From positions 64,001 through 128,000 of the forward strand of contig CBDANS010000007.1 in the NCBI GenBank assembly GCA_965197745.1: a stretch of DNA of 64,000 nt. The letters are read 5' to 3'. Positions within the stretch are counted from its first letter, which is position 1. Each line of letters begins with the position of its first letter. Position numbers and translations under genes: made by a program. Positions 1-64,000 of the stretch are shown here, one piece after another. The DNA comes from Opitutales bacterium. Its GTDB lineage: Bacteria; Verrucomicrobiota; Verrucomicrobiia; Opitutales; PNEW01. The notes beneath the pieces were generated by a model that was not told where the DNA came from, did no database searches, and saw only the letters and a list, made by a program, of their open reading frames with translations.

Positions 1-86
1 CCGGTCAGGGCTTGATCGTCGATGGCGGCCAAATCGCCTGTCAGGATAATCAGCGATTCATGGAGATTGTAAAGAAGAGCTCGTAA
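1..86 (+). CDS. C-terminal fragment of an SDR-family oxidoreductase (truncated by window edge)
   Basis: Frame from nt 3 reads GQGLIVDGGQIACQDNQRFMEIVKKSS*; (T)GQxLxVDGG is the typical SDR C-terminal motif. Not in the ORF track. Confidence 0.75.
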   Translation, partial: GQGLIVDGGQIACQDNQRFMEIVKKSS

Positions 87-225
87 GCTGACAGAATGCA
101 TTGCTTATTAGCAAAGAGCATCACGAAATGCCACTTAACGTACCCATTAAAACACCGACAACGAAGCGCTCGACATCAGTATTTTTTTAGATTTCCTGAC
201 ATCGTTTCCTTTCAGGGTTAATGTT

Positions 226-1488
226 TTACGAGTGATGAAATAATTCCAAATCAGTGAGACGCTCACTTTCTAATAATTGCTTATGACGTTTATTGAAAGC
301 TGAACTGCGGTCATTTTCGATGACCTCAAGGGAAACGCCGCGTTCGAAGCCCGGTAGATTTCCCTGGTAATACTCCTTCTGGTAGACGGCTTCGTCAGTG
401 AATTCCCATATCCGTTTTTTCTTTCCGCTCCCCGGCCAGGTAATACGGTGAATTCTTTTTTTTCGGCGATAAAGGTCGGTGGGGGTGGGATCATCCTGGT
501 TGACGGTATATTTTGTGAGGGCTTTCTCGTCCACTTCTATTCCAAGCCCCGGCGCTTCCGGTACTTCAATATAACCATCTACTACTTTAAATTTCTCAGA
601 GAGGAGATCGTGTTTCCATAGATCATGACAAGTAATATAGGGTAACCGGGCATGAGAAAGGACCGAACCCAGATGAATGGCAAAAGCGGTAGTGATTCCG
701 GTTCCTACCATTTGCAACCAGAAAGGTTTGTTGAAGGATGCGGCTAAAGTCGCCTGGCGAAGCGTCTCTATTATACCAATGCCGATAACAAATCCATCGC
801 ACGCATTAGCGTGAAGGTATGCTTCATTGAAATGTTCGACGATGGGTTTTCGAATACGCTCACATAATAGCTTTGCTCCGGGTAAATCACGTTCCAGGTA
901 AAAGGGGCTTTCGAAAATCCCCACATTGGGGTGTTCGCCAAGCTGCTGAAGAACAGTCTCAGCCCTGGGCTCATTCAGGAGGAATCCATTGAAGTCCAAA
1001 TCGAATTTATAGTCTGCGGGAACAACGTTTCCCACGGCTTCCACCTGTCGGAAAATATCACGCCAGGGCCTGGCTTTCATCTTGAAAGAAGTATAACCAC
1101 GTTTAAGCGATTCTTTTGCTTCTGCAGCCCAGTCTTCATGCGGCATGTCAATGTCCCACCAGGATATCGGGCAACGATTGCGAACCTTTCTCCCCAACAG
1201 GGCATGAACCGGTGTGCCAACGGATTTACCGACTGCATCCAAAACAGCCACTTGAGGTCCAAAACCGATGCGGTCATCATGCATAAGGGTAAAGGGGTTA
1301 TGTCCTATCAATTGATCTGAGTCGTGTACCGATAGACAATCGCCGTAACCGACGATACCGTTATCAAGTTCAATTCGGTAAACATAAACCCGTTCACTGT
1401 AGGCTAAAGCCCGGTTCATCGCCCTTGTAACACGCGCGGAGTAAAATGGAATATTTAAAGCTAACCGTGTTGCGTGTTTTATTTTCAT
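226..1488 (-). CDS. Mandelate racemase/muconate lactonizing enzyme (enolase superfamily) protein
   Basis: KxK motif (FKMKAR), DFN, ESP and EH metal-ligand positions, and PGLGIEVD near the C-terminus; extended C-terminal tail. Confidence 0.88.
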   Translation of the reverse strand: MKIKHATRLALNIPFYSARVTRAMNRALAYSERVYVYRIELDNGIVGYGDCLSVHDSDQLIGHNPFTLMHDDRIGFGPQVAVLDAVGKSVGTPVHALLGRKVRNRCPISWWDIDMPHEDWAAEAKESLKRGYTSFKMKARPWRDIFRQVEAVGNVVPADYKFDLDFNGFLLNEPRAETVLQQLGEHPNVGIFESPFYLERDLPGAKLLCERIRKPIVEHFNEAYLHANACDGFVIGIGIIETLRQATLAASFNKPFWLQMVGTGITTAFAIHLGSVLSHARLPYITCHDLWKHDLLSEKFKVVDGYIEVPEAPGLGIEVDEKALTKYTVNQDDPTPTDLYRRKKRIHRITWPGSGKKKRIWEFTDEAVYQKEYYQGNLPGFERGVSLEVIENDRSSAFNKRHKQLLESERLTDLELFHHS

Positions 1489-1690
1489 TTTTATATCACC
1501 TTTAGGTTAAAGATCATGATCGTGTTTTATTCCCCCCGCTGGAAATCTTTCTTAGTTCTGTTTTAAAGTTTTATTTCTTAAGGGTGCTATATTTTTTAAA
1601 TAGACCTTCTTCTTCATTTAAAATTTAGCAAACTATAAAATTGTAAGCAATATGTGGACGAGGATGAAGATTAAAAATTCAAGCTGATCA

Positions 1691-1760
1691 CCCCGGAGGG
1701 GTGTAACAATCGAAGCCCGCAGCGCAAGCTGTGGGCTAAGCCTATGCCGCCCCTCCGGGG
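1691..1760. repeat. REP-like palindromic element
   Basis: CCCCGGAGGGG (1691-1701) and CCCCTCCGGGG (1750-1760) are inverted and enclose the hairpin AGCCCGCAGC-GCAA-GCTGTGGGCT. Confidence 0.7.
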
Positions 1761-1893
1761 CTGATTGAGTATGGTAAGTTTAAGTTTTTAACATCTACCT
1801 TTTTACTTTATTTCGTAAGTATCTAAGAGGAACGAGGAGGAAGACGAAGACGAGGATTACCTTGATTATACTGTGTCTTAAAGCCCTTAATAA

Positions 1894-2766
1894 TCACCCT
1901 TTAAGGGCACCGGCGGCAACACCTTTAACAATATGGCGTTGGAGTAAAATATAAAAGATAAGCGTGGGGATGAGCACTAAGACAAGTCCCGCGAAACAGA
2001 CGCCCCAGTCGCTGCGATATTGTGAAGTAATCGCAATATTTGCCAGACCAAGTGGTAGGGTCCTAATACTTTCACTGCTTTCACCGGAAAGGAACATGTA
2101 GGCTATAAAGTACTCATTCCAGAACGAGAGAAAGGTAAAAATGGCCACGGTTACTAATCCCGGTCGGGCGAGGGGCAACATAATGCTCCAGAAAATTCGC
2201 CATTCACTACAACCATCAATTTGCGCGGCTTCGTGGAGCGATCGGGGTAACGTTTTAAAAAACCCGGCGAGGATAAAGATGGCAAAGGGCAGTCCTCCGG
2301 TAATATAGACAAGGGTCAAGCCCAGGCGCGAATTCAGCAAACCCCACTCGCGCATCTGAAAGAAGAGAGGGATGATCGATAACTGCACGGGAATCATGAG
2401 TCCGGAGAGAAAGAGGTAAAACATTACCGTGCTCCCCGGGAATCGAAATCGACTCAGGGCATAGGCTGCCATCGATGCCAGGATGAGGCAGAGAGTAAGC
2501 GCGCACGCCGTTACGAGCGCACTATTGAGAAAATACTTCGAGAAGTGTGCCCCTACCCAGGCACGCTCAAAATTTTCCCATTGCAGATTTTCAAAATCAG
2601 GAAGAGCAAAAGGTTCCAGGAATATTTCCTGGTCCGTTTTCAAAGCGGTATAGTTCATCCAAATTAAAGGGTAAACAACAACTATAAGATAGCTCAGGAG
2701 TACACTAAAAATCAGCATCTTCACGATAGGTTCAATGATTTGCTTTCGGCCGGGTTTGTTTTTCAT
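1894..2766 (-). CDS. Carbohydrate ABC transporter permease (MalG-like)
   Basis: Multiple TM segments; EAA loop EAAQIDGCS; C-terminal GALKG. Confidence 0.93.
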   Translation of the reverse strand: MKNKPGRKQIIEPIVKMLIFSVLLSYLIVVVYPLIWMNYTALKTDQEIFLEPFALPDFENLQWENFERAWVGAHFSKYFLNSALVTACALTLCLILASMAAYALSRFRFPGSTVMFYLFLSGLMIPVQLSIIPLFFQMREWGLLNSRLGLTLVYITGGLPFAIFILAGFFKTLPRSLHEAAQIDGCSEWRIFWSIMLPLARPGLVTVAIFTFLSFWNEYFIAYMFLSGESSESIRTLPLGLANIAITSQYRSDWGVCFAGLVLVLIPTLIFYILLQRHIVKGVAAGALKG

Positions 2767-5042
2767 TGATAGACCTCCACCGTTTCCCGTTTCATCAATC
2801 GTATCGTAACCATCGCGCCAAAGAAAACTAAGACAAATAATAGGACCGCGATCGCCGTCGCCTGACCTACCTTAAATTCCTTAAACATTGTGGTTACCAT
2901 GTAGGTGCCAATGACATGTGTGTTCGAAGTCGGCCGTTGGCTCGTCAGCAACCAGATATTTTCAAACGCTTTTAAGCCGCCGATGACCATGAAGACTGCA
3001 GAGATAGTAAGCGCTTCCCAGATCTGCGGTATGGTAATGAAAATAAACTGCTGCCAGGTGCTGGCACCATCAATCGACGCTGCATCGTATAAAACGGTGT
3101 CCACGTTTTCCATCGCGGCGAGGTAAAGAATCATGTTGAACCCACAGGCGCCCCAGATGGCCATAGGTATTAACGACCAGTATAAATGATCCTGTGAGAG
3201 CCAGGGATAATTCTCAAACTGCGTGAAACCCAGGCCGACAAACGCACCATTGACCAGTCCCCCCTGGGGATCATAAGCGTTCATCCACAAAAGGGTAATG
3301 GCGATGCCCCCCATGATGTTCGGAAAGAAAAAACAGATGCGAAACAAATTGCTGCCCCAGATCCGACGGCTGATAAGAAAAGAAATAAAAAGGGCGATGG
3401 GAATGACGAAGAGAGTCGGAACAAACATCACGAATAAATTATTTTTCAGTGCCTTCCAAAATATATCACTCTCAAACAAAAGCCGTTTGAAGTGAAGCAG
3501 CCCCAAATACTCACGATCGGTAATTCCATCCCACCGGGTAAAGGCCCAGACAAAAGATTCCAATGATGGTTTAATGGAAAAAACCAGATACATTACCATC
3601 GCCGGTCCTATGAATAAAAGCACATAGTGCGCTTTCAACTTGCCCGGAGAATGACTGACCGTCTTTATTTTTCTTCTTGCTTTAAGCTGGCTGTAAACTG
3701 TGTAGGTTAAAGCGGCTACAATAATGAAAATAAGAAGGGATCCAGCCGTGGTATGACGATAGACAACTTTCTTGGGATTAATTCTGATAATCCTTTCTTT
3801 CTCTGCTGCCGCTTCGAGAAAATCACCGAATGCTTCTGGAGAAATTTCACCATACATGAGCATCGCCCGCGCATCTTCTTCTGCTTGAGCCATCCCTGGA
3901 TATGGGGGTGATGAGCCCAATGGTGAGCCGTAGGCATCGGTTGAGTTCTCAATGATCCTTGCCATATCATGCATCAAAGGTGAGTAGCTTTCCAGAGGTG
4001 TTCCTATGATCGCGGTGGGGGAATCCTGTCTCTCGGTGAAGGCTTTCGCCCATCGACGGGAGGTCAGAAAACGAAAAAAATCAACGGTCACATCACTATT
4101 TTCCACCTCTTTAAAAAGGAAGAAATAATCACTTCCGGCATCGACTGCATTCTTAGATCCTTTTCCCTCCGGGAAAACTGGCATTCTAAAAGCTCCGAGC
4201 TCAAAATCCTCGGGAATTTTTCCTGCCATTTCGCTCACTATCCATGAGCCGTTGGCGATCATCGCGGTATTGCCTTGAAAAAACTGTAACTGGGAACCGG
4301 TATGACTCATCCCTTCCCACCCGTCCTGGAAATACTGGGTGGAAAGCCTCTGAAGAATCCCCGCGGCTTTTTTGAATTGAGGATCGGAACGTGTCCCTAT
4401 CTCGAGAAGATTATAACGTCGATACAAATCCGGCCCAGCCAAGTTGTAATAGGCCGCTCTTAAGATCATATCGCCATAGCCCATGTAAACACCGGGGAAT
4501 GCGAATGGCGCAATATTGACTGCTTGGACTTGATCGCAAAGGCTGAAAAGCTCATCCCAGGTTTGAGGAATTTCCCAATCATTATCTCTGAACAGAGTTT
4601 TGTTATACAAAATCAGCTTGGTGGCATAAGCAAAAGGCAATGCCCAGACATGTTCGCCGTCCTGCCAATGTTCAATTGCCCCAGGAAGAAAAGTATCACG
4701 CCACCGGGCATCATTCTCCCAATTGGGTCCTTCCAGGTAAGGTGCCAGGTCAAGAATTTTCCCGGCTTTAATTAAGTTATAGTAGGACAGGTCTGATGCT
4801 GTCGCGTTAGGATAATTACCTTCTATGACACGAATACGCACCTGATCCGGCATGCGTGGATCGCCGTATAGATTGATCTTAACACCGGGATGTCCTTTCT
4901 CAAATGTGCGCGCAACATCCTGATAAAATTTAACGCCATACCCACCCTCAAATATAGGAATATCAATCTCAATTGGTTCTTCGGCAAAGAGAGTGAATGC
5001 AAAAATCAAAGTGAGGCAGAGGGTGACGACTTTGATTTTCAT
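2763..5042 (-). CDS. Fused extracellular solute-binding protein plus carbohydrate ABC permease (MalF-like)
   Basis: Signal peptide, then an SBP-type domain of about 420 aa (FEGGYG, LYNKTLF, PQTWDEL), a linker TM, and a permease with YDAASIDGAS. Overlaps the next gene at ATGA. Confidence 0.88.
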   Translation of the reverse strand: MKIKVVTLCLTLIFAFTLFAEEPIEIDIPIFEGGYGVKFYQDVARTFEKGHPGVKINLYGDPRMPDQVRIRVIEGNYPNATASDLSYYNLIKAGKILDLAPYLEGPNWENDARWRDTFLPGAIEHWQDGEHVWALPFAYATKLILYNKTLFRDNDWEIPQTWDELFSLCDQVQAVNIAPFAFPGVYMGYGDMILRAAYYNLAGPDLYRRYNLLEIGTRSDPQFKKAAGILQRLSTQYFQDGWEGMSHTGSQLQFFQGNTAMIANGSWIVSEMAGKIPEDFELGAFRMPVFPEGKGSKNAVDAGSDYFFLFKEVENSDVTVDFFRFLTSRRWAKAFTERQDSPTAIIGTPLESYSPLMHDMARIIENSTDAYGSPLGSSPPYPGMAQAEEDARAMLMYGEISPEAFGDFLEAAAEKERIIRINPKKVVYRHTTAGSLLIFIIVAALTYTVYSQLKARRKIKTVSHSPGKLKAHYVLLFIGPAMVMYLVFSIKPSLESFVWAFTRWDGITDREYLGLLHFKRLLFESDIFWKALKNNLFVMFVPTLFVIPIALFISFLISRRIWGSNLFRICFFFPNIMGGIAITLLWMNAYDPQGGLVNGAFVGLGFTQFENYPWLSQDHLYWSLIPMAIWGACGFNMILYLAAMENVDTVLYDAASIDGASTWQQFIFITIPQIWEALTISAVFMVIGGLKAFENIWLLTSQRPTSNTHVIGTYMVTTMFKEFKVGQATAIAVLLFVLVFFGAMVTIRLMKRETVEVYQ

Positions 5043-5084
5043 CGATCATCCATGGTAGTTGATTATCTGCTACTTTTAATATCT

Positions 5085-6113
5085 TTACCTCTTGGTATTT
5101 TCAAAAAAAAATACCTTGGGAGGTTTAACACCTGTTTCTTTCGCGGTTCTCTTAAGCAGCTCTATGTCATCCAGCCCTAAAGGTACACCATCGCGCCGAT
5201 ATTCCTGTTCCCTATGGAATTCAACGGTACCAGGCAAAGTGGCTTCATCGTAACCGCGCACAGGTTCCATATTCTCTCGCACGCCTCGCACCAAACTGTC
5301 GATTCCTGAACGGAACTGTGAAGGTTCAGTAAACATTCCTATATCCATAATTAGGATCATTCCCCCTAAATAAGCTTCCGGCCATTTCCTGGTTACTTCT
5401 ACAGCTTGAGGGCTATCTACGCCAACAAAAACACCGCCGAGTGCCCAGGCCACACCCGTATAACCCATGGACTTAAAAAAGGCTGCCGGTATGAGTTCTT
5501 GTAAATAATCGAATTCTCCTTCGATTTGGTCGTCACCCAAAATTCGAGTGGCTACATCCAGGACCAGGGGTGGTTCGTCCCGGCCAGGTAAACCAAAGCA
5601 CAGAGCTCGATTGCCCCAATAGGCAGACTGCGGACGTTTGTTTGAATTTGTTTTGCTGATAAAGCTTGGTAGGCCTTGGACCGACATAGCAGTGTAACCT
5701 TTTTCCATGGCTCTGCGGACATAGTGGCCGGCAGCGCCGTAATGACCAATATGACAGGTCGCTCCTACGGCAATGCCTTTTTCAGCAGCCTTGTTCAAAG
5801 CAAGTTCTGTGGCCATCATCATCGGCGTATACCCCAGGCCACCATCTCCGTCTATCAGAACAGTATTATCAGTTTCCTTAATTACCTTAGGATTTGGCTC
5901 TGGGTTTATCACTTTATCTCTAAGGTGCTGGCAATACGGATTAAGCTGTCGAGTGCCATGGGAGCGTACACCGCGCAAGTCGGCGTTTGTTAGTAACTCG
6001 GCTACCTGTTCTGCGTGATTCACCCGCAGGCCAGCGGTTCTGAGGCAGGTAGCTGCAAATTGGTAGAGCTGATCCGAGGGAACACGTATGAATTTATCAG
6101 GAGGACTGTTCAT
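5085..6113 (-). CDS. Ldh_2 family (malate/L-lactate/ureidoglycolate-type) NAD(P)-dependent oxidoreductase
   Basis: ADLRGVRSHG, DGDGGLG and HYGAAGHY motifs; start reassigned to the ATG at 6113. Confidence 0.88.
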   Translation of the reverse strand: MNSPPDKFIRVPSDQLYQFAATCLRTAGLRVNHAEQVAELLTNADLRGVRSHGTRQLNPYCQHLRDKVINPEPNPKVIKETDNTVLIDGDGGLGYTPMMMATELALNKAAEKGIAVGATCHIGHYGAAGHYVRRAMEKGYTAMSVQGLPSFISKTNSNKRPQSAYWGNRALCFGLPGRDEPPLVLDVATRILGDDQIEGEFDYLQELIPAAFFKSMGYTGVAWALGGVFVGVDSPQAVEVTRKWPEAYLGGMILIMDIGMFTEPSQFRSGIDSLVRGVRENMEPVRGYDEATLPGTVEFHREQEYRRDGVPLGLDDIELLKRTAKETGVKPPKVFFFENTKR

Positions 6114-6348
6114 CCAGACTCGTTGAATCAGGCACAATATCACTTATTATGCAATTTTAAGTTTTGTATTTCAAAATAAGCACTTCTTTATATCAACGTC
6201 GACACCCGCACTGACAGTAGGATCAACCATATGACAGGTAGGCTGCTTGATTCCAATCGATTTTCTCAATTCGTCGAGATGACGAAATTCTTTGAATGCG
6301 GAATCTATAAGGATCACTTAATGATAGAACTGAAAACGCTTTCAATCA

Positions 6349-7566
6349 TCAGGGGCGGACCGGTGTTCCATCAGAGATGCGGGTCTGCGTCCCCCATTGC
6401 AATAATTGCATGGCTTCATCTTTACAGGGGTGTTTGGCCGCAAGCGATTCATCGATGTCGATGCCGAGTCCAGGTTTATCACTTGGATACAAGTACCCAT
6501 CGCGGACTTCAGGTATGCCGGGAAACATGTCACAGGTTAAATTATTAAAACGGCACCACTCCTGTATTCCAAAATTCGGAGCCCAAAGATCGAGGTGGAG
6601 ATTGGCGGTGTGGCCGATAGGTGAGACGTCACCCGGACCGTGCCAGGCAGTACGAACGCCATACATCCTGGCAAAAGCGGCAACGTTTCGAGCTGGAGTA
6701 AGACCACCCATGACGCTGATGTGCATACGGATGAAATCGATGAGGCGATCCTGGATAAGGGGGGTCCACTCAAGGGGGTGGGTAAAGAGCTCACCCATAG
6801 CGAGAGGAGTGGAAGACTGATTTCTTAGATGGCGAAACCATTCAAGGTCCTCGGGTGCAAGTGCATCTTCGAGGAAAAATAGTTTATAAGGTTCTACATT
6901 TTTGGCAAAAGCAATGGCGTCGATGGGCTGGAGTCGTTCATGAACATCGTGAATGAGTTCTATTCCTGGTCCTACGGATTTCCGGATATGCTCAATCATC
7001 TCGACTACTTCCCGAGCATAGGCTCGAGGATCAAAGTAAACACCATCGGGCGCGCCTTCAGGCTTGCGCAGTTTCGATGATTGACCACCATAGCCGCCCA
7101 TCTGAATGCGAATATATTTGTAACCCTGCTCGATAAATTGATTTACGCTATCTTCAACTTCATGCCTATCCTTTCCGTCCGCGTGGACATACACCGCCGC
7201 GCCCTCCCGGCATTTTCCCCCGAATAGTTGATAGACCGGCATGCCCGCGCGTTTACCTTTAATATCCCAGAGGGCTATATCCACTCCGGAAATGGCATTG
7301 TTTAAGACTGGACCGTTGCGCCAGTAAGCGTTGACCATCGACATCTGCCAGATCTCCTCAATCTTATCAACGTCTCTTCCGATGAGGAAGGGGCGAAGGT
7401 GGTCCTCGATAGTTTTATGAACCGCGTGAAATCGAGGAGAAAGAGAGGCACAACCCAATCCATAAAGTCCGGATTCAGAGGTGATGATTTTTACAACGAG
7501 AAGAGGTAAGCCTTCCGGCTGGGTCAAAATCGGTTTTACATCTTTTATCGTTACGGTCGAAGCCAT
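6349..7566 (-). CDS. RspA/ManD-like sugar-acid dehydratase (enolase superfamily)
   Basis: YWRNGPV, HDVHERL, FFLED, MGELF and WHGPGD motifs of the mannonate dehydratase subgroup. Confidence 0.9.
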   Translation of the reverse strand: MASTVTIKDVKPILTQPEGLPLLVVKIITSESGLYGLGCASLSPRFHAVHKTIEDHLRPFLIGRDVDKIEEIWQMSMVNAYWRNGPVLNNAISGVDIALWDIKGKRAGMPVYQLFGGKCREGAAVYVHADGKDRHEVEDSVNQFIEQGYKYIRIQMGGYGGQSSKLRKPEGAPDGVYFDPRAYAREVVEMIEHIRKSVGPGIELIHDVHERLQPIDAIAFAKNVEPYKLFFLEDALAPEDLEWFRHLRNQSSTPLAMGELFTHPLEWTPLIQDRLIDFIRMHISVMGGLTPARNVAAFARMYGVRTAWHGPGDVSPIGHTANLHLDLWAPNFGIQEWCRFNNLTCDMFPGIPEVRDGYLYPSDKPGLGIDIDESLAAKHPCKDEAMQLLQWGTQTRISDGTPVRP

Positions 7567-7639
7567 ATCATTTTTTAACTTTTATTTTATTGTTTAATTA
7601 TTCCACTCATGAGCGAATATAAAATGTTGCGATTAATTA

Positions 7640-7745
7640 TGAACTGTCCCTGTAAAACTGGACCAGCAAAGATTTAGTCTGACGTGGGTGTAAAACCTAA
7701 TAAAAAAATAGGAGATAGAACCACTCATGAAAAGGGTGCGCCAAT
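7640..7745 (+). mobile_element. Remnant left end of an IS3-family-like element
   Basis: Starts TGAACTGTCCCTGTAAAACTGGACCA (IS3-type terminal repeat starting TG), then RBS AGGAG and ATG at 7727 reading MKRVR like an orfA start. The frame closes after about 22 codons. Confidence 0.55.
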
Positions 7746-7755
7746 ACCTCAAAAG

Positions 7756-7815
7756 TTCCTGCCAATTCCTGTCAAAATACTACCAAAATATGTGATTCCT
7801 GTCCATTCCTGCCAG
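7756..7815 (+). repeat. Two pairs of 10-bp direct repeats (candidate integrase arm-type sites)
   Basis: TTCCTGCCAA 7756, TTCCTGTCAA 7766, TTCCTGTCCA 7796, TTCCTGCCAG 7806. Confidence 0.6.
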
Positions 7816-7937
7816 ACATTTTGAGGCAACGTAGGAAACCAAAGGAAAATATAAATTATTTTTCAGTCGTTATTTATACCGAACTTTTTATTAATAAACA
7901 GCTTCCGTGGTATTAAAAAGTCCCGTTTATACACGAA

Positions 7938-7960
7938 TTCAAGTCCCGTCTGTCTCGCCA
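7938..7960 (+). other. tRNA 3'-end fragment (Asp-like), probable att site of an integrative element
   Basis: TTCAAGT-CCCGT-CTGTCTC-G-CCA equals T-loop, 3' T-stem strand, 7-nt acceptor strand, G discriminator and CCA. The 5' half of a tRNA is absent. Confidence 0.65.
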
Positions 7961-8126
7961 AAATTTGCATTCGCAAATTTTACCCACCGAAGTTCGCATG
8001 GAAAATGTCGGCATGCGATAGAGGGACTCGGAACTAGCAAAAAATAAAAATGCTAAAATGAGAAGCCTAACCCCCTTTTGACTTCGCATCTATTCAAGAA
8101 TTAATTGATCCATTGAAGGAGTTGAA

Positions 8127-10970
8127 ATGAACGATTTAAAGAGAATCGGTTGGAATCTCGGATTGGTAGAGTGTGCCATTATACTGACCGTGTTAACGTG
8201 CAGTGTTTATGGCGAACAGACGCAGACCATCACCGCCAATCATGCAGGGCAGATTGAAGAGAAGGATTTCGCTTTCACCCTGCTCAAGAAGGAAGACGCC
8301 TCCGGATATGCGAAGCACCTCATGACCGATCTCCCCCCCAGGTTGCAAAAAAAGCCATTCTCAATTCCGGAAGGAAGTGATGCCGCCGACATCTTTTCTC
8401 ACCCGTTGGTTTCGGTCAACAACATCCCATTCCGAATCCCCAATATCAAAGATGTTCCTGAAACAGGGCTTCTGATTGAGGAACAAAAAGCGCTGGAGAT
8501 CGCCCTTCCCAATACCGCCCGGGAACTCTTTCTTCTCATCTGGTCAACAATCCCGCCTTATGATACTGACGGCGGACCATCCAAGCCGCCTATTGCCCCG
8601 ATTAACCAGAGTGAGCGTTTCACTGCAGAAATCGTGTATGAAGACGGCACTAGTGAACAGGTAATCCCTTTCGATGTAGTAAAGAAGAGTTACGGACTGG
8701 ATAACGGACTCAGGCTCTACGTGCTCCATACCGGCTCCGGGAAGGTGCCGCAACGGCTGGCTTTTCACGACAAGGTGTACAAGTGTTCCTTTGCCGTGGT
8801 GGCGCTTACCTGTAACCAGGAGAAACCCATCTGGCCGGAGCCCGGGCCGGGAGAGACTTTCGCCTGGTATCCGGCAGTTGAGAAGAAGTTTCCCGCAGTC
8901 ACCAGGAAGGTGGAAACGAGAGTCAAAAAGAACAGCGCCAGGGTATCAGACGGAATCATCGCTGCGGAATTGAGTCTTACGGATGGCATGCAATGGAACC
9001 GTCTCGGCTCGCCGGTATACGGAGAGGTGCGGCTCGATAAGTCCTCTGTGTTTGCCGTCAGGCATACAGACAACACAGGTGCATACCACTGGATCGGGTC
9101 GGAAAAGTGGAAAGTGGTGAAGAGAGAATCCTCAGATAAGAGGATTCTTGTTAACCTTGAGTATAAAGAGGGCGCTATAGATCTCCAAGGGTCAGTCAAA
9201 CTAGCCCCGGCTGGAGATGGAAAGATAAAGGTGGGCCTTTCCCTGATGAATAAAGGAACCCAGCCCTTTTTAGGGAGGGTCAGGTTCCCGATCCTGGAAG
9301 GTCTCAGGCTTGGTCCGCTTCAGGATACCTGGTATTTCTTACCGGAAACGGGTCGTGCCATGATCAATAACACCGAGGTTAATATCTATCCATCCCATGG
9401 GGCGGAACACCCGCTCCAAGTGGATTCGTTCTTCAATCCAAGGGAATGGTATACGTTGACTCTGTTGAGCAACGACCTGAAAGGGCAGTTCCACTGGTAC
9501 GATGCGGGCAAGAGCGAAGAGGGAGGCTGGTACCGTCTGGAATACCTTGAGAAATTGCTCAAACCCGGTGCTACCTGGAAGTTTCCTGATTGCATTATCG
9601 CCATTTCGCCCGGTGATTGGCGTGAGAGTTTCCGTTTATACCGGGATTGGGTCAGCACCTGGTACAAGCCGAAGCCTCCAGCTCAGGACTGGTACAGAGA
9701 GTCATTTGTTATCGGGACGTGGTACGTTTATTGTGAACTGGATCGTCTGATTGCCGGAGCCCGGAAGATTCGTGATCTCTTCGGATACTGTGATGCCATG
9801 GTCCTCGCTGGGTGGCATGCCCGGGAGCATAAAGACGATCCTACTCATCATCCTGAGTATAAGGTTTTGACTGGTGGTCGAGGTGGTGACTACTTGCATA
9901 GGCATGAGTACTCCGGCGAATATGATCGGGATGCCCTGTTCCCGGTAGGTGGCGCAGAAAATTTCAGGTCCATCATCAATAAGGCCTACGAGGCCGGCAT
10001 TCCCATCAGCCCCTACACCAACGGTATGCTCATCAACGAGAACGCATACCACTTTGGTGCGAAGCGGTCCGAATGGGGTTTGGGATTTGAGTATAGACCT
10101 GTCGACTACGGGAATATGATGGGATATATTTCCTGCCTTTCCCATAAAGAATGGAAGGACTATATGGTGGACTGTGAAAAGTTCCTTGCTCAAGACCTCG
10201 GCGTCAAAATTATCTACCTGGACCAATTTGGAAAGGGTTCCAGAATATGCCAAAGAAAGGACCACCCACACGAATCACCGGAGCCGCACTTCTACGGTGA
10301 ACGCGAACTGACCAGGAGAATCAGGGCGGCTATCCCGGACGACGTGGTAATCTGTTCAGAGTACCAGCCGGAAGATACCCGATTCCAGTTCCAGAATGCT
10401 TATTACCAGAGTGGAATTCTCAGTGAGTTCACAGGGGGGGTAATCGTCCCCATGAACATGACAAGATTTGCCTTTCCCGATACTAAGTGTTTTAACAATA
10501 TCTACAACTATGTCCTAAAAGACAACAACTGGGAGTTACTCAAGTTCCTTCTTTTCAGCGGAGACTCTTTCTTTATGCCGCGGGGCTATGATCCGGAGGC
10601 ATGGTTTGGGAATGAAGCAACCCGGGAATTCAGGAAGCTGTTTCGAATCCTGCACGAAAATGCGGACGCATTCACCTCATCCGACGTCGATCCCCTCATC
10701 CCCACCTTGATACCGGGGACCTTTGTCAATCGGTTCAGGACAGATGAAAAGGTCGTTTGGACGGTGTTTAATGCCAACTATAAAACGGTCAAAGGAAGAC
10801 TGCTTGAGATCACAGGCACGCCGGGTGACAGGTACGTCGATTTGTGGAACGGCGCCCCGATCACCACCAGCACCGAAGGTGGCACCGCCTCGCTCGTGGT
10901 GGAAATCGGTCCAAGGGATGTAGCCTGCATAGCAGAGGGAGTTGGAAAGGGGTCAGGCCCTGCATTCTGA
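8127..10970 (+). CDS. Large secreted putative glycoside hydrolase-like protein (DUF6259-like)
   Basis: Signal-peptide-like N-terminus; GDWRESFRLYRDW, IYLDQFG and CSEY (TIM-barrel GH-like) motifs; RBS AAGGAG. Confidence 0.6.
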   Translation: MNDLKRIGWNLGLVECAIILTVLTCSVYGEQTQTITANHAGQIEEKDFAFTLLKKEDASGYAKHLMTDLPPRLQKKPFSIPEGSDAADIFSHPLVSVNNIPFRIPNIKDVPETGLLIEEQKALEIALPNTARELFLLIWSTIPPYDTDGGPSKPPIAPINQSERFTAEIVYEDGTSEQVIPFDVVKKSYGLDNGLRLYVLHTGSGKVPQRLAFHDKVYKCSFAVVALTCNQEKPIWPEPGPGETFAWYPAVEKKFPAVTRKVETRVKKNSARVSDGIIAAELSLTDGMQWNRLGSPVYGEVRLDKSSVFAVRHTDNTGAYHWIGSEKWKVVKRESSDKRILVNLEYKEGAIDLQGSVKLAPAGDGKIKVGLSLMNKGTQPFLGRVRFPILEGLRLGPLQDTWYFLPETGRAMINNTEVNIYPSHGAEHPLQVDSFFNPREWYTLTLLSNDLKGQFHWYDAGKSEEGGWYRLEYLEKLLKPGATWKFPDCIIAISPGDWRESFRLYRDWVSTWYKPKPPAQDWYRESFVIGTWYVYCELDRLIAGARKIRDLFGYCDAMVLAGWHAREHKDDPTHHPEYKVLTGGRGGDYLHRHEYSGEYDRDALFPVGGAENFRSIINKAYEAGIPISPYTNGMLINENAYHFGAKRSEWGLGFEYRPVDYGNMMGYISCLSHKEWKDYMVDCEKFLAQDLGVKIIYLDQFGKGSRICQRKDHPHESPEPHFYGERELTRRIRAAIPDDVVICSEYQPEDTRFQFQNAYYQSGILSEFTGGVIVPMNMTRFAFPDTKCFNNIYNYVLKDNNWELLKFLLFSGDSFFMPRGYDPEAWFGNEATREFRKLFRILHENADAFTSSDVDPLIPTLIPGTFVNRFRTDEKVVWTVFNANYKTVKGRLLEITGTPGDRYVDLWNGAPITTSTEGGTASLVVEIGPRDVACIAEGVGKGSGPAF

Positions 10971-11045
10971 CATACGATTAAAAATGTCAGTTCCGAGTCT
11001 CACAGTCACGGGACGACATTTCCCAATGCAGAGCCTAACCCCTTT
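10946..11045. repeat. GGGGTCAGG-type inverted-repeat doublet (REP/MITE-like)
   Basis: AAAGGGGTCAGGCCCTGCATT (10946-10966) and AATGCAGAGCCTAACCCCTTT (11025-11045) are 19/21 inverted, with an inner CTGACAT/ATGTCAG hairpin. Confidence 0.8.
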
Positions 11046-11055
11046 TGGATACTCT

Positions 11056-11160
11056 CGCACGTCTTCAGGCGGATAGGTGTAGCGCTGTGGTAAGGTCAGC
11101 CAGGAGTCCCGGGGTTTATTGCTGAACCGCACCGCGGCGTCCGGGCGTTCACTAACCTCG
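11056..11160 (-). pseudogene. 105-bp duplicated fragment of the 3' end of the enolase gene at 13042-14259
   Basis: Matches 13064-13168 with 4 mismatches by eye. Confidence 0.9.
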
Positions 11161-11198
11161 GGCCGCTCTTGGCAACTTGTCGCAGTAATGGGTAAGTT

Positions 11199-12638
11199 TT
11201 ATCCGGAATTGCTGGAGAACTTTTCTCTTTTAAAACAGAGCGCGATCAAAGCGATAATCCAGACAACGAGCATGACAAAGAGAATAGGACCTATCACAAG
11301 CAGGTCGCTTCGAATTGGTGCAACCACGTTAGGCAGCCAAAAGAGCTGCAGACAGGTTTCATAGATTCCATAAATCGTCCATAGAATAACCGGTGACCAT
11401 AACATCCAACGGAGAATTCGATACTTACTCCTGCGACCTTCCCGGAGAGAAAGAGGAAGAAGAATAACGGGAACAATAAATACCAGCCCTGGAATGGATA
11501 TGAGAAGTGCAAGCGAGCTATATATAACATCGAGTAGCATCGCTTTGGATCGAAAGAAGCGAGTTGATTGTAATGCCCGAGGAGTACCAATCTTGACCAG
11601 GGCTTCGGCAGAGATTTTTTGCAAGTAGGAATGCTCAGGTCCATCCTTGATTTCAATCAGGTGGGGAACTGCCTCGTGTGCGTCAGGTCCAATTTTCCCC
11701 AGAGCTTCAATGGAATGAATCTGTAGCGTCAGGTCTTCAAGTCTCTTAATAAGTTCTGGTACCGTATCTTTTGCGCTGCTCCCCATCTCACCTAGTGCAT
11801 ACACGGCATACATACGACGAATCGCATCTTCATTTGAGTGTTCGATTATGCTCAATAGGGCAGGGATAGCCTTTGGCCCAATGTTTCCTAGAGCGCTGGC
11901 ATATATGTGTGGCCGCTTATCTTTATCTGATAACTTCTCAATGAGTGCAGGAATAGCAGCTTCGGCGTCTGCTCCGATTTCTCCAAGTGTCTTTGCCACG
12001 CCCTCACGAATCCTGAAGTTTTCAGTTTCAAGAGCGGTAATGAGATATGGCACTGCCTGAGGACCAATGTTTGCAATCGCCTGAGCAATTTGGCCGGGGT
12101 AAACATGGTACTCCTGTGGGTCATCCAATGCTTGAACCAATTGAGGGAGCGCATCTATCGCTGCTGGTCCAATTTTTCCCAGGGCCAAAGCCCTCGCCCG
12201 ACGTACAGGGTACCCCTTGTTTCCGAGTAACTGAGTTAACTCAGGAACGGCCGGGGCTGCAGCGGGTCCCAACTCACCGAGAGCTTCTGCAATATAGTAT
12301 TTCTCATTTCTCTTACTGAGAATCTCACGCAAGAGTGGAACACTTACGCTATCCGGGCCAATTGCAATCACCGCCCTCGCAGCTAATTCGCCAACCGAGT
12401 CATCACCTTTGCGATCGAGGATTTTCGTTAGGACCGGAATAGCTTGACGCGCTTGAGGTCCGAGTTCAGTGAGCTTCTTCACCGCCGCTCTTCGTTTACT
12501 ATACTCGGCACCCCAAGCCTGTTTCGAGAGTCTTTGGACCTCATCATCGTCTGCATCTACGGTTCCGGTAATAGCCGAGCTGATCAGCACCATCAAGATG
12601 CCAATCCCTATCCATTTATGTCGATTCTTGAGAGCCAT
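11199..12638 (-). CDS. HEAT/PBS-lyase repeat protein with N-terminal signal/TM and C-terminal TM helices
   Basis: Repeated ALGxIGPxAxxAVPxL units; hydrophobic termini. Confidence 0.85.
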   Translation of the reverse strand: MALKNRHKWIGIGILMVLISSAITGTVDADDDEVQRLSKQAWGAEYSKRRAAVKKLTELGPQARQAIPVLTKILDRKGDDSVGELAARAVIAIGPDSVSVPLLREILSKRNEKYYIAEALGELGPAAAPAVPELTQLLGNKGYPVRRARALALGKIGPAAIDALPQLVQALDDPQEYHVYPGQIAQAIANIGPQAVPYLITALETENFRIREGVAKTLGEIGADAEAAIPALIEKLSDKDKRPHIYASALGNIGPKAIPALLSIIEHSNEDAIRRMYAVYALGEMGSSAKDTVPELIKRLEDLTLQIHSIEALGKIGPDAHEAVPHLIEIKDGPEHSYLQKISAEALVKIGTPRALQSTRFFRSKAMLLDVIYSSLALLISIPGLVFIVPVILLPLSLREGRRSKYRILRWMLWSPVILWTIYGIYETCLQLFWLPNVVAPIRSDLLVIGPILFVMLVVWIIALIALCFKREKFSSNSG

Positions 12639-12681
12639 TTTCTAATATTGATGTTATCGGAAAGAAAGCTGGAAAGTAGGC

Positions 12682-13018
12682 AAAGGGGTCATCATTAATA
12701 TATGAATTTAATAAGCTAGAAGGGTGCCAAGACTATTGATATTATTATAAGTATTGGATAACCAGTAACATACAGTATTTCATAAACTTTCTTTTATATG
12801 GGGATTAAAAGTATATGCACACAAATTGTCAGAGTCTTTACATTTTATGTGCATAACCTGAATTAGATTAACCTACAAAACTTACTCTATCTCAACCTTA
12901 CAAAACGCTCATAAAAATCTCGTCAGCGAGCTTCAGCACTCACCAGCACTGAGATGGGGCTGGTAGTAGGCAAAGAGTTCATCCTTCATATTTTAAGATA
13001 GGGCAGATGACCCCTTTT
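12682..13018. repeat. GGGGTCATC-type inverted-repeat cluster
   Basis: AAAGGGGTCATC at 12682, degenerate AAAGAGTTCATCCTTCATATTTTAA at 12972, and GATGACCCCTTTT at 13006-13018. Confidence 0.7.
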
Positions 13019-13041
13019 AATCTCGAACGGCAGACAGATGA

Positions 13042-14259
13042 TCACTCCTGCGAGAATTCTGTGCGCACGTCTTCAGGCGGATAGGTGTAGCGCTGTGGCG
13101 AGGTCAGCCAGGAGTCCCGGGGTTCATTGCTGAATCGCACCGCGGCGTCCGGGCGTTCACTAACCTCGCGCCGGAGTCGCGTGCCCAGTCCCGGCCCTTC
13201 GGGTGCCATCAGAAAACCGTCTATGACCTCAAACATGGGCTCCACGAATTCGTTGTACCAGCCGCGGGCCATCGCCCGGTTGTACTCCATGATCATCACG
13301 TTTGACTGCGACACGCAGATGTGGGCGCAGGCGAACATATTCACGGGGCCGACGCAATCGTGAGGGGCGATCGGGAGCTGGTGCGTCGACGCCAGGATTG
13401 CGATCTTTCGGGTCTCAGAAATGCCGCCGGTCCACGTCAGGTCCGGCATGACGATGCGTGCCGCGCCTGACTCGATGAAACGGCGGTGCTGGTAGCGAGT
13501 CATCAGGCGTTCTGCCACGGCTATCGGCATATTTGTCTCTCGCTGAAGCCGCAAATGCGCGTCTTCGTTCAGCGGTGAAATCAGCTCCTCGTGCCACATT
13601 GGCTTAAGAGGTTCCATTTCCTTTACGATTCGAATCGCATTAGGCAGGTTCCACTTGCCATGCCCGTCGTTGGCAATCTGGATGTCCATCCCCAGCGCAT
13701 CTCTGATTTCTCGAACCGGCTTTAGCGCCCGATCGAGGTCTTCCTTGAATAAGAGTTGGCCATCTGATGTGCGAGCGATGAAATCGGTCGGCGACATCTT
13801 CATTCCTTTGATGCCCTCGTCCAGCAGGTTCTTCGCCACACCGACCGGGTCAAGCCAGACGTCGTGGCCGTCGGTAATGTCGCCATATACACCGAGTGTG
13901 TTGTAGACCCGAATCCGTTGATGAGTGACTCCACCGAGCAACTCGTAGATTGGCAGTTTCAGCGCCTGTCCTTTAATGTCCCAAAGGGCGATGTCCAGCG
14001 CCGATATCGCTCGCATCTCTGCGCCTCCGTAGCCCGCGTGGTCTGATAGTCGGAACATCGTTTGCCAGTGGCCTTCGACCTCGTGAGGGTCTTTGTCAAT
14101 GAGCAGGGGACCGAAGTAATCGTGGATAGCTGCTTCGACGGTCGTAGCGGCATACCAAGTCTCGCCAAGCCCAATTATCCCGGCATCGGTGTGAACCTGG
14201 ACCCAGATGACGTTCGGGAACCGGGCAACGCGGATGGTTTCGATCTGTGTGATCTTCAT
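13042..14259 (-). CDS. Mandelate racemase/galactonate dehydratase-like enolase superfamily protein
   Basis: ALWDIKGQ, DGHGKW, WHEE, AERL, MPD, PHDCVGP and PGLG motifs. Confidence 0.9.
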   Translation of the reverse strand: MKITQIETIRVARFPNVIWVQVHTDAGIIGLGETWYAATTVEAAIHDYFGPLLIDKDPHEVEGHWQTMFRLSDHAGYGGAEMRAISALDIALWDIKGQALKLPIYELLGGVTHQRIRVYNTLGVYGDITDGHDVWLDPVGVAKNLLDEGIKGMKMSPTDFIARTSDGQLLFKEDLDRALKPVREIRDALGMDIQIANDGHGKWNLPNAIRIVKEMEPLKPMWHEELISPLNEDAHLRLQRETNMPIAVAERLMTRYQHRRFIESGAARIVMPDLTWTGGISETRKIAILASTHQLPIAPHDCVGPVNMFACAHICVSQSNVMIMEYNRAMARGWYNEFVEPMFEVIDGFLMAPEGPGLGTRLRREVSERPDAAVRFSNEPRDSWLTSPQRYTYPPEDVRTEFSQE

Positions 14260-15539
14260 GATTGATCACTATCGGACTCGATAATCTGCTGCTTGCGATA
14301 GCGCCAGATATCATGGACCTCGGCCGCCATTTCTTCCGACCACCCATCAGGTGTAGTATAGGCACCCGCTTTAAAGCGCAGCTCTTCGCTGTAGCACTCC
14401 AAATTCTCGTCAGGAAGGCCGACTCGGACGTCCTCGTCACTCATTTTTACGGTGACGTCGGAGCGCTCGAACACCTGCGCTTTAAGGCGGGTGCCTATAC
14501 CGGGTTCCTGGGGGGCATGAAGCCAGCCCTGTTCTATTGGCAGATTAGGTTCAACGAAGTCACTGTACCAACCATGGAAGAAGGGACGGACGTGTTCCAT
14601 GATCATGGCATTTGGAATGCTCATACAGATCTGGGCGCAGGCAAAGATATTCACTGGTCCTGTTGCATCATGAGGTGCCACCGGGACCTGGTGAGCGGAA
14701 GCCATCACGGCAATTTTGTAAACTTCGGATATTCCGCCGGTCCAGATCAGATCAGGCATGACGATTCTGGCGGCACCATTTTCAATGAACTCCCGGAATT
14801 GCCAGCGGCTGAGTAAGCGCTCCGAGATGCAGACAGGTGCTGACGTTGCTTCCTGCAGGCGCAGCAGGGCAGAGGGATTCATCAGTGGCATCAGGTCTTC
14901 CTGCCACATGATGTCGTAAGGCTCCATCGCCTCCGCAATCTGAATCGCCTGTGGCAATGCCCATTTGCCGTGTCCGTCATTGGCAATCATAATGTCATCG
15001 CCTACGGCATCGCGAATATCGCGGATCGGCTTGAGGGCGAAGTCCAGGTCTTTCGGGTGAAGAAGCTGACCGTCTGTGGGGGTTGCGATTGTAATCGTAG
15101 GTCCATGCTTCATGGCGATGATACCGTCGTCGATGAGCTCTTTAGCCAGGTCACCTGCTCCATTGAAAGGACCACCCGTAGCATAGACACGAATTTTCTT
15201 TCGGACGGCACCCCCCAACAGCTCGTATATCGGCACTCCGGCGTGCTGGCCCTTGATATCCCAGAGGGCCATGTCGATTGCCGAAATCGCCCGCATCTCT
15301 GCGCCGCCGTACCCGGCATGGTCTGACAGTTTGAACATGTCAGTCCAGTGCCGTTCCGTGGCAAGCGGATCGCGGCCCACGAGCATGCAACCAAAGTGGT
15401 CGTGAACTGCGCTTTCTATGGTGCTTGCTGCGTAAAAGCTTTCGCCAAGGCCGATCAAGCCAGTATCGGTGTGAACCCGAACCCAGATGATATGAGGCAG
15501 CTCGCTGACGCGCACAGTTTCAAATTTTGTTATCCGCAT
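14256..15539 (-). CDS. Enolase superfamily protein, tandem paralogue of 13042-14259
   Basis: Shares SDHAGYGGAEMRAISA, ANDGHGKW and VMPDLxWTGGISE with its neighbour; ATGA overlap. Confidence 0.9.
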   Translation of the reverse strand: MRITKFETVRVSELPHIIWVRVHTDTGLIGLGESFYAASTIESAVHDHFGCMLVGRDPLATERHWTDMFKLSDHAGYGGAEMRAISAIDMALWDIKGQHAGVPIYELLGGAVRKKIRVYATGGPFNGAGDLAKELIDDGIIAMKHGPTITIATPTDGQLLHPKDLDFALKPIRDIRDAVGDDIMIANDGHGKWALPQAIQIAEAMEPYDIMWQEDLMPLMNPSALLRLQEATSAPVCISERLLSRWQFREFIENGAARIVMPDLIWTGGISEVYKIAVMASAHQVPVAPHDATGPVNIFACAQICMSIPNAMIMEHVRPFFHGWYSDFVEPNLPIEQGWLHAPQEPGIGTRLKAQVFERSDVTVKMSDEDVRVGLPDENLECYSEELRFKAGAYTTPDGWSEEMAAEVHDIWRYRKQQIIESDSDQS

Positions 15540-15638
15540 TTTTTTTTGTCATAAAATTAACTATACTTTTATATATCATAATACACCTCTTTAGAGTAAT
15601 TATAACTATTGATGACCCCTTTGAATTACTCTTTATTT

Positions 15639-16988
15639 TCAGTTTGTATAGGGGACTGTTCCGCTCTCGTCAATGGGGTACCCCCACTTCTCGATGTAAG
15701 CCTTCCCTGGTAAGAACTGATCCATCTGCTCGTCGAGTTTCTTCTGGAGTGCTTCATCCAGTTCGGCTCGGATTTTAACGGAACTGGGATCATGAGCGAG
15801 GTTTAGTAATTGGAACGGATCAGAATCATTATCATAGAGCAGCCACGGACCATTGAGATCACGCACATAGGTGTAGCGCTTTGTGCGAAGCCCGCGGTAC
15901 TCCTTTCCTCCATGTTGTTCAACAGTCCATTCGCCAAAAGTGTGTGGACACGTGAGAAGCGCCGCTCCGTCTGTGGGGTCGATTCCTCCCAATATATGGT
16001 CGGAGAAATCCAGTCCCTCAACCTGGTCGGGAATAGGCAAGGCGCACAAGCTAAGAAGAGTTGGCATGATATCCTGTGCGTCAATCAGGGCGTCGGTTTC
16101 CCGCGGCTGCCAACCTGGAAGGTTTGGGTACTTGAAGAGAAAGGGCACTCGGATGGATTCTTCCCAGGGCCGTTGTTTCCTGATCTGGCCATGGGAACCG
16201 AGCATATCGCCGTGGTCAGATGTGAAGATGACAATCGTGTCTTCAGAAAGGCCACATTCTTCGATAGTGTTCAGAATCCTTCCCATACAGGTATCCAGCG
16301 CTGAGCAGTGAGCGTAGTATCCCGCCAGCCACTCTCGCGCCTGGGGTGCAAGGGTGTCAGGGACATTAGGGCGCAACTGGATCTTATCGGTCTCATAGAG
16401 TCTTCGATATTCTTCTGGTGCTGTCTCGTAGGGATTGTGAGGGGGCCCCCAGGAGAGCATAAGGAAGAAAGGTTTCTTTCCTGTGTGAGAGCGGATGTAC
16501 GATTCCGCATCATGCGTCTGTGCTATAGTGTCGTAGCCATCCCATTCGTGCTTTTCGTCTGAATTACCCGCATAGTAAGAAGAATGATTGTAATCGTGTG
16601 TACACTCGAGCACTTTCCAATAATCAAATCCAAGGCGTCGTTGTGGCGGAATGTACTTGGATCGACCGTGCCCACCCACATGCCATTTACCAATGTAGGC
16701 AGTATCGTATCCCCCACCGGAGAATGACTCGGCAATGCTCGTAGTGTTGATCTGAAGATGAACGTCATTCACGAATATGCCGTGTGTCAACGGGCGCAGA
16801 CCGGTTAATAGACTGGCTCGGTATGGCGAACAAACCGGACATCCGGAAACGGCATTCGTGAAGTTCAAACTATCCGCAGCGAAGGCATCAAGATTCGGTG
16901 TCTTGACGTTCGGATCACCGGCATATCCGGTTGCTTGTTGTCTCCACTGATCACCGAAGACAAACACTATGTTTGGTTTTTTATTCAT
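15639..16988 (-). CDS. Cys-type sulfatase (S1 family)
   Basis: KPNIVF, CSPYRASLLTG (CxPxR), GKWH, PPHNPY and TSDHG motifs; start reassigned to MNKKPN. Confidence 0.93.
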   Translation of the reverse strand: MNKKPNIVFVFGDQWRQQATGYAGDPNVKTPNLDAFAADSLNFTNAVSGCPVCSPYRASLLTGLRPLTHGIFVNDVHLQINTTSIAESFSGGGYDTAYIGKWHVGGHGRSKYIPPQRRLGFDYWKVLECTHDYNHSSYYAGNSDEKHEWDGYDTIAQTHDAESYIRSHTGKKPFFLMLSWGPPHNPYETAPEEYRRLYETDKIQLRPNVPDTLAPQAREWLAGYYAHCSALDTCMGRILNTIEECGLSEDTIVIFTSDHGDMLGSHGQIRKQRPWEESIRVPFLFKYPNLPGWQPRETDALIDAQDIMPTLLSLCALPIPDQVEGLDFSDHILGGIDPTDGAALLTCPHTFGEWTVEQHGGKEYRGLRTKRYTYVRDLNGPWLLYDNDSDPFQLLNLAHDPSSVKIRAELDEALQKKLDEQMDQFLPGKAYIEKWGYPIDESGTVPYTN

Positions 16989-17097
16989 TCTGCCTTCTGC
17001 GAACAAGTGGTTCTAAAGTTCTGGATATTTGCTATGGGAATATTGTTGTCAATGCAGGGGGGGGGCAGGGTGATGTCGATCTTTTTACTTCACCCAA

Positions 17098-17760
17098 TCA
17101 GATTCTCCGCAAGGCATCACTCAAGTCTAATTCGCGAAATGTTTGACACAGGGTACCGGTGGCCATTCGTTCCTGCCATCGTCCGCGTTGCTCCCGCACT
17201 GCATCGTCGGCAGGTATGGAGTCGAGAACGGCTATTGCAAAGTCGCGGAGTAGATGACTCTGACACTCTATGACAAGATCGGATGACGCCGTAGTACCGG
17301 TTTCGGAGTATGCAAAGCAGCGCTTGACATTGCGTCTGGCGCTTTCCCATTCAACGGGTGCAATCGTTATCTCGCCTACGTCGTTGTCTGGAACCAGTAG
17401 GACGGTCACACCCCGACCGGTAATGGCCTCTACTGTCTGCTGTGCATCGGGGGGAACATGGACATTCTTATGGTAAGGCCAGATATCAAACATGCCATAG
17501 TCGGCACACGGGCTTACACGCTGAAAGGTGAAGAAATCCGGGTAGGCAAAGAACTCCGATCCTCGCTCGCGATAGCGATCATAGAATGCCGTCACATATG
17601 ACATGATAAGGGTGATGGCGCCAATGCCCTCGAGTCGATGGGGAATGACGATGCCGACACGATCCGTATCCCGAACCGACGAAAAAAAATCAACATGCGG
17701 GATGGCCTTTCCACGCCACGCGATCTTGAAATCTGTGCCTCGGATGCTGCTGCTGTGCAT
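17098..17760 (-). CDS. Hypothetical protein
   Basis: 220-aa ATG-started ORF in the same orientation as its neighbours; no motif I can name. Confidence 0.65.
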   Translation of the reverse strand: MHSSSIRGTDFKIAWRGKAIPHVDFFSSVRDTDRVGIVIPHRLEGIGAITLIMSYVTAFYDRYRERGSEFFAYPDFFTFQRVSPCADYGMFDIWPYHKNVHVPPDAQQTVEAITGRGVTVLLVPDNDVGEITIAPVEWESARRNVKRCFAYSETGTTASSDLVIECQSHLLRDFAIAVLDSIPADDAVREQRGRWQERMATGTLCQTFRELDLSDALRRI

Positions 17761-17811
17761 GGTATGTCAAATAAGTGATCCTAATGTTCTGTATATTCAA
17801 GAGTATTAGCA

Positions 17812-18003
17812 GGGGTCATCCTTCATATTTTAATATTTTAAATTTTGGTAGGAAGGATGATTCTACATTCGCTCGACGATAAATGCGACGAATGTTTTTT
17901 GCTAATACTGTCATGACTCACTTTGAAAAAATTAAATGGTGTGCCCTGTTCTTTCGATTCAAAGAAATTGCTATTCATATATTAAAATATGGAGGATGAC
18001 CCC
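17812..18003. mobile_element. MITE/REP-doublet-like element with 25-bp terminal inverted repeats
   Basis: GGGGTCATCCTTCATATTTTAATAT (17812-17836) and ATATTAAAATATGGAGGATGACCCC (17979-18003) are 24/25 inverted; the interior is AT-rich and non-coding. Confidence 0.75.
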
Positions 18004-18074
18004 CTTTTGATTTCGATATGAGTTTACCAACCATGATGGAATATTAGTCATCGATTCACCGCCATGTCGCACTC

Positions 18075-18842
18075 TTACTTCATCGGGGTGAACAGGAGGA
18101 GCGTACCGATTTGTTCGTAACCAACAACCGGATATAGCTTAGCGCCGGTGTGACTGGCCAGCAGTACCGCGCTCTTTGCACCGCCTGTGCGGTCGTCGCG
18201 CAGCATCCGGCATAACAAAGCCCGGGCAATCCCGCGGCGGCGGTACGCCGGGACTACATGCATATTCGAGCACCATGTCGCGTTGCCGACAACGATGCTG
18301 CAAACCCAACCCACGGGCTCGTTATCGACTAGGGCGACATAGGCTCGCATAGGTGAATTTTTTGGCAGATATTCAGGAAGAATCTGCCGCGAACGTGCCG
18401 CCTTTGCCAATTGATCTGCCATGTCCTCGGTCGTGATTCGCTCGATTGTGGCGGGTGCGTTATTGCGCGGGATTCGTCGCAACTTGTGAATCATCAGCGA
18501 CTCAGATAACCCGAGTCGGTATCCGAGTTTTTTGAAGCCAATGCGGAGCGGTTCATCAGGATCGTCGATACCATGAATCGCACAGACGGAGAACCGCCCA
18601 CGCGTGTGCTTGCGGGCGATCCGGTTAATCTCCTTTGGTGCCACCCCGTAAGCAATCCATTCTTCATTGCGGTAGTTGTTGCGCTTCCGCGGTGCATCGC
18701 GCACCACCCATAAGGGTTCGACGCGATCGGCCAGATACGGATGGGTAAAACTTCGTGTGAAGCAAAACCCTCGTGCGAACACCTCAATCGCCCGATTTAT
18801 GTCGGACGGTGTGCCAACTCGCGTTTGGTGCTGTTGCGTCAT
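18075..18842 (-). CDS. GNAT family N-acetyltransferase
   Basis: VVPAYRRRGIARAL acetyl-CoA motif A; LYPVVGY. Confidence 0.88.
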   Translation of the reverse strand: MTQQHQTRVGTPSDINRAIEVFARGFCFTRSFTHPYLADRVEPLWVVRDAPRKRNNYRNEEWIAYGVAPKEINRIARKHTRGRFSVCAIHGIDDPDEPLRIGFKKLGYRLGLSESLMIHKLRRIPRNNAPATIERITTEDMADQLAKAARSRQILPEYLPKNSPMRAYVALVDNEPVGWVCSIVVGNATWCSNMHVVPAYRRRGIARALLCRMLRDDRTGGAKSAVLLASHTGAKLYPVVGYEQIGTLLLFTPMK

Positions 18843-18879
18843 CCACTGATCACTGCTTCCCTTCCTATATTAAAATATT

Positions 18880-18907
18880 AACCCTGAACCTTGAACCCCG
18901 AACCCTT
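18880..18907 (+). repeat. Heptamer tandem repeat
   Basis: AACCCTG AACCTTG AACCCCG AACCCTT. Confidence 0.75.
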
Positions 18908-20024
18908 ATCTTCTCCGGGCGAAGCGGACGACACAGGGATTCGGATCGTGAAGTGCTATCTCGAAGAGGGACCGATTGGCCTCGCGATCAATGCCGCCGA
19001 GGAGTGCCGCCGTCTCGATACGGACGGTTGCGCTTGGATCTTTCAAACCTTGCTTAAACCATTGCGTTGCCCCCTGACCACCGTGCCTGGCGAGTGCAGC
19101 TGTGGCCGCAGCCCGGATTCGGACGTCGTCTGATTCAACGAACGGTTCTAAGATACTGCAGTCAATTTCATCGCAGTGAATCATCCCCTGAAGCGCGGCG
19201 ACGCGGACATCCCTGGACTCATCATCCAGAAAGAGCAGGCACCATTCGAATAAATCTGGGACCTTCAATTCCGACAGGCGCTTCAATCCGCGGACGCGCC
19301 GTTTGGTATTGGAAGACTCCAAACAATCTAGCGCTTCCTCATGCGGTTCCGCCTTCGGGAGTTCTTGTGCCGGCATCTCCTTTTTTGCCTTTGGCGGCGG
19401 GCGACTCAACTCCAGTTTTCCAAGATCGACATCTGCATTGCGGAAGAATTCCGGAAGCCATTGTCGCGCCTTTTTCAAAAATTCGTTGGGGTCAGTACCG
19501 CGCTCGGGCTGAAAGGTAATGCGATGGTGATGCCAGCGCCATAGGCGTAGGAGGCCGGGGTGGCGCGGGTTGACGCCTCCTGGCTGCCGGTGGCCAAGTA
19601 ACGCGTTCACCCAGTCAACCAGCTCATTGGGCGTGTTCAGTTCGAGGATCCTTCTTACCTTTTTACAATGGGCAGCTGGTGTGAGACCCCCTGCCACTTT
19701 GGCGTCATGTTGAACCTGCTGGCGCAATAACTTACAGGCTTCCGGATCGGACATAACACTGTTCAGTTCAGTCGATAGATCCTTAAGCACCGCGCGCCAT
19801 CGCTGACTTTTTTCAGCGCGTTGAAGGAGTGTGGCAATAGCATGAAGTGCCGGACCCTTAACCCGTTTGCCCGGCTGATGGACTGCCTGGAACACCTTTC
19901 GCCACAGTTGTATATCCTGGACATGACTCCGGCAGGGGCAGATACTTCGCATCACCATTGACCGCTTGTCGCAGGAACCCTCCTCGAGGGCGTGGATAAG
20001 TTCTGGGATTTTTAGTAGGGGCAT
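18906..20024 (-). CDS. HEAT-repeat-containing protein
   Basis: C-terminal units LDDESRDVRVAA, DDVRIRAAA, LKDPSATVR and LHDPNPCV; N-terminal CPC motif. Confidence 0.75.
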   Translation of the reverse strand: MPLLKIPELIHALEEGSCDKRSMVMRSICPCRSHVQDIQLWRKVFQAVHQPGKRVKGPALHAIATLLQRAEKSQRWRAVLKDLSTELNSVMSDPEACKLLRQQVQHDAKVAGGLTPAAHCKKVRRILELNTPNELVDWVNALLGHRQPGGVNPRHPGLLRLWRWHHHRITFQPERGTDPNEFLKKARQWLPEFFRNADVDLGKLELSRPPPKAKKEMPAQELPKAEPHEEALDCLESSNTKRRVRGLKRLSELKVPDLFEWCLLFLDDESRDVRVAALQGMIHCDEIDCSILEPFVESDDVRIRAAATAALARHGGQGATQWFKQGLKDPSATVRIETAALLGGIDREANRSLFEIALHDPNPCVVRFARRR

Positions 20025-20104
20025 TTGAGATCAAAAACAACTAATGGGGATATGATGGATTTACAAGCTTGATATAGCTTTTTCTGAATCTCCATCTGGA
20101 GAGC

Positions 20105-20620
20105 TTAACGTTTCCTAACGACACCACCGATGAACGAATGCTTTGCCTCACCGTACGCGTCGCGGTCAAAGCGAAAACGTCGAGCCAGTTCGCGCTTCAG
20201 TGCAGCATATTCCTGTGCAACATTGGGGTGTGTGCGCAAGTAATCGCGAAATGCTATACGCATTTTCCAGCAATCACTGTGATACGGAATAAGCTGAAGG
20301 TTATACGGCTGCTTGCCTGGCGCCCTCTTGTCAAAGAAATGCATGACATGCGAGCAGACAGAATCATAGTAGCTGTATCCAATTGCCTCCAGAGAACCGA
20401 AGGCTGGACGAGATTCGTCGAGGCCAGCCACCCCGACTTGAATATCGACTATAGGTTTTGCCGCAAGCCCTGGCACTGAAGTACTGCCGACGTGTTCAAT
20501 ACTGCCAGTTACATATTCACCGATCGCACTGTTTAGCATTTCACGTTCTTTCATGAATGCCACGACCCATGATTCATCGTAAGCAGCGATTTCAACTTTC
20601 TCTATTTCAGTAGCGGTCAT
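20105..20620 (-). CDS. GrpB family protein
   Basis: IEHVGSTSVPGLAAKPIVDI, FRDYLR, YAALK and YGEAK motifs; start at MTATE with a GAGG RBS. Confidence 0.92.
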   Translation of the reverse strand: MTATEIEKVEIAAYDESWVVAFMKEREMLNSAIGEYVTGSIEHVGSTSVPGLAAKPIVDIQVGVAGLDESRPAFGSLEAIGYSYYDSVCSHVMHFFDKRAPGKQPYNLQLIPYHSDCWKMRIAFRDYLRTHPNVAQEYAALKRELARRFRFDRDAYGEAKHSFIGGVVRKR

Positions 20621-20691
20621 GACCTCTTTCTTATTTTCTTTTTGAGAATTGTTGCAGTGAGCTAATAGGTGACATAGGAAGATCAGTAGCT

Positions 20692-21699
20692 TCACATCTG
20701 ACTTATTACAATATACAGTGCAATTTCACCTTCTTCCACTCCCTTCTCCACGAATCCCAGGCTTTTGTAAAGAGAATGTGCCGGTGTGTTATTAGGAAGA
20801 GTAGAAATTCTGACGACATCAACTTTCGGTTCAAATTTTCGTATCCAGCTTAGAGTGGTTTCAAGGAGGTTACGTCCTAGTCCTCGACGTTGGAATCGAT
20901 AATCAATCGCCAACCGAACGATATTTACGTATTGCCGCTGTACTGATTGATATGGATATACAAGCAGATATCCCACAGGTTTGTCGCCGTAGTAGGCAAT
21001 TCTAAAAAGAGATCGTTTATAAACATAAGCATCAGCCAAAGTCTTTTGGACCGATGCGACTAGATCTTGTTGATCAGGTCGCACAGTTAACGCCATGGCG
21101 AGATCGTAGTTGTCAGGAGTAATAGGTACGAGATCAATCTTATTTTGTTTCTCATGTGCCGTCTGTTGGTGATTATTAGAAATCAGAATTTCGAATTCGC
21201 TTCGAAGCATCGAATATATCAATCTGTTGCTTACAGAGTCGTTGTTCCAGTCGGACTCACGCAATTCGCCTTCTTTATGATACCCGCATTTTTCTGCTAT
21301 CTGCCATGATGCAATGTTGCTTGGATTTGTCATGATCTGCAAACGGTTTAAATTATCTCGTTCTTCGAAAAGATAATGAGTCAGCAATGTGACTCCTTCA
21401 GTCATATACCCTTTTCGTCTATCTGATTCCGAATGAATAATGTATCCCAACTCTAAACCGTCGATTCCCCAATCAGATTGATAAAATTGAATGCTCCCAA
21501 CTAATCGCGAACTTTCATTTTCAATAAGAGCCACAGCGCCCGATTGTTCTGTCCAAAATTCGGTCTTCGCGTATAATTCCCTGATTCGTTCGACATCAAT
21601 AAGCGGCTCTGTAATCGACAATGTGTAGTGATGTTTCGATACATGCTCGAAATCAGCTGGTTCTATTTTTCGTATGGAAACTAACTTTCCGGATCTCAT
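20692..21699 (-). CDS. Double-GNAT protein (RimJ/L-like plus SpeG-like), possibly a fusion of two cassettes
   Basis: First domain has RRKGYMTE and NIASWQIAEKCGY; second has QRRGLGR and AHSLYKSLGF. Start placed downstream of the GTTAGAA site. Confidence 0.85.
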   Translation of the reverse strand: MRSGKLVSIRKIEPADFEHVSKHHYTLSITEPLIDVERIRELYAKTEFWTEQSGAVALIENESSRLVGSIQFYQSDWGIDGLELGYIIHSESDRRKGYMTEGVTLLTHYLFEERDNLNRLQIMTNPSNIASWQIAEKCGYHKEGELRESDWNNDSVSNRLIYSMLRSEFEILISNNHQQTAHEKQNKIDLVPITPDNYDLAMALTVRPDQQDLVASVQKTLADAYVYKRSLFRIAYYGDKPVGYLLVYPYQSVQRQYVNIVRLAIDYRFQRRGLGRNLLETTLSWIRKFEPKVDVVRISTLPNNTPAHSLYKSLGFVEKGVEEGEIALYIVISQM

Positions 21700-21702
21700 T
21701 AT

Positions 21703-21749
21703 TTCTAACGATGAAAGGAGCTGCATTATGGCGTAGCAAAAATGCTAGC
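21703..21749 (-). other. Right half of a degenerate attC-like site
   Basis: Minus strand ...TTTGCTACGCCATAATGCAGCTCCTTTCATC-GTTAGAA lies just upstream of the ATG; no matching left arm. Confidence 0.5.
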
Positions 21750-22577
21750 TCACCTGATTTGCTGACTCCTTTCCAGCATAAGATAATTGTAGGCAAGTCT
21801 GAATCCACACTTTTGTAAGCTCATTGAACTGGGAATATTGAAATCTGTAACCGAAAACACCAATTCACATCCCGACGCAAAAGCATCTCCGCATCTCGCG
21901 AAGACGTGCTCACCATGGTGGCCTTTCCTGCGATATTCCTTTAATGTATAACCCCACGCTAGATAACCAATTTCATTTTTGATGAACAGTTTTGAAATGC
22001 TGACCGGATTATTGTTTTCAAATCCAATATAATTCATCCAGCTATTTGTGAAACCGTGCTTGATCGCATTTTTTTCTTTCTCCATATCCTCATCATTAAC
22101 TGGCTCAACCTTAAGCTTTACTTCAATAAACTCATTAGCTTCATCACATGAAAACCGCCTGATTCGTCCCGCTACTCTTTCCTTTGCATTTTGTTCACCT
22201 AGATGGTCGAGATACCAAACACATCGGAACATACCTGGATAGTACCCCAACTCAAGCAAGGCAGGTAAGATTTCAGATTTCCAAGAAAAAGGCTTAGTTC
22301 TATAGAAATTGGCAGGGTTTAGCTCGAAATAGCCATCTACTCCCTTCTTGTCAAAAAGAGAGGTAACTTCTTTTAATTCCTCTATTGTCTCATTTCCTGT
22401 GAAAATAGCTCGATTTTCCAAACGATTTTCATTCGAGAGAAATATCCGTGTATCACCTACTTTTATTATCTCTACTCCCTTGGGATTCCCCGGCAATAGA
22501 GACAATTGCCGATAATCTGATTCAATATGATCGGCATGAGCGTTTTGAAGTCGTCTTACGATGTCCCGAGTATGCAT
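21750..22577 (-). CDS. GNAT-domain protein
   Basis: TLKEYRRKGHH and SLQKCGFRLAY motifs. Confidence 0.8.
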   Translation of the reverse strand: MHTRDIVRRLQNAHADHIESDYRQLSLLPGNPKGVEIIKVGDTRIFLSNENRLENRAIFTGNETIEELKEVTSLFDKKGVDGYFELNPANFYRTKPFSWKSEILPALLELGYYPGMFRCVWYLDHLGEQNAKERVAGRIRRFSCDEANEFIEVKLKVEPVNDEDMEKEKNAIKHGFTNSWMNYIGFENNNPVSISKLFIKNEIGYLAWGYTLKEYRRKGHHGEHVFARCGDAFASGCELVFSVTDFNIPSSMSLQKCGFRLAYNYLMLERSQQIR

Positions 22578-22726
22578 TTTTCTATTAGTTTAAAGTGTGT
22601 TTTCAACGTACTGCTCTGGTTCTTTTTCTTCTCATATTCCTTCTTCATATATTCTCCTTTACTAGTTTATTCGAAGAAAGCGTCTCCACATGTTTGTGTC
22701 ACGCCCATAGCTCGGATCCGAAGAAG

Positions 22727-22752
22727 AAAAAAGCCGTTCCAGGCGGAACGGC
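22727..22752 (-). terminator. Intrinsic terminator/attenuator hairpin
   Basis: Minus strand GCCGTTCC-GCCT-GGAACGGC followed by TTTTTT. Confidence 0.8.
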
Positions 22753-22783
22753 CAAACTGCTCTTGATAGCTTGCTGGTGCTAC

Positions 22784-22843
22784 CTAGTGTCGGGACCTAC
22801 CTGGGAGTGACAACGCGACGAATTGAATCTTAGCTGCAATCAT
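22784..22843 (-). CDS. Putative 19-aa leader peptide MIAAKIQFVALSLPGRSRH
   Basis: Strong RBS AAAAGGAG; the stop lies about 30 nt before the terminator hairpin. Confidence 0.5.
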   Translation of the reverse strand: MIAAKIQFVALSLPGRSRH

Positions 22844-22971
22844 GATATGTCTCTCCTTTTATAGGTGTAGGTTTCGAGTTCTTGGGTAATGTTCATAATA
22901 ATTCATTCGATAGTAACTTCGGTGTCAATAAATATCCGTGGCTACTTCATGCTGGTTGCACCGGCAGTCGG

Positions 22972-22994
22972 GACCGTTCCAATGAGTGTTAGGC
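22972..22994 (-). other. Left half of an attC-like site
   Basis: Minus strand GCCTAAC-ACTCA-TTGGAACGG begins just after the methyltransferase stop; no partner right arm. Confidence 0.5.
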
Positions 22995-23002
22995 GTCCGG
23001 CT

Positions 23003-23812
23003 TCAATTTCCCACTTTGCTTCCCACATAAAGTAGATGGCCACCACTACCCAGGATAGATGGATCGCGAGAGACACGGTATAGTATCTCAAACCATTCTG
23101 TGTACACTTCCGGCTTTGCACTGTAGAGTTTCTCGTAATTTTCATGAGTTAGACAATCCATCGCTGCAAGATCCAGTTTTGTAAATCCACCCTCCTCCAT
23201 CAGGGGTTCGATCTGGTCGGGGTGAGCACACCATGCATCAGTGAATCCGCTCGAGTCCTTGGGACTAATATGCACGCCATCAGCAACAATTTTCCTGATG
23301 TCATCACCTTCTCGAAGGATGTACTCTGGATCTCGATAGAGTGCCCACTGAAGAATGCTGTAGCGGGTTAAAAAATCGACAAATATAATACCATTCGGTT
23401 TCAAAATACGCCAAGACTCTCGAACAGCTTGCAGGCGTTCACTGTGGGATGGCAAATGGTAGATCGGACCCATTAACAGTACCGTATCAAAGGAAGCATC
23501 CTGAATTACCGACAGGTCTCTTGCGTCTGATTTTAAAGTGCGAAATAGAGTCACCCCCGCTTCCAGTGCTTTATTCTCAGCAAAACCGAGTGCCTCTGCC
23601 GATAGATCGACCAAAGTGACTTTGTACCCCTGCTTCGTTAATTCGATCGCATACCTACCGACACCACCACCGATATCTGCGATTTCAGCCAACGTTTCTG
23701 GTAAGTAATCAGAAAACATGCGCATCGCGATATCGTACTGCAGTCGCATGCGCTCAAGCCTCTGCCACTCGCGCTCTGTTACTGAGTCATAGAATTTCTC
23801 TACATTTTTCAT
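23003..23812 (-). CDS. Class I SAM-dependent methyltransferase
   Basis: ADIGGGVGRY, VDLS and FDTVLLMGPIYHL motifs. Confidence 0.9.
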   Translation of the reverse strand: MKNVEKFYDSVTEREWQRLERMRLQYDIAMRMFSDYLPETLAEIADIGGGVGRYAIELTKQGYKVTLVDLSAEALGFAENKALEAGVTLFRTLKSDARDLSVIQDASFDTVLLMGPIYHLPSHSERLQAVRESWRILKPNGIIFVDFLTRYSILQWALYRDPEYILREGDDIRKIVADGVHISPKDSSGFTDAWCAHPDQIEPLMEEGGFTKLDLAAMDCLTHENYEKLYSAKPEVYTEWFEILYRVSRDPSILGSGGHLLYVGSKVGN

Positions 23813-23832
23813 GTAATCTATGAAGTTCTGGA

Positions 23833-24264
23833 TTATATCGATAATAGAGCAGCGATACGATCCAACTCTTGTCGATCGGTAATCTCGATATGTTTATCGC
23901 TGAATCGTACTTTGCCGTCTTCAATATAAGCATGTCGACTGGATACAATATCATGCGGGTCCTGCTGCGGAACCAGGATAAGATGAGCGTGAGGTAGACC
24001 GAACCCATGGATCACCATTCCAATGCGCAAGGGCGATAGAACTTCCATCATTTTACGTCCGATTTGCTGAGAGATCACCATAATATGTGATACCAGATCA
24101 TCTGGTATATCAGTAAAATGATCGATATGCTCTTTTGGTAGGACGGTGCACTCTCCATTTCGTGTAGGTCGCAAGGTCATAAAGGAGATAATCCGGTCAT
24201 CTTCATAGACACGACTGGCAGGTGCTTGCCCGGCTATGATTTGGCAGAAAATACACTCATCCAT
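23833..24264 (-). CDS. HIT family protein
   Basis: CIFCQII, PKEH and a variant triad HAHLILVP (third His replaced). Confidence 0.85.
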   Translation of the reverse strand: MDECIFCQIIAGQAPASRVYEDDRIISFMTLRPTRNGECTVLPKEHIDHFTDIPDDLVSHIMVISQQIGRKMMEVLSPLRIGMVIHGFGLPHAHLILVPQQDPHDIVSSRHAYIEDGKVRFSDKHIEITDRQELDRIAALLSI

Positions 24265-24286
24265 GGCGTTTCATTTGGACAATTCT

Positions 24287-24339
24287 AACATCATATTATC
24301 CAACCGGTTATTGCGGTGAGAAAAACAAGAAGCAAATCA
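24287..24339 (-). repeat. GTT-terminated attI-like repeat, copy D (internally shortened)
   Basis: Minus strand TGATTTGCTTCTTGTTTTTCTCACCGCAATAACCGGTTGGATAATATGAT-GTT(AGAA); aligns to copy B with a gap of about 17 nt. Confidence 0.6.
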
Positions 24340-24774
24340 TTTCGGTTTTTCTAAATAGTCAATCACGGCATTCCAAAGTGGGTGGTCCGGCTGCATGTGC
24401 ATTCGATAGAAATCCACAGTTTTGCTCCATACTGGCCTACCCAACACCTCAGTAATAGTTCTATCCGACGCTTCCCCAATTCCTGTAGTGCTTGGATAGG
24501 TCGTTACATGCACGCTCAAATCTCCAACCTTGAATTTAAATGAGGGTGGGTTCGAGGGGGTGATCTGCGTAGGTCCATATTCTTTGAACACTTCCCTTGT
24601 TTCTTCGATGCATCCCCACTTCACGGTTATGTCCAGATCATCCATATCAAAGTTGATTCCATGAGCGAATAGGGCAGTGGAACCATCGAGATGATAGGTG
24701 ATCTTGTTCAATTCCAAATCGCAAACGATGCGCACTATCAGATTTCCCCAATCTCTTCTCCGTGGAATCTCCAT
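24337..24774 (-). CDS. Nucleotidyltransferase-fold protein
   Basis: GSTAL...G...DDLDI resembles the Pol-beta NTase hG[GS]...DxD signature. Confidence 0.6.
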   Translation of the reverse strand: MEIPRRRDWGNLIVRIVCDLELNKITYHLDGSTALFAHGINFDMDDLDITVKWGCIEETREVFKEYGPTQITPSNPPSFKFKVGDLSVHVTTYPSTTGIGEASDRTITEVLGRPVWSKTVDFYRMHMQPDHPLWNAVIDYLEKPK

Positions 24775-24788
24775 ATCAGTAATCGCTT

Positions 24789-24845
24789 GGCTGACGCTTA
24801 ATTCATCGGTGTTGTTTTCTCATCCGCTGGAGCGCCTTGTTGGGA
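24789..24845 (-). other. Degenerate complete attC-like site
   Basis: Minus strand TCCCAAC-AAGGC-GCTCCAGCGG...CCGATGAAT-TAAGC-GTCAGCC; the R''/L''/L'/R' order is kept, with mutations in L' and R'. Confidence 0.6.
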
Positions 24846-25402
24846 GTCTTTGGTGCTCCCGCATGGTAACGTTCATATCCGAAGAATTCGAAGTCTTCCC
24901 TTGAACCGTTCCACACAAGCTCTTCATCTCCTTCGGCCATAATCTCAATGAAGTTCCCTGATGGTCGATATCCACCCGCGTTCAAGTGAGGAAAAGATGC
25001 AACATCATTAGAATTCACAAAAGGAAGTTCCTTGAGGCACTCAGGTAAATCTTCGAAGTAGAGTATTTGAGTGATACCTGACCATTCAACGAATTCCTTC
25101 TGGCTTATAGGCTGGTCCTTTGGTCGAACCCAGTTGCTGACTGCTTCAGCGTAGCTTTTCGGTTTCTTATAGTCCTCGGGTTTGTCAACCGGCTCAAAAT
25201 ACCAACCGCTTGCCTGGATCTCATATGGATTTCTGATTAGTGTAAATACCAGGAAATCACTGAATTCTACCGGCACGATCCATTCGTGATGTCGACCATA
25301 CCACTCGCCCTGGTAGTGTTCCACGAGCCACTGTGACATGGATTTTGAACCCGTGCGTGGAATTGAAATATATATGTACTTAAGGGCTTTAGAAATAATC
25401 AT
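24803..25402 (-). CDS. Sulfotransferase family 2-like protein
   Basis: IPRTGSKS (PAPS 5'-PSB), RNPY and DFEFFGY motifs; start reassigned to MIISK downstream of GTTGGAC. Confidence 0.75.
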   Translation of the reverse strand: MIISKALKYIYISIPRTGSKSMSQWLVEHYQGEWYGRHHEWIVPVEFSDFLVFTLIRNPYEIQASGWYFEPVDKPEDYKKPKSYAEAVSNWVRPKDQPISQKEFVEWSGITQILYFEDLPECLKELPFVNSNDVASFPHLNAGGYRPSGNFIEIMAEGDEELVWNGSREDFEFFGYERYHAGAPKTPNKALQRMRKQHR

Positions 25403-25411
25403 ATCGTTTAC

Positions 25412-25506
25412 GTCCAACGTTCCAGATGAGCGACTGAAGAGAGAATAACCAAGAACGAGAGCGTCGCAAGCCAACATCGGAACTGAAAGCACCCGCTCCA
25501 TCTGGT
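25412..25506 (-). other. attC-like site with lost R'' box
   Basis: Minus strand CCAGATGGAGCG...CGCTCATCTGG-AAC-GTTGGAC; the arms pair with one extrahelical G, as in attC. Confidence 0.6.
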
Positions 25507-25545
25507 CTAATTATTTCATTCACTGGATGTTCCCGAGTGAGGCGC

Positions 25546-26346
25546 CTAGCCGGATAGCGAAACTGAACCAGTCAGAATGTGCCCGCAGGGAACGAAGCCG
25601 GCTTTCTGAAGCGTGTTGCGAGAAGAGATATTAGTGATGTGGCAACGTGCTGCGGGAACGCTTCCTTGCTCGTAACAAACCCGTTTCAACTCTTGCACCA
25701 GGTAACAGCCAAGTCCACGCCTCCAGAACGGTTCCGCCACTTCCATGTAAATGTCGCCATAAGGGCGATTATAGTGAAATAAAATGCCTCCAGTCGCCGC
25801 GATCTCGCCCTCGACATCTAATACCCAATCTCCAACCGGCTCCACTCGGTGTGGAAAAATATGTTCGGTATCGTCTTCTGTCGCTCTCCGAAAAACGGAG
25901 CCGTTCGAAGAGTGAGCAGTTGTCAGTTTATCGTGGAAGAGGATGGACTCGGGCTTCACTTTTTTAGCGAACGTGTGCAACATTACGGTCAACCATGGAT
26001 CATTGCTCTGGGTTCTGATCCTGTTCGAGCCGCAGGTGGTAAGCAGCACAACAAACAGGTCGAACATGCGCGAGCGATAAGGCGGTGCTACATAGAACTC
26101 GAACACCGCTGGGTTCTTCTTCCAAGATCCACCGACCATAATCGAGCCATATCCCGCAATGACGTCGCCTACAATGAGAAGATAGGGTTTGCTCCAACCT
26201 TTACGAGAGTGTAATGAGTCATGAATGATCTGGCAATTCATCTCCTGCCGGTAACGATCGCGCCAGGGTAAAATGTTCTCAAGCGTTGTAGTTCTCGCCG
26301 TGTTTTTTTGAATTCTCTCTACGGGAGTGGCAATGCCTTTTAACAT
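25546..26346 (-). CDS. GNAT family N-acetyltransferase (start uncertain)
   Basis: VAEPFWRRGLG and SRNTLQKAGF motifs; the longer track ORF runs through the upstream repeat. Confidence 0.82.
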   Translation of the reverse strand: MLKGIATPVERIQKNTARTTTLENILPWRDRYRQEMNCQIIHDSLHSRKGWSKPYLLIVGDVIAGYGSIMVGGSWKKNPAVFEFYVAPPYRSRMFDLFVVLLTTCGSNRIRTQSNDPWLTVMLHTFAKKVKPESILFHDKLTTAHSSNGSVFRRATEDDTEHIFPHRVEPVGDWVLDVEGEIAATGGILFHYNRPYGDIYMEVAEPFWRRGLGCYLVQELKRVCYEQGSVPAARCHITNISSRNTLQKAGFVPCGHILTGSVSLSG

Positions 26347-26415
26347 TAGATTAGCCAATAGGTTTTCAATATAGTCTCCGCTATCGAGGGGAGAAAGGCA
26401 ACAGACAAATCTCAA
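26342..26415 (-). repeat. GTT-terminated attI-like repeat, copy A
   Basis: Minus strand TTGAGATTTGTCTGTTGCCTTTCT...AAAACCTATTGGCTAATCTAAT-GTT; 56/74 identical to copy B by manual alignment. Confidence 0.75.
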
Positions 26416-26420
26416 CAGTG

Positions 26421-26445
26421 GGTCCGCTTCAGCGTGTTGTCAGGC
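26421..26445 (-). other. Left half of an attC-like site, cut off by repeat A
   Basis: Minus strand GCCTGAC-AACAC-GCTGAAGCGGACC directly after the APH stop. Confidence 0.55.
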
Positions 26446-26446
26446 G

Positions 26447-27334
26447 TCATTTTATCTCCTCATCCGCGAGGATATCATCGATCACCTGCATTGCCCTGGC
26501 AGCTTCAGCGGGATTGCTTCCGCGATGCTCCCTTAGTTCCAGTAATGCCTTCCAAATACCCCAACCTCGCCCTCGCACCCAGGTCGCTTCGTCGACGTTC
26601 AGTTCAGAGTGGAAATATTCCCTGCTTGATCCGGATAAGAATGTCCACGCGATGGTGACGTCGCAGGAAGGATCTCCCGCTCCCAGTTGTCCGAAATCGA
26701 TCACGGCGCAAAGTCGTCCCCCTTGCACGAGGAGATTATCGAACGCGACGTCACCGTGGACCCAAACGGGTTGGCGATCCCATTTTGCTTTTAAAGCCGA
26801 TTCCCAAATAGAGGTCGCCGCCTGCGCATCAATTACATCTTCCAGTGCCTCTATGCACTCGCGGGTCTGAGAGTCATACACCGATAAATCTCCGCCTCGA
26901 TAGTGGTTGTCTGGTCCCGCCAGTGGTGCATGGGTTGTATCAATCGTTTGCAGTATATTCAAAAAGTTGGCGATATCTTTCGCGAATTCATTCAAATCAG
27001 AAATACGCTCGATGGAAGCATTTTCACCTTGAAGCCACTTGTTCACGGACCAGGGCCACGGGTACCCCAGTCCCGGAATACCTCTTCCGAGAGGGACTGG
27101 AATTGGTAGTGGAAGATGGGGGGCGAGTTTAGGGAGCCACTCATGCTCTGTGTTGACGTGCTTCATGTAATTCTTTCCGCTCGGCATTCGAACACTCATT
27201 TCATCGCCAAGATGGAATGTTCTATTGTCGTGTCCATCGATCTCGACTGGGGTTATCGCCAGATTTGCCCACTGGGAAAACTGCGCAGCGACCAACCGCT
27301 GCACGAGGGATACATTAATTTCCACTATGTCCAT
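26447..27334 (-). CDS. Aminoglycoside phosphotransferase (APH) family protein
   Basis: GHDNRTF, VWVHGD..DN and IDFG motifs; start MDIVEI follows GTTAGGC at 27343-27349. Confidence 0.9.
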   Translation of the reverse strand: MDIVEINVSLVQRLVAAQFSQWANLAITPVEIDGHDNRTFHLGDEMSVRMPSGKNYMKHVNTEHEWLPKLAPHLPLPIPVPLGRGIPGLGYPWPWSVNKWLQGENASIERISDLNEFAKDIANFLNILQTIDTTHAPLAGPDNHYRGGDLSVYDSQTRECIEALEDVIDAQAATSIWESALKAKWDRQPVWVHGDVAFDNLLVQGGRLCAVIDFGQLGAGDPSCDVTIAWTFLSGSSREYFHSELNVDEATWVRGRGWGIWKALLELREHRGSNPAEAARAMQVIDDILADEEIK

Positions 27335-27391
27335 TTCTTGTTGCCTAACGTTTAGCTTGATCCTCAAATGGCCCGCTAGGCATGGGTCCAA

Positions 27392-28189
27392 TTATAGCGG
27401 TCGATGCTTTTGCTTTTCCAGTTCATACATCCAGTAGTCTCGATCGTAACCAAAGGTTTCGAAATCAGCCTCGTAAATGTCGTAGACCAGATCCGCCTGC
27501 TCGCGGTCGTAAACGATAGCCGGCGGATACACCTGGGTGGTCGGATTTTTGACAACGGAAGCCGTAGCAAGAATGTCTGGCGGTGCATTCAGGCGTGTCA
27601 GCACATGCTCAAAATCGCTCTGGAACGTCTCGAACCGGCCAATAAAGTCATAAGCAATCAGATCCGGCACGAGGATACGTGCCTGGACATTGAAGTGACC
27701 ATCGCGACGCACACGGTCTCCCGCATCATGCAGGTAGCGTACGAAGTCGCGGAAGGGCACAAGCCTCTCGAGGCCATCCTCGTCTGGTGAGTAAGCGAGG
27801 CTCATCCTGATATCATCCTTAAGCCACTGGTACTCTTTGTTCCATGTGTTACCCACTTGCGTCTTGTACGCTGAGAGCAGTCGGTCATAGGGATTCCTGA
27901 CGAAGCAGAATCTAAACCACTCAGGGGATGTCAACATTTCGAGAATTTGGTCTCTTTCGAAGGAACTCAAACGCAAACCCACTTTGCTAGCAGCTCCAGG
28001 TTCGTGGAGTTCGGGATTCCCGTTCAACATGTGTAGTGTCATTAAAATCCGGGAACTGGCGATCTTCGGAACAGTGACACAGACACACCTGTGCTCAACA
28101 GATACCCTTGAGAAGTAAGTCAAAGTATTGTTCGTGTTATGGTCGAGGATGGCATCGACCCACTTAGATAGCTGTTTTTCCACCATCAT
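27392..28189 (-). CDS. Sulfotransferase family 2 protein
   Basis: VPKIASS, FVRNPYDRLLSAY, YDFIGRFE and DFETFGY motifs. Confidence 0.88.
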   Translation of the reverse strand: MMVEKQLSKWVDAILDHNTNNTLTYFSRVSVEHRCVCVTVPKIASSRILMTLHMLNGNPELHEPGAASKVGLRLSSFERDQILEMLTSPEWFRFCFVRNPYDRLLSAYKTQVGNTWNKEYQWLKDDIRMSLAYSPDEDGLERLVPFRDFVRYLHDAGDRVRRDGHFNVQARILVPDLIAYDFIGRFETFQSDFEHVLTRLNAPPDILATASVVKNPTTQVYPPAIVYDREQADLVYDIYEADFETFGYDRDYWMYELEKQKHRPL

Positions 28190-28206
28190 TCAATTCTTCT
28201 CCGCAT

Positions 28207-28279
28207 AACATTAGATCGGCCAACAGGTTTTTATGGAGGATCGGCTATTACGGTTAGAAAGACAACGAACAAATCTCAA
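28207..28279 (-). repeat. GTT-terminated attI-like repeat, copy B
   Basis: Minus strand TTGAGATTTGTTCGTTGTCTTTCT...AAAAACCTGTTGGCCGATCTAAT-GTT(ATGC). Confidence 0.75.
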
Positions 28280-28331
28280 GTTGAGATAGCCGCAAACTAA
28301 ATCGCCGCTTCCAATGGTTTGATTGAATCTT

Positions 28332-28988
28332 TTATTCTGTGTAAGCCTTCAAATCCTTTTTGCTTAGAGGAGACTCAAACCAAATGATATGTCGATCCGG
28401 GTCTTTAACGAATATCTGCCTCATCCCATAAGGAGCGATGCAGGGTTCGTCAATGGAAAGACCATTAGCGATCAATTGATGGTAGACCCTATCAACATCT
28501 TTTGTAATAAAGCAGAGCTTTATCGGATCATCGCTGACAACGAAATTTTTTCTTCCTTCTTCAATCATTATTTGAATGCCATCTCGTTTCAATCGACACC
28601 AATAGAGGGAATTGCCATTCATAGCACTGCTTACTCTATGAAATCCTAAAATCCCTTCATAGAATTTTAAGGAGTTCTGGATATTTGAAACCGGAATCAA
28701 TGGAATGATGCGGCGTATATTGAATTGTTCATCTACTCTCATTTCGATTTCGGTTTTCAATTTTTCCCAGCTTTTGTATCCATATTCCCTGGCCAGAACA
28801 TATTGAGTGTCCGAGATTTTCCATTCGTATTGCTCCGCTTCCTCTAAGGATTTATTATGGAACTCAGGATGCGAATCCAACACGCGTATGAACGCCTGTC
28901 TTTGTTTCGATTTCAGACTTTTAAGTAATTCTTTAGCCTGATTTTTGAGCTGCTCTAAATTTGCCTTTTCTGGCAATTGCTTATTCAT
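28332..28988 (-). CDS. VOC/glyoxalase protein with an N-terminal LPxxxNLEQLKxQAK domain
   Basis: N-terminal domain ends QYVLAREYGYKSWEKLK; C-terminal VOC has FYEGILGF and PYGMRQIFVKDPD. Confidence 0.82.
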   Translation of the reverse strand: MNKQLPEKANLEQLKNQAKELLKSLKSKQRQAFIRVLDSHPEFHNKSLEEAEQYEWKISDTQYVLAREYGYKSWEKLKTEIEMRVDEQFNIRRIIPLIPVSNIQNSLKFYEGILGFHRVSSAMNGNSLYWCRLKRDGIQIMIEEGRKNFVVSDDPIKLCFITKDVDRVYHQLIANGLSIDEPCIAPYGMRQIFVKDPDRHIIWFESPLSKKDLKAYTE

Positions 28989-28992
28989 GATA

Positions 28993-29101
28993 CCTCCTTG
29001 CTTCTAAGCCATAGACTCACAACATGGCAGCAATTAGGTTTGCTCTTTAAAAATGAAGGTAAGCTCAGCTCTTTCCGTGAGTCCAGATGCGTCCTCTACG
29101 C
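28993..29101 (-). promoter_or_regulatory. Candidate structured 5' leader RNA
   Basis: GACTCAC/GTGAGTC long-range pairing (29014-20 with 29077-83), GCCAT/ATGGC hairpin enclosing one strand, and a GCGT/ACGC hairpin. Abuts the AAGGAGG RBS; TTGACA at 29133-29138. Confidence 0.5.
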
Positions 29102-29229
29102 TAATTAAATAGATTGATATCCGATCCTTCACTGTCAACGTCATTTTCTAATTCCAAATAAAATTCAAAAGTCATCTTAACGGTTCCTAAGTCCATTATA
29201 TGCGCTCACCAAAGGTCATCACCGAAATT

Positions 29230-29811
29230 TTATAAGGCCCGATTTGTTGTTGATTTCCATTTTTCAGGAGTGAAAGGCCATCGAAGACGATTACATATAA
29301 CCTTCCAGCGATCCGACATCGCTTTTGTATTCAATAAAGGGACATAACCAAGGCGCAAATAAATCTTCAATGCGGGCAGGCGATAGTCCTCTGAGTAGAG
29401 ATGAATGATACGGTAACCTTCCTCGATGAAGCGGGCGGTCACAGCCGCACTGACAGATAAACCTAATCCTTTTCCTGAATGTGTCGGAGCTCCCGCAAGC
29501 CAGCCAAGTTCACCTCCTGAAGAATATGCTTCTGATCTCAAGGCCATACAGCTTGCTACCATTTGGCCGCTCATCTCGTGAATTGCCACATACCATCCAC
29601 CAGGTAACAACCGCTGGAACCACGGATCAAGCCGCTGTTTATCCCAGTCATTCCATCCAGCCATTTTCATCAAATTTAAAAAAGGGTCTTCGTCACCCGG
29701 CTGGTAGGTCCGCATTAAATATCCAGGACATAGACGAACAGCCGGTGGTGTGTGCAAAAGATACACCGGCCATGCCATTTGTAACTGAAGGTCATGCTGC
29801 TCTTTGCTCAT
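29230..29811 (-). CDS. GNAT family N-acetyltransferase
   Basis: HSGKGLG and PALKIYLRLGY motifs. Confidence 0.85.
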   Translation of the reverse strand: MSKEQHDLQLQMAWPVYLLHTPPAVRLCPGYLMRTYQPGDEDPFLNLMKMAGWNDWDKQRLDPWFQRLLPGGWYVAIHEMSGQMVASCMALRSEAYSSGGELGWLAGAPTHSGKGLGLSVSAAVTARFIEEGYRIIHLYSEDYRLPALKIYLRLGYVPLLNTKAMSDRWKVICNRLRWPFTPEKWKSTTNRAL

Positions 29812-29871
29812 TATTTCCCTATGGCAAAGTCTGACCCTTTTTGACTTTCTTAATACCAATAAACGTACCGC

Positions 29872-30411
29872 TTAATCTTTATGGGGTTCGTCGATTAGAA
29901 TGTAAGTAACAGGGGGTGTATGCTTCTTAAAATGCTTCCTCGTATCATTAGACAGTTTTCTAAATAACTGCGGTGTCATTGAGAAACCGTATGTCTTCTG
30001 TAAGAACATGGTGTTTACAGTAGAGCCAAAAATATCAAATCGCTTATCTTTCCTCGTTCCAATTTCACCACAGACAACACTTCCGAAATGGGCTTTGAGG
30101 TGATGCCTGCTGGGGATATTTTTACGATTTAACCACTCATCTCCTTTTTCTTTCAGAGATAATAGCGCCAGCACCCCTTCATCGATCGAATCGGATGGAA
30201 ATAAAAGGAGATTTGCATCCCCTATAAATTTTACCACTCGGCCATTAGCGCGCCCTATTATATCACCAATGAGTTCATAGTATTGAGATAGCATTGCGAA
30301 TAGATCAATTTCCGATAATTGCCTTGCGAAACGCGCAAAATTAGAGAGATCGGAAGAGGCAACCAATGCCTCGATACACGTAATATTTTCAGTTAATGGA
30401 TTCTGTTCCAT
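29872..30411 (-). CDS. Stand-alone class III adenylate/guanylate cyclase domain protein
   Basis: SDLSNF, VKFIGDA, HFGSV and DIFGSTVN motifs; the usual N...R is altered. Confidence 0.8.
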   Translation of the reverse strand: MEQNPLTENITCIEALVASSDLSNFARFARQLSEIDLFAMLSQYYELIGDIIGRANGRVVKFIGDANLLLFPSDSIDEGVLALLSLKEKGDEWLNRKNIPSRHHLKAHFGSVVCGEIGTRKDKRFDIFGSTVNTMFLQKTYGFSMTPQLFRKLSNDTRKHFKKHTPPVTYILIDEPHKD

Positions 30412-30589
30412 TTTATTGTTCCTTCAGGTTGTTATGATTGATTTCGACGACCTGTGAATTCGTCAGGTATGGAAGGAATCGCCAGCTCAAAAGTCTGGCA
30501 GTTATAGATTATAAGGTATTATTTTTTGATTTATGACGCAATTCTTTTCTCCTTCTCTCTTTCAACCTATTAATACACAGCCTGACACC

Positions 30590-31150
30590 TTATAACTTGC
30601 TTGTGCTAAGTAGATAGCGGTCGGCTCCCTTTTTGGATTCACCTGTTGGTGCGAATCGAAACCTGTGAATAAGCCTGATGGACGCAAGATTCCCGGGTTC
30701 GATATAGGCATCGATCGAATGGGACCCGTAGGTTGAAGTGGCCCATGATATTGCAGCACGACAGGCTTCTGACATAATCCCTTTACCCCAAAAACGTGGG
30801 TGTAAGTGAAAAGCGATTTCAGAACATCGACCCAGCGAGTTGAAGCCTACTGCTCCGGTGAATTGAGGTTTGTCTTTTAATAATAACGCCCACCTGAAGG
30901 CAGTTCCCTGTTCTTGATGTCGCATAAAGAAGTCCAGGATCTTGTCGCTTTCCTGGGAGTTTGTTGCCGGCAGCTCTATGGGGTTGCCCCAAAAGTCGAT
31001 CGCGGGACCTGAATAACATGACACTTCCGGACTTGACCAGAGTTCGAACATCCCAAGTGAATGATCTTTTGAGAAGGGCTCTAAGACCAGCCGCTCCGTT
31101 TGCAGATGTGGCACTTCCAGCATAGTGCATATCAATTTTTCGGCATCCAA
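30590..31150 (-). CDS. RimJ/RimL-type GNAT
   Basis: LQTERLVLE, FWGKGIMSEA and NLASIRL motifs; start may be the ATG at 31123. Confidence 0.85.
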   Translation of the reverse strand: MDAEKLICTMLEVPHLQTERLVLEPFSKDHSLGMFELWSSPEVSCYSGPAIDFWGNPIELPATNSQESDKILDFFMRHQEQGTAFRWALLLKDKPQFTGAVGFNSLGRCSEIAFHLHPRFWGKGIMSEACRAAISWATSTYGSHSIDAYIEPGNLASIRLIHRFRFAPTGESKKGADRYLLSTSKL

Positions 31151-31159
31151 ATCTAAAAC

Positions 31160-31921
31160 TCAGCGGTGCGGCTTATTCACGTCAGGTTTCAGCCGAGGGG
31201 GGATGATTTTTCTGGCACGTATGCACATAAAAAGCGGCTTCCGCAAGAGCTTATGGTAAAACTCTGGATCAGTATTCTTAATCGCTTCTGTTGGCATTGG
31301 TTCGTGAACATTTTCAATCAAAAATCCAGCATCCGTTACAGAGGATATCACTTCCGTTAACGGTCGGCGTACACTTTGCATCTCGAATTTTTTTTTGAAT
31401 CCGGAACCCCATACACTCTTGACTAATTCGGTCTCAAAGTAATTGTCCGTTCCGTAATCCTCAAAAGCGAAACAAGGATGCCCTACTGAAAAAAGCACAA
31501 TTCCGTCATTTTTAAGAATCCGGTGCAATTCTTGAAATAATTGCTTCCAGTCCCAAACGTAATCAAAAACCAAAGGAGATAAAACCAGGTCAAGGGAACT
31601 GTTTTCTATAAAATCCAGAGGCTTAGACAAATCGGCCACTTTGACTTCACATTTCCCCTTTGTCCTTTTCTTTGTGATGTCAACCATGCGTTGACTGTAA
31701 TCAATCGCCAATACTTTGGCCCCATGTTCCAGTAACCACTCGGTATAAACCCCGGGACCACATCCGGCATCGAGGACATATTTCCCTTTCACCTCCGGCA
31801 TAATCGACAGCATTGCCGGTTTCTCATACAAGGCGTTTGCGTCCTTTGTCTCTACCATAGAGGCATAATCTTCAGCGATATCTTCGTAGATAGCGTGCGC
31901 GATCGATTGCTTTGTTTTCAT
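31160..31921 (-). CDS. Class I SAM-dependent methyltransferase
   Basis: VLDAGCGPG motif; start MKTKQ just after the GTTGGGT site. Confidence 0.9.
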   Translation of the reverse strand: MKTKQSIAHAIYEDIAEDYASMVETKDANALYEKPAMLSIMPEVKGKYVLDAGCGPGVYTEWLLEHGAKVLAIDYSQRMVDITKKRTKGKCEVKVADLSKPLDFIENSSLDLVLSPLVFDYVWDWKQLFQELHRILKNDGIVLFSVGHPCFAFEDYGTDNYFETELVKSVWGSGFKKKFEMQSVRRPLTEVISSVTDAGFLIENVHEPMPTEAIKNTDPEFYHKLLRKPLFMCIRARKIIPPRLKPDVNKPHR

Positions 31922-31934
31922 TTTGTCATCACCC

Positions 31935-32017
31935 AACAATTGATTAGCCAATAGTTTTTTATCGAATCTCGGTTAATGCCCGGAGAAAGTCGATTTCAAA
32001 GGGCCTGACCCCTTTTT
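31935..32017 (-). repeat. GGGGTCAGG element joined to attI-like repeat copy C
   Basis: Minus strand AAAAAGGGGTCAGGCCCTTTGAAATCGACTTTCT...AAAAAACTATTGGCTAATCAATT-GTTGGGT (fits GTTRRRY). Confidence 0.72.
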
Positions 32018-32022
32018 GAATG

Positions 32023-32544
32023 TTATTTGTACTCCAGTTTCTTCTCCAAGACAAATTCGCACGCTGATGTTGCGGGATGGTCTGATTTATAATCCTTAAG
32101 CTGCTCAGAACCCAGTTGCTCAAAACCTATTTTGTAATAGAATGCCAGGGCACGGGAATTTGAAGGCATGACTCCAGCCAGGATTGATCGCATGCCACGA
32201 TCTGTTGCCCATTTTATGACATGTTCTATAAGATCCGATGCAATACTACTTCCGCGGAATGAGGGGGCCACCCACATTGAGATTAGATATGATCTCAGGG
32301 AATTTTCTTCATCAGGAAAACCTATAGCCATACCGACCGGCTCTTGATCATTTATCGCGATAGCGCAAAATTCTTTCACACTACCAGCACCATTACGGGT
32401 GCGTTCCTGCCAGTAATCGTCAGATTTTTTTCTGGCTTGATCCAATGTTGTGGCAAACGCGCCTGGTGAATCTTCCAGCGCAGTAAGTCGCACTTGCTTC
32501 AATAAGAGCCATTCATCGGCCTGGATTTGTCTTACTGTAATCAT
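32023..32544 (-). CDS. GNAT family N-acetyltransferase
   Basis: MWVAPSFRG and ALAFYYKIGF motifs; GTTAGCA lies upstream on the minus strand at about 32582-32588. Confidence 0.88.
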   Translation of the reverse strand: MITVRQIQADEWLLLKQVRLTALEDSPGAFATTLDQARKKSDDYWQERTRNGAGSVKEFCAIAINDQEPVGMAIGFPDEENSLRSYLISMWVAPSFRGSSIASDLIEHVIKWATDRGMRSILAGVMPSNSRALAFYYKIGFEQLGSEQLKDYKSDHPATSACEFVLEKKLEYK

Positions 32545-32620
32545 TTTACTGATGTAAACTTGAGCATTCAGTCTCGGGGGGTGCTAACAGTGAATACGTC
32601 TCGGACCTTGATGAAATTAA

Positions 32621-33382
32621 TTATTTTTGGTCCCTTGGAATTAGATTATTGATTATATGTTGTCTTCCCGGGTGCAAAAGGTCCTCAAGCATTTTTACAA
32701 CGGTGTCCTGGTTGTAGTGAACCAGCCGATGATTAATTTTATAGTCATTATTTGATGCATGCAGTAAAACGTAACTGGCTCTTTTATCATCTGTATGCGA
32801 CAAGCTAACACTACCAAGATTCACCAAGTGCCATGCATCAACTTGGCGCGTCATTGGGCGATGGGTATGCCCGACACATATAAGGTCAGCTTCGCACTCG
32901 TGAAGTAATGCGCGAATCTCGTCATCTTCATTCTCAGGCGAAAAGCCAGAACCATCATCTAGTCCTGGAGAAGCGTGAACCCCCAAAAATTTAGTTCCAT
33001 TCGGTAATATCTCATTAATTTCGAGTGGCAGTTCCTCTAGCCATTTCAACCAGCCAGAAGCTGCTATTGCGCCCTGTGTCCAACTGAATGTTTCGGCTAC
33101 TTCCACGAACTGTGGTATAAGGCTTAATTTGGATTTCACTTCGTCAAGGGTTGGTGAAGGACGTTCTCCAAATGCCACATATCGATCAGTATTTCCTCGG
33201 ATGAATCTTGCGTTTGCAAGATTTGTCAGTCGTTCAAGGACCCCCACCGGGTCGGGCCCGATTGCAACAAGATCCCCCAAAATCCAGTAACCGTCGACAC
33301 CACCTTGCGCTTCTATATCTTCCAGTACCGCATCAAGGGCTACAGAGTTTCCGTGAATATCACTTAGTAGTGCGATTTTCAT
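32621..33382 (-). CDS. Calcineurin-like metallophosphoesterase (YfcE-like)
   Basis: SDIHGN, GDLV, GNTD, GHTH and NLGSV motifs. Confidence 0.92.
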   Translation of the reverse strand: MKIALLSDIHGNSVALDAVLEDIEAQGGVDGYWILGDLVAIGPDPVGVLERLTNLANARFIRGNTDRYVAFGERPSPTLDEVKSKLSLIPQFVEVAETFSWTQGAIAASGWLKWLEELPLEINEILPNGTKFLGVHASPGLDDGSGFSPENEDDEIRALLHECEADLICVGHTHRPMTRQVDAWHLVNLGSVSLSHTDDKRASYVLLHASNNDYKINHRLVHYNQDTVVKMLEDLLHPGRQHIINNLIPRDQK

Positions 33383-33430
33383 TTAGTGTCGGACTCAGGA
33401 ATTCAGCAGTGTGTTATCAGATACGCATCA

Positions 33431-33886
33431 TCATGACTTCCTGTCATTCAGATAAGTGCCCAGCTTCTTTACTAAACCCGGGGGTAGCCCCGCAATAGTG
33501 GTTTTTCTTTCTGCGGACGGCAATGCCTCCATCGCTTTAATGACATTTTCGCGCGAGACATTAGGATTGAAAATCCGCTTTTTCAATTCTGTCGTGATTA
33601 TGGATGAAGCTTGTTCATCCGTCGAAGTACGCTTCAACGATGACTTTGCCCGTTTCCTGCGTTGCAATCGTTGCTTCTTGCGATCCGTCTTAGAGTCCAC
33701 TTCAAGCTTACGATACAGTTCCTCCGAAATCTCTCCACTGACGATATTCTGCAAAATTTCGTCAAGACGTAATGTTTCTGCATTATCTTTAGCGACTATT
33801 GCCGCGCGACGACGTCGTGAAATGTAACGATACACCTGATCTTCCCAATACGGCTCAGCGATTAGTGATTGGGAGTCAGGCTTCAT
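33431..33886 (-). CDS. Hypothetical basic protein
   Basis: 151-aa ATG-started ORF, co-oriented with the array; no recognised motif. Confidence 0.5.
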   Translation of the reverse strand: MKPDSQSLIAEPYWEDQVYRYISRRRRAAIVAKDNAETLRLDEILQNIVSGEISEELYRKLEVDSKTDRKKQRLQRRKRAKSSLKRTSTDEQASSIITTELKKRIFNPNVSRENVIKAMEALPSAERKTTIAGLPPGLVKKLGTYLNDRKS

Positions 33887-34158
33887 ATATTAATATTTTT
33901 GGAATATTAGTTTAAAAAGCAATATACGATAGAATAGATCAGCATCTAATTAGGATCCTTAATTAATCATTAATTTTATTATTAACAAATGAACTTTACT
34001 AAGGTTGGTAGGCTAACGTATGGAAACATTACAAAATGAAGCCTGGCTCCTTTTGACCCTGCAGGAATATTTTATTGCACCGTTCCCTATCCAGGCTTAC
34101 AGAGGCCGTGGTCAGCGGCCTCTGCAAATCCTGAATCAGGTTTAGTAATCGTACTCTC

Positions 34159-34705
34159 TTATTGATTAATCTTAACCTGGACAGGTACTGTATTTTGTAC
34201 CGTGTCCAAAATGACAGAATGCTGGATAATCTGCATCAACTCATCTTCATCAGCATCAGATTGTATATTGAATCCAATCTCAATATCCTGGAACCCGGGA
34301 CGCACATTAGGATCTATACCCAGTAAACCTTGAAGATCTAATTTTCCTTTAGCTTTTGATTCCATTTTATATATCGTTATCCCTCTAGCAGCGGCATGAT
34401 AGGCGATCGTCGTCGTTATACATCCTGCAAGGGCATGCAGTAAGTATTCTGCCGGATTCACGGCCTTATCTGTTCCCAGAAGAGAGATTGGCTCATCGTT
34501 GGTATATTCGAATACATCGGTCCGAGTTGTATCTTCTTCCTTCGCTCCGTAGAAGCCTTTTATGGTTGATTTATTTATCGACCCATGTATTGTTGGACCT
34601 GAATTCAAACTGTGCCATTTCAGGATCATTTTTCATGACTTCGATGTTTTCATTGAGTTGAGCGACGTCTACTCCGTTTACTTTTGTTTCTATTGTTGTG
34701 GTCAT
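34159..34705 (-). pseudogene. OsmC-family protein, frameshifted
   Basis: N-terminus MTTTIETKVNGVDV...FEFRSNNTWVD* continues in another frame as NKSTIKGFYG...NPAEYLLHALAGC; shift near 34575. Confidence 0.8.
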
Positions 34706-34740
34706 TTTTGTTCTTTATTTTGTATTTTTGGTTGATATAT

Positions 34741-34754
34741 ACAGACATGTCTGT
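34741..34754. promoter_or_regulatory. Putative TetR operator
   Basis: Perfect palindrome ACAGACATGTCTGT upstream of the OsmC-like gene. Confidence 0.7.
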
Positions 34755-34774
34755 CTGTTTTTATGAAAAAAATA

Positions 34775-35359
34775 TTATTTAATAAGCGCCACTACTTGCC
34801 TTCTTGCGTGGCGAACAGGCCACAGTTCTTGATGTATCATCACCAGAGCAATGGCTCCCGTGAGTATGGTTAAGTAATCGTTCGTTAAGGTTTCGACATC
34901 GAGATGGCTGTATTTCTTCCCATCTGACTGTATAAGGTCAGATGATATTTCTTTAATGATTGCCTTCAAAGTTTCATAATGGAGTTTACTTTCCTTTCTT
35001 ACAGGATCTGCATGATTAGAGATCTCGGGCACCATACGAAGGAAACCGCAGCCTTTCAGCCCATTTTGGATGATCCATGGCTCAATACATTCAATCAAAG
35101 CCATAAACCTGGTCCGTGGAGTTTTCTTTTCATGGATAGCAGCTTTCAAATCCCCGATCTCCTTAATATTTAGATTACTGATATACGCTAAATTCAGGTG
35201 ATCTTTAGTTGGAAAATGTGAGTAGAATGTAGCCTTCGATACGTTTGCTTTCTTTATAATCTCGTTCGTCCCGGTTTGATGATAGCCATATTGATAGAAC
35301 AACTCCGTCGCGGTCTTCAAAATCCGTTCTCTTGCTGGACTTTCTTTCTTTTCTATCAT
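34775..35359 (-). CDS. TetR/AcrR family transcriptional regulator
   Basis: ARERILKTATELF...VSKATFYSHFPTKD helix-turn-helix; start MIEKK. Confidence 0.93.
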   Translation of the reverse strand: MIEKKESPARERILKTATELFYQYGYHQTGTNEIIKKANVSKATFYSHFPTKDHLNLAYISNLNIKEIGDLKAAIHEKKTPRTRFMALIECIEPWIIQNGLKGCGFLRMVPEISNHADPVRKESKLHYETLKAIIKEISSDLIQSDGKKYSHLDVETLTNDYLTILTGAIALVMIHQELWPVRHARRQVVALIK

Positions 35360-35366
35360 TGAGCAA

Positions 35367-35394
35367 ACTCTAAGCAGACAGACCAGTCTGTCAA
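35367..35394 (-). promoter_or_regulatory. sigma70-type promoter with overlapping TetR operator
   Basis: Minus strand TTGACA-N16-TAGAGT; GACAGAC-CA-GTCTGTC (35377-35392) matches the operator at 34741. Confidence 0.65.
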
Positions 35395-35727
35395 GTAAAT
35401 ATTGCAAAAAATTTGCAAATAAGCAAATTCAGGTAATTTAGCGTATTTACCTCACGTTGAATCTATTGATTTTGAACATCATAGGTGAGACGGGGAGTAT
35501 GCTGGGGCGTGCCGATCTTTTTGTAAAATGGTTTTCGAGCGAACAAAAAGAATGGAATGACAAAAGTGTCGTAGTGATATCATTAAGTGTGCTTTCGAAG
35601 GAAGGAAACACATACTCAGTGGCGATAAGATCATCGCAGCATTTCAATTACCTGTTTCACAACTTACTTAGAAAAGACAAAAAAATTTATAATTGCCCTA
35701 GTTTTTTTGCAGCATTAGGTGAAATAA

Positions 35728-36951
35728 ATGGGAATCAGTATTGGGTTAGTCGGCCTTGGATCGTTCGGTCAAGTGTTCGCTGATCTATTTCGAAGTCATC
35801 CCGGGGTGGACCGTATCGCCCTCTGCGACCGTGAGCCGGAAAGAATGGACGCAATCGCATCACGGCGTCAATGGGACAGAAAATTCAATCCGCGCGATAA
35901 GTACGCCACCCTTGAGGAAATGCTTAAGACTGATGTCGACGCTGTAGCCATCATTACCCAGCATTGGCTCCATGCGCCCCAATGTGTCCAGGCGATGGAG
36001 GCGGGCAAACATGTCTACAGTGCCGTGCCGGTCATCACCGTGCCCGATGCTGACGAAATTCTCGACTGGTGTGAGCGGATAGTCGAAACGAGTCGGCAAA
36101 CCGGCCAGTACTACATGTTGGGAGAGACAACATATTATCATGCCGACACTATGTTTTGCCGGCGCAAGGCCGCTGAAAATGCGTTTGGGCACTTCGTCTA
36201 TGCCGAAGGTGAGTACTTCCATGATGTTGACGCGCTAAGCAACCTGCGCGATGTCATCCGCATGCGAACGGCGAGCGCCTCGGGAAAGGAATGGCTCGAA
36301 AACAAGCGTCGCTACCTGGCTGCTGGAATTGGGGACGGTCCGATGCATTACCCCACTCACTCAACCAGTGGTCCGGTTTCGGTGATGAAGGCACATGCGG
36401 TGAAGGTCACGGCCTACGGTTACAAAAACCGGAATGAAGATCCTTTTTTTGCGGACCATGCCTTCAGCAATGAAGTCGCCTTGTTCCGGATGTCAAACGG
36501 AGCATCGGTTCGAATCTGCGAGTTCCGAGAACTGGCCGGCTCTTTCCACAAGGGAGAGACGTTCCGAATTGTTGGCACACGCGGAACTTATGCGGAAAAC
36601 ACGTGGAAAGAGAACTTTCGCACCGACACGTCGCCGGCGAGACCGTTGGAGATAACGACTTTGACCGACGAAGAGATGCGGGATCCCTTACCGGCGGAGG
36701 TGGCGCTCGCCTTTAAGCAGATTGAGGAACCGGAGGCAGTGGATGATTCCGATTTCACACCCAAGGGGCACGGCGGCTCTCATCCTTATCTAGTAAATGA
36801 GTTTGTCGATGCGATTATTAATCAACGTCAACCGGCAACCAATGCCTGGGAGGCCGCGCGCTACACGGTGATGGGAGCGATGGCGCATAAGTCCGCGCTT
36901 CGTGATGGGGAAACCCTGGACGTGCCCGACTTTGGAGACGCGCCGCAGTAG
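35728..36951 (+). CDS. Gfo/Idh/MocA family oxidoreductase
   Basis: GLVGLGSFG Rossmann motif; AGKHVYSAVP, EGEYFH and GHGGSH. Confidence 0.9.
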   Translation: MGISIGLVGLGSFGQVFADLFRSHPGVDRIALCDREPERMDAIASRRQWDRKFNPRDKYATLEEMLKTDVDAVAIITQHWLHAPQCVQAMEAGKHVYSAVPVITVPDADEILDWCERIVETSRQTGQYYMLGETTYYHADTMFCRRKAAENAFGHFVYAEGEYFHDVDALSNLRDVIRMRTASASGKEWLENKRRYLAAGIGDGPMHYPTHSTSGPVSVMKAHAVKVTAYGYKNRNEDPFFADHAFSNEVALFRMSNGASVRICEFRELAGSFHKGETFRIVGTRGTYAENTWKENFRTDTSPARPLEITTLTDEEMRDPLPAEVALAFKQIEEPEAVDDSDFTPKGHGGSHPYLVNEFVDAIINQRQPATNAWEAARYTVMGAMAHKSALRDGETLDVPDFGDAPQ

Positions 36952-36987
36952 AAACTAAGCGGTCGATTTGACTCTTTATGACCCGCT

Positions 36988-37374
36988 CTACGACTGACGC
37001 TGACCGAGACAATAACACAGTCCATCTGGGGCAATGACAAAAAAGACCCGAAAGGAGGTCTCTCCGTGTTGGTCAATTCGGTATCCAGCATCTTCTCGAT
37101 CAAGGCCATTTGACTTCAATTCATTAAAAGCAGCTTCCACTTCATCGACTTCAAAGAAACAGCCCTCCTGGGTTGGATCACCGCCATTCTCCGCGAGACC
37201 AATCTGGATACTATCTCTGCCCAGGACCGCAGATTTGCGTGGTGTATCGGTGCGCGACAGAACCTGAAACCCCATCACCGTCTGGTAAAAAGGGAGCGCA
37301 GCGTCGACACTTTCGACGGGAAGATTCATCGCGTCATCTGCATACGGTGCGGCATTCTTGAATATCGCTGCCAT
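36988..37374 (-). CDS. VOC family protein
   Basis: FYQTVMGF and FFVIAPDG motifs. Confidence 0.8.
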   Translation of the reverse strand: MAAIFKNAAPYADDAMNLPVESVDAALPFYQTVMGFQVLSRTDTPRKSAVLGRDSIQIGLAENGGDPTQEGCFFEVDEVEAAFNELKSNGLDREDAGYRIDQHGETSFRVFFVIAPDGLCYCLGQRQS

Positions 37375-37409
37375 GATTATTCCTATGATGAGATAATAAT
37401 GGATTAGTG

Positions 37410-37465
37410 AACGTGCATTTATGAGTATCGGTTATTGTGTGAAGAATGGCAACTAGCAAATCTTA
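37410..37465 (-). repeat. GTT-terminated attI-like repeat, copy E
   Basis: Minus strand TAAGATTTGCTAGTTGCCATTCTTCACACAATAACCGATACTCATAAATGCAC-GTT, upstream of the VOC gene. Confidence 0.55.
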
Positions 37466-37547
37466 AAGTAGATGGTTCTTCTACAATGCGAATCGTTTGA
37501 CTATTTAAACCTTCGCCTTCATCCTTCCAGTTATTTACATCAATATT

Positions 37548-37688
37548 AAGGTGGAACGCGTCCTGCGATGAGCTATGTCGAATCGTGTCCCTAGCGCGTT
37601 TGAATATGTCGTATTAGAAGAAGCGTGCTTGGAACAGCCGTCGCTGTGCATTGATAAGCTATGGCCGTCAGGCAGCCCGCTCCACCTT
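37548..37688. repeat. Nested REP-like elements
   Basis: AAGGTGGAAC...GCTCCACCTT inverted ends enclose other short motifs (GAGCTATGTCGAA; GCCGTCGC...GCTATGGCCGTCAGGC). Confidence 0.55.
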
Positions 37689-37750
37689 GAGCGGAGGCAA
37701 AATAATTATTATATATCTTAATCGTCCGGCTCCATAATGCTCATGGATGC

Positions 37751-38606
37751 CTAGCACGGTTTGTCACCGGCCAGGGTGACGCGATGCATGATGCGCCTGA
37801 ATCCGTGATAGTCATTTATGGGGTTGTGCTGGGTACAGCGATTATCCCAGAAGGCGAGGGAGCCTTGTCCCCAGCGAAAGCGGCTGGTGAACTCCGGCCT
37901 GACCTGGTGCTTGAAGAGTTGGTCGAGGAGAGACCGACTTTCCTCATCCGTCCAACCCTCGATATGCGTCGTATGGGCATTGTTGACGTACAGGGCCTTG
38001 CGTCCCGTTTCCGGGTGTGTGCGTACTGCCGGGTGCATTGCGCACAACACTTTAACTTCCACGCCATCATCGCGTAGGCGGTCCTCCCGCGTTTTAGCGA
38101 CCTCGGGTTTCGTCGAGTTGTTAACGCCGACCAGGTCGGTGAGTTTCGTTTTAAGATCCTCAGAGAGGGTTTCATAGGCCTTGTACTGATTGGCGAAAAG
38201 GGTGTCGCCGCCCGTGGGCGGGATCTCGACTGCGTAGAGCAGACTCGCCATCGGTGGATACTCGAGGTAGGTGGTGTCAGAGTGCCAGACGCCGCCGAAG
38301 TTCACGCGTTCATGCTCCAGCTTGATCACCGCGGTGACGAGCGGACACTCAGGCAGTCCTTTCAACTGGGGGTATTCCATTGGCTCGCCGAACTGCCGCG
38401 CGAAGTCGAGCTGCTCCTGCCTGGGGAGTAAGCTCCTGGTCGCGGAAAAAGATCACGAGGTAGTCAAGGAATGCCTGGCGGATTTCCGAAATAATTTCAC
38501 CTTCTAAAGGCTGCGAGATATCCACGCCATTGATTTCGGCGCCGAGCGCACCGTCAATCGGGCACACTTCGATAGTGCGAAAATTACGTTTCACCGCGTT
38601 ATCCAT
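37751..38606 (-). pseudogene. TauD/TfdA family 2-oxoglutarate dioxygenase, frameshifted
   Basis: N-terminal LGAEINGVD...VIFFRDQEL and C-terminal WHSD, GGDT, WDNRCTQH lie in different frames; an apparent 4-nt duplication CAGG-CAGG near 38415-38423. Confidence 0.85.
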
Positions 38607-38684
38607 TATTTTTTATTTTGTCGCGGCATCTTAGTCTAAGCTCGAGAGGAGTCATAGTGCGTGGCGAAGCTACACGAGATAGTC

Positions 38685-39107
38685 TTACTTCAATCGATAT
38701 CTTTTCGAATTCTCTGGCGAAGCGTAAACCACTTCCAGTTTAGTTCCATCGGGATCATAGAAAAACGTGGCATAGAATTCCTTATAGTGATACTCGGGAC
38801 AATCTACTGGAGGATCTTGAATTTTAACTCCGGGGAGCTTTCTGATAACTTTGTCATATATCTTATCAACGTATTCACGAGAGGGCGCGAAAAATGCAAA
38901 GTGATGAAGCCCTGCCATCCCCGTGTGAACTGGCCCCTGCCAGGCACCCTTTGTTTTCGCTTTTACAAGAATCAATAGAATTTCATCTTTAACATACACG
39001 TGACTCGCCTGATTCCGGAAACCAAGGGCTTTCATCAGCGGCATATAAAATTCAGCTGAGCGATTAAGATTCGAGCAGCAGATCTCAATATGATGGATTA
39101 CATTCAT
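38685..39107 (-). CDS. VOC family protein
   Basis: IHHIEI, GLHHFAF and YATFFYDPDGTKLE motifs. Confidence 0.88.
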   Translation of the reverse strand: MNVIHHIEICCSNLNRSAEFYMPLMKALGFRNQASHVYVKDEILLILVKAKTKGAWQGPVHTGMAGLHHFAFFAPSREYVDKIYDKVIRKLPGVKIQDPPVDCPEYHYKEFYATFFYDPDGTKLEVVYASPENSKRYRLK

Positions 39108-39136
39108 GATTATGCAGAACGTTTGGTAAGCAGTGT

Positions 39137-39991
39137 TTAAGTTTCTGTAGATTCACCTTTATTTCTAAAATAAATTCCCTCTGCGGTTCCTCCGAGTATC
39201 CATCGCTTGTCCTCAGCTGAAAAAAACGGGATCAAATCCATCATGACCAAAAACTCGAAGAAATTCGCAAAGAGCATATGTTCCGGTCCGTAGGCATCGT
39301 AGAGTCGCTTCAGAAACGGCCACACGTCCCGGTGGGGCAGGGCTTCACGTGATGGATTGTGAAGCGTTGTGCGCACATAGACATTCGGCAACCGGTGCAT
39401 CTCGAGGAGGGGACCGAAGCCGGCTTTATCGGGCGCGGATATGTCGATCATCGCGATGTGATCGATGACAACCTTTACACCCGGGAACCGTTCGGCCATA
39501 TCCGCGACCTGGCCCACCTGTTCCGGCGCCAGAAAGATGTTGAAGACCGCTCCGAGTTCTTGCGCTCGTTCCCAAAATGGATACATGCAGGTGTCATTGA
39601 ACCAGACTCGGTCCTTGTCATAGATTGGACTTAATCTCAGACCTACGAGGTTCTGCACTTTAATCAAGTGTTCCAGACGATCGGCATTTGCGGAGTCCCC
39701 AGGGTCGAACAGGTTATAGCCCACGAGGAGACCGATACCAGCAAATCGATCGGGCCACTTTTGGATCGCGTAAATAGTGTAGTCGTTATTTCTACCGTAA
39801 TAACAGACGTGACTGATCACGGTCTTGTCGATCCCGTAGATCTGCATTTCGGCGATCAGGTGTTCGGCTGAATATTCACTGTCGGGAGCAAGAAAGGTCC
39901 CGCAGCTCGCTTCCTCAGGAATGATCGGAAACCTGGGATCGTGTATGACCCATGCGTGCTCAGCGGCATTGATAATCGGCGGTGAATCCAT
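39137..39991 (-). CDS. Amidohydrolase family (Amidohydro_2-like) protein
   Basis: xHAW start motif, GLRLSP, VVIDH and ILGGTA. Confidence 0.82.
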   Translation of the reverse strand: MDSPPIINAAEHAWVIHDPRFPIIPEEASCGTFLAPDSEYSAEHLIAEMQIYGIDKTVISHVCYYGRNNDYTIYAIQKWPDRFAGIGLLVGYNLFDPGDSANADRLEHLIKVQNLVGLRLSPIYDKDRVWFNDTCMYPFWERAQELGAVFNIFLAPEQVGQVADMAERFPGVKVVIDHIAMIDISAPDKAGFGPLLEMHRLPNVYVRTTLHNPSREALPHRDVWPFLKRLYDAYGPEHMLFANFFEFLVMMDLIPFFSAEDKRWILGGTAEGIYFRNKGESTET

Positions 39992-40104
39992 CTTAAGAAT
40001 GCGAAATGGGTAATGAGAAAGGGTCAAACGTATAAATTAAATATTAAAGTCTGTTGAATAATTAATTATACGACATCGGCAACCTCTTTCAATCTCGTGA
40101 TACT

Positions 40105-41004
40105 TTAAGCGATATTCAACTGCTTCACCAGGGTTTGAGCCGCATCTTCACTCTGTTCAAATTGGATATCCGAATACAGTGTCCACGTTTCGCGGTGGGT
40201 CACGGTTTCCCCGGGAGCGATCACGGATTTTGGAGCCACCGTTTCCAGTTCAATAAGGCGGGGATCGCAATAAACCTGGCTGGAACTGCCTCGGTCAAAA
40301 TAGGGGACATGGGGGTGATAATCGGCATGTTTCACATACAGCGTTTCGTCGCGATGATAAGCCAGCCATCCATCGGGGTTGGGAAAGCCGAATTTCAGCA
40401 TCCCCTTCTGCATATTCGCTTCAACAAAAATAAAACGGTTACCCCACTGTATGTGCGGACTGGCAATGTCGGTAAAGGACCACAAAGCAATACTGCGATT
40501 AGGCCAAACTCCGTCAGGGTCGACGTTCTCAGTTAGCTGCGGAAGAAGAGCCACGCCGCCCTCTGGCAATTGCGTTATGGCCCAGGGGGCCGTTTCGATT
40601 GACCACATTCCCTCGTTTTTAAACCGGTGATCAACAATGACGGTGGGGCTATTATCCGGCAGTGTGATATGCATGGATTTTTGAATGCAGGTTTCGGGTT
40701 CGGTCGGTTGAATGACTTCCAGGCCATTCTCAATTGTCTTGATCTCTACCGGCTGGTTATCGGGCAGGTAGGTGCGCCCTTCTACCTGGGGAGCATGCCA
40801 CAATCGATGTCCCCCATATAGATTCAACTTTTCATCCTTACCCGGACAATCGAGGGTAAGATCCGGCAATTCGGCCAGCAGATTTTTACCCCCCGAAAAG
40901 CTCAACCGAATAATACGCGGTCCGACTGATTGAGTCACGAGCAGTTCTATGGATTCATTTTTTAAACGAACACAGTCCAGATCAAGAAATCGTGCAGTTT
41001 CCAT
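40105..41004 (-). CDS. Conserved hypothetical protein (galactose-mutarotase-like beta-sandwich)
   Basis: VGPRII, YGGHRLWHAP, ELET and HRETW motifs. Confidence 0.65.
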   Translation of the reverse strand: METARFLDLDCVRLKNESIELLVTQSVGPRIIRLSFSGGKNLLAELPDLTLDCPGKDEKLNLYGGHRLWHAPQVEGRTYLPDNQPVEIKTIENGLEVIQPTEPETCIQKSMHITLPDNSPTVIVDHRFKNEGMWSIETAPWAITQLPEGGVALLPQLTENVDPDGVWPNRSIALWSFTDIASPHIQWGNRFIFVEANMQKGMLKFGFPNPDGWLAYHRDETLYVKHADYHPHVPYFDRGSSSQVYCDPRLIELETVAPKSVIAPGETVTHRETWTLYSDIQFEQSEDAAQTLVKQLNIA

Positions 41005-41143
41005 GGGTACGTTTCATTGTTTACGCGGTTGGCCAATGCTTATGGTTTGTATGGCCGTTGGCAAGGTTTCCATGGCAGAGGTTGATACTGTTCAAGGGTT
41101 AGCAGGGTACTATCAAAATTATACATTTATAGCTGATGACCTG

Positions 41144-41337
41144 CGCCCCTTCAGAGCGCGTATTTATTATTCCCTTTGCCAGGGGTTAGCACCCCTGGCT
41201 AAATGCCTTCACCCCTTCGGGGTTATAGATTAACCAAAAATCCCACTCACTGATTACCGATCACCGACTATTATACTCTTCTATTCAATCGAAAAACGAC
41301 ATTCCGAAATCGACAATCGAAATCACCCCTACGGGGT
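41144..41337. repeat. Cluster of REP-like hairpins and heptamer repeats
   Basis: GCCAGGGGT-TAGC-ACCCCTGGC (41178-99), ACCCCTTCGGGGT (41211-23), ACCCCTACGGGGT (41325-37), and ATCGAAA/ATCGACA-like heptamers. Confidence 0.65.
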
Positions 41338-41439
41338 TAAAGATGATTCAATTAGTCTTCGTCTTCGTCCACTTGATATTTATTTCAATATCAAAAATGG
41401 AACGTGCCTATACTGTTTGATAGATTAACGATACAAAAT

Positions 41440-41516
41440 GGAGGGACGCGCTCCGTCGCGTCCGCATAATTTCATGCACATCGAATACCAACGGCCATGA
41501 CGGAGCATGGCCCTCC
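41440..41516. repeat. GGAG-type REP doublet
   Basis: GGAGGGACGCGCTCCGTCGCGTCCG and an inverted variant CGGCCATGACGGAGCATGGCCCTCC. Confidence 0.8.
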
Positions 41517-41584
41517 ATTAATGTGGAAGCAGACGAAGACGAAGATTGGTGTTTATCAATAGATCACCGCGCTCAGCCGGATAT

Positions 41585-42655
41585 TTACCAATGGGTATCA
41601 TTTAGCTTGAGAAAGAACGCCAGGCGTGCGATCTCTGCTTCTAATTCAGGGCGAAAATCTCGGTCCCTGGGACGTTGCTTAACGTATCCAATTTCGATAC
41701 TCAACTTTTCATTGACGACGTTTGCATTCGCCCACCCGATAACACGGTCAACCCAGAGGAGAGGCAAAGCGTAGTAACCGCGGAGGCGTTTAGCGCATGG
41801 CGTATAGGCTTCAAAGCGATAGGTCCAATTCCATAAATGCTCAAAGCGCTGGCGATCCCGGACCAAGGGATCGAACGGTGCCAGGAAACGAACCTGACGT
41901 GGCGGCTCATCGTGGACCTTCTTTGCTGCCGGCCATATATAGGAGAGCCCGTCGACCGTTTGATTTTCAAATTCACCCGTGTGGATCAGCTCGCGTAATA
42001 TCGTTTTACGACTGGCGATGCCCGGAACCAAATACTTGAAATAAGCGGCAATCGACAAGAGAAATCGCTCGTTAACGGGAGCAAGAATATTAGCTACCAC
42101 GCGCACGATTTCCCGGAAGCGATCTTCCGACGAGAGAGAATGGTTGGGAAGTAAATCCGCTTCATAGATACGAATTCCGTTTTCTCGTCGCGCCACTCGA
42201 AGAAGACCGCGATGGTGCAAGCCCTCGAGGGCGCGCTTAGTCGCCTTGGAGTAACCGCCCCAACCATTGACGACGCGCTCATCTCCGAAATGTGCTTTTA
42301 ACTCCCTCGGGTGTACCGGGCCGAATTTACGCACCACCTTAAGAACCTTCCGCTGCAGTTCGTAGATATCTTTAGTTATATTTCGAGGGTGCAATAAATT
42401 CGAAACGTGACGTGGGAGAAAGCCGTAAGCATAGAGTACATCTTCCTCGACATTCAGCTTCGCGTAACGGCGCTCAAGGTCCCCGACACGATATCCCTTG
42501 ACACGGTGACGCAGGATCAGATCCTGCGCGCGCGCCGGTGAGCGAATGGGATCAGCCTGGACGAATCCAAGACGATTGATGGCAGCTTTCAATGTTCCCG
42601 GAGGGAAGAGGGTTTGAGCAATCGCGTGAGCTCGCAGCTGTTTTACAGATGACAT
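41585..42655 (-). CDS. AlkZ/YcaQ-like winged-helix DNA glycosylase (crosslink repair)
   Basis: QxD motif (FVQADPI), LAPFDPLV, YRFEAYTP and GYYALP. Confidence 0.85.
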   Translation of the reverse strand: MSSVKQLRAHAIAQTLFPPGTLKAAINRLGFVQADPIRSPARAQDLILRHRVKGYRVGDLERRYAKLNVEEDVLYAYGFLPRHVSNLLHPRNITKDIYELQRKVLKVVRKFGPVHPRELKAHFGDERVVNGWGGYSKATKRALEGLHHRGLLRVARRENGIRIYEADLLPNHSLSSEDRFREIVRVVANILAPVNERFLLSIAAYFKYLVPGIASRKTILRELIHTGEFENQTVDGLSYIWPAAKKVHDEPPRQVRFLAPFDPLVRDRQRFEHLWNWTYRFEAYTPCAKRLRGYYALPLLWVDRVIGWANANVVNEKLSIEIGYVKQRPRDRDFRPELEAEIARLAFFLKLNDTHW

Positions 42656-42780
42656 AAATATTCAGGATGTATTTTCGTCGGAGACATAAAGTAGTCGATC
42701 TTTTTCCCGGTGATCCTTGTTTCCTTGAAAAATTTCAAGCAGTAGATCAGGCTGGGGGACCACTGGAAAAGAGGAGAACC

Positions 42781-43569
42781 ATGTTAGATAAGGAAGATAT
42801 AGAATTTTTTAACGAGAATGGGTATATACGCATTCCGCAGGTGTTTACTCCTGAGGAGACGGTTGAACTCGCGGATACGCTCGATCAACTGGTTGATGAT
42901 TGGGCCAATACTACGCCCGGCTGGAGTGGACCATGGAGACGCGTTTACATGGACGAGGAAACGGAGAAAAAAGCGAAACTCACGGCGATGCATGATCTTC
43001 ATCTCTATTCGGAAGCGTGGTGCCGGGCGGTGACCAACAAAAACCTTGTCGGTGCGATTTCACAATTGATCGGTCCAAATGTTGAACTGCACCATACCAC
43101 GATGCATATCAAACCACCGGAGACAGGTCATCTCTTTCCCATGCACCAGGATCACCCTTTCTATGAGCATGATGATGGACGCTATGTTGATGTCCTGGTA
43201 CACCTCGATGACACCAACGTGGAGAATGGAGAAATCCGATTTTTGGTTGGTTCCCACAAACAGGGCGCGTTAGTCCACATCCGTGAAACTGAAGCGGGCT
43301 CATGCTCACCCCACTTGCCGACCGACGTTTATAAACTCGAAGACTCTGTTCCGGTTCCCGCAAAACGCGGTGATGTCGTCTGTTTCAGCATTCACACGAT
43401 CCATGGGTCCTATCTCAATCGGACCGATAAACCGCGTCGTCTCGTTCGCTTCGGCTTTCGTGATCCGCACAATGTTCAGACCGCGGGTCAAAGCGTCGGC
43501 CGGCCCGGACTTCTTGTCTCCGGCTACCGGCAACGCCGCGAAGGGGAAGAGTTATTGAAGATGAATTAA
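42781..43569 (+). CDS. PhyH family Fe(II)/2OG dioxygenase
   Basis: FNENGYI, HQD and HGS..N..R motifs; start MLDKE after a GAGGAG RBS. Confidence 0.9.
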   Translation: MLDKEDIEFFNENGYIRIPQVFTPEETVELADTLDQLVDDWANTTPGWSGPWRRVYMDEETEKKAKLTAMHDLHLYSEAWCRAVTNKNLVGAISQLIGPNVELHHTTMHIKPPETGHLFPMHQDHPFYEHDDGRYVDVLVHLDDTNVENGEIRFLVGSHKQGALVHIRETEAGSCSPHLPTDVYKLEDSVPVPAKRGDVVCFSIHTIHGSYLNRTDKPRRLVRFGFRDPHNVQTAGQSVGRPGLLVSGYRQRREGEELLKMN

Positions 43570-43893
43570 AGGGTAATAACTCAAAATACCATCTTCACCT
43601 TTGCATTTTGATAGGGCGCAGATCTATGCTCGGTTATGCGATCATTTAAGTTAGAATGATAACTGGGATGGATCAATAATTTCGGATGGATCCTATCTCA
43701 AGGGATAGGGAATAGAGTTAAAAGGATATATAATATAAGTTAGTTCAATTATATTGCTATCGCCGCGCATCCTGGTTCTTGTATTTATTAATTGTTAAAA
43801 AAAGGTAAATACCACTCGATGCCGTGAAAGGCGCTTTTCAACGGGTTAAGTTGAATTAAGCTTCTGAATGAATCCCGGGAATTATAAATAAAG

Positions 43894-46800
43894 ATGACTG
43901 CTGTTTATGATAGCTGTGCCAAGTGGCTTAGATTAATGTGTATTATCATACCCTGCGCATTATATAGCCAGGCAGAAGATGCGCAAATATTTCTTCAGGC
44001 GGGACATACGAGTAATATTAATTCGGTAGCTTTCAGTCCCGATGGCCAATACTTTATATCAGGGAGTGGAGATAACGCCATCCGTCTCTGGCATCGAGCT
44101 ACCGATATAGCGATAAAGAAATATGAAGGGCATATCCGTAGTGTGAATGCGGTAGCCTTCAGTCCTGATGGCCAATATTTTATTTCTGGAAGTGGAGATA
44201 ACACTGTTCGGCTCTGGCATCGAGCTACAGTTGTAGCGGTAAAGAAATATGAAGGTCATTCCGGCAGTGTGAATGCGGTGGCTTTCAGTCCGGATGGCCA
44301 ATACTTTATATCTGGAAGCGGGGATAATACGATCAATCTATGGGACCGGGTTAGCGGAAATCTGGTTATGAAATATGAAGGGCATACGGGAAGTGTGAAT
44401 GCCGTGGCTTTTAGTCCCGATGGTCAATACATTGTCTCAGGAGATTCGGGTAGACTCGTCAGTGTTTGGGACCAGGTAAAAGGCAATCTGGTAAGGAAGT
44501 ATGATGGGCATACGAGAAGTGTTCACTCAGTGGCTTTTAGTCCCGATGGCCAGTACTTAATCTCGGGAAGCGCAGATAAAACGATCTGTCTATGGGACTG
44601 GGGCAGTGAGAACATCGTAATGAAATATGGAGGAAATGTCAGTAGTGTTAATGCGGTGGCCATTAGTAGCGATAACAAACACATAATCTCATCACACGAG
44701 GATAATAAGGTACGTCTCTGGGACCGCGCTACGGGGAGTTTAGTAAAAGCGTTTGAAAAGCATAGCGATAGTGTGCAATCGGTAGCTTTCAGCCCCGATG
44801 GGCAATATTTCATTTCAGGAAGTAGAGATAATACCATTTGTCTCTGGGACCGGGTCAGCGGTAAGCAGGTAAAAAAATATAAAGGGCATACGAGTGGCGT
44901 TTTATCCACAGCTTTCGATCACCATGGCCGATACGTTGTCTCGGGAAGTGGCGATAATACAATCCGTCTTTGGGACCGCGACCGCGGTAAACAGTTAAAG
45001 AAATTTGAAGGAGAATTCTTAAGCGTGCATTCAATAGCCTTCAGTCCCGATAGCCAATATATCGTTTCGGGAAGTGGCGATAATACAATTCGCCTTTGGG
45101 ATCCGGGTAGCGGGAGAATGGTACGGAAGATTGAAGGGCATACCAGTAGCGTGAATGCCGTAGCCTTCAGTCCCGATAGCCAATACATTGTTTCAGGAAG
45201 CGCGGACAACACGGTCCGTCTCTGGGGTCAGGCTACCAATAGTATGGAAAGGAAGTTTGAGGGGCACACGGGCAGCGTGAATACCGTGGCCTTCAGTCCG
45301 GATAGCCAGTATATTGTTTCAGGAAGCGCGGATAGAACGGTTCGTCTCTGGGATTGGGCCTACGATAAAATGGTACGGAAGTTTGTAGGGCATACAGGCA
45401 GCGTGAATTCAGTCGCTTTCAGTCCCGATGGCCAATTCATTATCTCCGCCAGCGAGGACTTCAGCATCAAGCTGTGGAATAGAGAGACCGGTAAACTGCT
45501 GGTAACGATCGTAGCTTTTAAAGATGGCGAATGGATAGCTTATACCCCTGATAAATATTACAATTCGTCCTTAAAAGGTGATCAATTTATGACTTTCAGG
45601 GTTGAAAATAGAATATTTGAGTTTAGCCAGTACGCTGATTTATATAAGCAGCAAGAGCTTACTTCGCTCATTTTAAACAATGAGGAAATTCAAACGCCAG
45701 TAGCTCGGATTATTAAAGAGACTGGAGTCGATATAAGGAAGGTAAAGGTGGCTGAAATACCGCCACCCGATTTAAATATCCATTATTTAGATGTTGGTGG
45801 ACTTAAAAAGAAACCTGAAAGTCAAAATATCAGTTTCTCTGAAATCATTCTCAATGGCGCAGTAAGAGAACATCGATTTGGGGTGGAGAATATCCGCGTT
45901 ACTTTAAACGGAGAAGAGATTTATAAGGAAGAAAATATTGGGAAAAAAGATTACCAGTTTAGAATCCCCGTAGTTTTAAAAGACTTCGAAAACAAGCTAA
46001 CTATATTGGCTTCGAGCACGAAAAAAGTCAGGAGTTATCCTTGGGAAATAAACCTTTCATATGAAGAAGCATTTCCAAACGGAAAAACACTGCCGGAAAT
46101 AGCTAAAAATTATTTTGGTAGTTCAAGAAGTTGGGCCGTGGTCATTGGCATCAATAATTATTCCCAGGAAAAAGGCTTTGATTACTTGCCTTATGCTGTC
46201 GATGACGCGAATGCGGTAAAAAAGTTTCTGATCAACAATCTGGATTTTTCAGAGGATAAAATCTTTACGCTTAAGAACGAAGAAGCGACAAAAGTAGCGA
46301 TAGAAAAACTGCTTGGAGATGAACTTCCGAGGAAGGTAAAAGAAAATGATCGTGTGATCCTGTTTTTTTCAGGTCACGGAGAAACGAGGACAACACGCAA
46401 AGGGAAAGAATATGGATATTTAATCCCCGTTGATGGTGATGAAAAAGCACTTCATGCCACGAGCATTTCGATGACAGATATGATCGACTGGTCTAATCTG
46501 ATCCCAGCGAAACATATGCTTTTTCTTATCGACGCCTGCTATGATGGAGTTGCGGGAAAAGAACGAAAAGGGAGAATAAATAAAGAATCAGTAAAGCAAG
46601 TGGAGACCTTTATAAAAAGTAATGGCCGACAAATTATGACAGCAGGAACATCCCGGGAAAGCATTATGCTGAGTAAGATGGGGAATAAACACAGTGTTTA
46701 TACCTATTATCTCTTAGAAGGATTGAGAGGTGAAGCTGATCGCAATGGGGATAGGGTAATCACCGTAAATGAACTTCAATTTTATTTAGGAGCTATTCTA

Positions 46801-46956
46801 CCTGCAGAAGCTAATCAGACACCCCAACTTCATTTTTTGGGCTCCGGTAAAGGGCAGTTTGTTTTTTATAGGGAAGAGAGAATGCACAAGGGTGTTGTGC
46901 CCTTATCACCGGCAAATGGACCGGTTTCTACAACTGTGCATAAACTCCGTCAGTAG
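43894..46956 (+). CDS. Secreted WD40-repeat protein with C-terminal caspase-like (peptidase C14) domain
   Basis: Signal-like N-terminus; 12 WD40 repeats of about 42 aa (GH..SV..VAFSPDG...SGS.D..IRLW); AVVIGINNY, FSGHG and IDAC (His/Cys dyad); QTP. Confidence 0.9.
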   Translation: MTAVYDSCAKWLRLMCIIIPCALYSQAEDAQIFLQAGHTSNINSVAFSPDGQYFISGSGDNAIRLWHRATDIAIKKYEGHIRSVNAVAFSPDGQYFISGSGDNTVRLWHRATVVAVKKYEGHSGSVNAVAFSPDGQYFISGSGDNTINLWDRVSGNLVMKYEGHTGSVNAVAFSPDGQYIVSGDSGRLVSVWDQVKGNLVRKYDGHTRSVHSVAFSPDGQYLISGSADKTICLWDWGSENIVMKYGGNVSSVNAVAISSDNKHIISSHEDNKVRLWDRATGSLVKAFEKHSDSVQSVAFSPDGQYFISGSRDNTICLWDRVSGKQVKKYKGHTSGVLSTAFDHHGRYVVSGSGDNTIRLWDRDRGKQLKKFEGEFLSVHSIAFSPDSQYIVSGSGDNTIRLWDPGSGRMVRKIEGHTSSVNAVAFSPDSQYIVSGSADNTVRLWGQATNSMERKFEGHTGSVNTVAFSPDSQYIVSGSADRTVRLWDWAYDKMVRKFVGHTGSVNSVAFSPDGQFIISASEDFSIKLWNRETGKLLVTIVAFKDGEWIAYTPDKYYNSSLKGDQFMTFRVENRIFEFSQYADLYKQQELTSLILNNEEIQTPVARIIKETGVDIRKVKVAEIPPPDLNIHYLDVGGLKKKPESQNISFSEIILNGAVREHRFGVENIRVTLNGEEIYKEENIGKKDYQFRIPVVLKDFENKLTILASSTKKVRSYPWEINLSYEEAFPNGKTLPEIAKNYFGSSRSWAVVIGINNYSQEKGFDYLPYAVDDANAVKKFLINNLDFSEDKIFTLKNEEATKVAIEKLLGDELPRKVKENDRVILFFSGHGETRTTRKGKEYGYLIPVDGDEKALHATSISMTDMIDWSNLIPAKHMLFLIDACYDGVAGKERKGRINKESVKQVETFIKSNGRQIMTAGTSRESIMLSKMGNKHSVYTYYLLEGLRGEADRNGDRVITVNELQFYLGAILPAEANQTPQLHFLGSGKGQFVFYREERMHKGVVPLSPANGPVSTTVHKLRQ

Positions 46957-47076
46957 TCGGTTCATTCTTGACCCTTTATTTCCGGCTGGAAATTCTAGCG
47001 TCACAGTCGATAAAGCCTTGCGTGGGAAAAGCATATTTCCTATCAACTTCATTTTTAAGCTATAAAGGATAATAAT

Positions 47077-47868
47077 ATGACACCAGAAGGGTCCATTGAA
47101 AAGCGGGAGCAAGTGATTCGGGATGGGTACTGCGTCGTCGACGACATTTTAACGGAAGACTTTCTGGATGAACTGCGCGAAGAATCGGAGCGATTAATCG
47201 AAGCTCATGTCGAACCGGATGAAATGATCTATCAGGGGCAGCACGTGGGGGTACAAGGCAAAGATAATGCCGTCATTCATAAATTGCTGACCTGGGGTCC
47301 ATCAGGTCAGGCGCTCGAAGAACTGGGTTTTGGCGATTTCAAAAGTATGGGGAGTATCATCATTCTGACTAAAGACCCAAAAGCACCGGCGCTCTATTGG
47401 CACCAGGATTGGATGAAATGGGAAGATCCGCTCAGTTGTTCGCCCTGGCCGCAGACCCTATTTCTGAATTATTACTTAAGTGATACTTCACCTGAAAACG
47501 GCTGTTTAAAAGTGATCCCCGGCAGCCACCACCGGCGATTTGCACTGCACGACCAGCTCGTTCCGGCCCATGAACAGGGAGCCCGATTCGTTGATGAAGA
47601 TCATCCGATTATGTTTAGCGATCATTCGGATGAGGTAAACGTGTGCGTTTCAGCGGGATCCCTGGTTATGGCTGATGCCCGCTTATTGCATTCTGCCGGG
47701 AAAAATTTTACCGACCAGCGCAGAACCCTGATTCTAGCCTGGCACAGTCGAGCGGCCATCACCGCTCCGGATTATTGGGACCGCGACATCCCCGAGCCCC
47801 TTGCCAATCGGGATCCGGATCGGGAGTATCCCGTCTGTCGCATCCCCGGTGAATATCTTAAATACTAG
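47077..47868 (+). CDS. PhyH family dioxygenase
   Basis: WHQD, NGCLKVIPGSH and LLHSA..N..R motifs. Confidence 0.9.
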   Translation: MTPEGSIEKREQVIRDGYCVVDDILTEDFLDELREESERLIEAHVEPDEMIYQGQHVGVQGKDNAVIHKLLTWGPSGQALEELGFGDFKSMGSIIILTKDPKAPALYWHQDWMKWEDPLSCSPWPQTLFLNYYLSDTSPENGCLKVIPGSHHRRFALHDQLVPAHEQGARFVDEDHPIMFSDHSDEVNVCVSAGSLVMADARLLHSAGKNFTDQRRTLILAWHSRAAITAPDYWDRDIPEPLANRDPDREYPVCRIPGEYLKY

Positions 47869-47979
47869 GGAGTCACAGCTCGGCTAATGGACTTCAAGGC
47901 TGGATCAGGTTCCCTGTCGACGACATTGTTTGATAGATCATTCGACTTCGCTCATGACAAGTTAGCCCAGGAGTAGAGG

Positions 47980-48807
47980 ATGCACATCACTGACGCGCAA
48001 ATTGCCACCTTCAAAGAGCAGGGCTTTCTCATCATCGAAAACTTCCTCACCAGGGAAGAGAAGGAAGCGGCTCTCCATGGATTCTTCACCTTGTACTCCC
48101 CACCCTACGACCAATACGTAGCTAATGATCGACAGAATGACATGCCGAAACAGCAGCTCTTCCCTTGGGATCATTCCGGTCTTAACCACGTCACCATCCA
48201 CCCGGATCTGATCGACGCTGCCGAACGTGTCCTCGGCACCCGCGAGGTCCGTCTTTGTGAGGGGGGCCTCGGGATTAAATACGCCGGTGATGAATACACG
48301 ACCAAATTTCATATCGATTACAGCAACAATACGCTGGGGCCGATTCTCGATCCGGATGAATTTACGAACCTGCACTGCTTCTATTGTTTCGACGACGTCA
48401 AGCCGGGGATGGGACCAATCCGCATGGTGCCCAATGGTCGACCTGACGAGGAATTTGTTCCGATGATCGTCCCCGGCGGCTCGGTCTGTTTTTACAGCGT
48501 TTATACCCGGCACGCCGCCTCCGATTTCACCGCGCCACGGGGCGACCGCCCGGTCATGTGGGTCGGCTTTACGCGCAAAGACCGACCCTGGGATGGTGGA
48601 CGCACTTTTACTTATAAAAGCGGCGCTAGCTCCCAGGCGATGCTTCGTTTTATGATCGAAGCAACACCACGTCAACGCGAACTCCTGGGATTTCCACCGC
48701 CGGGAGATTCACTGTGGACCGAGTCTTTTATCGAAGGCATGGTGACACGCTATCCAGGCTTCGAGTCTGCGCCGTATTACGCAGCCCACAAAAATAGCAC
48801 GAGCTGA
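47980..48807 (+). CDS. PhyH family dioxygenase
   Basis: FKEQGF, HID and RHAA motifs; the overlapping minus-strand ORF is a shadow. Confidence 0.82.
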   Translation: MHITDAQIATFKEQGFLIIENFLTREEKEAALHGFFTLYSPPYDQYVANDRQNDMPKQQLFPWDHSGLNHVTIHPDLIDAAERVLGTREVRLCEGGLGIKYAGDEYTTKFHIDYSNNTLGPILDPDEFTNLHCFYCFDDVKPGMGPIRMVPNGRPDEEFVPMIVPGGSVCFYSVYTRHAASDFTAPRGDRPVMWVGFTRKDRPWDGGRTFTYKSGASSQAMLRFMIEATPRQRELLGFPPPGDSLWTESFIEGMVTRYPGFESAPYYAAHKNSTS

Positions 48808-48811
48808 AAGA

Positions 48812-49633
48812 TCAGTAGGGGCACTCTTCAAGCTTATCATGTGGCCAGACAATTTTCCTTCGTTCTGGGGTCAGCCGATTGAGAAGTTCCTTTGAAGGAC
48901 GGTAACCATGGCGAAAAAACCCCCAGGAGGGCCCGTAACGAAAGACGATATTGCGGCGTTCACCTTCTTTGGTACGTCTGGCAGAGCCGTGGCAAAGGGA
49001 GTCGACAAAAAGGAGTGCATCCCCCGCTTTCATATGTACTTCAATCGCTCCGGTTACGCCATCCACCGAGCCGCCCCTGGCAGTCATCCTTGATTTTTCA
49101 AATTCCGGATGACGGAAATTTGATTTGTGGCTACTCGGTATAACCATCGTTGCCCCATCGTTGGGACCGATGTCAGTAAGCGCCATCAGGATGTTAATCT
49201 GGCCGCAGTTAAACTCCTGGTTGTGGACATGAAACTGGCAGCGCTTGACCCACGGCACGGGGCCGGAGTGTAGACCTATAGATTCGCCCGGGCCCCTTAT
49301 ATTGGCAAAGTTTTCGTCGATAAAAAGAGGCCCATGTTGAGAGTCGAAAGAATTCTGACCGCCGACAAAAGTCTTCACGTGTTCAATCCAGGAAGGATTA
49401 TCGATGAGCCGTTCAAAAGGTTCACCTCCCTCATAAATCTGTTGCAGGTTGATCCCTTCCTTTGAGGATTGAAAAACATGCCCATGAACGTAACCGTGCC
49501 ATTCTCCCGGTTTAAGCTGGCACAGTTCGTCGAGAATCGCGTTCATTTCCTTCACCTGATCCTGTGCAATGGCTTGTTCCAGAATCAGATAACCGCGAAG
49601 ATCAAAGAGAAAAATGTCGTAATCCGAAATCAT
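48812..49633 (-). CDS. PhyH family dioxygenase
   Basis: FDLRGYL, LHSG, DGATMVIPSSH and HGSA motifs. Confidence 0.88.
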   Translation of the reverse strand: MISDYDIFLFDLRGYLILEQAIAQDQVKEMNAILDELCQLKPGEWHGYVHGHVFQSSKEGINLQQIYEGGEPFERLIDNPSWIEHVKTFVGGQNSFDSQHGPLFIDENFANIRGPGESIGLHSGPVPWVKRCQFHVHNQEFNCGQINILMALTDIGPNDGATMVIPSSHKSNFRHPEFEKSRMTARGGSVDGVTGAIEVHMKAGDALLFVDSLCHGSARRTKEGERRNIVFRYGPSWGFFRHGYRPSKELLNRLTPERRKIVWPHDKLEECPY

Positions 49634-49775
49634 GATGGCTTACCAGTAAGAAATCCTACATGTAATGGAAAAAGCACGGATGTCACCCCTTTTACACCTT
49701 GTAGTAATTCAAAATAATTCTTTCTTTTTTTAGCTTTTTGTTAATATTTGACGCTTTACTGGAAGGAGTATTGCT

Positions 49776-50084
49776 ATGTCGCAAGATGTCGCGGAAAAAA
49801 TAAAAGAGAATCCAAAATTTGAAACACTGGTAAGTAAACGAAATGCCTTCGCCTGGAAGCTGTCCATTATTATGCTCGTTATTTACTACACCTTTATACT
49901 ACTCATCGCCTTCAGTCCTCAAACCCTGGGAACACCGATCGGCAGCAAAGTCATGACACTGGGCATTCCGGTTGGGGTAGGTATCATCCTCATTGCGTTT
50001 GCACTGACCGGTATTTACGTGTACCGCGCCAATACAGAATTTGATGTCCTTACGAACGATATCAAAAAAGAATTAGAAGGATAA
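49776..50084 (+). CDS. yjcH: DUF485 inner membrane protein
   Basis: NPKF..LV.KR, GIPVGVG and YVYRAN.EFD motifs; directly upstream of actP. Confidence 0.85.
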
Positions 50085-50121
50085 AGGTATTCAAGAGGAC
50101 TTAAATATCGCGGCCATTGTC

Positions 50122-51660
50122 ATGTTCTTTGCCTTTGTGGGGGCAACACTGGGCATTACCTACTGGGCAGCGCGCCAGACAAAAACAGCAAAACATTTCT
50201 ATGCAGCTGGCGGGAATGTCACAGGATTACAAAACGGCCTGGCCATTGCCGGTGATTATATGTCTGCCGCTTCCTTCCTCGGCATTTCAGGACTCGTTTA
50301 CTTAAGTGGCTACGATGGCCTGATTTATTCTATTGGTTTTCTGGTTGGGTGGCCAATTATCTTATTCTTAATTGCTGAGCAGCTTCGCAACCTTGGCAAA
50401 TATACTTTTGCTGATGTCACATCCTACCGCCTAAGCCAAAAACCTATTCGAACACTGGCAGCGCTAGGCGGAATAGCGACTGTTATTCTCTACCTTATTG
50501 CCCAGATGGTGGGTTCAGGAAAACTTATCCAACTTTTATTTGGTCTGCCTTACGAAGCGGCGGTGATAATCGTGGGGACATTGATGGTCCTCTACGTCGC
50601 TTTTGGCGGTATGATTGCGACCACGTGGGTACAGATTATTAAAGCGGTGTTACTGTTATCCGGCGCAAGCTTTATTGCCCTGGCCGTGGCCTGGCACTTC
50701 GATTTCAATTTTGAACGTTTATTTCAGTCAGCGGTGGAGACTCATAAAAACGGTCTGGCTATTATGTCACCCGGGGGTCTGGTTTCTGACCCGGTATCTG
50801 CCATTTCCCTGGGAATCGCCCTGATGTTCGGCACGGCCGGCTTGCCCCACATCCTCATGCGCTTTTTTACTGTAGCCGATGCTAAACAGGCGCGCCGTTC
50901 GGTCTTCTTCGCCACCGGGTTTATCGGTTATTTTTATATTCTGACCTTTATCATTGGTTTCGGTGCTATTGTTATGGTCTCTGCCAATCCCGTCTATCTT
51001 GATGAGGGCATTATTAAAGGTGGCAACAATATGGCCGCTATCCACTTGAGTCACGCCGTGGGCGGCGACATATTTTTGGGTTTTATCTCCGCTGTCGCCT
51101 TTGCCACTATTCTGGCAGTCGTCTCAGGCCTGACTTTAGCGGGAGCGTCGGCCATTTCCCATGACCTTTATGCCAATGTCTTTAAAGAGGGAAATCACGA
51201 TGAGATGAAAGAGATGCGGGTGTCCAAAATAGCCACGGTAGTCCTGGGCATTATTGCGATTATGCTGGGTATAGCCTTTGAAAAACAGAATATTGCCTTT
51301 ATGGTTGGCCTCGCCTTCGCCATCGCGGCCAGTGCCAATTTCCCTATTCTTATTCTTTCCATGTATTGGAAAAAACTGACTACCCGTGGTGCGGTCATTG
51401 GGGGGACGATGGGCCTGGCATCTGCAGTGCTCCTCGTTATTCTCGGCCCTATTGTCTGGGTGCAGATTCTGGGCAATCCAGAACCCATCTTTCCCTACAA
51501 ATACCCGGCCCTGTTCTCGGTAACCGCAGCTTTTGCCGGCATCTGGTTTTTTTCCATAACGGATAGATCAAAACGTGCCAAGGCGGAGCAGAAAGCATTT
51601 AGTGCACAGTATGTTCGCGCTCAGACGGGTATTGGTGCTGAAGAGGCAAGCGGGCATTAA
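50122..51660 (+). CDS. actP: Cation/acetate symporter (SSS family), N-terminus apparently shortened
   Basis: [31 protein letters not shown] and AASANFP motifs. Confidence 0.9.
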
Positions 51661-51663
51661 GCT

Positions 51664-52686
51664 ATGAGTGAACGTAAAATATCCTCACCTGAAAATATCG
51701 ATTTTGATACACCGGGAAGAAGAGATTATTTTGTTTCCTTTGATCACTACTCTTATTGGGCTTCGCACCTGGTTCCCCTAACGGTTTTGGTGGGTGCCGA
51801 TGCGAAACCCGGTAAAGGGGTAGTAGCCATAGGGTCCACTCATGGAAATGAATACGAAGGACCTGCGGCCATCAAGCATCTGGTCCATGATTTAAAAGCT
51901 GATCAGGTCAGCGGGCGTATCATTCTCATCCCCGTCCTCAACGTGGTTGCCTTTGATGCAGGGACCCGTGACACCCCCGATGATGGAGTCAACCTTAACC
52001 GGGCATTTCCGGGTGATGCCATGGGTTCCATCACAAATCGCTTAGCTGATTTTGTGACACGGTTTATATTTCCTCAGGTAGATGTGGTGATCGACATTCA
52101 TTCCGGCAACTCCTACTACCGGTTTTCTCCATTGACCGCTTTTCACCATGTGGAAGATGAAGGACAAAGGCGAGCCATGGAAAAAACGGCCCGTGACTTT
52201 GGTTGTCAGATCACCATGATTTATCATGACAAAGGTCCCGGGCTATTGACCAGCTATGCTGAACGATTGGGTAAAATATCGATCGGAACTGAACTTGGTT
52301 TCGGATGCTCGATTCAGGCTATCGGGGTATCCATGGCCAAACAGGGTATACTGACTGCGGCCATAAAGACAGGACAACTTAAAGGAGAAGCACCCGCGAA
52401 CGGTCACTTCCCATGGGAAGAGCAAATATTAGTTGAGACGACAGATCCCGCCTGTGACATTCTCGCCACGTATAATGGACATTACGAATCGATGGCGGAA
52501 TGCAATATATGGGTGGAGCAGGATCAGTTGCTGGGCTACTTGCATGATTTTGACAAAATAGACGACCTTCCCCTTGAAATAAGAGCCCGTCATGCCGGAA
52601 TATTTATTTGTCAGGCCTGGGGCGCGCGGGTTTTTCAGGGGCAGGTAATTGCCCAGGTGGGAAAGCAGGTTCCCTGGTTGGACTAA
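51664..52686 (+). CDS. Succinylglutamate desuccinylase/aspartoacylase family (DoeB-like) deacylase
   Basis: HGNEYEG, NLNRAFPG, DIHSG and TELG motifs. Confidence 0.88.
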   Translation: MSERKISSPENIDFDTPGRRDYFVSFDHYSYWASHLVPLTVLVGADAKPGKGVVAIGSTHGNEYEGPAAIKHLVHDLKADQVSGRIILIPVLNVVAFDAGTRDTPDDGVNLNRAFPGDAMGSITNRLADFVTRFIFPQVDVVIDIHSGNSYYRFSPLTAFHHVEDEGQRRAMEKTARDFGCQITMIYHDKGPGLLTSYAERLGKISIGTELGFGCSIQAIGVSMAKQGILTAAIKTGQLKGEAPANGHFPWEEQILVETTDPACDILATYNGHYESMAECNIWVEQDQLLGYLHDFDKIDDLPLEIRARHAGIFICQAWGARVFQGQVIAQVGKQVPWLD

Positions 52687-52702
52687 CGTCAAGGAATTTG
52701 GA

Positions 52703-53824
52703 ATGAAAATTACGGAAGTTAAATGTCAGATTCTTCGCATAAAAGAGGTGGAATCAAAAACGGCGGGCACCCAGGACACGGTGCTGGTGCGGATTCAAAC
52801 CGACGAAGGGATAGAAGGGATCGGCGAATGTGACGCGCAACCCGAAGTCTGCAAGGCGGTCATCGACGCGCCATTCAGCCATAACATTGCCTGTGGTCTG
52901 CGAAAACTTATAGTCGGTGAAGACCCTCTCGATGCGAATCACATTTGGGAAAAAATGTACCGGGGCAGTATGTACTACGGTCGTCGGGGGGTTGCCATTG
53001 CCACGATGGCCAGTATCGATATGGCACTGTGGGATATAAAGGGCAAAAAACTGGGTCAGCCTATCCATGAGCTTTTAGGCGGGAAAAAACACGACCAGAT
53101 CAAAGCTTATGCTTCAATTCTTTTTGGAAAGGACGGACCGGAAACGAAAGCCATTGGGCAGCGTTGGATCGACGTGGGTTATAGGGCGGTAAAGTTTGGT
53201 TGGGAACCCATGGGTGAAAGCGAAGCGGTGGACTTGGACCTCGTATCCGGCGCTAGAGAAGGATTGGGAGATGAAGCAGAACTGCTGGTGGACGCCGGTT
53301 GTGTTTGGGATGCTCCAACGGCTCTCAAGCGCGCCGAAAAATTCACCGATTACAATGTGGGCTGGTTAGAGGAACCCTTGAGCCAGGATGATCTGGAAGG
53401 TTACCAGTGGCTCAAAGAGCGATCGCCTCTACCCATTGCCGCAGGTGAGGGAGAATGTGGATGGTACGCTTATAAACCCTGGATAGAAAATCAGCTTTTG
53501 GACATCTACCAGGTGGATCTTGCGAGAAACGGGTTTACGGATGGGCTGAAGATAAGAAAACAAGTAGAGGAAAAAGGGGGAAAGCTCTGCAACCACTGTT
53601 ACAAGACCCCTATCAGCGTGGCCGCTGGCCTGCATTGGCTGAGCACGACAGACAGCGCGTTTTTATTTGAAGACTGTGTTGAAGACTCACCGCTCAGACA
53701 TGAGCTTACCCATGAAAAAATACAGGCTGTTGACGGCATGATCCACGTTCCCGATCGACCCGGATTAGGGGTTACGCTCAATGAAGATTTAATCCGCGAC
53801 CTGTTGGTCTCTGAATCGGTATAA
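52703..53824 (+). CDS. Mandelate racemase/rhamnonate dehydratase-like enolase
   Basis: ALWDIKGK, VKFGW, VDAG, WLEEP, AGE and NHC motifs; PGLGV. Confidence 0.9.
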   Translation: MKITEVKCQILRIKEVESKTAGTQDTVLVRIQTDEGIEGIGECDAQPEVCKAVIDAPFSHNIACGLRKLIVGEDPLDANHIWEKMYRGSMYYGRRGVAIATMASIDMALWDIKGKKLGQPIHELLGGKKHDQIKAYASILFGKDGPETKAIGQRWIDVGYRAVKFGWEPMGESEAVDLDLVSGAREGLGDEAELLVDAGCVWDAPTALKRAEKFTDYNVGWLEEPLSQDDLEGYQWLKERSPLPIAAGEGECGWYAYKPWIENQLLDIYQVDLARNGFTDGLKIRKQVEEKGGKLCNHCYKTPISVAAGLHWLSTTDSAFLFEDCVEDSPLRHELTHEKIQAVDGMIHVPDRPGLGVTLNEDLIRDLLVSESV

Positions 53825-53992
53825 ACCAGAGTTGAAATTCGAAGGTCGTTTGCGGATTTAAGAAATGAATAGCCACAAAATGCACAAAAAGGGTGGGCCA
53901 TGCGGAACCTGCCGGCCATAGTCCACTTGCGACGGCTGGTCGTGGGCGCTTAATTGAGTAATATTTATTTTTCTTATTTTATATAATAATCA

Positions 53993-54017
53993 CGGACGCG
54001 ACGGAGCGCGTCCCTCC
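53993..54017 (-). repeat. GGAG-type REP copy
   Basis: Exact 25-nt reverse complement of 41440-41464. Confidence 0.85.
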
Positions 54018-54104
54018 AATTCACTCGCAATGACAATAAAAGAATTCCTTATATATTTAATCTCTTTGTAAGAGATTAGAAAGTCGACGGAATGATTTCT
54101 TAAA

Positions 54105-54431
54105 TTACCAATGCGCTAAAATCTTTAGAAGATCGATCTTCAACTCATCGTCTGAGTTAGTATTTTCTTCTCTGTCAGCGTTTGAGAAAGTGGTATTAAA
54201 ATTCTGCTTCGGCTGTCCTATCCCTTCTGACAGCATCGCATCATTATAGACCAATGCATCCATTCCCACCACAGTCGATACTTTGGGGGCAGCAAGGTTC
54301 GAGGCTTCATTAATCTCTGCAAGATCTCCACCCGAGAAAGGCAAAAGAGGATTGTGCGCGGAAGTCTCAAAGGACCCTTCGCCAACCCTGGATTTGAAAT
54401 CTGGAAATCTGATTAACATTCTGGTAATCAT
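54105..54431 (-). CDS. Doubtful small ORF or gene remnant
   Basis: 108-aa ORF whose 5' end lies inside the duplicated sigma54 promoter block. Confidence 0.25.
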   Translation of the reverse strand: MITRMLIRFPDFKSRVGEGSFETSAHNPLLPFSGGDLAEINEASNLAAPKVSTVVGMDALVYNDAMLSEGIGQPKQNFNTTFSNADREENTNSDDELKIDLLKILAHW

Positions 54432-54500
54432 TATGCAGTAAGGATGCCAATATTTATAAAAAATTGTAAGTGTATGAATACTAATTAATTAAAAATTTAA
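54376..54500 (-). promoter_or_regulatory. Duplicated sigma54 promoter block, copy 1
   Basis: Minus strand TGGCATCCTTACTGCA (GG-N10-GC) at 54434-54449; the block is repeated at 58959-59085. Confidence 0.7.
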
Positions 54501-54609
54501 ACTGATAATACAATCAATCCTCATGGACATGATATGTTAGTAGCATACATAGAATGTAAGTCACAATATAAGCCGTAGTCTTATTGACCTGACTTGCTTC
54601 TATAGGTGC

Positions 54610-54886
54610 TTAACCTGCCAAGTTTTAGCTCTTCGTTCTGTTTCTTCTAATTGATTCTTGTTAGATTCGTTACCATACAGCAGCGATCGTATACCAATAA
54701 AAATCCTCAAAATTATCCTGCTCAACTCTTCGTCCCTTTTCATACATCACTCCAAGGTTGAAAAGGGTTTCAGCACCACTTTCTTCTGCTCGTGCTTTTA
54801 ATTCTGATAATTGGTCAGGTCATTCCTGGCACCCAATGCAGAGCTGACTAATAACAGGATAAAAAATTCGAAAGCACATTCTTCAT
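54610..54886 (-). pseudogene. Decayed Sel1-repeat protein gene
   Basis: Reads IKARAEESGAETLFNLGVMYEKGRRVEQDNFEDFYWYTIAA*, a Sel1-like consensus, with stops and frameshifts on both sides. Confidence 0.7.
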
Positions 54887-54956
54887 GATAGCAGTCGATT
54901 AGATCAGCCGACTTATTTATTGCTGTAAGTAATCAGCAAGATATGAATTTTTTCAT

Positions 54957-56854
54957 TTATTTAAACAAGTTTGGTAAAGTAGTGGTTAGTGGTGATACAT
55001 AAGTGATCAATAACACACCGACGAGCAGGACTAATAAAATAGGTATCACGGATCGGTAAACCTCAGGCAGAGGTTTATTAAAGCGATACGATGAAAGGAA
55101 TAGATTCATCCCTACTGGTGGCGTTAAATACCCAAGTTCCAAATTCGCTAAAAAGATGATGCCCAGGTGGATTGGATTAATGCCATAAGCCAGTCCCATG
55201 GGGATAATTAATGGCACTACAACGACAATGGCCGTGTAAATATCCATAAGGCACCCAACAATTAAAAGGAAAAAATTAAGCGCGAGTAAAAATGTCCATC
55301 GTGAATGAATGGTGTCCGTTACCCAATCAACGATACGCGGTGGAATCTCTTCAAGAACCATATAGTAGGTAAGCCCCATGGCAACACCGAGAATCAAAAG
55401 GACACCACCCACAACTAACCCACATTCTGTCATCACGCGAGGGACGTCTTTAAATAATTTCAAATCTCGGTAAATAAAGGTCTCCACAATAAACGCATAG
55501 AGCGCAGTCACGGCTGCTGATTCAACGGGAGTGGCATAACCGCTGAAGAACACGACCAACGCTACAATCGGCAGAATGAGCTCCCACTTAGCTACCCAAA
55601 TAGCACGGCGCGTCTTTCCCCAATCAAAATTTTGTAATTCAGCATCACCCTTCGAACCTTGTCGAATTCCCCACCAGGCTGTTAATATTACCAATAAAAC
55701 ACCGGGTCCTACACCCCCGAGAAACATTTGCCCAATAGTGACATTTTCGACGTTAATTAAACCTTGATTGGCTACAGCGGTAGAAGCGATGATGGCGTAT
55801 AGGATTAATGGCAAACACGGTGGGAATAGGAGCCCCAAAGAACCTGCTCCCGTTAGCAGTCCAATGGCATTCCTTTCCGAGTAACCGGCGGCAAACAAAA
55901 CGGGTAAAAGCAATCCGCCAAGAGCGAGAATTGTTACTCCCGAGGCACCCGTGAAGGTAGTAAAAAACGCACATAACAAGCAGTCAAAACTGCTGGCCCA
56001 CCACGAATCTGACTGAATAACGCTTGAAAAACGTTAATTAACCGTTTCGATGCACCTCCCTCTGCTAAAAACAATCCAGCTAAAGTAAAAAGAGGAATAG
56101 TTGGAAGAGATGGATTGGTCACAAGTGAATAATGTTTCAGTGATATCGATGCAACCGGTAATTGATCTCCCCAAAAAAAGATTAAAGCAGCCCCTCCAAT
56201 AGTTGTAAAAACGGGAGAGCCGAGAACGGTAGCCATAAACAATAGAATAAATAAGGGGACGACCATTTTCTCTGGGAATAGAGGTGACCATTTACCTATG
56301 CAGACAAACAAAGTAACAAGAAATAGCGCCAATCCACGGCCTTTAAAATATTCAGAAGCACCCCATATCAACCGAAGCGTTATGAGACCGAAGCCAAGGG
56401 GGAGAATAAATTGGATGGTCCATACCGGAATTCCATAGGCCAGTGTTTTACCACCCATTTTTTCAAACAGTAGAAACTGTATGCTGGCAACACACAGAAA
56501 AACACTAATTGTTGCGGCGACTGTATTGCTAAAAAATTGTGCAATTGTCTTTACTCGATCTTTAAAAAAATCGCTCAAGGTTGAGAGTGAGAGCAATCGA
56601 TTATTACGTGCAGCAATGGCTCCACCCAGCATACACACAATTAAAGTGAAATGTTGAATAAAGGAACTGGCACCCGAGATACCAGTGTGAAAAAATGTAC
56701 GTAAAAGTATACTTGCCAGTGGCAATACCACCAATACGGCCAAGGTTGCAGCAACTAAAGCATCCTCAATACTACATAATATTTTCTTCCAATTGTAGTT
56801 ATTCCTTGTGCGTAGATAATCTAGATCAGGAGCATCATTCGACTCGTCACTCAC
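54957..56854 (-). pseudogene. Fused TRAP DctQ-DctM permease split by a frameshift
   Basis: GGPAVLTA|LCAFFTTFTGASG junction near 55975-55985 needs +1 nt; DctM motifs TPVESAA and LTPPVGMNLF. Confidence 0.82.
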
Positions 56855-57903
56855 TATTTTGCTTCCTTATTTATAGTGCGGTATTCCTGTATCAATTGTA
56901 TAACCTCGTCAAAAATATCTGCAGAGACCATATTACCTCGAATCCTGGGGTAAAGCAATTTGGTGGCAGTCTCACGCCACTCTTCCTCAATTTTGGAAGA
57001 AACCGGATGAACAGTCAGTCCACGATTCTTCATTGCCGCCTCAGCATTAATACTCTCCTCTCTCCCTATAATTTTCATTTTCTTACCGGCATCTGCAGCA
57101 GCAATTTGAAGGGCTTCTTTTGTCACGTCTGGTATTTTATTCCAAGTATGACTCCTGATAACGACGGCACCGACTAAAGGTCCCCAATTTAACTCTAACA
57201 TGTGCGGTGCCAGATTGTCTATTTGTCCAGCCAGAGCATAAAAAGGGGGTGAGACAACTACATTAATTAATCCTGTCTGCAAACCCGGCATAATTTCTGA
57301 GGTTTCGAGTGGGACTGGATAGTAACCGGCTTGAATCATTACTTCAACCTGAGCCGGGTTACCCGCCCATACAAAAATCTTCATTTTTTTTAAATTATCA
57401 GGATAAATAACCGGTTGTTTGGAAAAATATCTAACCCAGCCAGCATCTACCCAGAACAAGAGTACGAATCCTTTAATTAAGAGACGTTTTTGTAACTCCG
57501 GCTGTAGCTTTTCAATGACATAATCAAGTTCATCTAGATCTCTGTATACCATGGGTATACTACTTAGACCGGCAATTCCCGGTTCAATATCCTCAAGACC
57601 GCGAACCGTGAGCAATGCAGAATGCAGTGATCCGACGCGCATCAGTCTAACCATATCAGATTCTCCCCCCTGGATACCGTCAGGGTAAATCACTAGTTTC
57701 ACTCCTCCACCGGGTGCCTCTCGCCATTTTTCACCCATTGCCAACAGTGTTTGATGATGACTGGAACCACGTGGAGCAATTGTCCCTAAGTTGATTCGTA
57801 TCTGTTTTGTCGCTGCCTCGATGTTATAGGCAGATAGAGAAACACTATAGATGCCAATTACTAATAGGCATTTTAAAAATTTTCCTCTGAGTAAAATCTT
57901 CAT
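56854..57903 (-). CDS. dctP: TRAP transporter substrate-binding protein (DctP/TatP-type)
   Basis: LGTIAPRGS, YPDGIQGGE and LQTGLI motifs; start MKILL. Confidence 0.85.
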   Translation of the reverse strand: MKILLRGKFLKCLLVIGIYSVSLSAYNIEAATKQIRINLGTIAPRGSSHHQTLLAMGEKWREAPGGGVKLVIYPDGIQGGESDMVRLMRVGSLHSALLTVRGLEDIEPGIAGLSSIPMVYRDLDELDYVIEKLQPELQKRLLIKGFVLLFWVDAGWVRYFSKQPVIYPDNLKKMKIFVWAGNPAQVEVMIQAGYYPVPLETSEIMPGLQTGLINVVVSPPFYALAGQIDNLAPHMLELNWGPLVGAVVIRSHTWNKIPDVTKEALQIAAADAGKKMKIIGREESINAEAAMKNRGLTVHPVSSKIEEEWRETATKLLYPRIRGNMVSADIFDEVIQLIQEYRTINKEAK

Positions 57904-57925
57904 ATCTTGAATCACTATAGATAAT

Positions 57926-58873
57926 TTATAAACTTTCTGATAATAGAAAAAGCTCATCGGTTCGTTGCAACAGCCACCGTGCACGACTCTGCATCACCAG
58001 GTTAGCAAGTCGCCATTCTGGTTTGGCATTGGGATCGATAGCTAACGCGCGGTTGAGCAAAGATCGGAATTCAATAATATCCTGCTCTTTTACCGATACA
58101 GATTCAGCAAATGATACTAAAGGACCGGCATGGTACCCCCCATTAAGTTCCATCGCTCTTTCAAAATGCTTCCTCGATCTCACGATCGGATCCCCTTCAA
58201 CTCCCTGGCGGCTCAATTCAAATACGATTAAAAATGTGTGAATTGAACCGTCGTCGAAAGACTCATCCAATTCAAGGGCACGATCAATGAGTGCTTCCAC
58301 AATTGGCAGTTCAGCGACGAGATAGGGATCGTTCTTGGAAATGGAAATAACTGCTGCCCAAGAAACAGCCGTCCAATAGAGTAATGGTAGATCATCTTCC
58401 CCTATTAAACCGACTGCTGACTCTGGATTATCGCGCAGCTTTAATGCAAAATCTCGATGCTTTACCTCAAGACCACTTAAACCGTAATTTCTAGCACGAA
58501 GATACAGTTTTCTGGCCCTCGCTCGATATTCGGTTGCCGCAGCTAAATTCTCGTCTTCTATCAGATCGGCCTCTTGCTGGACAAATGCATAGGCATACTG
58601 AGTGAAGCCACTTGATGTGGCAAAAAGCAGCCCCTTATGTCTTGGGCTTTCTGCCAACAAACTTTCCATCAACTTAAGACTGAATGGAGTTGCTGCTTTA
58701 ATAAGTTCGGGATCATCATCGGATGCATAGGTTACACCCCCACTTGCAAGCGCATCGCCCAATTTATTAACAGCCATTCGCCTGATGGAACAGCCCGTTG
58801 TTAATAGACAAAACAGGGTAGTTAATATTATCCAATTTCCAATGACACTTTTATGATGGGTGTGAAAAATCAT
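57926..58873 (-). CDS. TRAP transporter TatT component lipoprotein
   Basis: Lipobox LTTGC; DDDPELI..A.PF.LK..E.LL; TPR-like helices; adjacent to dctP. Confidence 0.82.
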   Translation of the reverse strand: MIFHTHHKSVIGNWIILTTLFCLLTTGCSIRRMAVNKLGDALASGGVTYASDDDPELIKAATPFSLKLMESLLAESPRHKGLLFATSSGFTQYAYAFVQQEADLIEDENLAAATEYRARARKLYLRARNYGLSGLEVKHRDFALKLRDNPESAVGLIGEDDLPLLYWTAVSWAAVISISKNDPYLVAELPIVEALIDRALELDESFDDGSIHTFLIVFELSRQGVEGDPIVRSRKHFERAMELNGGYHAGPLVSFAESVSVKEQDIIEFRSLLNRALAIDPNAKPEWRLANLVMQSRARWLLQRTDELFLLSESL

Positions 58874-58958
58874 GGAAAATATGAGGATTACCGTTCTATA
58901 CTTAAGGCTGCATTCTACTTATTAGATGGAACCTATAATTTTCCTATAGAGTTAGTAA

Positions 58959-59085
58959 CCTTCGCCAACCCTATTTTTGAAATCTGGAAATCTTATTAAC
59001 ATTCTAGTGATCATTATGCAGTAAGGATGCCAATAGGTATCTTAAATTGTAAGTTATTGATAGCAAAATAATTAGAAATTTTACT
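58959..59085 (-). promoter_or_regulatory. sigma54 promoter block, copy 2, with IHF site
   Basis: TGGCATCCTTACTGCA at 59017-59032; TATCAA-TAAC-TTA (WATCAAN4TTR) at 59050-59062; upstream of tatT. Confidence 0.75.
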
Positions 59086-59154
59086 GGGCTAGGATGATGT
59101 TAACTTGATTAGATAATCGTAAATCCACCACCGATTAGGCGCTATTATCTCCGA

Positions 59155-61500
59155 TTAAAAGCGTCCGGTAATCTGAACGCCGACAAATCGCGGGGGGCCT
59201 GCGATAAATGTAGGCAGGCCGAAGTTCGCTCCCGTATTGCCGGCATCGATGAGGTAGTCCTCATCGAGAAGGTTTTTCACGTAGCCCGAAATTTCCCATC
59301 GATCACCAGGAAGACGCAATCCAAAGCGGAGGTTGAGCAGACCGTAATCGTTCTGTTCAACACCGAAACCGAAGGGATCGTTGTCTTCCTCAAAAAACAA
59401 ATGGGATCTCCAGGTGTAAGTCGGGGTGACGAAGAAATCACCCAAATTACCAACGGGGGTAACAAAGTTTGCCCCGATAGCGATAGAATGTTTTGAGGTC
59501 AATCGAAACCGGTTTCCGGCAAATAATTGAGGATTACCGATAGAGTCGGTCTCGTCAAAATTAGCGTCCAGCCAGCTATAATTTCCAAAGAGACTAACCC
59601 CTTCCGTAAGCAGTGCGTTGAAGGATAATTCAGCGCCATAGGCAGAAGCGTTCCCGGCATCTATGGTGTCAACTTGAAGCTGATCATTAATTATATTTGT
59701 TTGAAAATTTTCGTAATCGTAAGTGAAGATTGAAGCATCATAAAGTAATCGACCGTCCATGATGACACCCTTAATGCCGAGTTCATAACTCCAGACAATT
59801 TCATCGCTTAAGGTTTCAGGACCTGCTTCATCCACTTCGATAACATTGGGGCGACGTCCTCGCGAGACGCTGGCAAAAATACTTGTATTTTCATTAAATT
59901 TATACCGAGCAATGATGCGACCCACAAGGGATGTAAAATCATCGCTACCGGTGATTCGGCCATTGGTAGGCGAGAAGATATTATTGGGAACGGGCGAACC
60001 CGGGAGAAGGGGCCCGAGAGTGCCGGGAAATAAACTATTGGTCACTTCATATGCAGCCTCGACTTCTTCATAAGTTCCTCTCAAACCTGCGGTTAATTCT
60101 AATTTATCGGTTAATTCGTAAGTTCCATCAATGAAGATCTCAAAGGCGGAAGTATCCCCATAATTGGTAAAAGCCTCCTCATGAAAATCCTTCAAGGGAG
60201 CGCCGGCCAAGGGCCCGAAGATCTGTGGGATGTTTGGCAGATTTGCCACCAGATTGGGACTACCATCAGGAAAGATAAGCGGTTCAATGGGGACGGGGAC
60301 GCCCACGCTGTTAAGGAGGGGAGTTAATAATGGGTACAGGCTTCTTTCATCGGTACGAAAGGGTACTCTTTGGGATCCTTCTTCATGAAAATAACTGGCG
60401 CCGACAAAGCCGGTTAAGCGACCTTCGTTACCGTAATTGAAACGGACTTCCTGGCTGAACTGTTTGCCCTCAGCATCTTCGGCAAATTCCAGGGCAAAAG
60501 CTTGTGAACCATCGGCATCAAATTCTTCGAAAGAATCGAATTCACGATAGCCGGTGATAAGGGAGAGACTCCAGACATCATTTATTTGGATATCGGCGAG
60601 CGCAGTGATACCCCAAACCTCACGGTCTATAAATAAATTGGTACCGCGATTAAGTTCTGCCGCTGAAAATGGACTGATATCGCCACCGGTAGGGATGTAT
60701 ACTTTATTTTTAAAAGAAGTGCCTGAAGAAGTATCGGTCTGGTAGTTGATGATAAAATCAATGACCGTCCGATCGTTAGGAATTAATAGAAATGAACTTC
60801 GAATAGCGAAAGTTTCAGTCCCGTTTAAGTCCCCACCGGCAATATTATCGAGATAACCGTCTCTATTTTTATAAATAGCAGCGACCCTGCCGAAGACTTT
60901 TTCTTCAACAATTGGGGTGTTGTAGAATCCTGAAATCAACCATTGATCAAAATTTCCATAACCAAATCGAATTTCCCCCAAGGTGTCATCAACCGCTTTA
61001 TTTTGAATAATGCTAACCGCACCTATTTCTGCAGCTCGTCCAAAAAGGGTGCCTTGAGGCCCTTTTATAACTTCGACCCGTTCAATATCAAACAGCTCGA
61101 CGACTGACCCTCGTGATCTGCTGATTGATACTCCATCCTGAAAAATAGAGACACGTGGCTCGATATTGGCTTCACCACTGTCGCTGGTGATCCCTCGAAT
61201 GACGAATCCGGGGTTATTGGGGCTTTGTTCCTGTATTTCAAGACCGGGGACAAATGCCGCTAATTCACTTAATTCATCAACATTTATAGTATCGAGAAAA
61301 GCACTGTCATAGGCGGTTATGGTAATAGGAACTTCCTGAATGATCTGCTCGCGCTTTTGGGTGGTGACCACGAGTTCTTCAAGTTCTATGACAGCGTCCT
61401 GTGCTTCCACCTTCAAATTACATAAGGCCAATGTCAGTGAAAGAAATGTTTTTAATAAAAACGATGCAGAATAAATAGATGGAGAAGCTTCTATTTTCAT
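59155..61500 (-). CDS. TonB-dependent receptor
   Basis: EELVVT TonB box, plug motif IERVEVIKGPQGTLFG, and C-terminal Phe. Confidence 0.95.
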   Translation of the reverse strand: MKIEASPSIYSASFLLKTFLSLTLALCNLKVEAQDAVIELEELVVTTQKREQIIQEVPITITAYDSAFLDTINVDELSELAAFVPGLEIQEQSPNNPGFVIRGITSDSGEANIEPRVSIFQDGVSISRSRGSVVELFDIERVEVIKGPQGTLFGRAAEIGAVSIIQNKAVDDTLGEIRFGYGNFDQWLISGFYNTPIVEEKVFGRVAAIYKNRDGYLDNIAGGDLNGTETFAIRSSFLLIPNDRTVIDFIINYQTDTSSGTSFKNKVYIPTGGDISPFSAAELNRGTNLFIDREVWGITALADIQINDVWSLSLITGYREFDSFEEFDADGSQAFALEFAEDAEGKQFSQEVRFNYGNEGRLTGFVGASYFHEEGSQRVPFRTDERSLYPLLTPLLNSVGVPVPIEPLIFPDGSPNLVANLPNIPQIFGPLAGAPLKDFHEEAFTNYGDTSAFEIFIDGTYELTDKLELTAGLRGTYEEVEAAYEVTNSLFPGTLGPLLPGSPVPNNIFSPTNGRITGSDDFTSLVGRIIARYKFNENTSIFASVSRGRRPNVIEVDEAGPETLSDEIVWSYELGIKGVIMDGRLLYDASIFTYDYENFQTNIINDQLQVDTIDAGNASAYGAELSFNALLTEGVSLFGNYSWLDANFDETDSIGNPQLFAGNRFRLTSKHSIAIGANFVTPVGNLGDFFVTPTYTWRSHLFFEEDNDPFGFGVEQNDYGLLNLRFGLRLPGDRWEISGYVKNLLDEDYLIDAGNTGANFGLPTFIAGPPRFVGVQITGRF

Positions 61501-61529
61501 GGATATTTATTTGGTTTTACCCAAATAAG

Positions 61530-61546
61530 AGCAAAATGTTTGCCAA
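61530..61546 (-). promoter_or_regulatory. sigma54 promoter of the TonB receptor
   Basis: Minus strand TTGGCAAACATTTTGCT, GG-N10-GC, about 30 nt upstream of the ATG. Confidence 0.7.
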
Positions 61547-61839
61547 TTTGTGTTGATAATTCTCAATACAATAATGGTAAACGACTTAAGAATAACACAG
61601 CGCACCATACTTCTCTATGATGGACCTATTTTCAGCATCAGATGTCGTGAGGGTTACATTAGATGCATGTTCCTGAACGCTAATTGTATGTTTTGTCGCC
61701 GGGGTAAAAGCTTGTGTAAATGTATTAGGGATACATACCCCACCTCGCTTAATTCAAATATCTATAATATTGCTTTCACCGGTAATTCATTCATTAGGAA
61801 ATAGCGTGTAGCTAATTATCATACCTCATATGAAGGGCA

Positions 61840-61899
61840 GGGAATTAAATATTGATTGCGGTGTCAAGCGGGAATTAAATATTGATTGCGGTGTCAAGC
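61840..61899 (+). repeat. Perfect 30-bp tandem duplication
   Basis: GGGAATTAAATATTGATTGCGGTGTCAAGC occurs twice in tandem. Confidence 0.95.
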
Positions 61900-61933
61900 C
61901 AAAATTGGATTTTTAATGAAGGTTATCTAATGT

Positions 61934-62671
61934 ATGACAGATTCCACTAACAGTTCTCCCACATGGATCAGTCATCGAGGTTACAAAGAGACCGCGGTGG
62001 AAAATACCCTCGAGTCATTCAGGGCCGCTATAGGCGTTGGTTTCAACAACCTGGAAACAGATTTACGTTTAAGCAGTGATAATCAGTTAGTCCTGATCCA
62101 TGATCAAACACTGGAGAGAATAACCGGCGATACTAAACCGGTATTAATTTACTCACGCGAAAAGTTAGAAGCAATTAGATTAAGGAACGGTGAGAAATTA
62201 TTATTTTTTGATCAGTTTGCAGAAGAATTTGGAGGATGTAACTGGACTCTTGATATCAAACCGGAAGAAGGAAATAAGACAATCACTGAGCTTTTTGATT
62301 GGATAAAAAAAAATAATTCTGAAAAAGGGTTCAAAGAACGCGCAAAATTTGTAACCTGGGATGCGAACCAGGAAGAATTACTGCATAGCTTAATCCCCGG
62401 TGTTGCTTGCTATGCGAGCCATAAAGAATGTCGGCGAACGGGATTAGCGGCCCTTTTAAAAATGTCAGTATTTGGGAGCATAAAACCTGGCCGGACCTAC
62501 TCACTACCTGCCCGGTTTCATTCCATGCCGCTCTATCGCCGTTCAATCGCAGAAGCCTATCATCGAAGGCGGGCCTCCCTTTTGGCCTACCTGCCGGAAA
62601 CCGATGATGACGCCCGAGCCGCTAAGGAAGCGGGGTTCGATGAAATCCTAACCGATGGGAAAATCATTTAG
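61934..62671 (+). CDS. Glycerophosphodiester phosphodiesterase family protein
   Basis: SHRG, ENTLESF, ETD, LIHD and ILTD motifs. Confidence 0.88.
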   Translation: MTDSTNSSPTWISHRGYKETAVENTLESFRAAIGVGFNNLETDLRLSSDNQLVLIHDQTLERITGDTKPVLIYSREKLEAIRLRNGEKLLFFDQFAEEFGGCNWTLDIKPEEGNKTITELFDWIKKNNSEKGFKERAKFVTWDANQEELLHSLIPGVACYASHKECRRTGLAALLKMSVFGSIKPGRTYSLPARFHSMPLYRRSIAEAYHRRRASLLAYLPETDDDARAAKEAGFDEILTDGKII

Positions 62672-62793
62672 AATGCGATCGATTTATTTTTGATAAATTT
62701 GAGCAGGGAGCGTAATGGCGCGGGCTTTTTCGTTGCTTAATATATCGCAATCTATTCATAATTAAACGAACGCGTCGCAATTTAGATTTAAGT

Positions 62794-64000
62794 ATGGCTG
62801 GGAAATTCATTCCGAAAGATGATCTGCCGTTTGTCGAAACGGTAGCACGCATTGCTTATTGCAATCATTTTCTCAAGGAGAGAATTGATCTCGAAAAAGA
62901 AGCGTTAGGCAGTGATTACAAAGAGGACACACGAGATTGGAATATAAATCCGGTTGAGACTAGACGCAGTGCCAATCTGATTGCCATAATAGAACGGAGC
63001 AAAGAGGTAATTGAAAAATGCCGTAAAAATATAATTCGCGAAAAAGGCGCTGAAGCGCGGGAATTAAAGCTATACTTCGACTTTGTCTATTTTACCTATT
63101 TTCATGATTTTACTGATGCCTATGATAAGATTATAGCTTACGCCTATAAAAACAGATGTGATCCCGATCGCATAGACATGTATGATTCTTTTAGTGAAGT
63201 TTATAATCATTATTTTAATCCAGGATCTGTTAAGTTAGAGGCAGAATTTTCCTGTGCTCATTTATTTGCCTGCTTTTCACAAATACGGCGCGCTTTTTTT
63301 CATATCTTCCTCTTTATAATTGGAGCCTCACCGGCCGCGATGCGATTGCGATCAAGGGTTTGGCAGTCGATATTCACTCATGATATGGAACGATACCAGA
63401 AAACGCTATACAATCGCATGGGAGATATTATTACCCCCATTACGGGGCCCTCCGGATCTGGCAAGGAGCTGGTCGCGCAAGCGGTAGGCCTCTCACGATT
63501 TATTCCTTTTGACGAAAAGAAATGTCAATTTCATGAATGCTTTATTGAAGCCTTCTACCCTATCAATCTATCCGCACTCTCAGCCACCCTCATCGAGTCG
63601 GAACTGTTCGGTCACCGTAAAGGTGCGTTTACGGGAGCCCTGCAGGATCGCCAGGGGTACCTCGAAGTTTGCGGGCCCTGCGGCACGATATTTCTCGATG
63701 AAATAGGTGATGTCAGCAGCGATATTCAGGTCAAGCTGTTGCGGGTGCTACAGACCCGACAATTTCAACGACTGGGAGATACCAAACCCATACCTTTTTT
63801 GGGTAAAATCATGGGCGCGACCAACAAGGACCTTGCATCCGAGATGAACTGTGAGCGCTTCCGCAAGGACTTATATTATCGCATGTGTGCCGACCGAATT
63901 GAAACACTAGCCTTAAAAGATATCCTTACCGACAGTCCCGATGAATGCTTTTACCTCGTTCGTCATATCGCAAAAAAAGTGGCTGGGGAGGAAGTTGCGG
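62794..64000 (+). CDS. sigma54-dependent transcriptional activator (bEBP), runs off the window
   Basis: Open frame from ATG 62794 with [37 protein letters not shown] and FRKDLYYR. Absent from the ORF track because no stop lies in the window. Confidence 0.93.

Follow-up and report, generated by a model that had tools for sequence, protein, structure and literature searches.

The locus analysed here raises the question why copies of one short sequence should stand before several unrelated genes of the same genome. The window (the whole stretch of DNA that was analysed, 64,000 nucleotides from an Opitutales bacterium) carries five related repeats, A to E, all on the minus strand. The original prediction regarded them as attI sites, each followed by its first cassette and all without an integrase, or as sites on which a hitherto undescribed recombinase acts in trans. 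In integron biology attI is a single-copy site tied to its integrase. The simple attI site consists of two inversely oriented integrase-binding cores around the G|TT crossover, and attI1 of the class 1 integrons, the studied case, has accessory IntI-binding repeats (PMC3146285 and PMC4792948). Our answer, which we hold with somewhat more confidence than doubt, is that the repeats are Pc-attI integron platforms that were orphaned and are now retained as portable expression modules. The source genome (4.45 Mb, assembly completeness 92%) is referred to as G000, three sister genomes of the same family as G001 to G003, of which G001 is a single contig, and a genome from another Opitutales family as G059.

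As a description of the repeats the original prediction was right in the main, and had to be corrected with regard to the extent of E and the edge at GTT. The five repeats lie at or near the positions that it gave: MAFFT aligns them, a repeat search groups them in its families D1-D3, and their similarity is far beyond chance. The shared core (TTTCT...ATARCCG) is present, as are GATTTG upstream in A, B, D and E and the TTGG segment in A to D. A and B have 59/85 identical positions in alignment A4, where the original prediction gave 56/74. Repeat E exists where it was placed (37410-37465) and is longer, approximately 37392-37468. Its orthologues in G001 and G002 reveal that what had been taken for the terminal GTT of E (cacGTTcac) is the counterpart of the GTTGG in the interior of the other copies, and that the true terminal triplet is ATT. 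The similarity had been said to stop exactly after GTT; most copies run on to GTTA or GTTAG, and in several GTT is replaced. The terminal GTT is present in 8 out of 11 copies in G000, with GTC found instead in C7:1342970, and GAT in C7:2060872 and in the G002 orthologue of A. All copies point toward a gene, which starts close behind each of them, as predicted, between 8 nt before and 19 nt after the aligned module end. The genes behind A to E (Table 1) and behind further copies belong to unrelated Pfam families.

Table 1. Repeat modules of the window and the genes behind them (positions of the window).
Feature	Position	Strand	Remarks
Module D	24283..24342	-	short form, approximately 18 nt missing between two AACC motifs; HIT-family gene behind
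Module A	26338..26418	-	full length; GNAT gene behind
Module B	28203..28282	-	full length; sulfotransferase-APH gene pair behind
Module C	31931..31990	-	methyltransferase gene behind
Module E	37392..37468	-	3' half degenerate; terminal triplet ATT, not GTT; glyoxalase-family gene behind
HIT-family gene behind D	23833..24264	-	PF01230
GNAT acetyltransferase gene behind A	25546..26346	-	266 aa from the ATG of the module
Sulfotransferase gene behind B	27392..28189	-	first gene of the B unit
Aminoglycoside-phosphotransferase-family (APH) gene	26447..27334	-	second in the B unit; start taken from the sequence
Methyltransferase gene behind C	31160..31921	-	ATG start used; in-frame TTG inside module C
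Glyoxalase/bleomycin-resistance-family gene behind E	36988..37374	-	

The modules differ in how they meet their surroundings. The 5' end of D overlaps the stop codon of an upstream ORF of 145 aa, and that of C is replaced by a small AAAGGG...CCCTTT hairpin (approximately 31991-32015). Within the 3' end of A lies the start codon of the GNAT gene (ATG at 26346-26344). A terminator hairpin upstream was considered as a part of the module; it precedes only 3 out of 11 copies and is thus not part of it. With regard to a cassette origin of the sulfotransferase gene, relatives were searched for at E <= 1e-20 in 300 other Opitutales genomes, none of which has one, and a genome-contig collection gave 0 confirmed matches. 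Rfam, applied to 18-44 kb of the window, has no match on any repeat; its sole match there is a weak one to Acido-Lenti-1 at 41179-41223.

The proposed scan with a profile of the five copies did find more of the family. An HMM of A to E alone detects four further copies in G000 at E <= 6e-11, plus three weaker ones, and a second round lists 14, from which we estimate a family of about 14 members, five of them within 13 kb. The second-round nhmmer E-values are circular for the 12 copies used in model building, and we therefore relied on the first round and on reciprocal searches. The 12-copy model matches 13 times in G001, 20 times in G002 and once in G003. If up to three mismatches are allowed, the conserved 21-mer occurs nine times in G000, five times in G001 and eight times in G002, and in none of 38 genomes of other families; a control pattern gave one match in G000 and one in a single genome of the 38. 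The GGCTAA of the left half is conserved; a perfect inverted counterpart, TTAGCC, stands behind the G in no more than 2 out of 11 G000 copies.

The modules could be attC sites rather than attI sites, or structured RNAs; both identities are ruled out by their folding. An attC is expected to fold, as a single strand, into an imperfect palindrome bounded by R'' and R' (RYYYAAC ... GTTRRRY). Single-strand folds of the five copies on both strands (10 in total) have z-scores from -1.1 to +1.0, none different from shuffles, and since no hairpin forms the repeats are not attC sites, in agreement with their original description as non-palindromic. The 5' ends of the modules share no conserved AAC. A scan for AAC...GTT hairpins, by which at least 10 attCs of the G059 array are recovered, detected none between the genes at 18-44 kb of the window; one attC-like inverted repeat of 39 nt at 27343-27381 lacks significance. 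Across the whole of G000 the attC scan yields only a few candidates, and the window contains none of these. A CALIN is defined as two or more attC sites without an integron integrase (Cury et al. 2016, PMC4889954), and no such group of attCs lacking a nearby intI is present at this locus.

The claimed lack of an integrase holds for the window and, as far as integron integrases are concerned, for the whole assembly. None of the four genomes of the family has one; the best intI score in G001 to G003 is 84 bits compared to a cut-off of 265, which is the TIGR02249 cut-off exceeded in 60 out of 301 Opitutales genomes. Nine contexts of family copies were inspected for an adjoining intI remnant, and none was found. 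In four public sequencing runs from two studies the array structure is identical, with no structural variants. Neither an integrase or its remnant, nor an attC in the window, nor structural variation thus speaks for a recombinase that would act in trans on these sites in G000. With no integron integrase in the family and no attC in the window, we conclude that the copies probably no longer recombine.

The link to integrons comes from G059. In two complete integrons of this genome a colinear module is situated approximately 45 bp from the start of intI, and a partial match occupies the same place in a third. It ends about 20 nt before the first cassette gene, and behind this gene comes an attC of the type found in the array. 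The homologues divergently upstream of intI for which the original prediction proposed to look are found in G059, and in none of the genomes of G000's family. Four dispersed copies exist in G059 besides, two of which adjoin intI remnants. An HMM of these four copies recovers the intI-adjacent sites of the three intact integrons at E = 3e-16, 6e-9 and 0.04, with the same offset. At the dispersed copy L087 a divergent intI remnant starts about 42 nt from the module and retains two segments, residues 2-69 (56% identity) and 130-218 (61%). In L089 intI residues 2-25 are kept (E = 0.05), followed by an IS transposase. Both copies head ordinary genes without attC.

If six G059 copies are turned into an HMM and compared to G000, C6:717141-717204 is the best match (E = 2.8e-4) and repeat A the second (E = 0.013), and six of the top 12 matches are known copies, all in register. 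An additional search links the two at E = 0.005. In the forward direction nhmmer gives E = 0.023 to 0.35, and a model from G000's family alone scores the G059 attI at E = 0.65 in G059. By these comparisons the statistical link between the family and G059 is moderate, not overwhelming. The other 44 of the 47 intI-upstream regions examined have no match to the module, G059 being the sole genome with it beside intI. With a short HMM of the 3' half and a local alignment of a 29-mer, shuffled sequences score as high as these 47 regions. The attI regions of L035, L039 and L048 seemed by eye to end in ...CTAATAATATTGTTCGCC-like strings; they have no HMM support and were not counted.

The G059 modules presumably serve as attI, judging from their position. 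Their homology to the modules of G000, together with the decayed intI in the same genome, makes attI-plus-first-gene units without an integrase a fair wording for the likely origin of the family. To this extent the attI interpretation of the original prediction is supported; for working cassette docks in G000 we find no support. As no intI remnant adjoins a copy in the family, we infer the descent from platforms from G059 and do not see it in G000 itself. The same comparison suggests that the G000 copies descend from platforms, and not the reverse.

The module carries a putative promoter. On the gene strand it would consist of a sigma-70-type -35 hexamer TTGCCT, a spacer of 16-17 bp and a GAGACT-like -10 hexamer. 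The likely start site would be an invariant A 7 nt past the -10 hexamer, and from there a conserved leader of about 25 nt, AAAACCTGTTGGCTAATCTAATGTTAG, would be transcribed, whose final GTT is where the attI crossover should fall in the integron copies. Among the invariant columns of the 12-copy alignment A4 are T21 and G23 of the -35, A45 and T49 as the second and sixth base of the -10, and A56, which follows the -10 at a distance of 7 nt. In both families taken together, 17 out of 18 copies have the TTG of the -35 and 17 out of 18 an nAnnnT as the -10, with a spacer of 16-17 bp. Sigma-70 hexamers are expected 16-18 bp apart, with A as the second and T as the sixth base of the -10, as is found here. 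The invariant columns fit a promoter of this type with a short leader behind it, down to an ATG. Judged by the E. coli consensus, the -10 hexamer is weak. A promoter consensus scan flags only E and D out of the five copies, and in the region as a whole it reports 16 sites, fewer than in shuffles (22.9). Promoter activity and start site are thus predictions from the alignment, by which the module in G000 probably just switches on the gene behind it.

The best-conserved part of the module is its 3' half, downstream of the presumed start site; a plain promoter does not explain this. Other readings of this half were considered by eye and rejected: for sigma-54 (GG-N10-GC) the -12 GC is GT in all copies, for ECF (AAC-N17-GTT) the AAC is not conserved (AAGCC in many), and for dif/Xer there is no dyad.

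Comparison with the relatives shows that the module stays with its gene in all four informative cases. E and the glyoxalase gene are syntenic in G000, G001 and G002. The unit of A and the GNAT gene is 88% identical in G002, the homology beginning at the 5' end of the module, and C6:717 with its gene is 96% identical there. C7:2042198 and its G001 orthologue have kept the gene and the 3' half of the module, and their 5' halves differ; the same 3' half also heads a cold-shock gene in G001. The original prediction had named downstream genes fixed across relatives as an observation against it, and for E, A, C6:717 and the 3' half of C7:2042198 this is the case between genera. Where the homology with a relative breaks, it does so inside the module or at its 5' end, and in no case at G|TT. 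At D the homology of the upstream ORF with its G001 and G002 orthologues breaks about 8 nt before the module, and the downstream gene is missing there too. Three attempts (D; C6:738 and C7:1342970 compared to G001-G003) gave no clean pair of a filled and an empty site. At C6:738 the sequence departs from that of G001 and G002 already 394 nt before the module begins, and does so over more than 2 kb. No target-site duplication was seen at the modules. The sharp 5' edge beside upstream stop codons and the clustering of five copies in 13 kb are two observations for which a decay of intI does not account.

The joint inheritance of module and gene (4/4) could also speak for a lineage-specific promoter with its leader, a "mobile promoter" that never was a recombination site. 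The integrons of G059 would then use a resident copy as their Pc, with attI merely overlapping it. The 3' half before the cold-shock gene, its conservation between genera in genomes without IntI, the promoter-like invariant positions and the 44 out of 47 intI-upstream regions without the module all fit this explanation, which we nevertheless consider rather unlikely. Promoter duplication does not predict that all copies of both families lose similarity at the same nucleotide, just after ATGTT. Moreover, the G059 module keeps a fixed distance of 42-45 bp from intI in the intact platforms and also beside two remnants, which makes it a part of the platform, and because only about 20 nt lie between its end and the first cassette gene, attI must overlap the module. 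We regard it as improbable that the module is itself a small mobile element of the non-autonomous kind, with defined ends and either MITE-like or an insert that brings a promoter to a place before a gene. In its favour, the similarity is sharply bounded on either side, the copies number 13-20 per genome, and some copies have an imperfect inverted repeat of 7-12 bp (TTAGATTTGCCA / TGGCTAATCTAA, read from the sequences). This repeat is weak in A and B, however, with no significant fold, and every copy is directed at a gene. An empty site or a target-site duplication, as such an element should leave, was not seen: the C6:738 difference is far larger than the module, and at D the downstream gene is absent as well.

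That the modules are still live docks, at which genes are inserted or exchanged at G|TT by an integrase in trans (from the unassembled part or an incoming element) or by a resident 416-aa tyrosine recombinase, is in our opinion very improbable. One must keep in mind that the assembly is 92% complete, that the copies are clustered and co-oriented, and that the heptamers after the G are similar to the R' cores of the G059 attCs, with GTTATGC and GTTAGCC common to both. Recombination of attI with attI by IntI is known at low frequency (PMC4792948), and three divergent module-like segments lie approximately 570 bp from genes for 416-aa tyrosine recombinases. These segments, however, are inside a conserved block of 3.5 kb and not at its ends. 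Neither G000 nor the single-contig G001 contains IntI or a fragment of it, the scan that finds the G059 attCs finds none in the window, four runs from two studies are free of structural variants, no breakpoint falls at G|TT, and the GTT itself is mutated in E and three other family members.

The explanation that we favour is that of the orphaned platforms. Each module of about 75 bp would have begun as the stretch from intI to the first cassette of an Opitutales integron, with Pc and attI. It would persist because the accessory gene or short operon that follows receives from it transcription, a leader and in some cases even the ATG.

Several features of the module resemble attI with its Pc. 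It is double-stranded, non-palindromic and about 65-75 bp long, it sits between the divergent intI and the first cassette in G059, its similarity ends at GTT where the G|TT crossover is expected, and its predicted promoter would read into the cassettes. The GTT-containing direct repeats upstream in the module (GTTGCC, GTTGGC, GTTAG) may recall the accessory IntI-binding repeats described for attI1. Unlike attI, of which an integron has one, the module is present in 13-20 copies per genome. In the family of G000 these have neither intI nor attC-bounded cassettes behind them, are inherited with the downstream gene, and have lost the GTT in some cases. Putative mobile promoters (Nijveen, Matus-Garcia and van Passel 2012, PMC3575422) are highly similar upstream regions that recur before unrelated genes, both in one genome and between genera. 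A near-identical upstream module before unrelated genes is also what we observe. In contrast to the mobile promoters described there, the module has a sharp common 3' end, a conserved leader predicted to be transcribed, and a relative inside integron platforms, which provides a concrete origin for the reused piece. With a CALIN in the sense of the definition above the locus shares integron-derived sequence in a genome without IntI and an array of small co-oriented accessory genes, but it is the attI side that is left behind and not attC, of which the locus has none. A literature search, with subscription journals mostly outside it, found no paper on orphan or multi-copy attI and only laboratory work on attI x attI recombination.

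Our results thus point to an attI/Pc side that survives alone, in 13-20 copies per genome, and is kept between genera without an integrase. The modules precede kinds of genes typical of integron cassettes: acetyltransferases, glyoxalases, methyltransferases and a phosphotransferase. A wider and doubtful possibility is that certain Opitutales have the attI-Pc platform as a portable dock in many copies, and not as the single-copy part of one integron. One or a few integrases would serve attI modules scattered across the chromosome, so that genes with or without attC could be captured and expressed at many sites, and genomes like G000 would be fossils left after the loss of the integrase. The origin of attI as a promoter-leader module adopted by an integrase would then be directly testable. 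If the proposed origin from orphaned platforms is true, genomes like G059 would offer a natural system to ask whether one integrase serves several attI. Genome surveys that search for intI and attC only would overlook such integron remains, and integron platforms could be recycled into ready-made expression modules.

The five minus-strand repeats A to E of the original prediction are present where it placed them, can be aligned over 55–80 nt and were grouped together by the repeat search. An HMM built from A to E only and run on the 4.45-Mb assembly of the host genome (G000) found four more full copies (E = 5e-14 to 6e-11) as well as weaker ones. In a second HMM round 14 module places were obtained in G000, the E-values being circular for the 12 copies that built that model. 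The family is strongly clustered, with 5 of about 14 copies inside 13 kb. A sequence-only model of 12 copies matched 13, 20 and 1 times in the sister genomes G001, G002 and G003 of the same family, often in pairs 1–12 kb apart. Allowing up to three mismatches, G000, G001 and G002 contain the 21-mer CTGTTGGCTAATCTAATGTTA 9, 5 and 8 times, and it is missing from all of 38 genomes each representing another family of the order; a control pattern gave one match in G000 and one in a single genome of these 38.

Module copies in the host genome (A to E in window coordinates, all others as contig positions in G000)
Feature	Position	Source	E-value	Downstream gene
Repeat A	26338-26418 (minus)	original prediction		GNAT
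Repeat B	28203-28282 (minus)	original prediction		sulfotransferase, APH
Repeat C	31931-31990 (minus)	original prediction		
Repeat D	24283-24342 (minus)	original prediction		
Repeat E	37392-37468 (minus)	original prediction, end corrected		glyoxalase
Full copy	C6:717142-717216	A-E HMM		
Full copy	C6:738413-738488	A-E HMM		
Full copy	C7:2042198-2042265	A-E HMM		
Full copy	C7:1467686-1467743	A-E HMM		
Weaker copy	C7:1342970	A-E HMM	0.007	
Weaker copy	C7:1064404	A-E HMM	0.014	
Weaker copy	C7:2060872	A-E HMM	0.14	

On its 5' side the module has a sharp edge, which abuts the stop codons of upstream genes. In the original prediction the similarity stops exactly after GTT; it usually continues to GTTA or GTTAG, and the triplet itself is altered to GTC in C7:1342970 and to GAT in C7:2060872 as well as in A's orthologue in G002. 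The end of E had been misplaced, as the GTT assigned to it corresponds to a GTTGG that is internal in the other copies; aligned with the orthologous copies of G001 and G002, its terminal triplet is ATT. A family of hairpins of about 70 nt (AAAAGGGGTCAGGC...GCCTGACCCCTTTT), shaped like a bidirectional terminator (e.g. L011 4815-4890, G000 C7:1342815-1342890), lies directly upstream of 3 of 11 modules. It has 19 blast matches in G000 and many in G001, and short forms occur in the window at about 31991-32015 and 29826-29850.

Since none of ten single-strand folds of A to E was distinct from shuffles (z = -1.1 to +1.0) and AAC is not conserved at the 5' end, the modules are neither attC sites nor structured RNAs; Rfam gave no match on the repeats. 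The attC scan searched for hairpins closed by AAC...GTT. As a positive control, canonical 60–66-nt attCs were top-ranked in the cassette array of a true integron (L042) of G059, an Opitutales genome of another family; with looser settings this array yielded at least ten attCs, and two further arrays added more. Within 18–44 kb of the window nearly all candidates lie in coding sequence, the non-coding ones (33988-34146, 41423-41557) have 135–159 nt versus 60–66 nt for attCs, and genome-wide there was just a handful. Between the sulfotransferase and APH genes, a 39-nt inverted repeat (27343-27381, minus strand, GCCTAGC...GTTAGGC) carries a canonical GTTRRRY core at its end, 8 nt ahead of the APH start codon; it could be a degenerate mini-attC, with a fold no better than shuffles (z = -0.56).

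The absence of an integrase is borne out: the best TIGR02249 score in G000 is 80 bits versus a cut-off of 265, no integron integrase was found with this model in G001 (a single contig), G002 and G003 (best 84 bits), and tblastn with an IntI of G059 recovered only Xer-like genes (24–29% identity). No tyrosine recombinase gene is closer to the window than 58 kb before its start or 37 kb past its end. A 3.5-kb block encoding a 416-aa tyrosine recombinase is present in three copies of 88–89% mutual identity (L012 3400-6900, L014 3300-6700, L015 3400-6750; G000 C7 near 1.06, 0.95 and 1.09 Mb) and contains a divergent module-like segment between two divergent small ORFs; more integrases of about this size are located at C7:6114, C7:164755 and C4:136043. 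In G059 a tyrosine recombinase gene of 318 aa is present in about 30 near-identical copies (e.g. C3:388599-389405), which score 113 bits on the integron-integrase model, under its cut-off, and look like a multi-copy recombinase-borne element.

Integron integrases above cut-off occur in 60 of the 301 genomes of the order, and 47 intI-upstream regions were compared with the module. The predicted attI-like nature is supported in so far as a probable homologue of the module adjoins intI in G059; the other 44 regions gave no match. In G059 about 145 bp separate the start codon of intI from the first cassette gene, and 80 bp of this interval are colinear and gapless with the module (GTTGCCTTTCCC, about 30 nt, GTTGGAGAATACAATGTT). 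The first gene behind it encodes a GNAT protein, and the attC after this gene belongs to the family of the others in the array; as this marks the gene as a cassette, the putative attI of G059 must overlap the module. A second integron of G059 has the same module beside it and a third one has a partial match with this offset; four further copies are dispersed in this genome.

The G000-family HMM detected L032 among the 47 regions at E = 0.023; without one divergent island-linked copy the values were 0.35 (L032) and 1.4 (L043), and a model from the G000 family alone gave no better than E = 0.65 for the G059 attI in the 7.2-Mb genome. In reverse, when an HMM was made from the two G059 sites next to intI, its best G000 match was C6:717141-717206 (E = 0.005). 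With the HMM of six G059 copies the E-values were 2.8e-4 for the C6:717 copy and 0.013 for repeat A, known copies representing 6 of its best 12 G000 matches, in the same register; the HMM of the four dispersed G059 copies found the intI-adjacent sites of G059 at E = 3e-16, 6e-9 and 0.04. Homology of the module to the intI-adjacent sequence of G059 is probable, and rests on one integron-bearing genome. Many integron integrase frames of Opitutales are 400–500 aa long (L032 1498-2964, other intI loci); that of G059 has about 175 residues ahead of the part matching the 315-position model, including a second SAM-like-looking stretch.

Columns without variation among the 12 aligned copies include T21 and G23 of TTGCCT on the -35 side, A45 and T49 of GAGACT (-10 positions 2 and 6, 17 nt past the -35) and A56, 7 nt beyond this hexamer. 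Considering both families, TTG and nAnnnT are each found in 17 of 18 copies with a spacer of 16–17 bp that varies in its own sequence. A simple consensus promoter scan flags E (TTGCCA-17-GATACT) and D; as the region has fewer sites than shuffles, the case for a promoter is one of geometry and conservation, short of proof. The 3' half of the module, downstream of the predicted promoter, would form a leader of about 25 nt. Conservation of the module in genomes lacking IntI is highest in this half, which may serve as a leader or operator. In A, C6:738 and C7:1342970 the reading frame behind the module would start at the module ATG, and from this ATG onward the differences in A between G000 and G002 number, by hand count, 7, 1 and 6 for the first, second and third codon position, a substitution pattern of coding type.

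E and the glyoxalase gene keep their synteny across G000, G001 and G002, with differing upstream DNA. A and its GNAT gene are 88% identical in G002, with homology from the module 5' end to the stop codon. C6:717 and its gene are 96% identical there. C7:2042198 and its G001 orthologue have the gene and the module 3' half in common, their 5' halves being unrelated. These comparisons indicate that the module, or at least its 3' half, travels with the downstream gene. This co-inheritance in every informative case is the opposite of what an exchange at G|TT would produce; it speaks against the predicted cassette docking, and active docking at the modules of G000 is regarded by us as improbable. The module might also be a self-inserting mini-element, but no empty site was found and we consider this improbable. 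D is missing behind the orthologue of its upstream gene, homology being lost about 8 nt ahead of D. The same array is seen in contigs from four public runs (two studies), single contigs (X3 and X4) spanning 26080-34282 and 22523-25744, and no joints were found within 21000-39500. As these runs are very close strains, the constancy limits recent activity only.

The second type of 5' half, seen in the G001 orthologue of C7:2042198, precedes a cold-shock gene too. At no fewer than five loci in three genomes (L010 5245-5310; L018, L023, L026, L027), a leader of about 65 nt (...TATTTTCTAACAAATCAATCCAGTGAACGCTAAAGCGCCACTGATTTCAATCGTT) is conserved behind modules of this type; it has no Rfam match. 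An element of about 180 bp (37506-37688) between a TauD-like gene and E has dozens of repeats in G001 and G002 (75–93% identity); in each of the four runs its depth is 3–4 times that of the sequence around it, and loose ends are numerous. The TauD-family dioxygenase (37751-38606, minus strand) consists of two open frames of 85 and 209 aa and is probably frameshifted; X4 has 4-nt and 18-nt deletions and an 18-nt insertion there. The segment 41139-41320, overlapping a weak Acido-Lenti-1 RNA match (25 bits versus a gathering score of 37), has two tandem copies at its orthologous position in both G001 and G002, and 72 nt of 3'-terminal GNAT gene sequence (29249-29320) recur with about 82% identity at several unrelated places of these genomes.

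According to PMC4889954, PMC3146285 (Elsaied et al. 2011) and PMC4792948, an integron has one attI docking site, adjoining the cassette promoter Pc; it is a simple site, sometimes with accessory direct repeats, and strongly divergent between integron classes. Recombination of attI with attI is described there as rare (Escudero et al. 2016, PMC4792948), CALINs, i.e. attC clusters without integrase, are defined by their attC sites (Cury et al. 2016, PMC4889954), and putative mobile promoters are treated by Nijveen et al. 2012 (PMC3575422). In the literature searched, most subscription journals being outside its scope, we found no description of an orphan attI, and for multiple, several or second attI sites only laboratory attI × attI work.

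A hint towards the origin of the modules arises from the dispersed G059 copies. By tblastn with IntI, a divergent intI remnant starts about 42 nt from the copy L087 (residues 2–69 at 56% identity, 130–218 at 61%), and beside L089 residues 2–25 are left (E = 0.05), followed by an ISAzo13-type transposase gene. Both copies head ordinary genes without attC, among them a methyltransferase with an AlkZ-like glycosylase. Judged by these remnants, at least two of the four dispersed G059 modules are integron platforms that have lost their integrase. The same search found no remnant beside nine module contexts of the G000 family or anywhere else in the window. A resident promoter module adopted by the G059 integrons, i.e. 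the reverse direction of descent, could also be considered. The most economical account is that A to E and their kin are orphaned Pc-attI platforms, now portable expression modules: the family of G000 would have lost the integron integrase, and the platforms would have been kept for the expression of the genes behind them.
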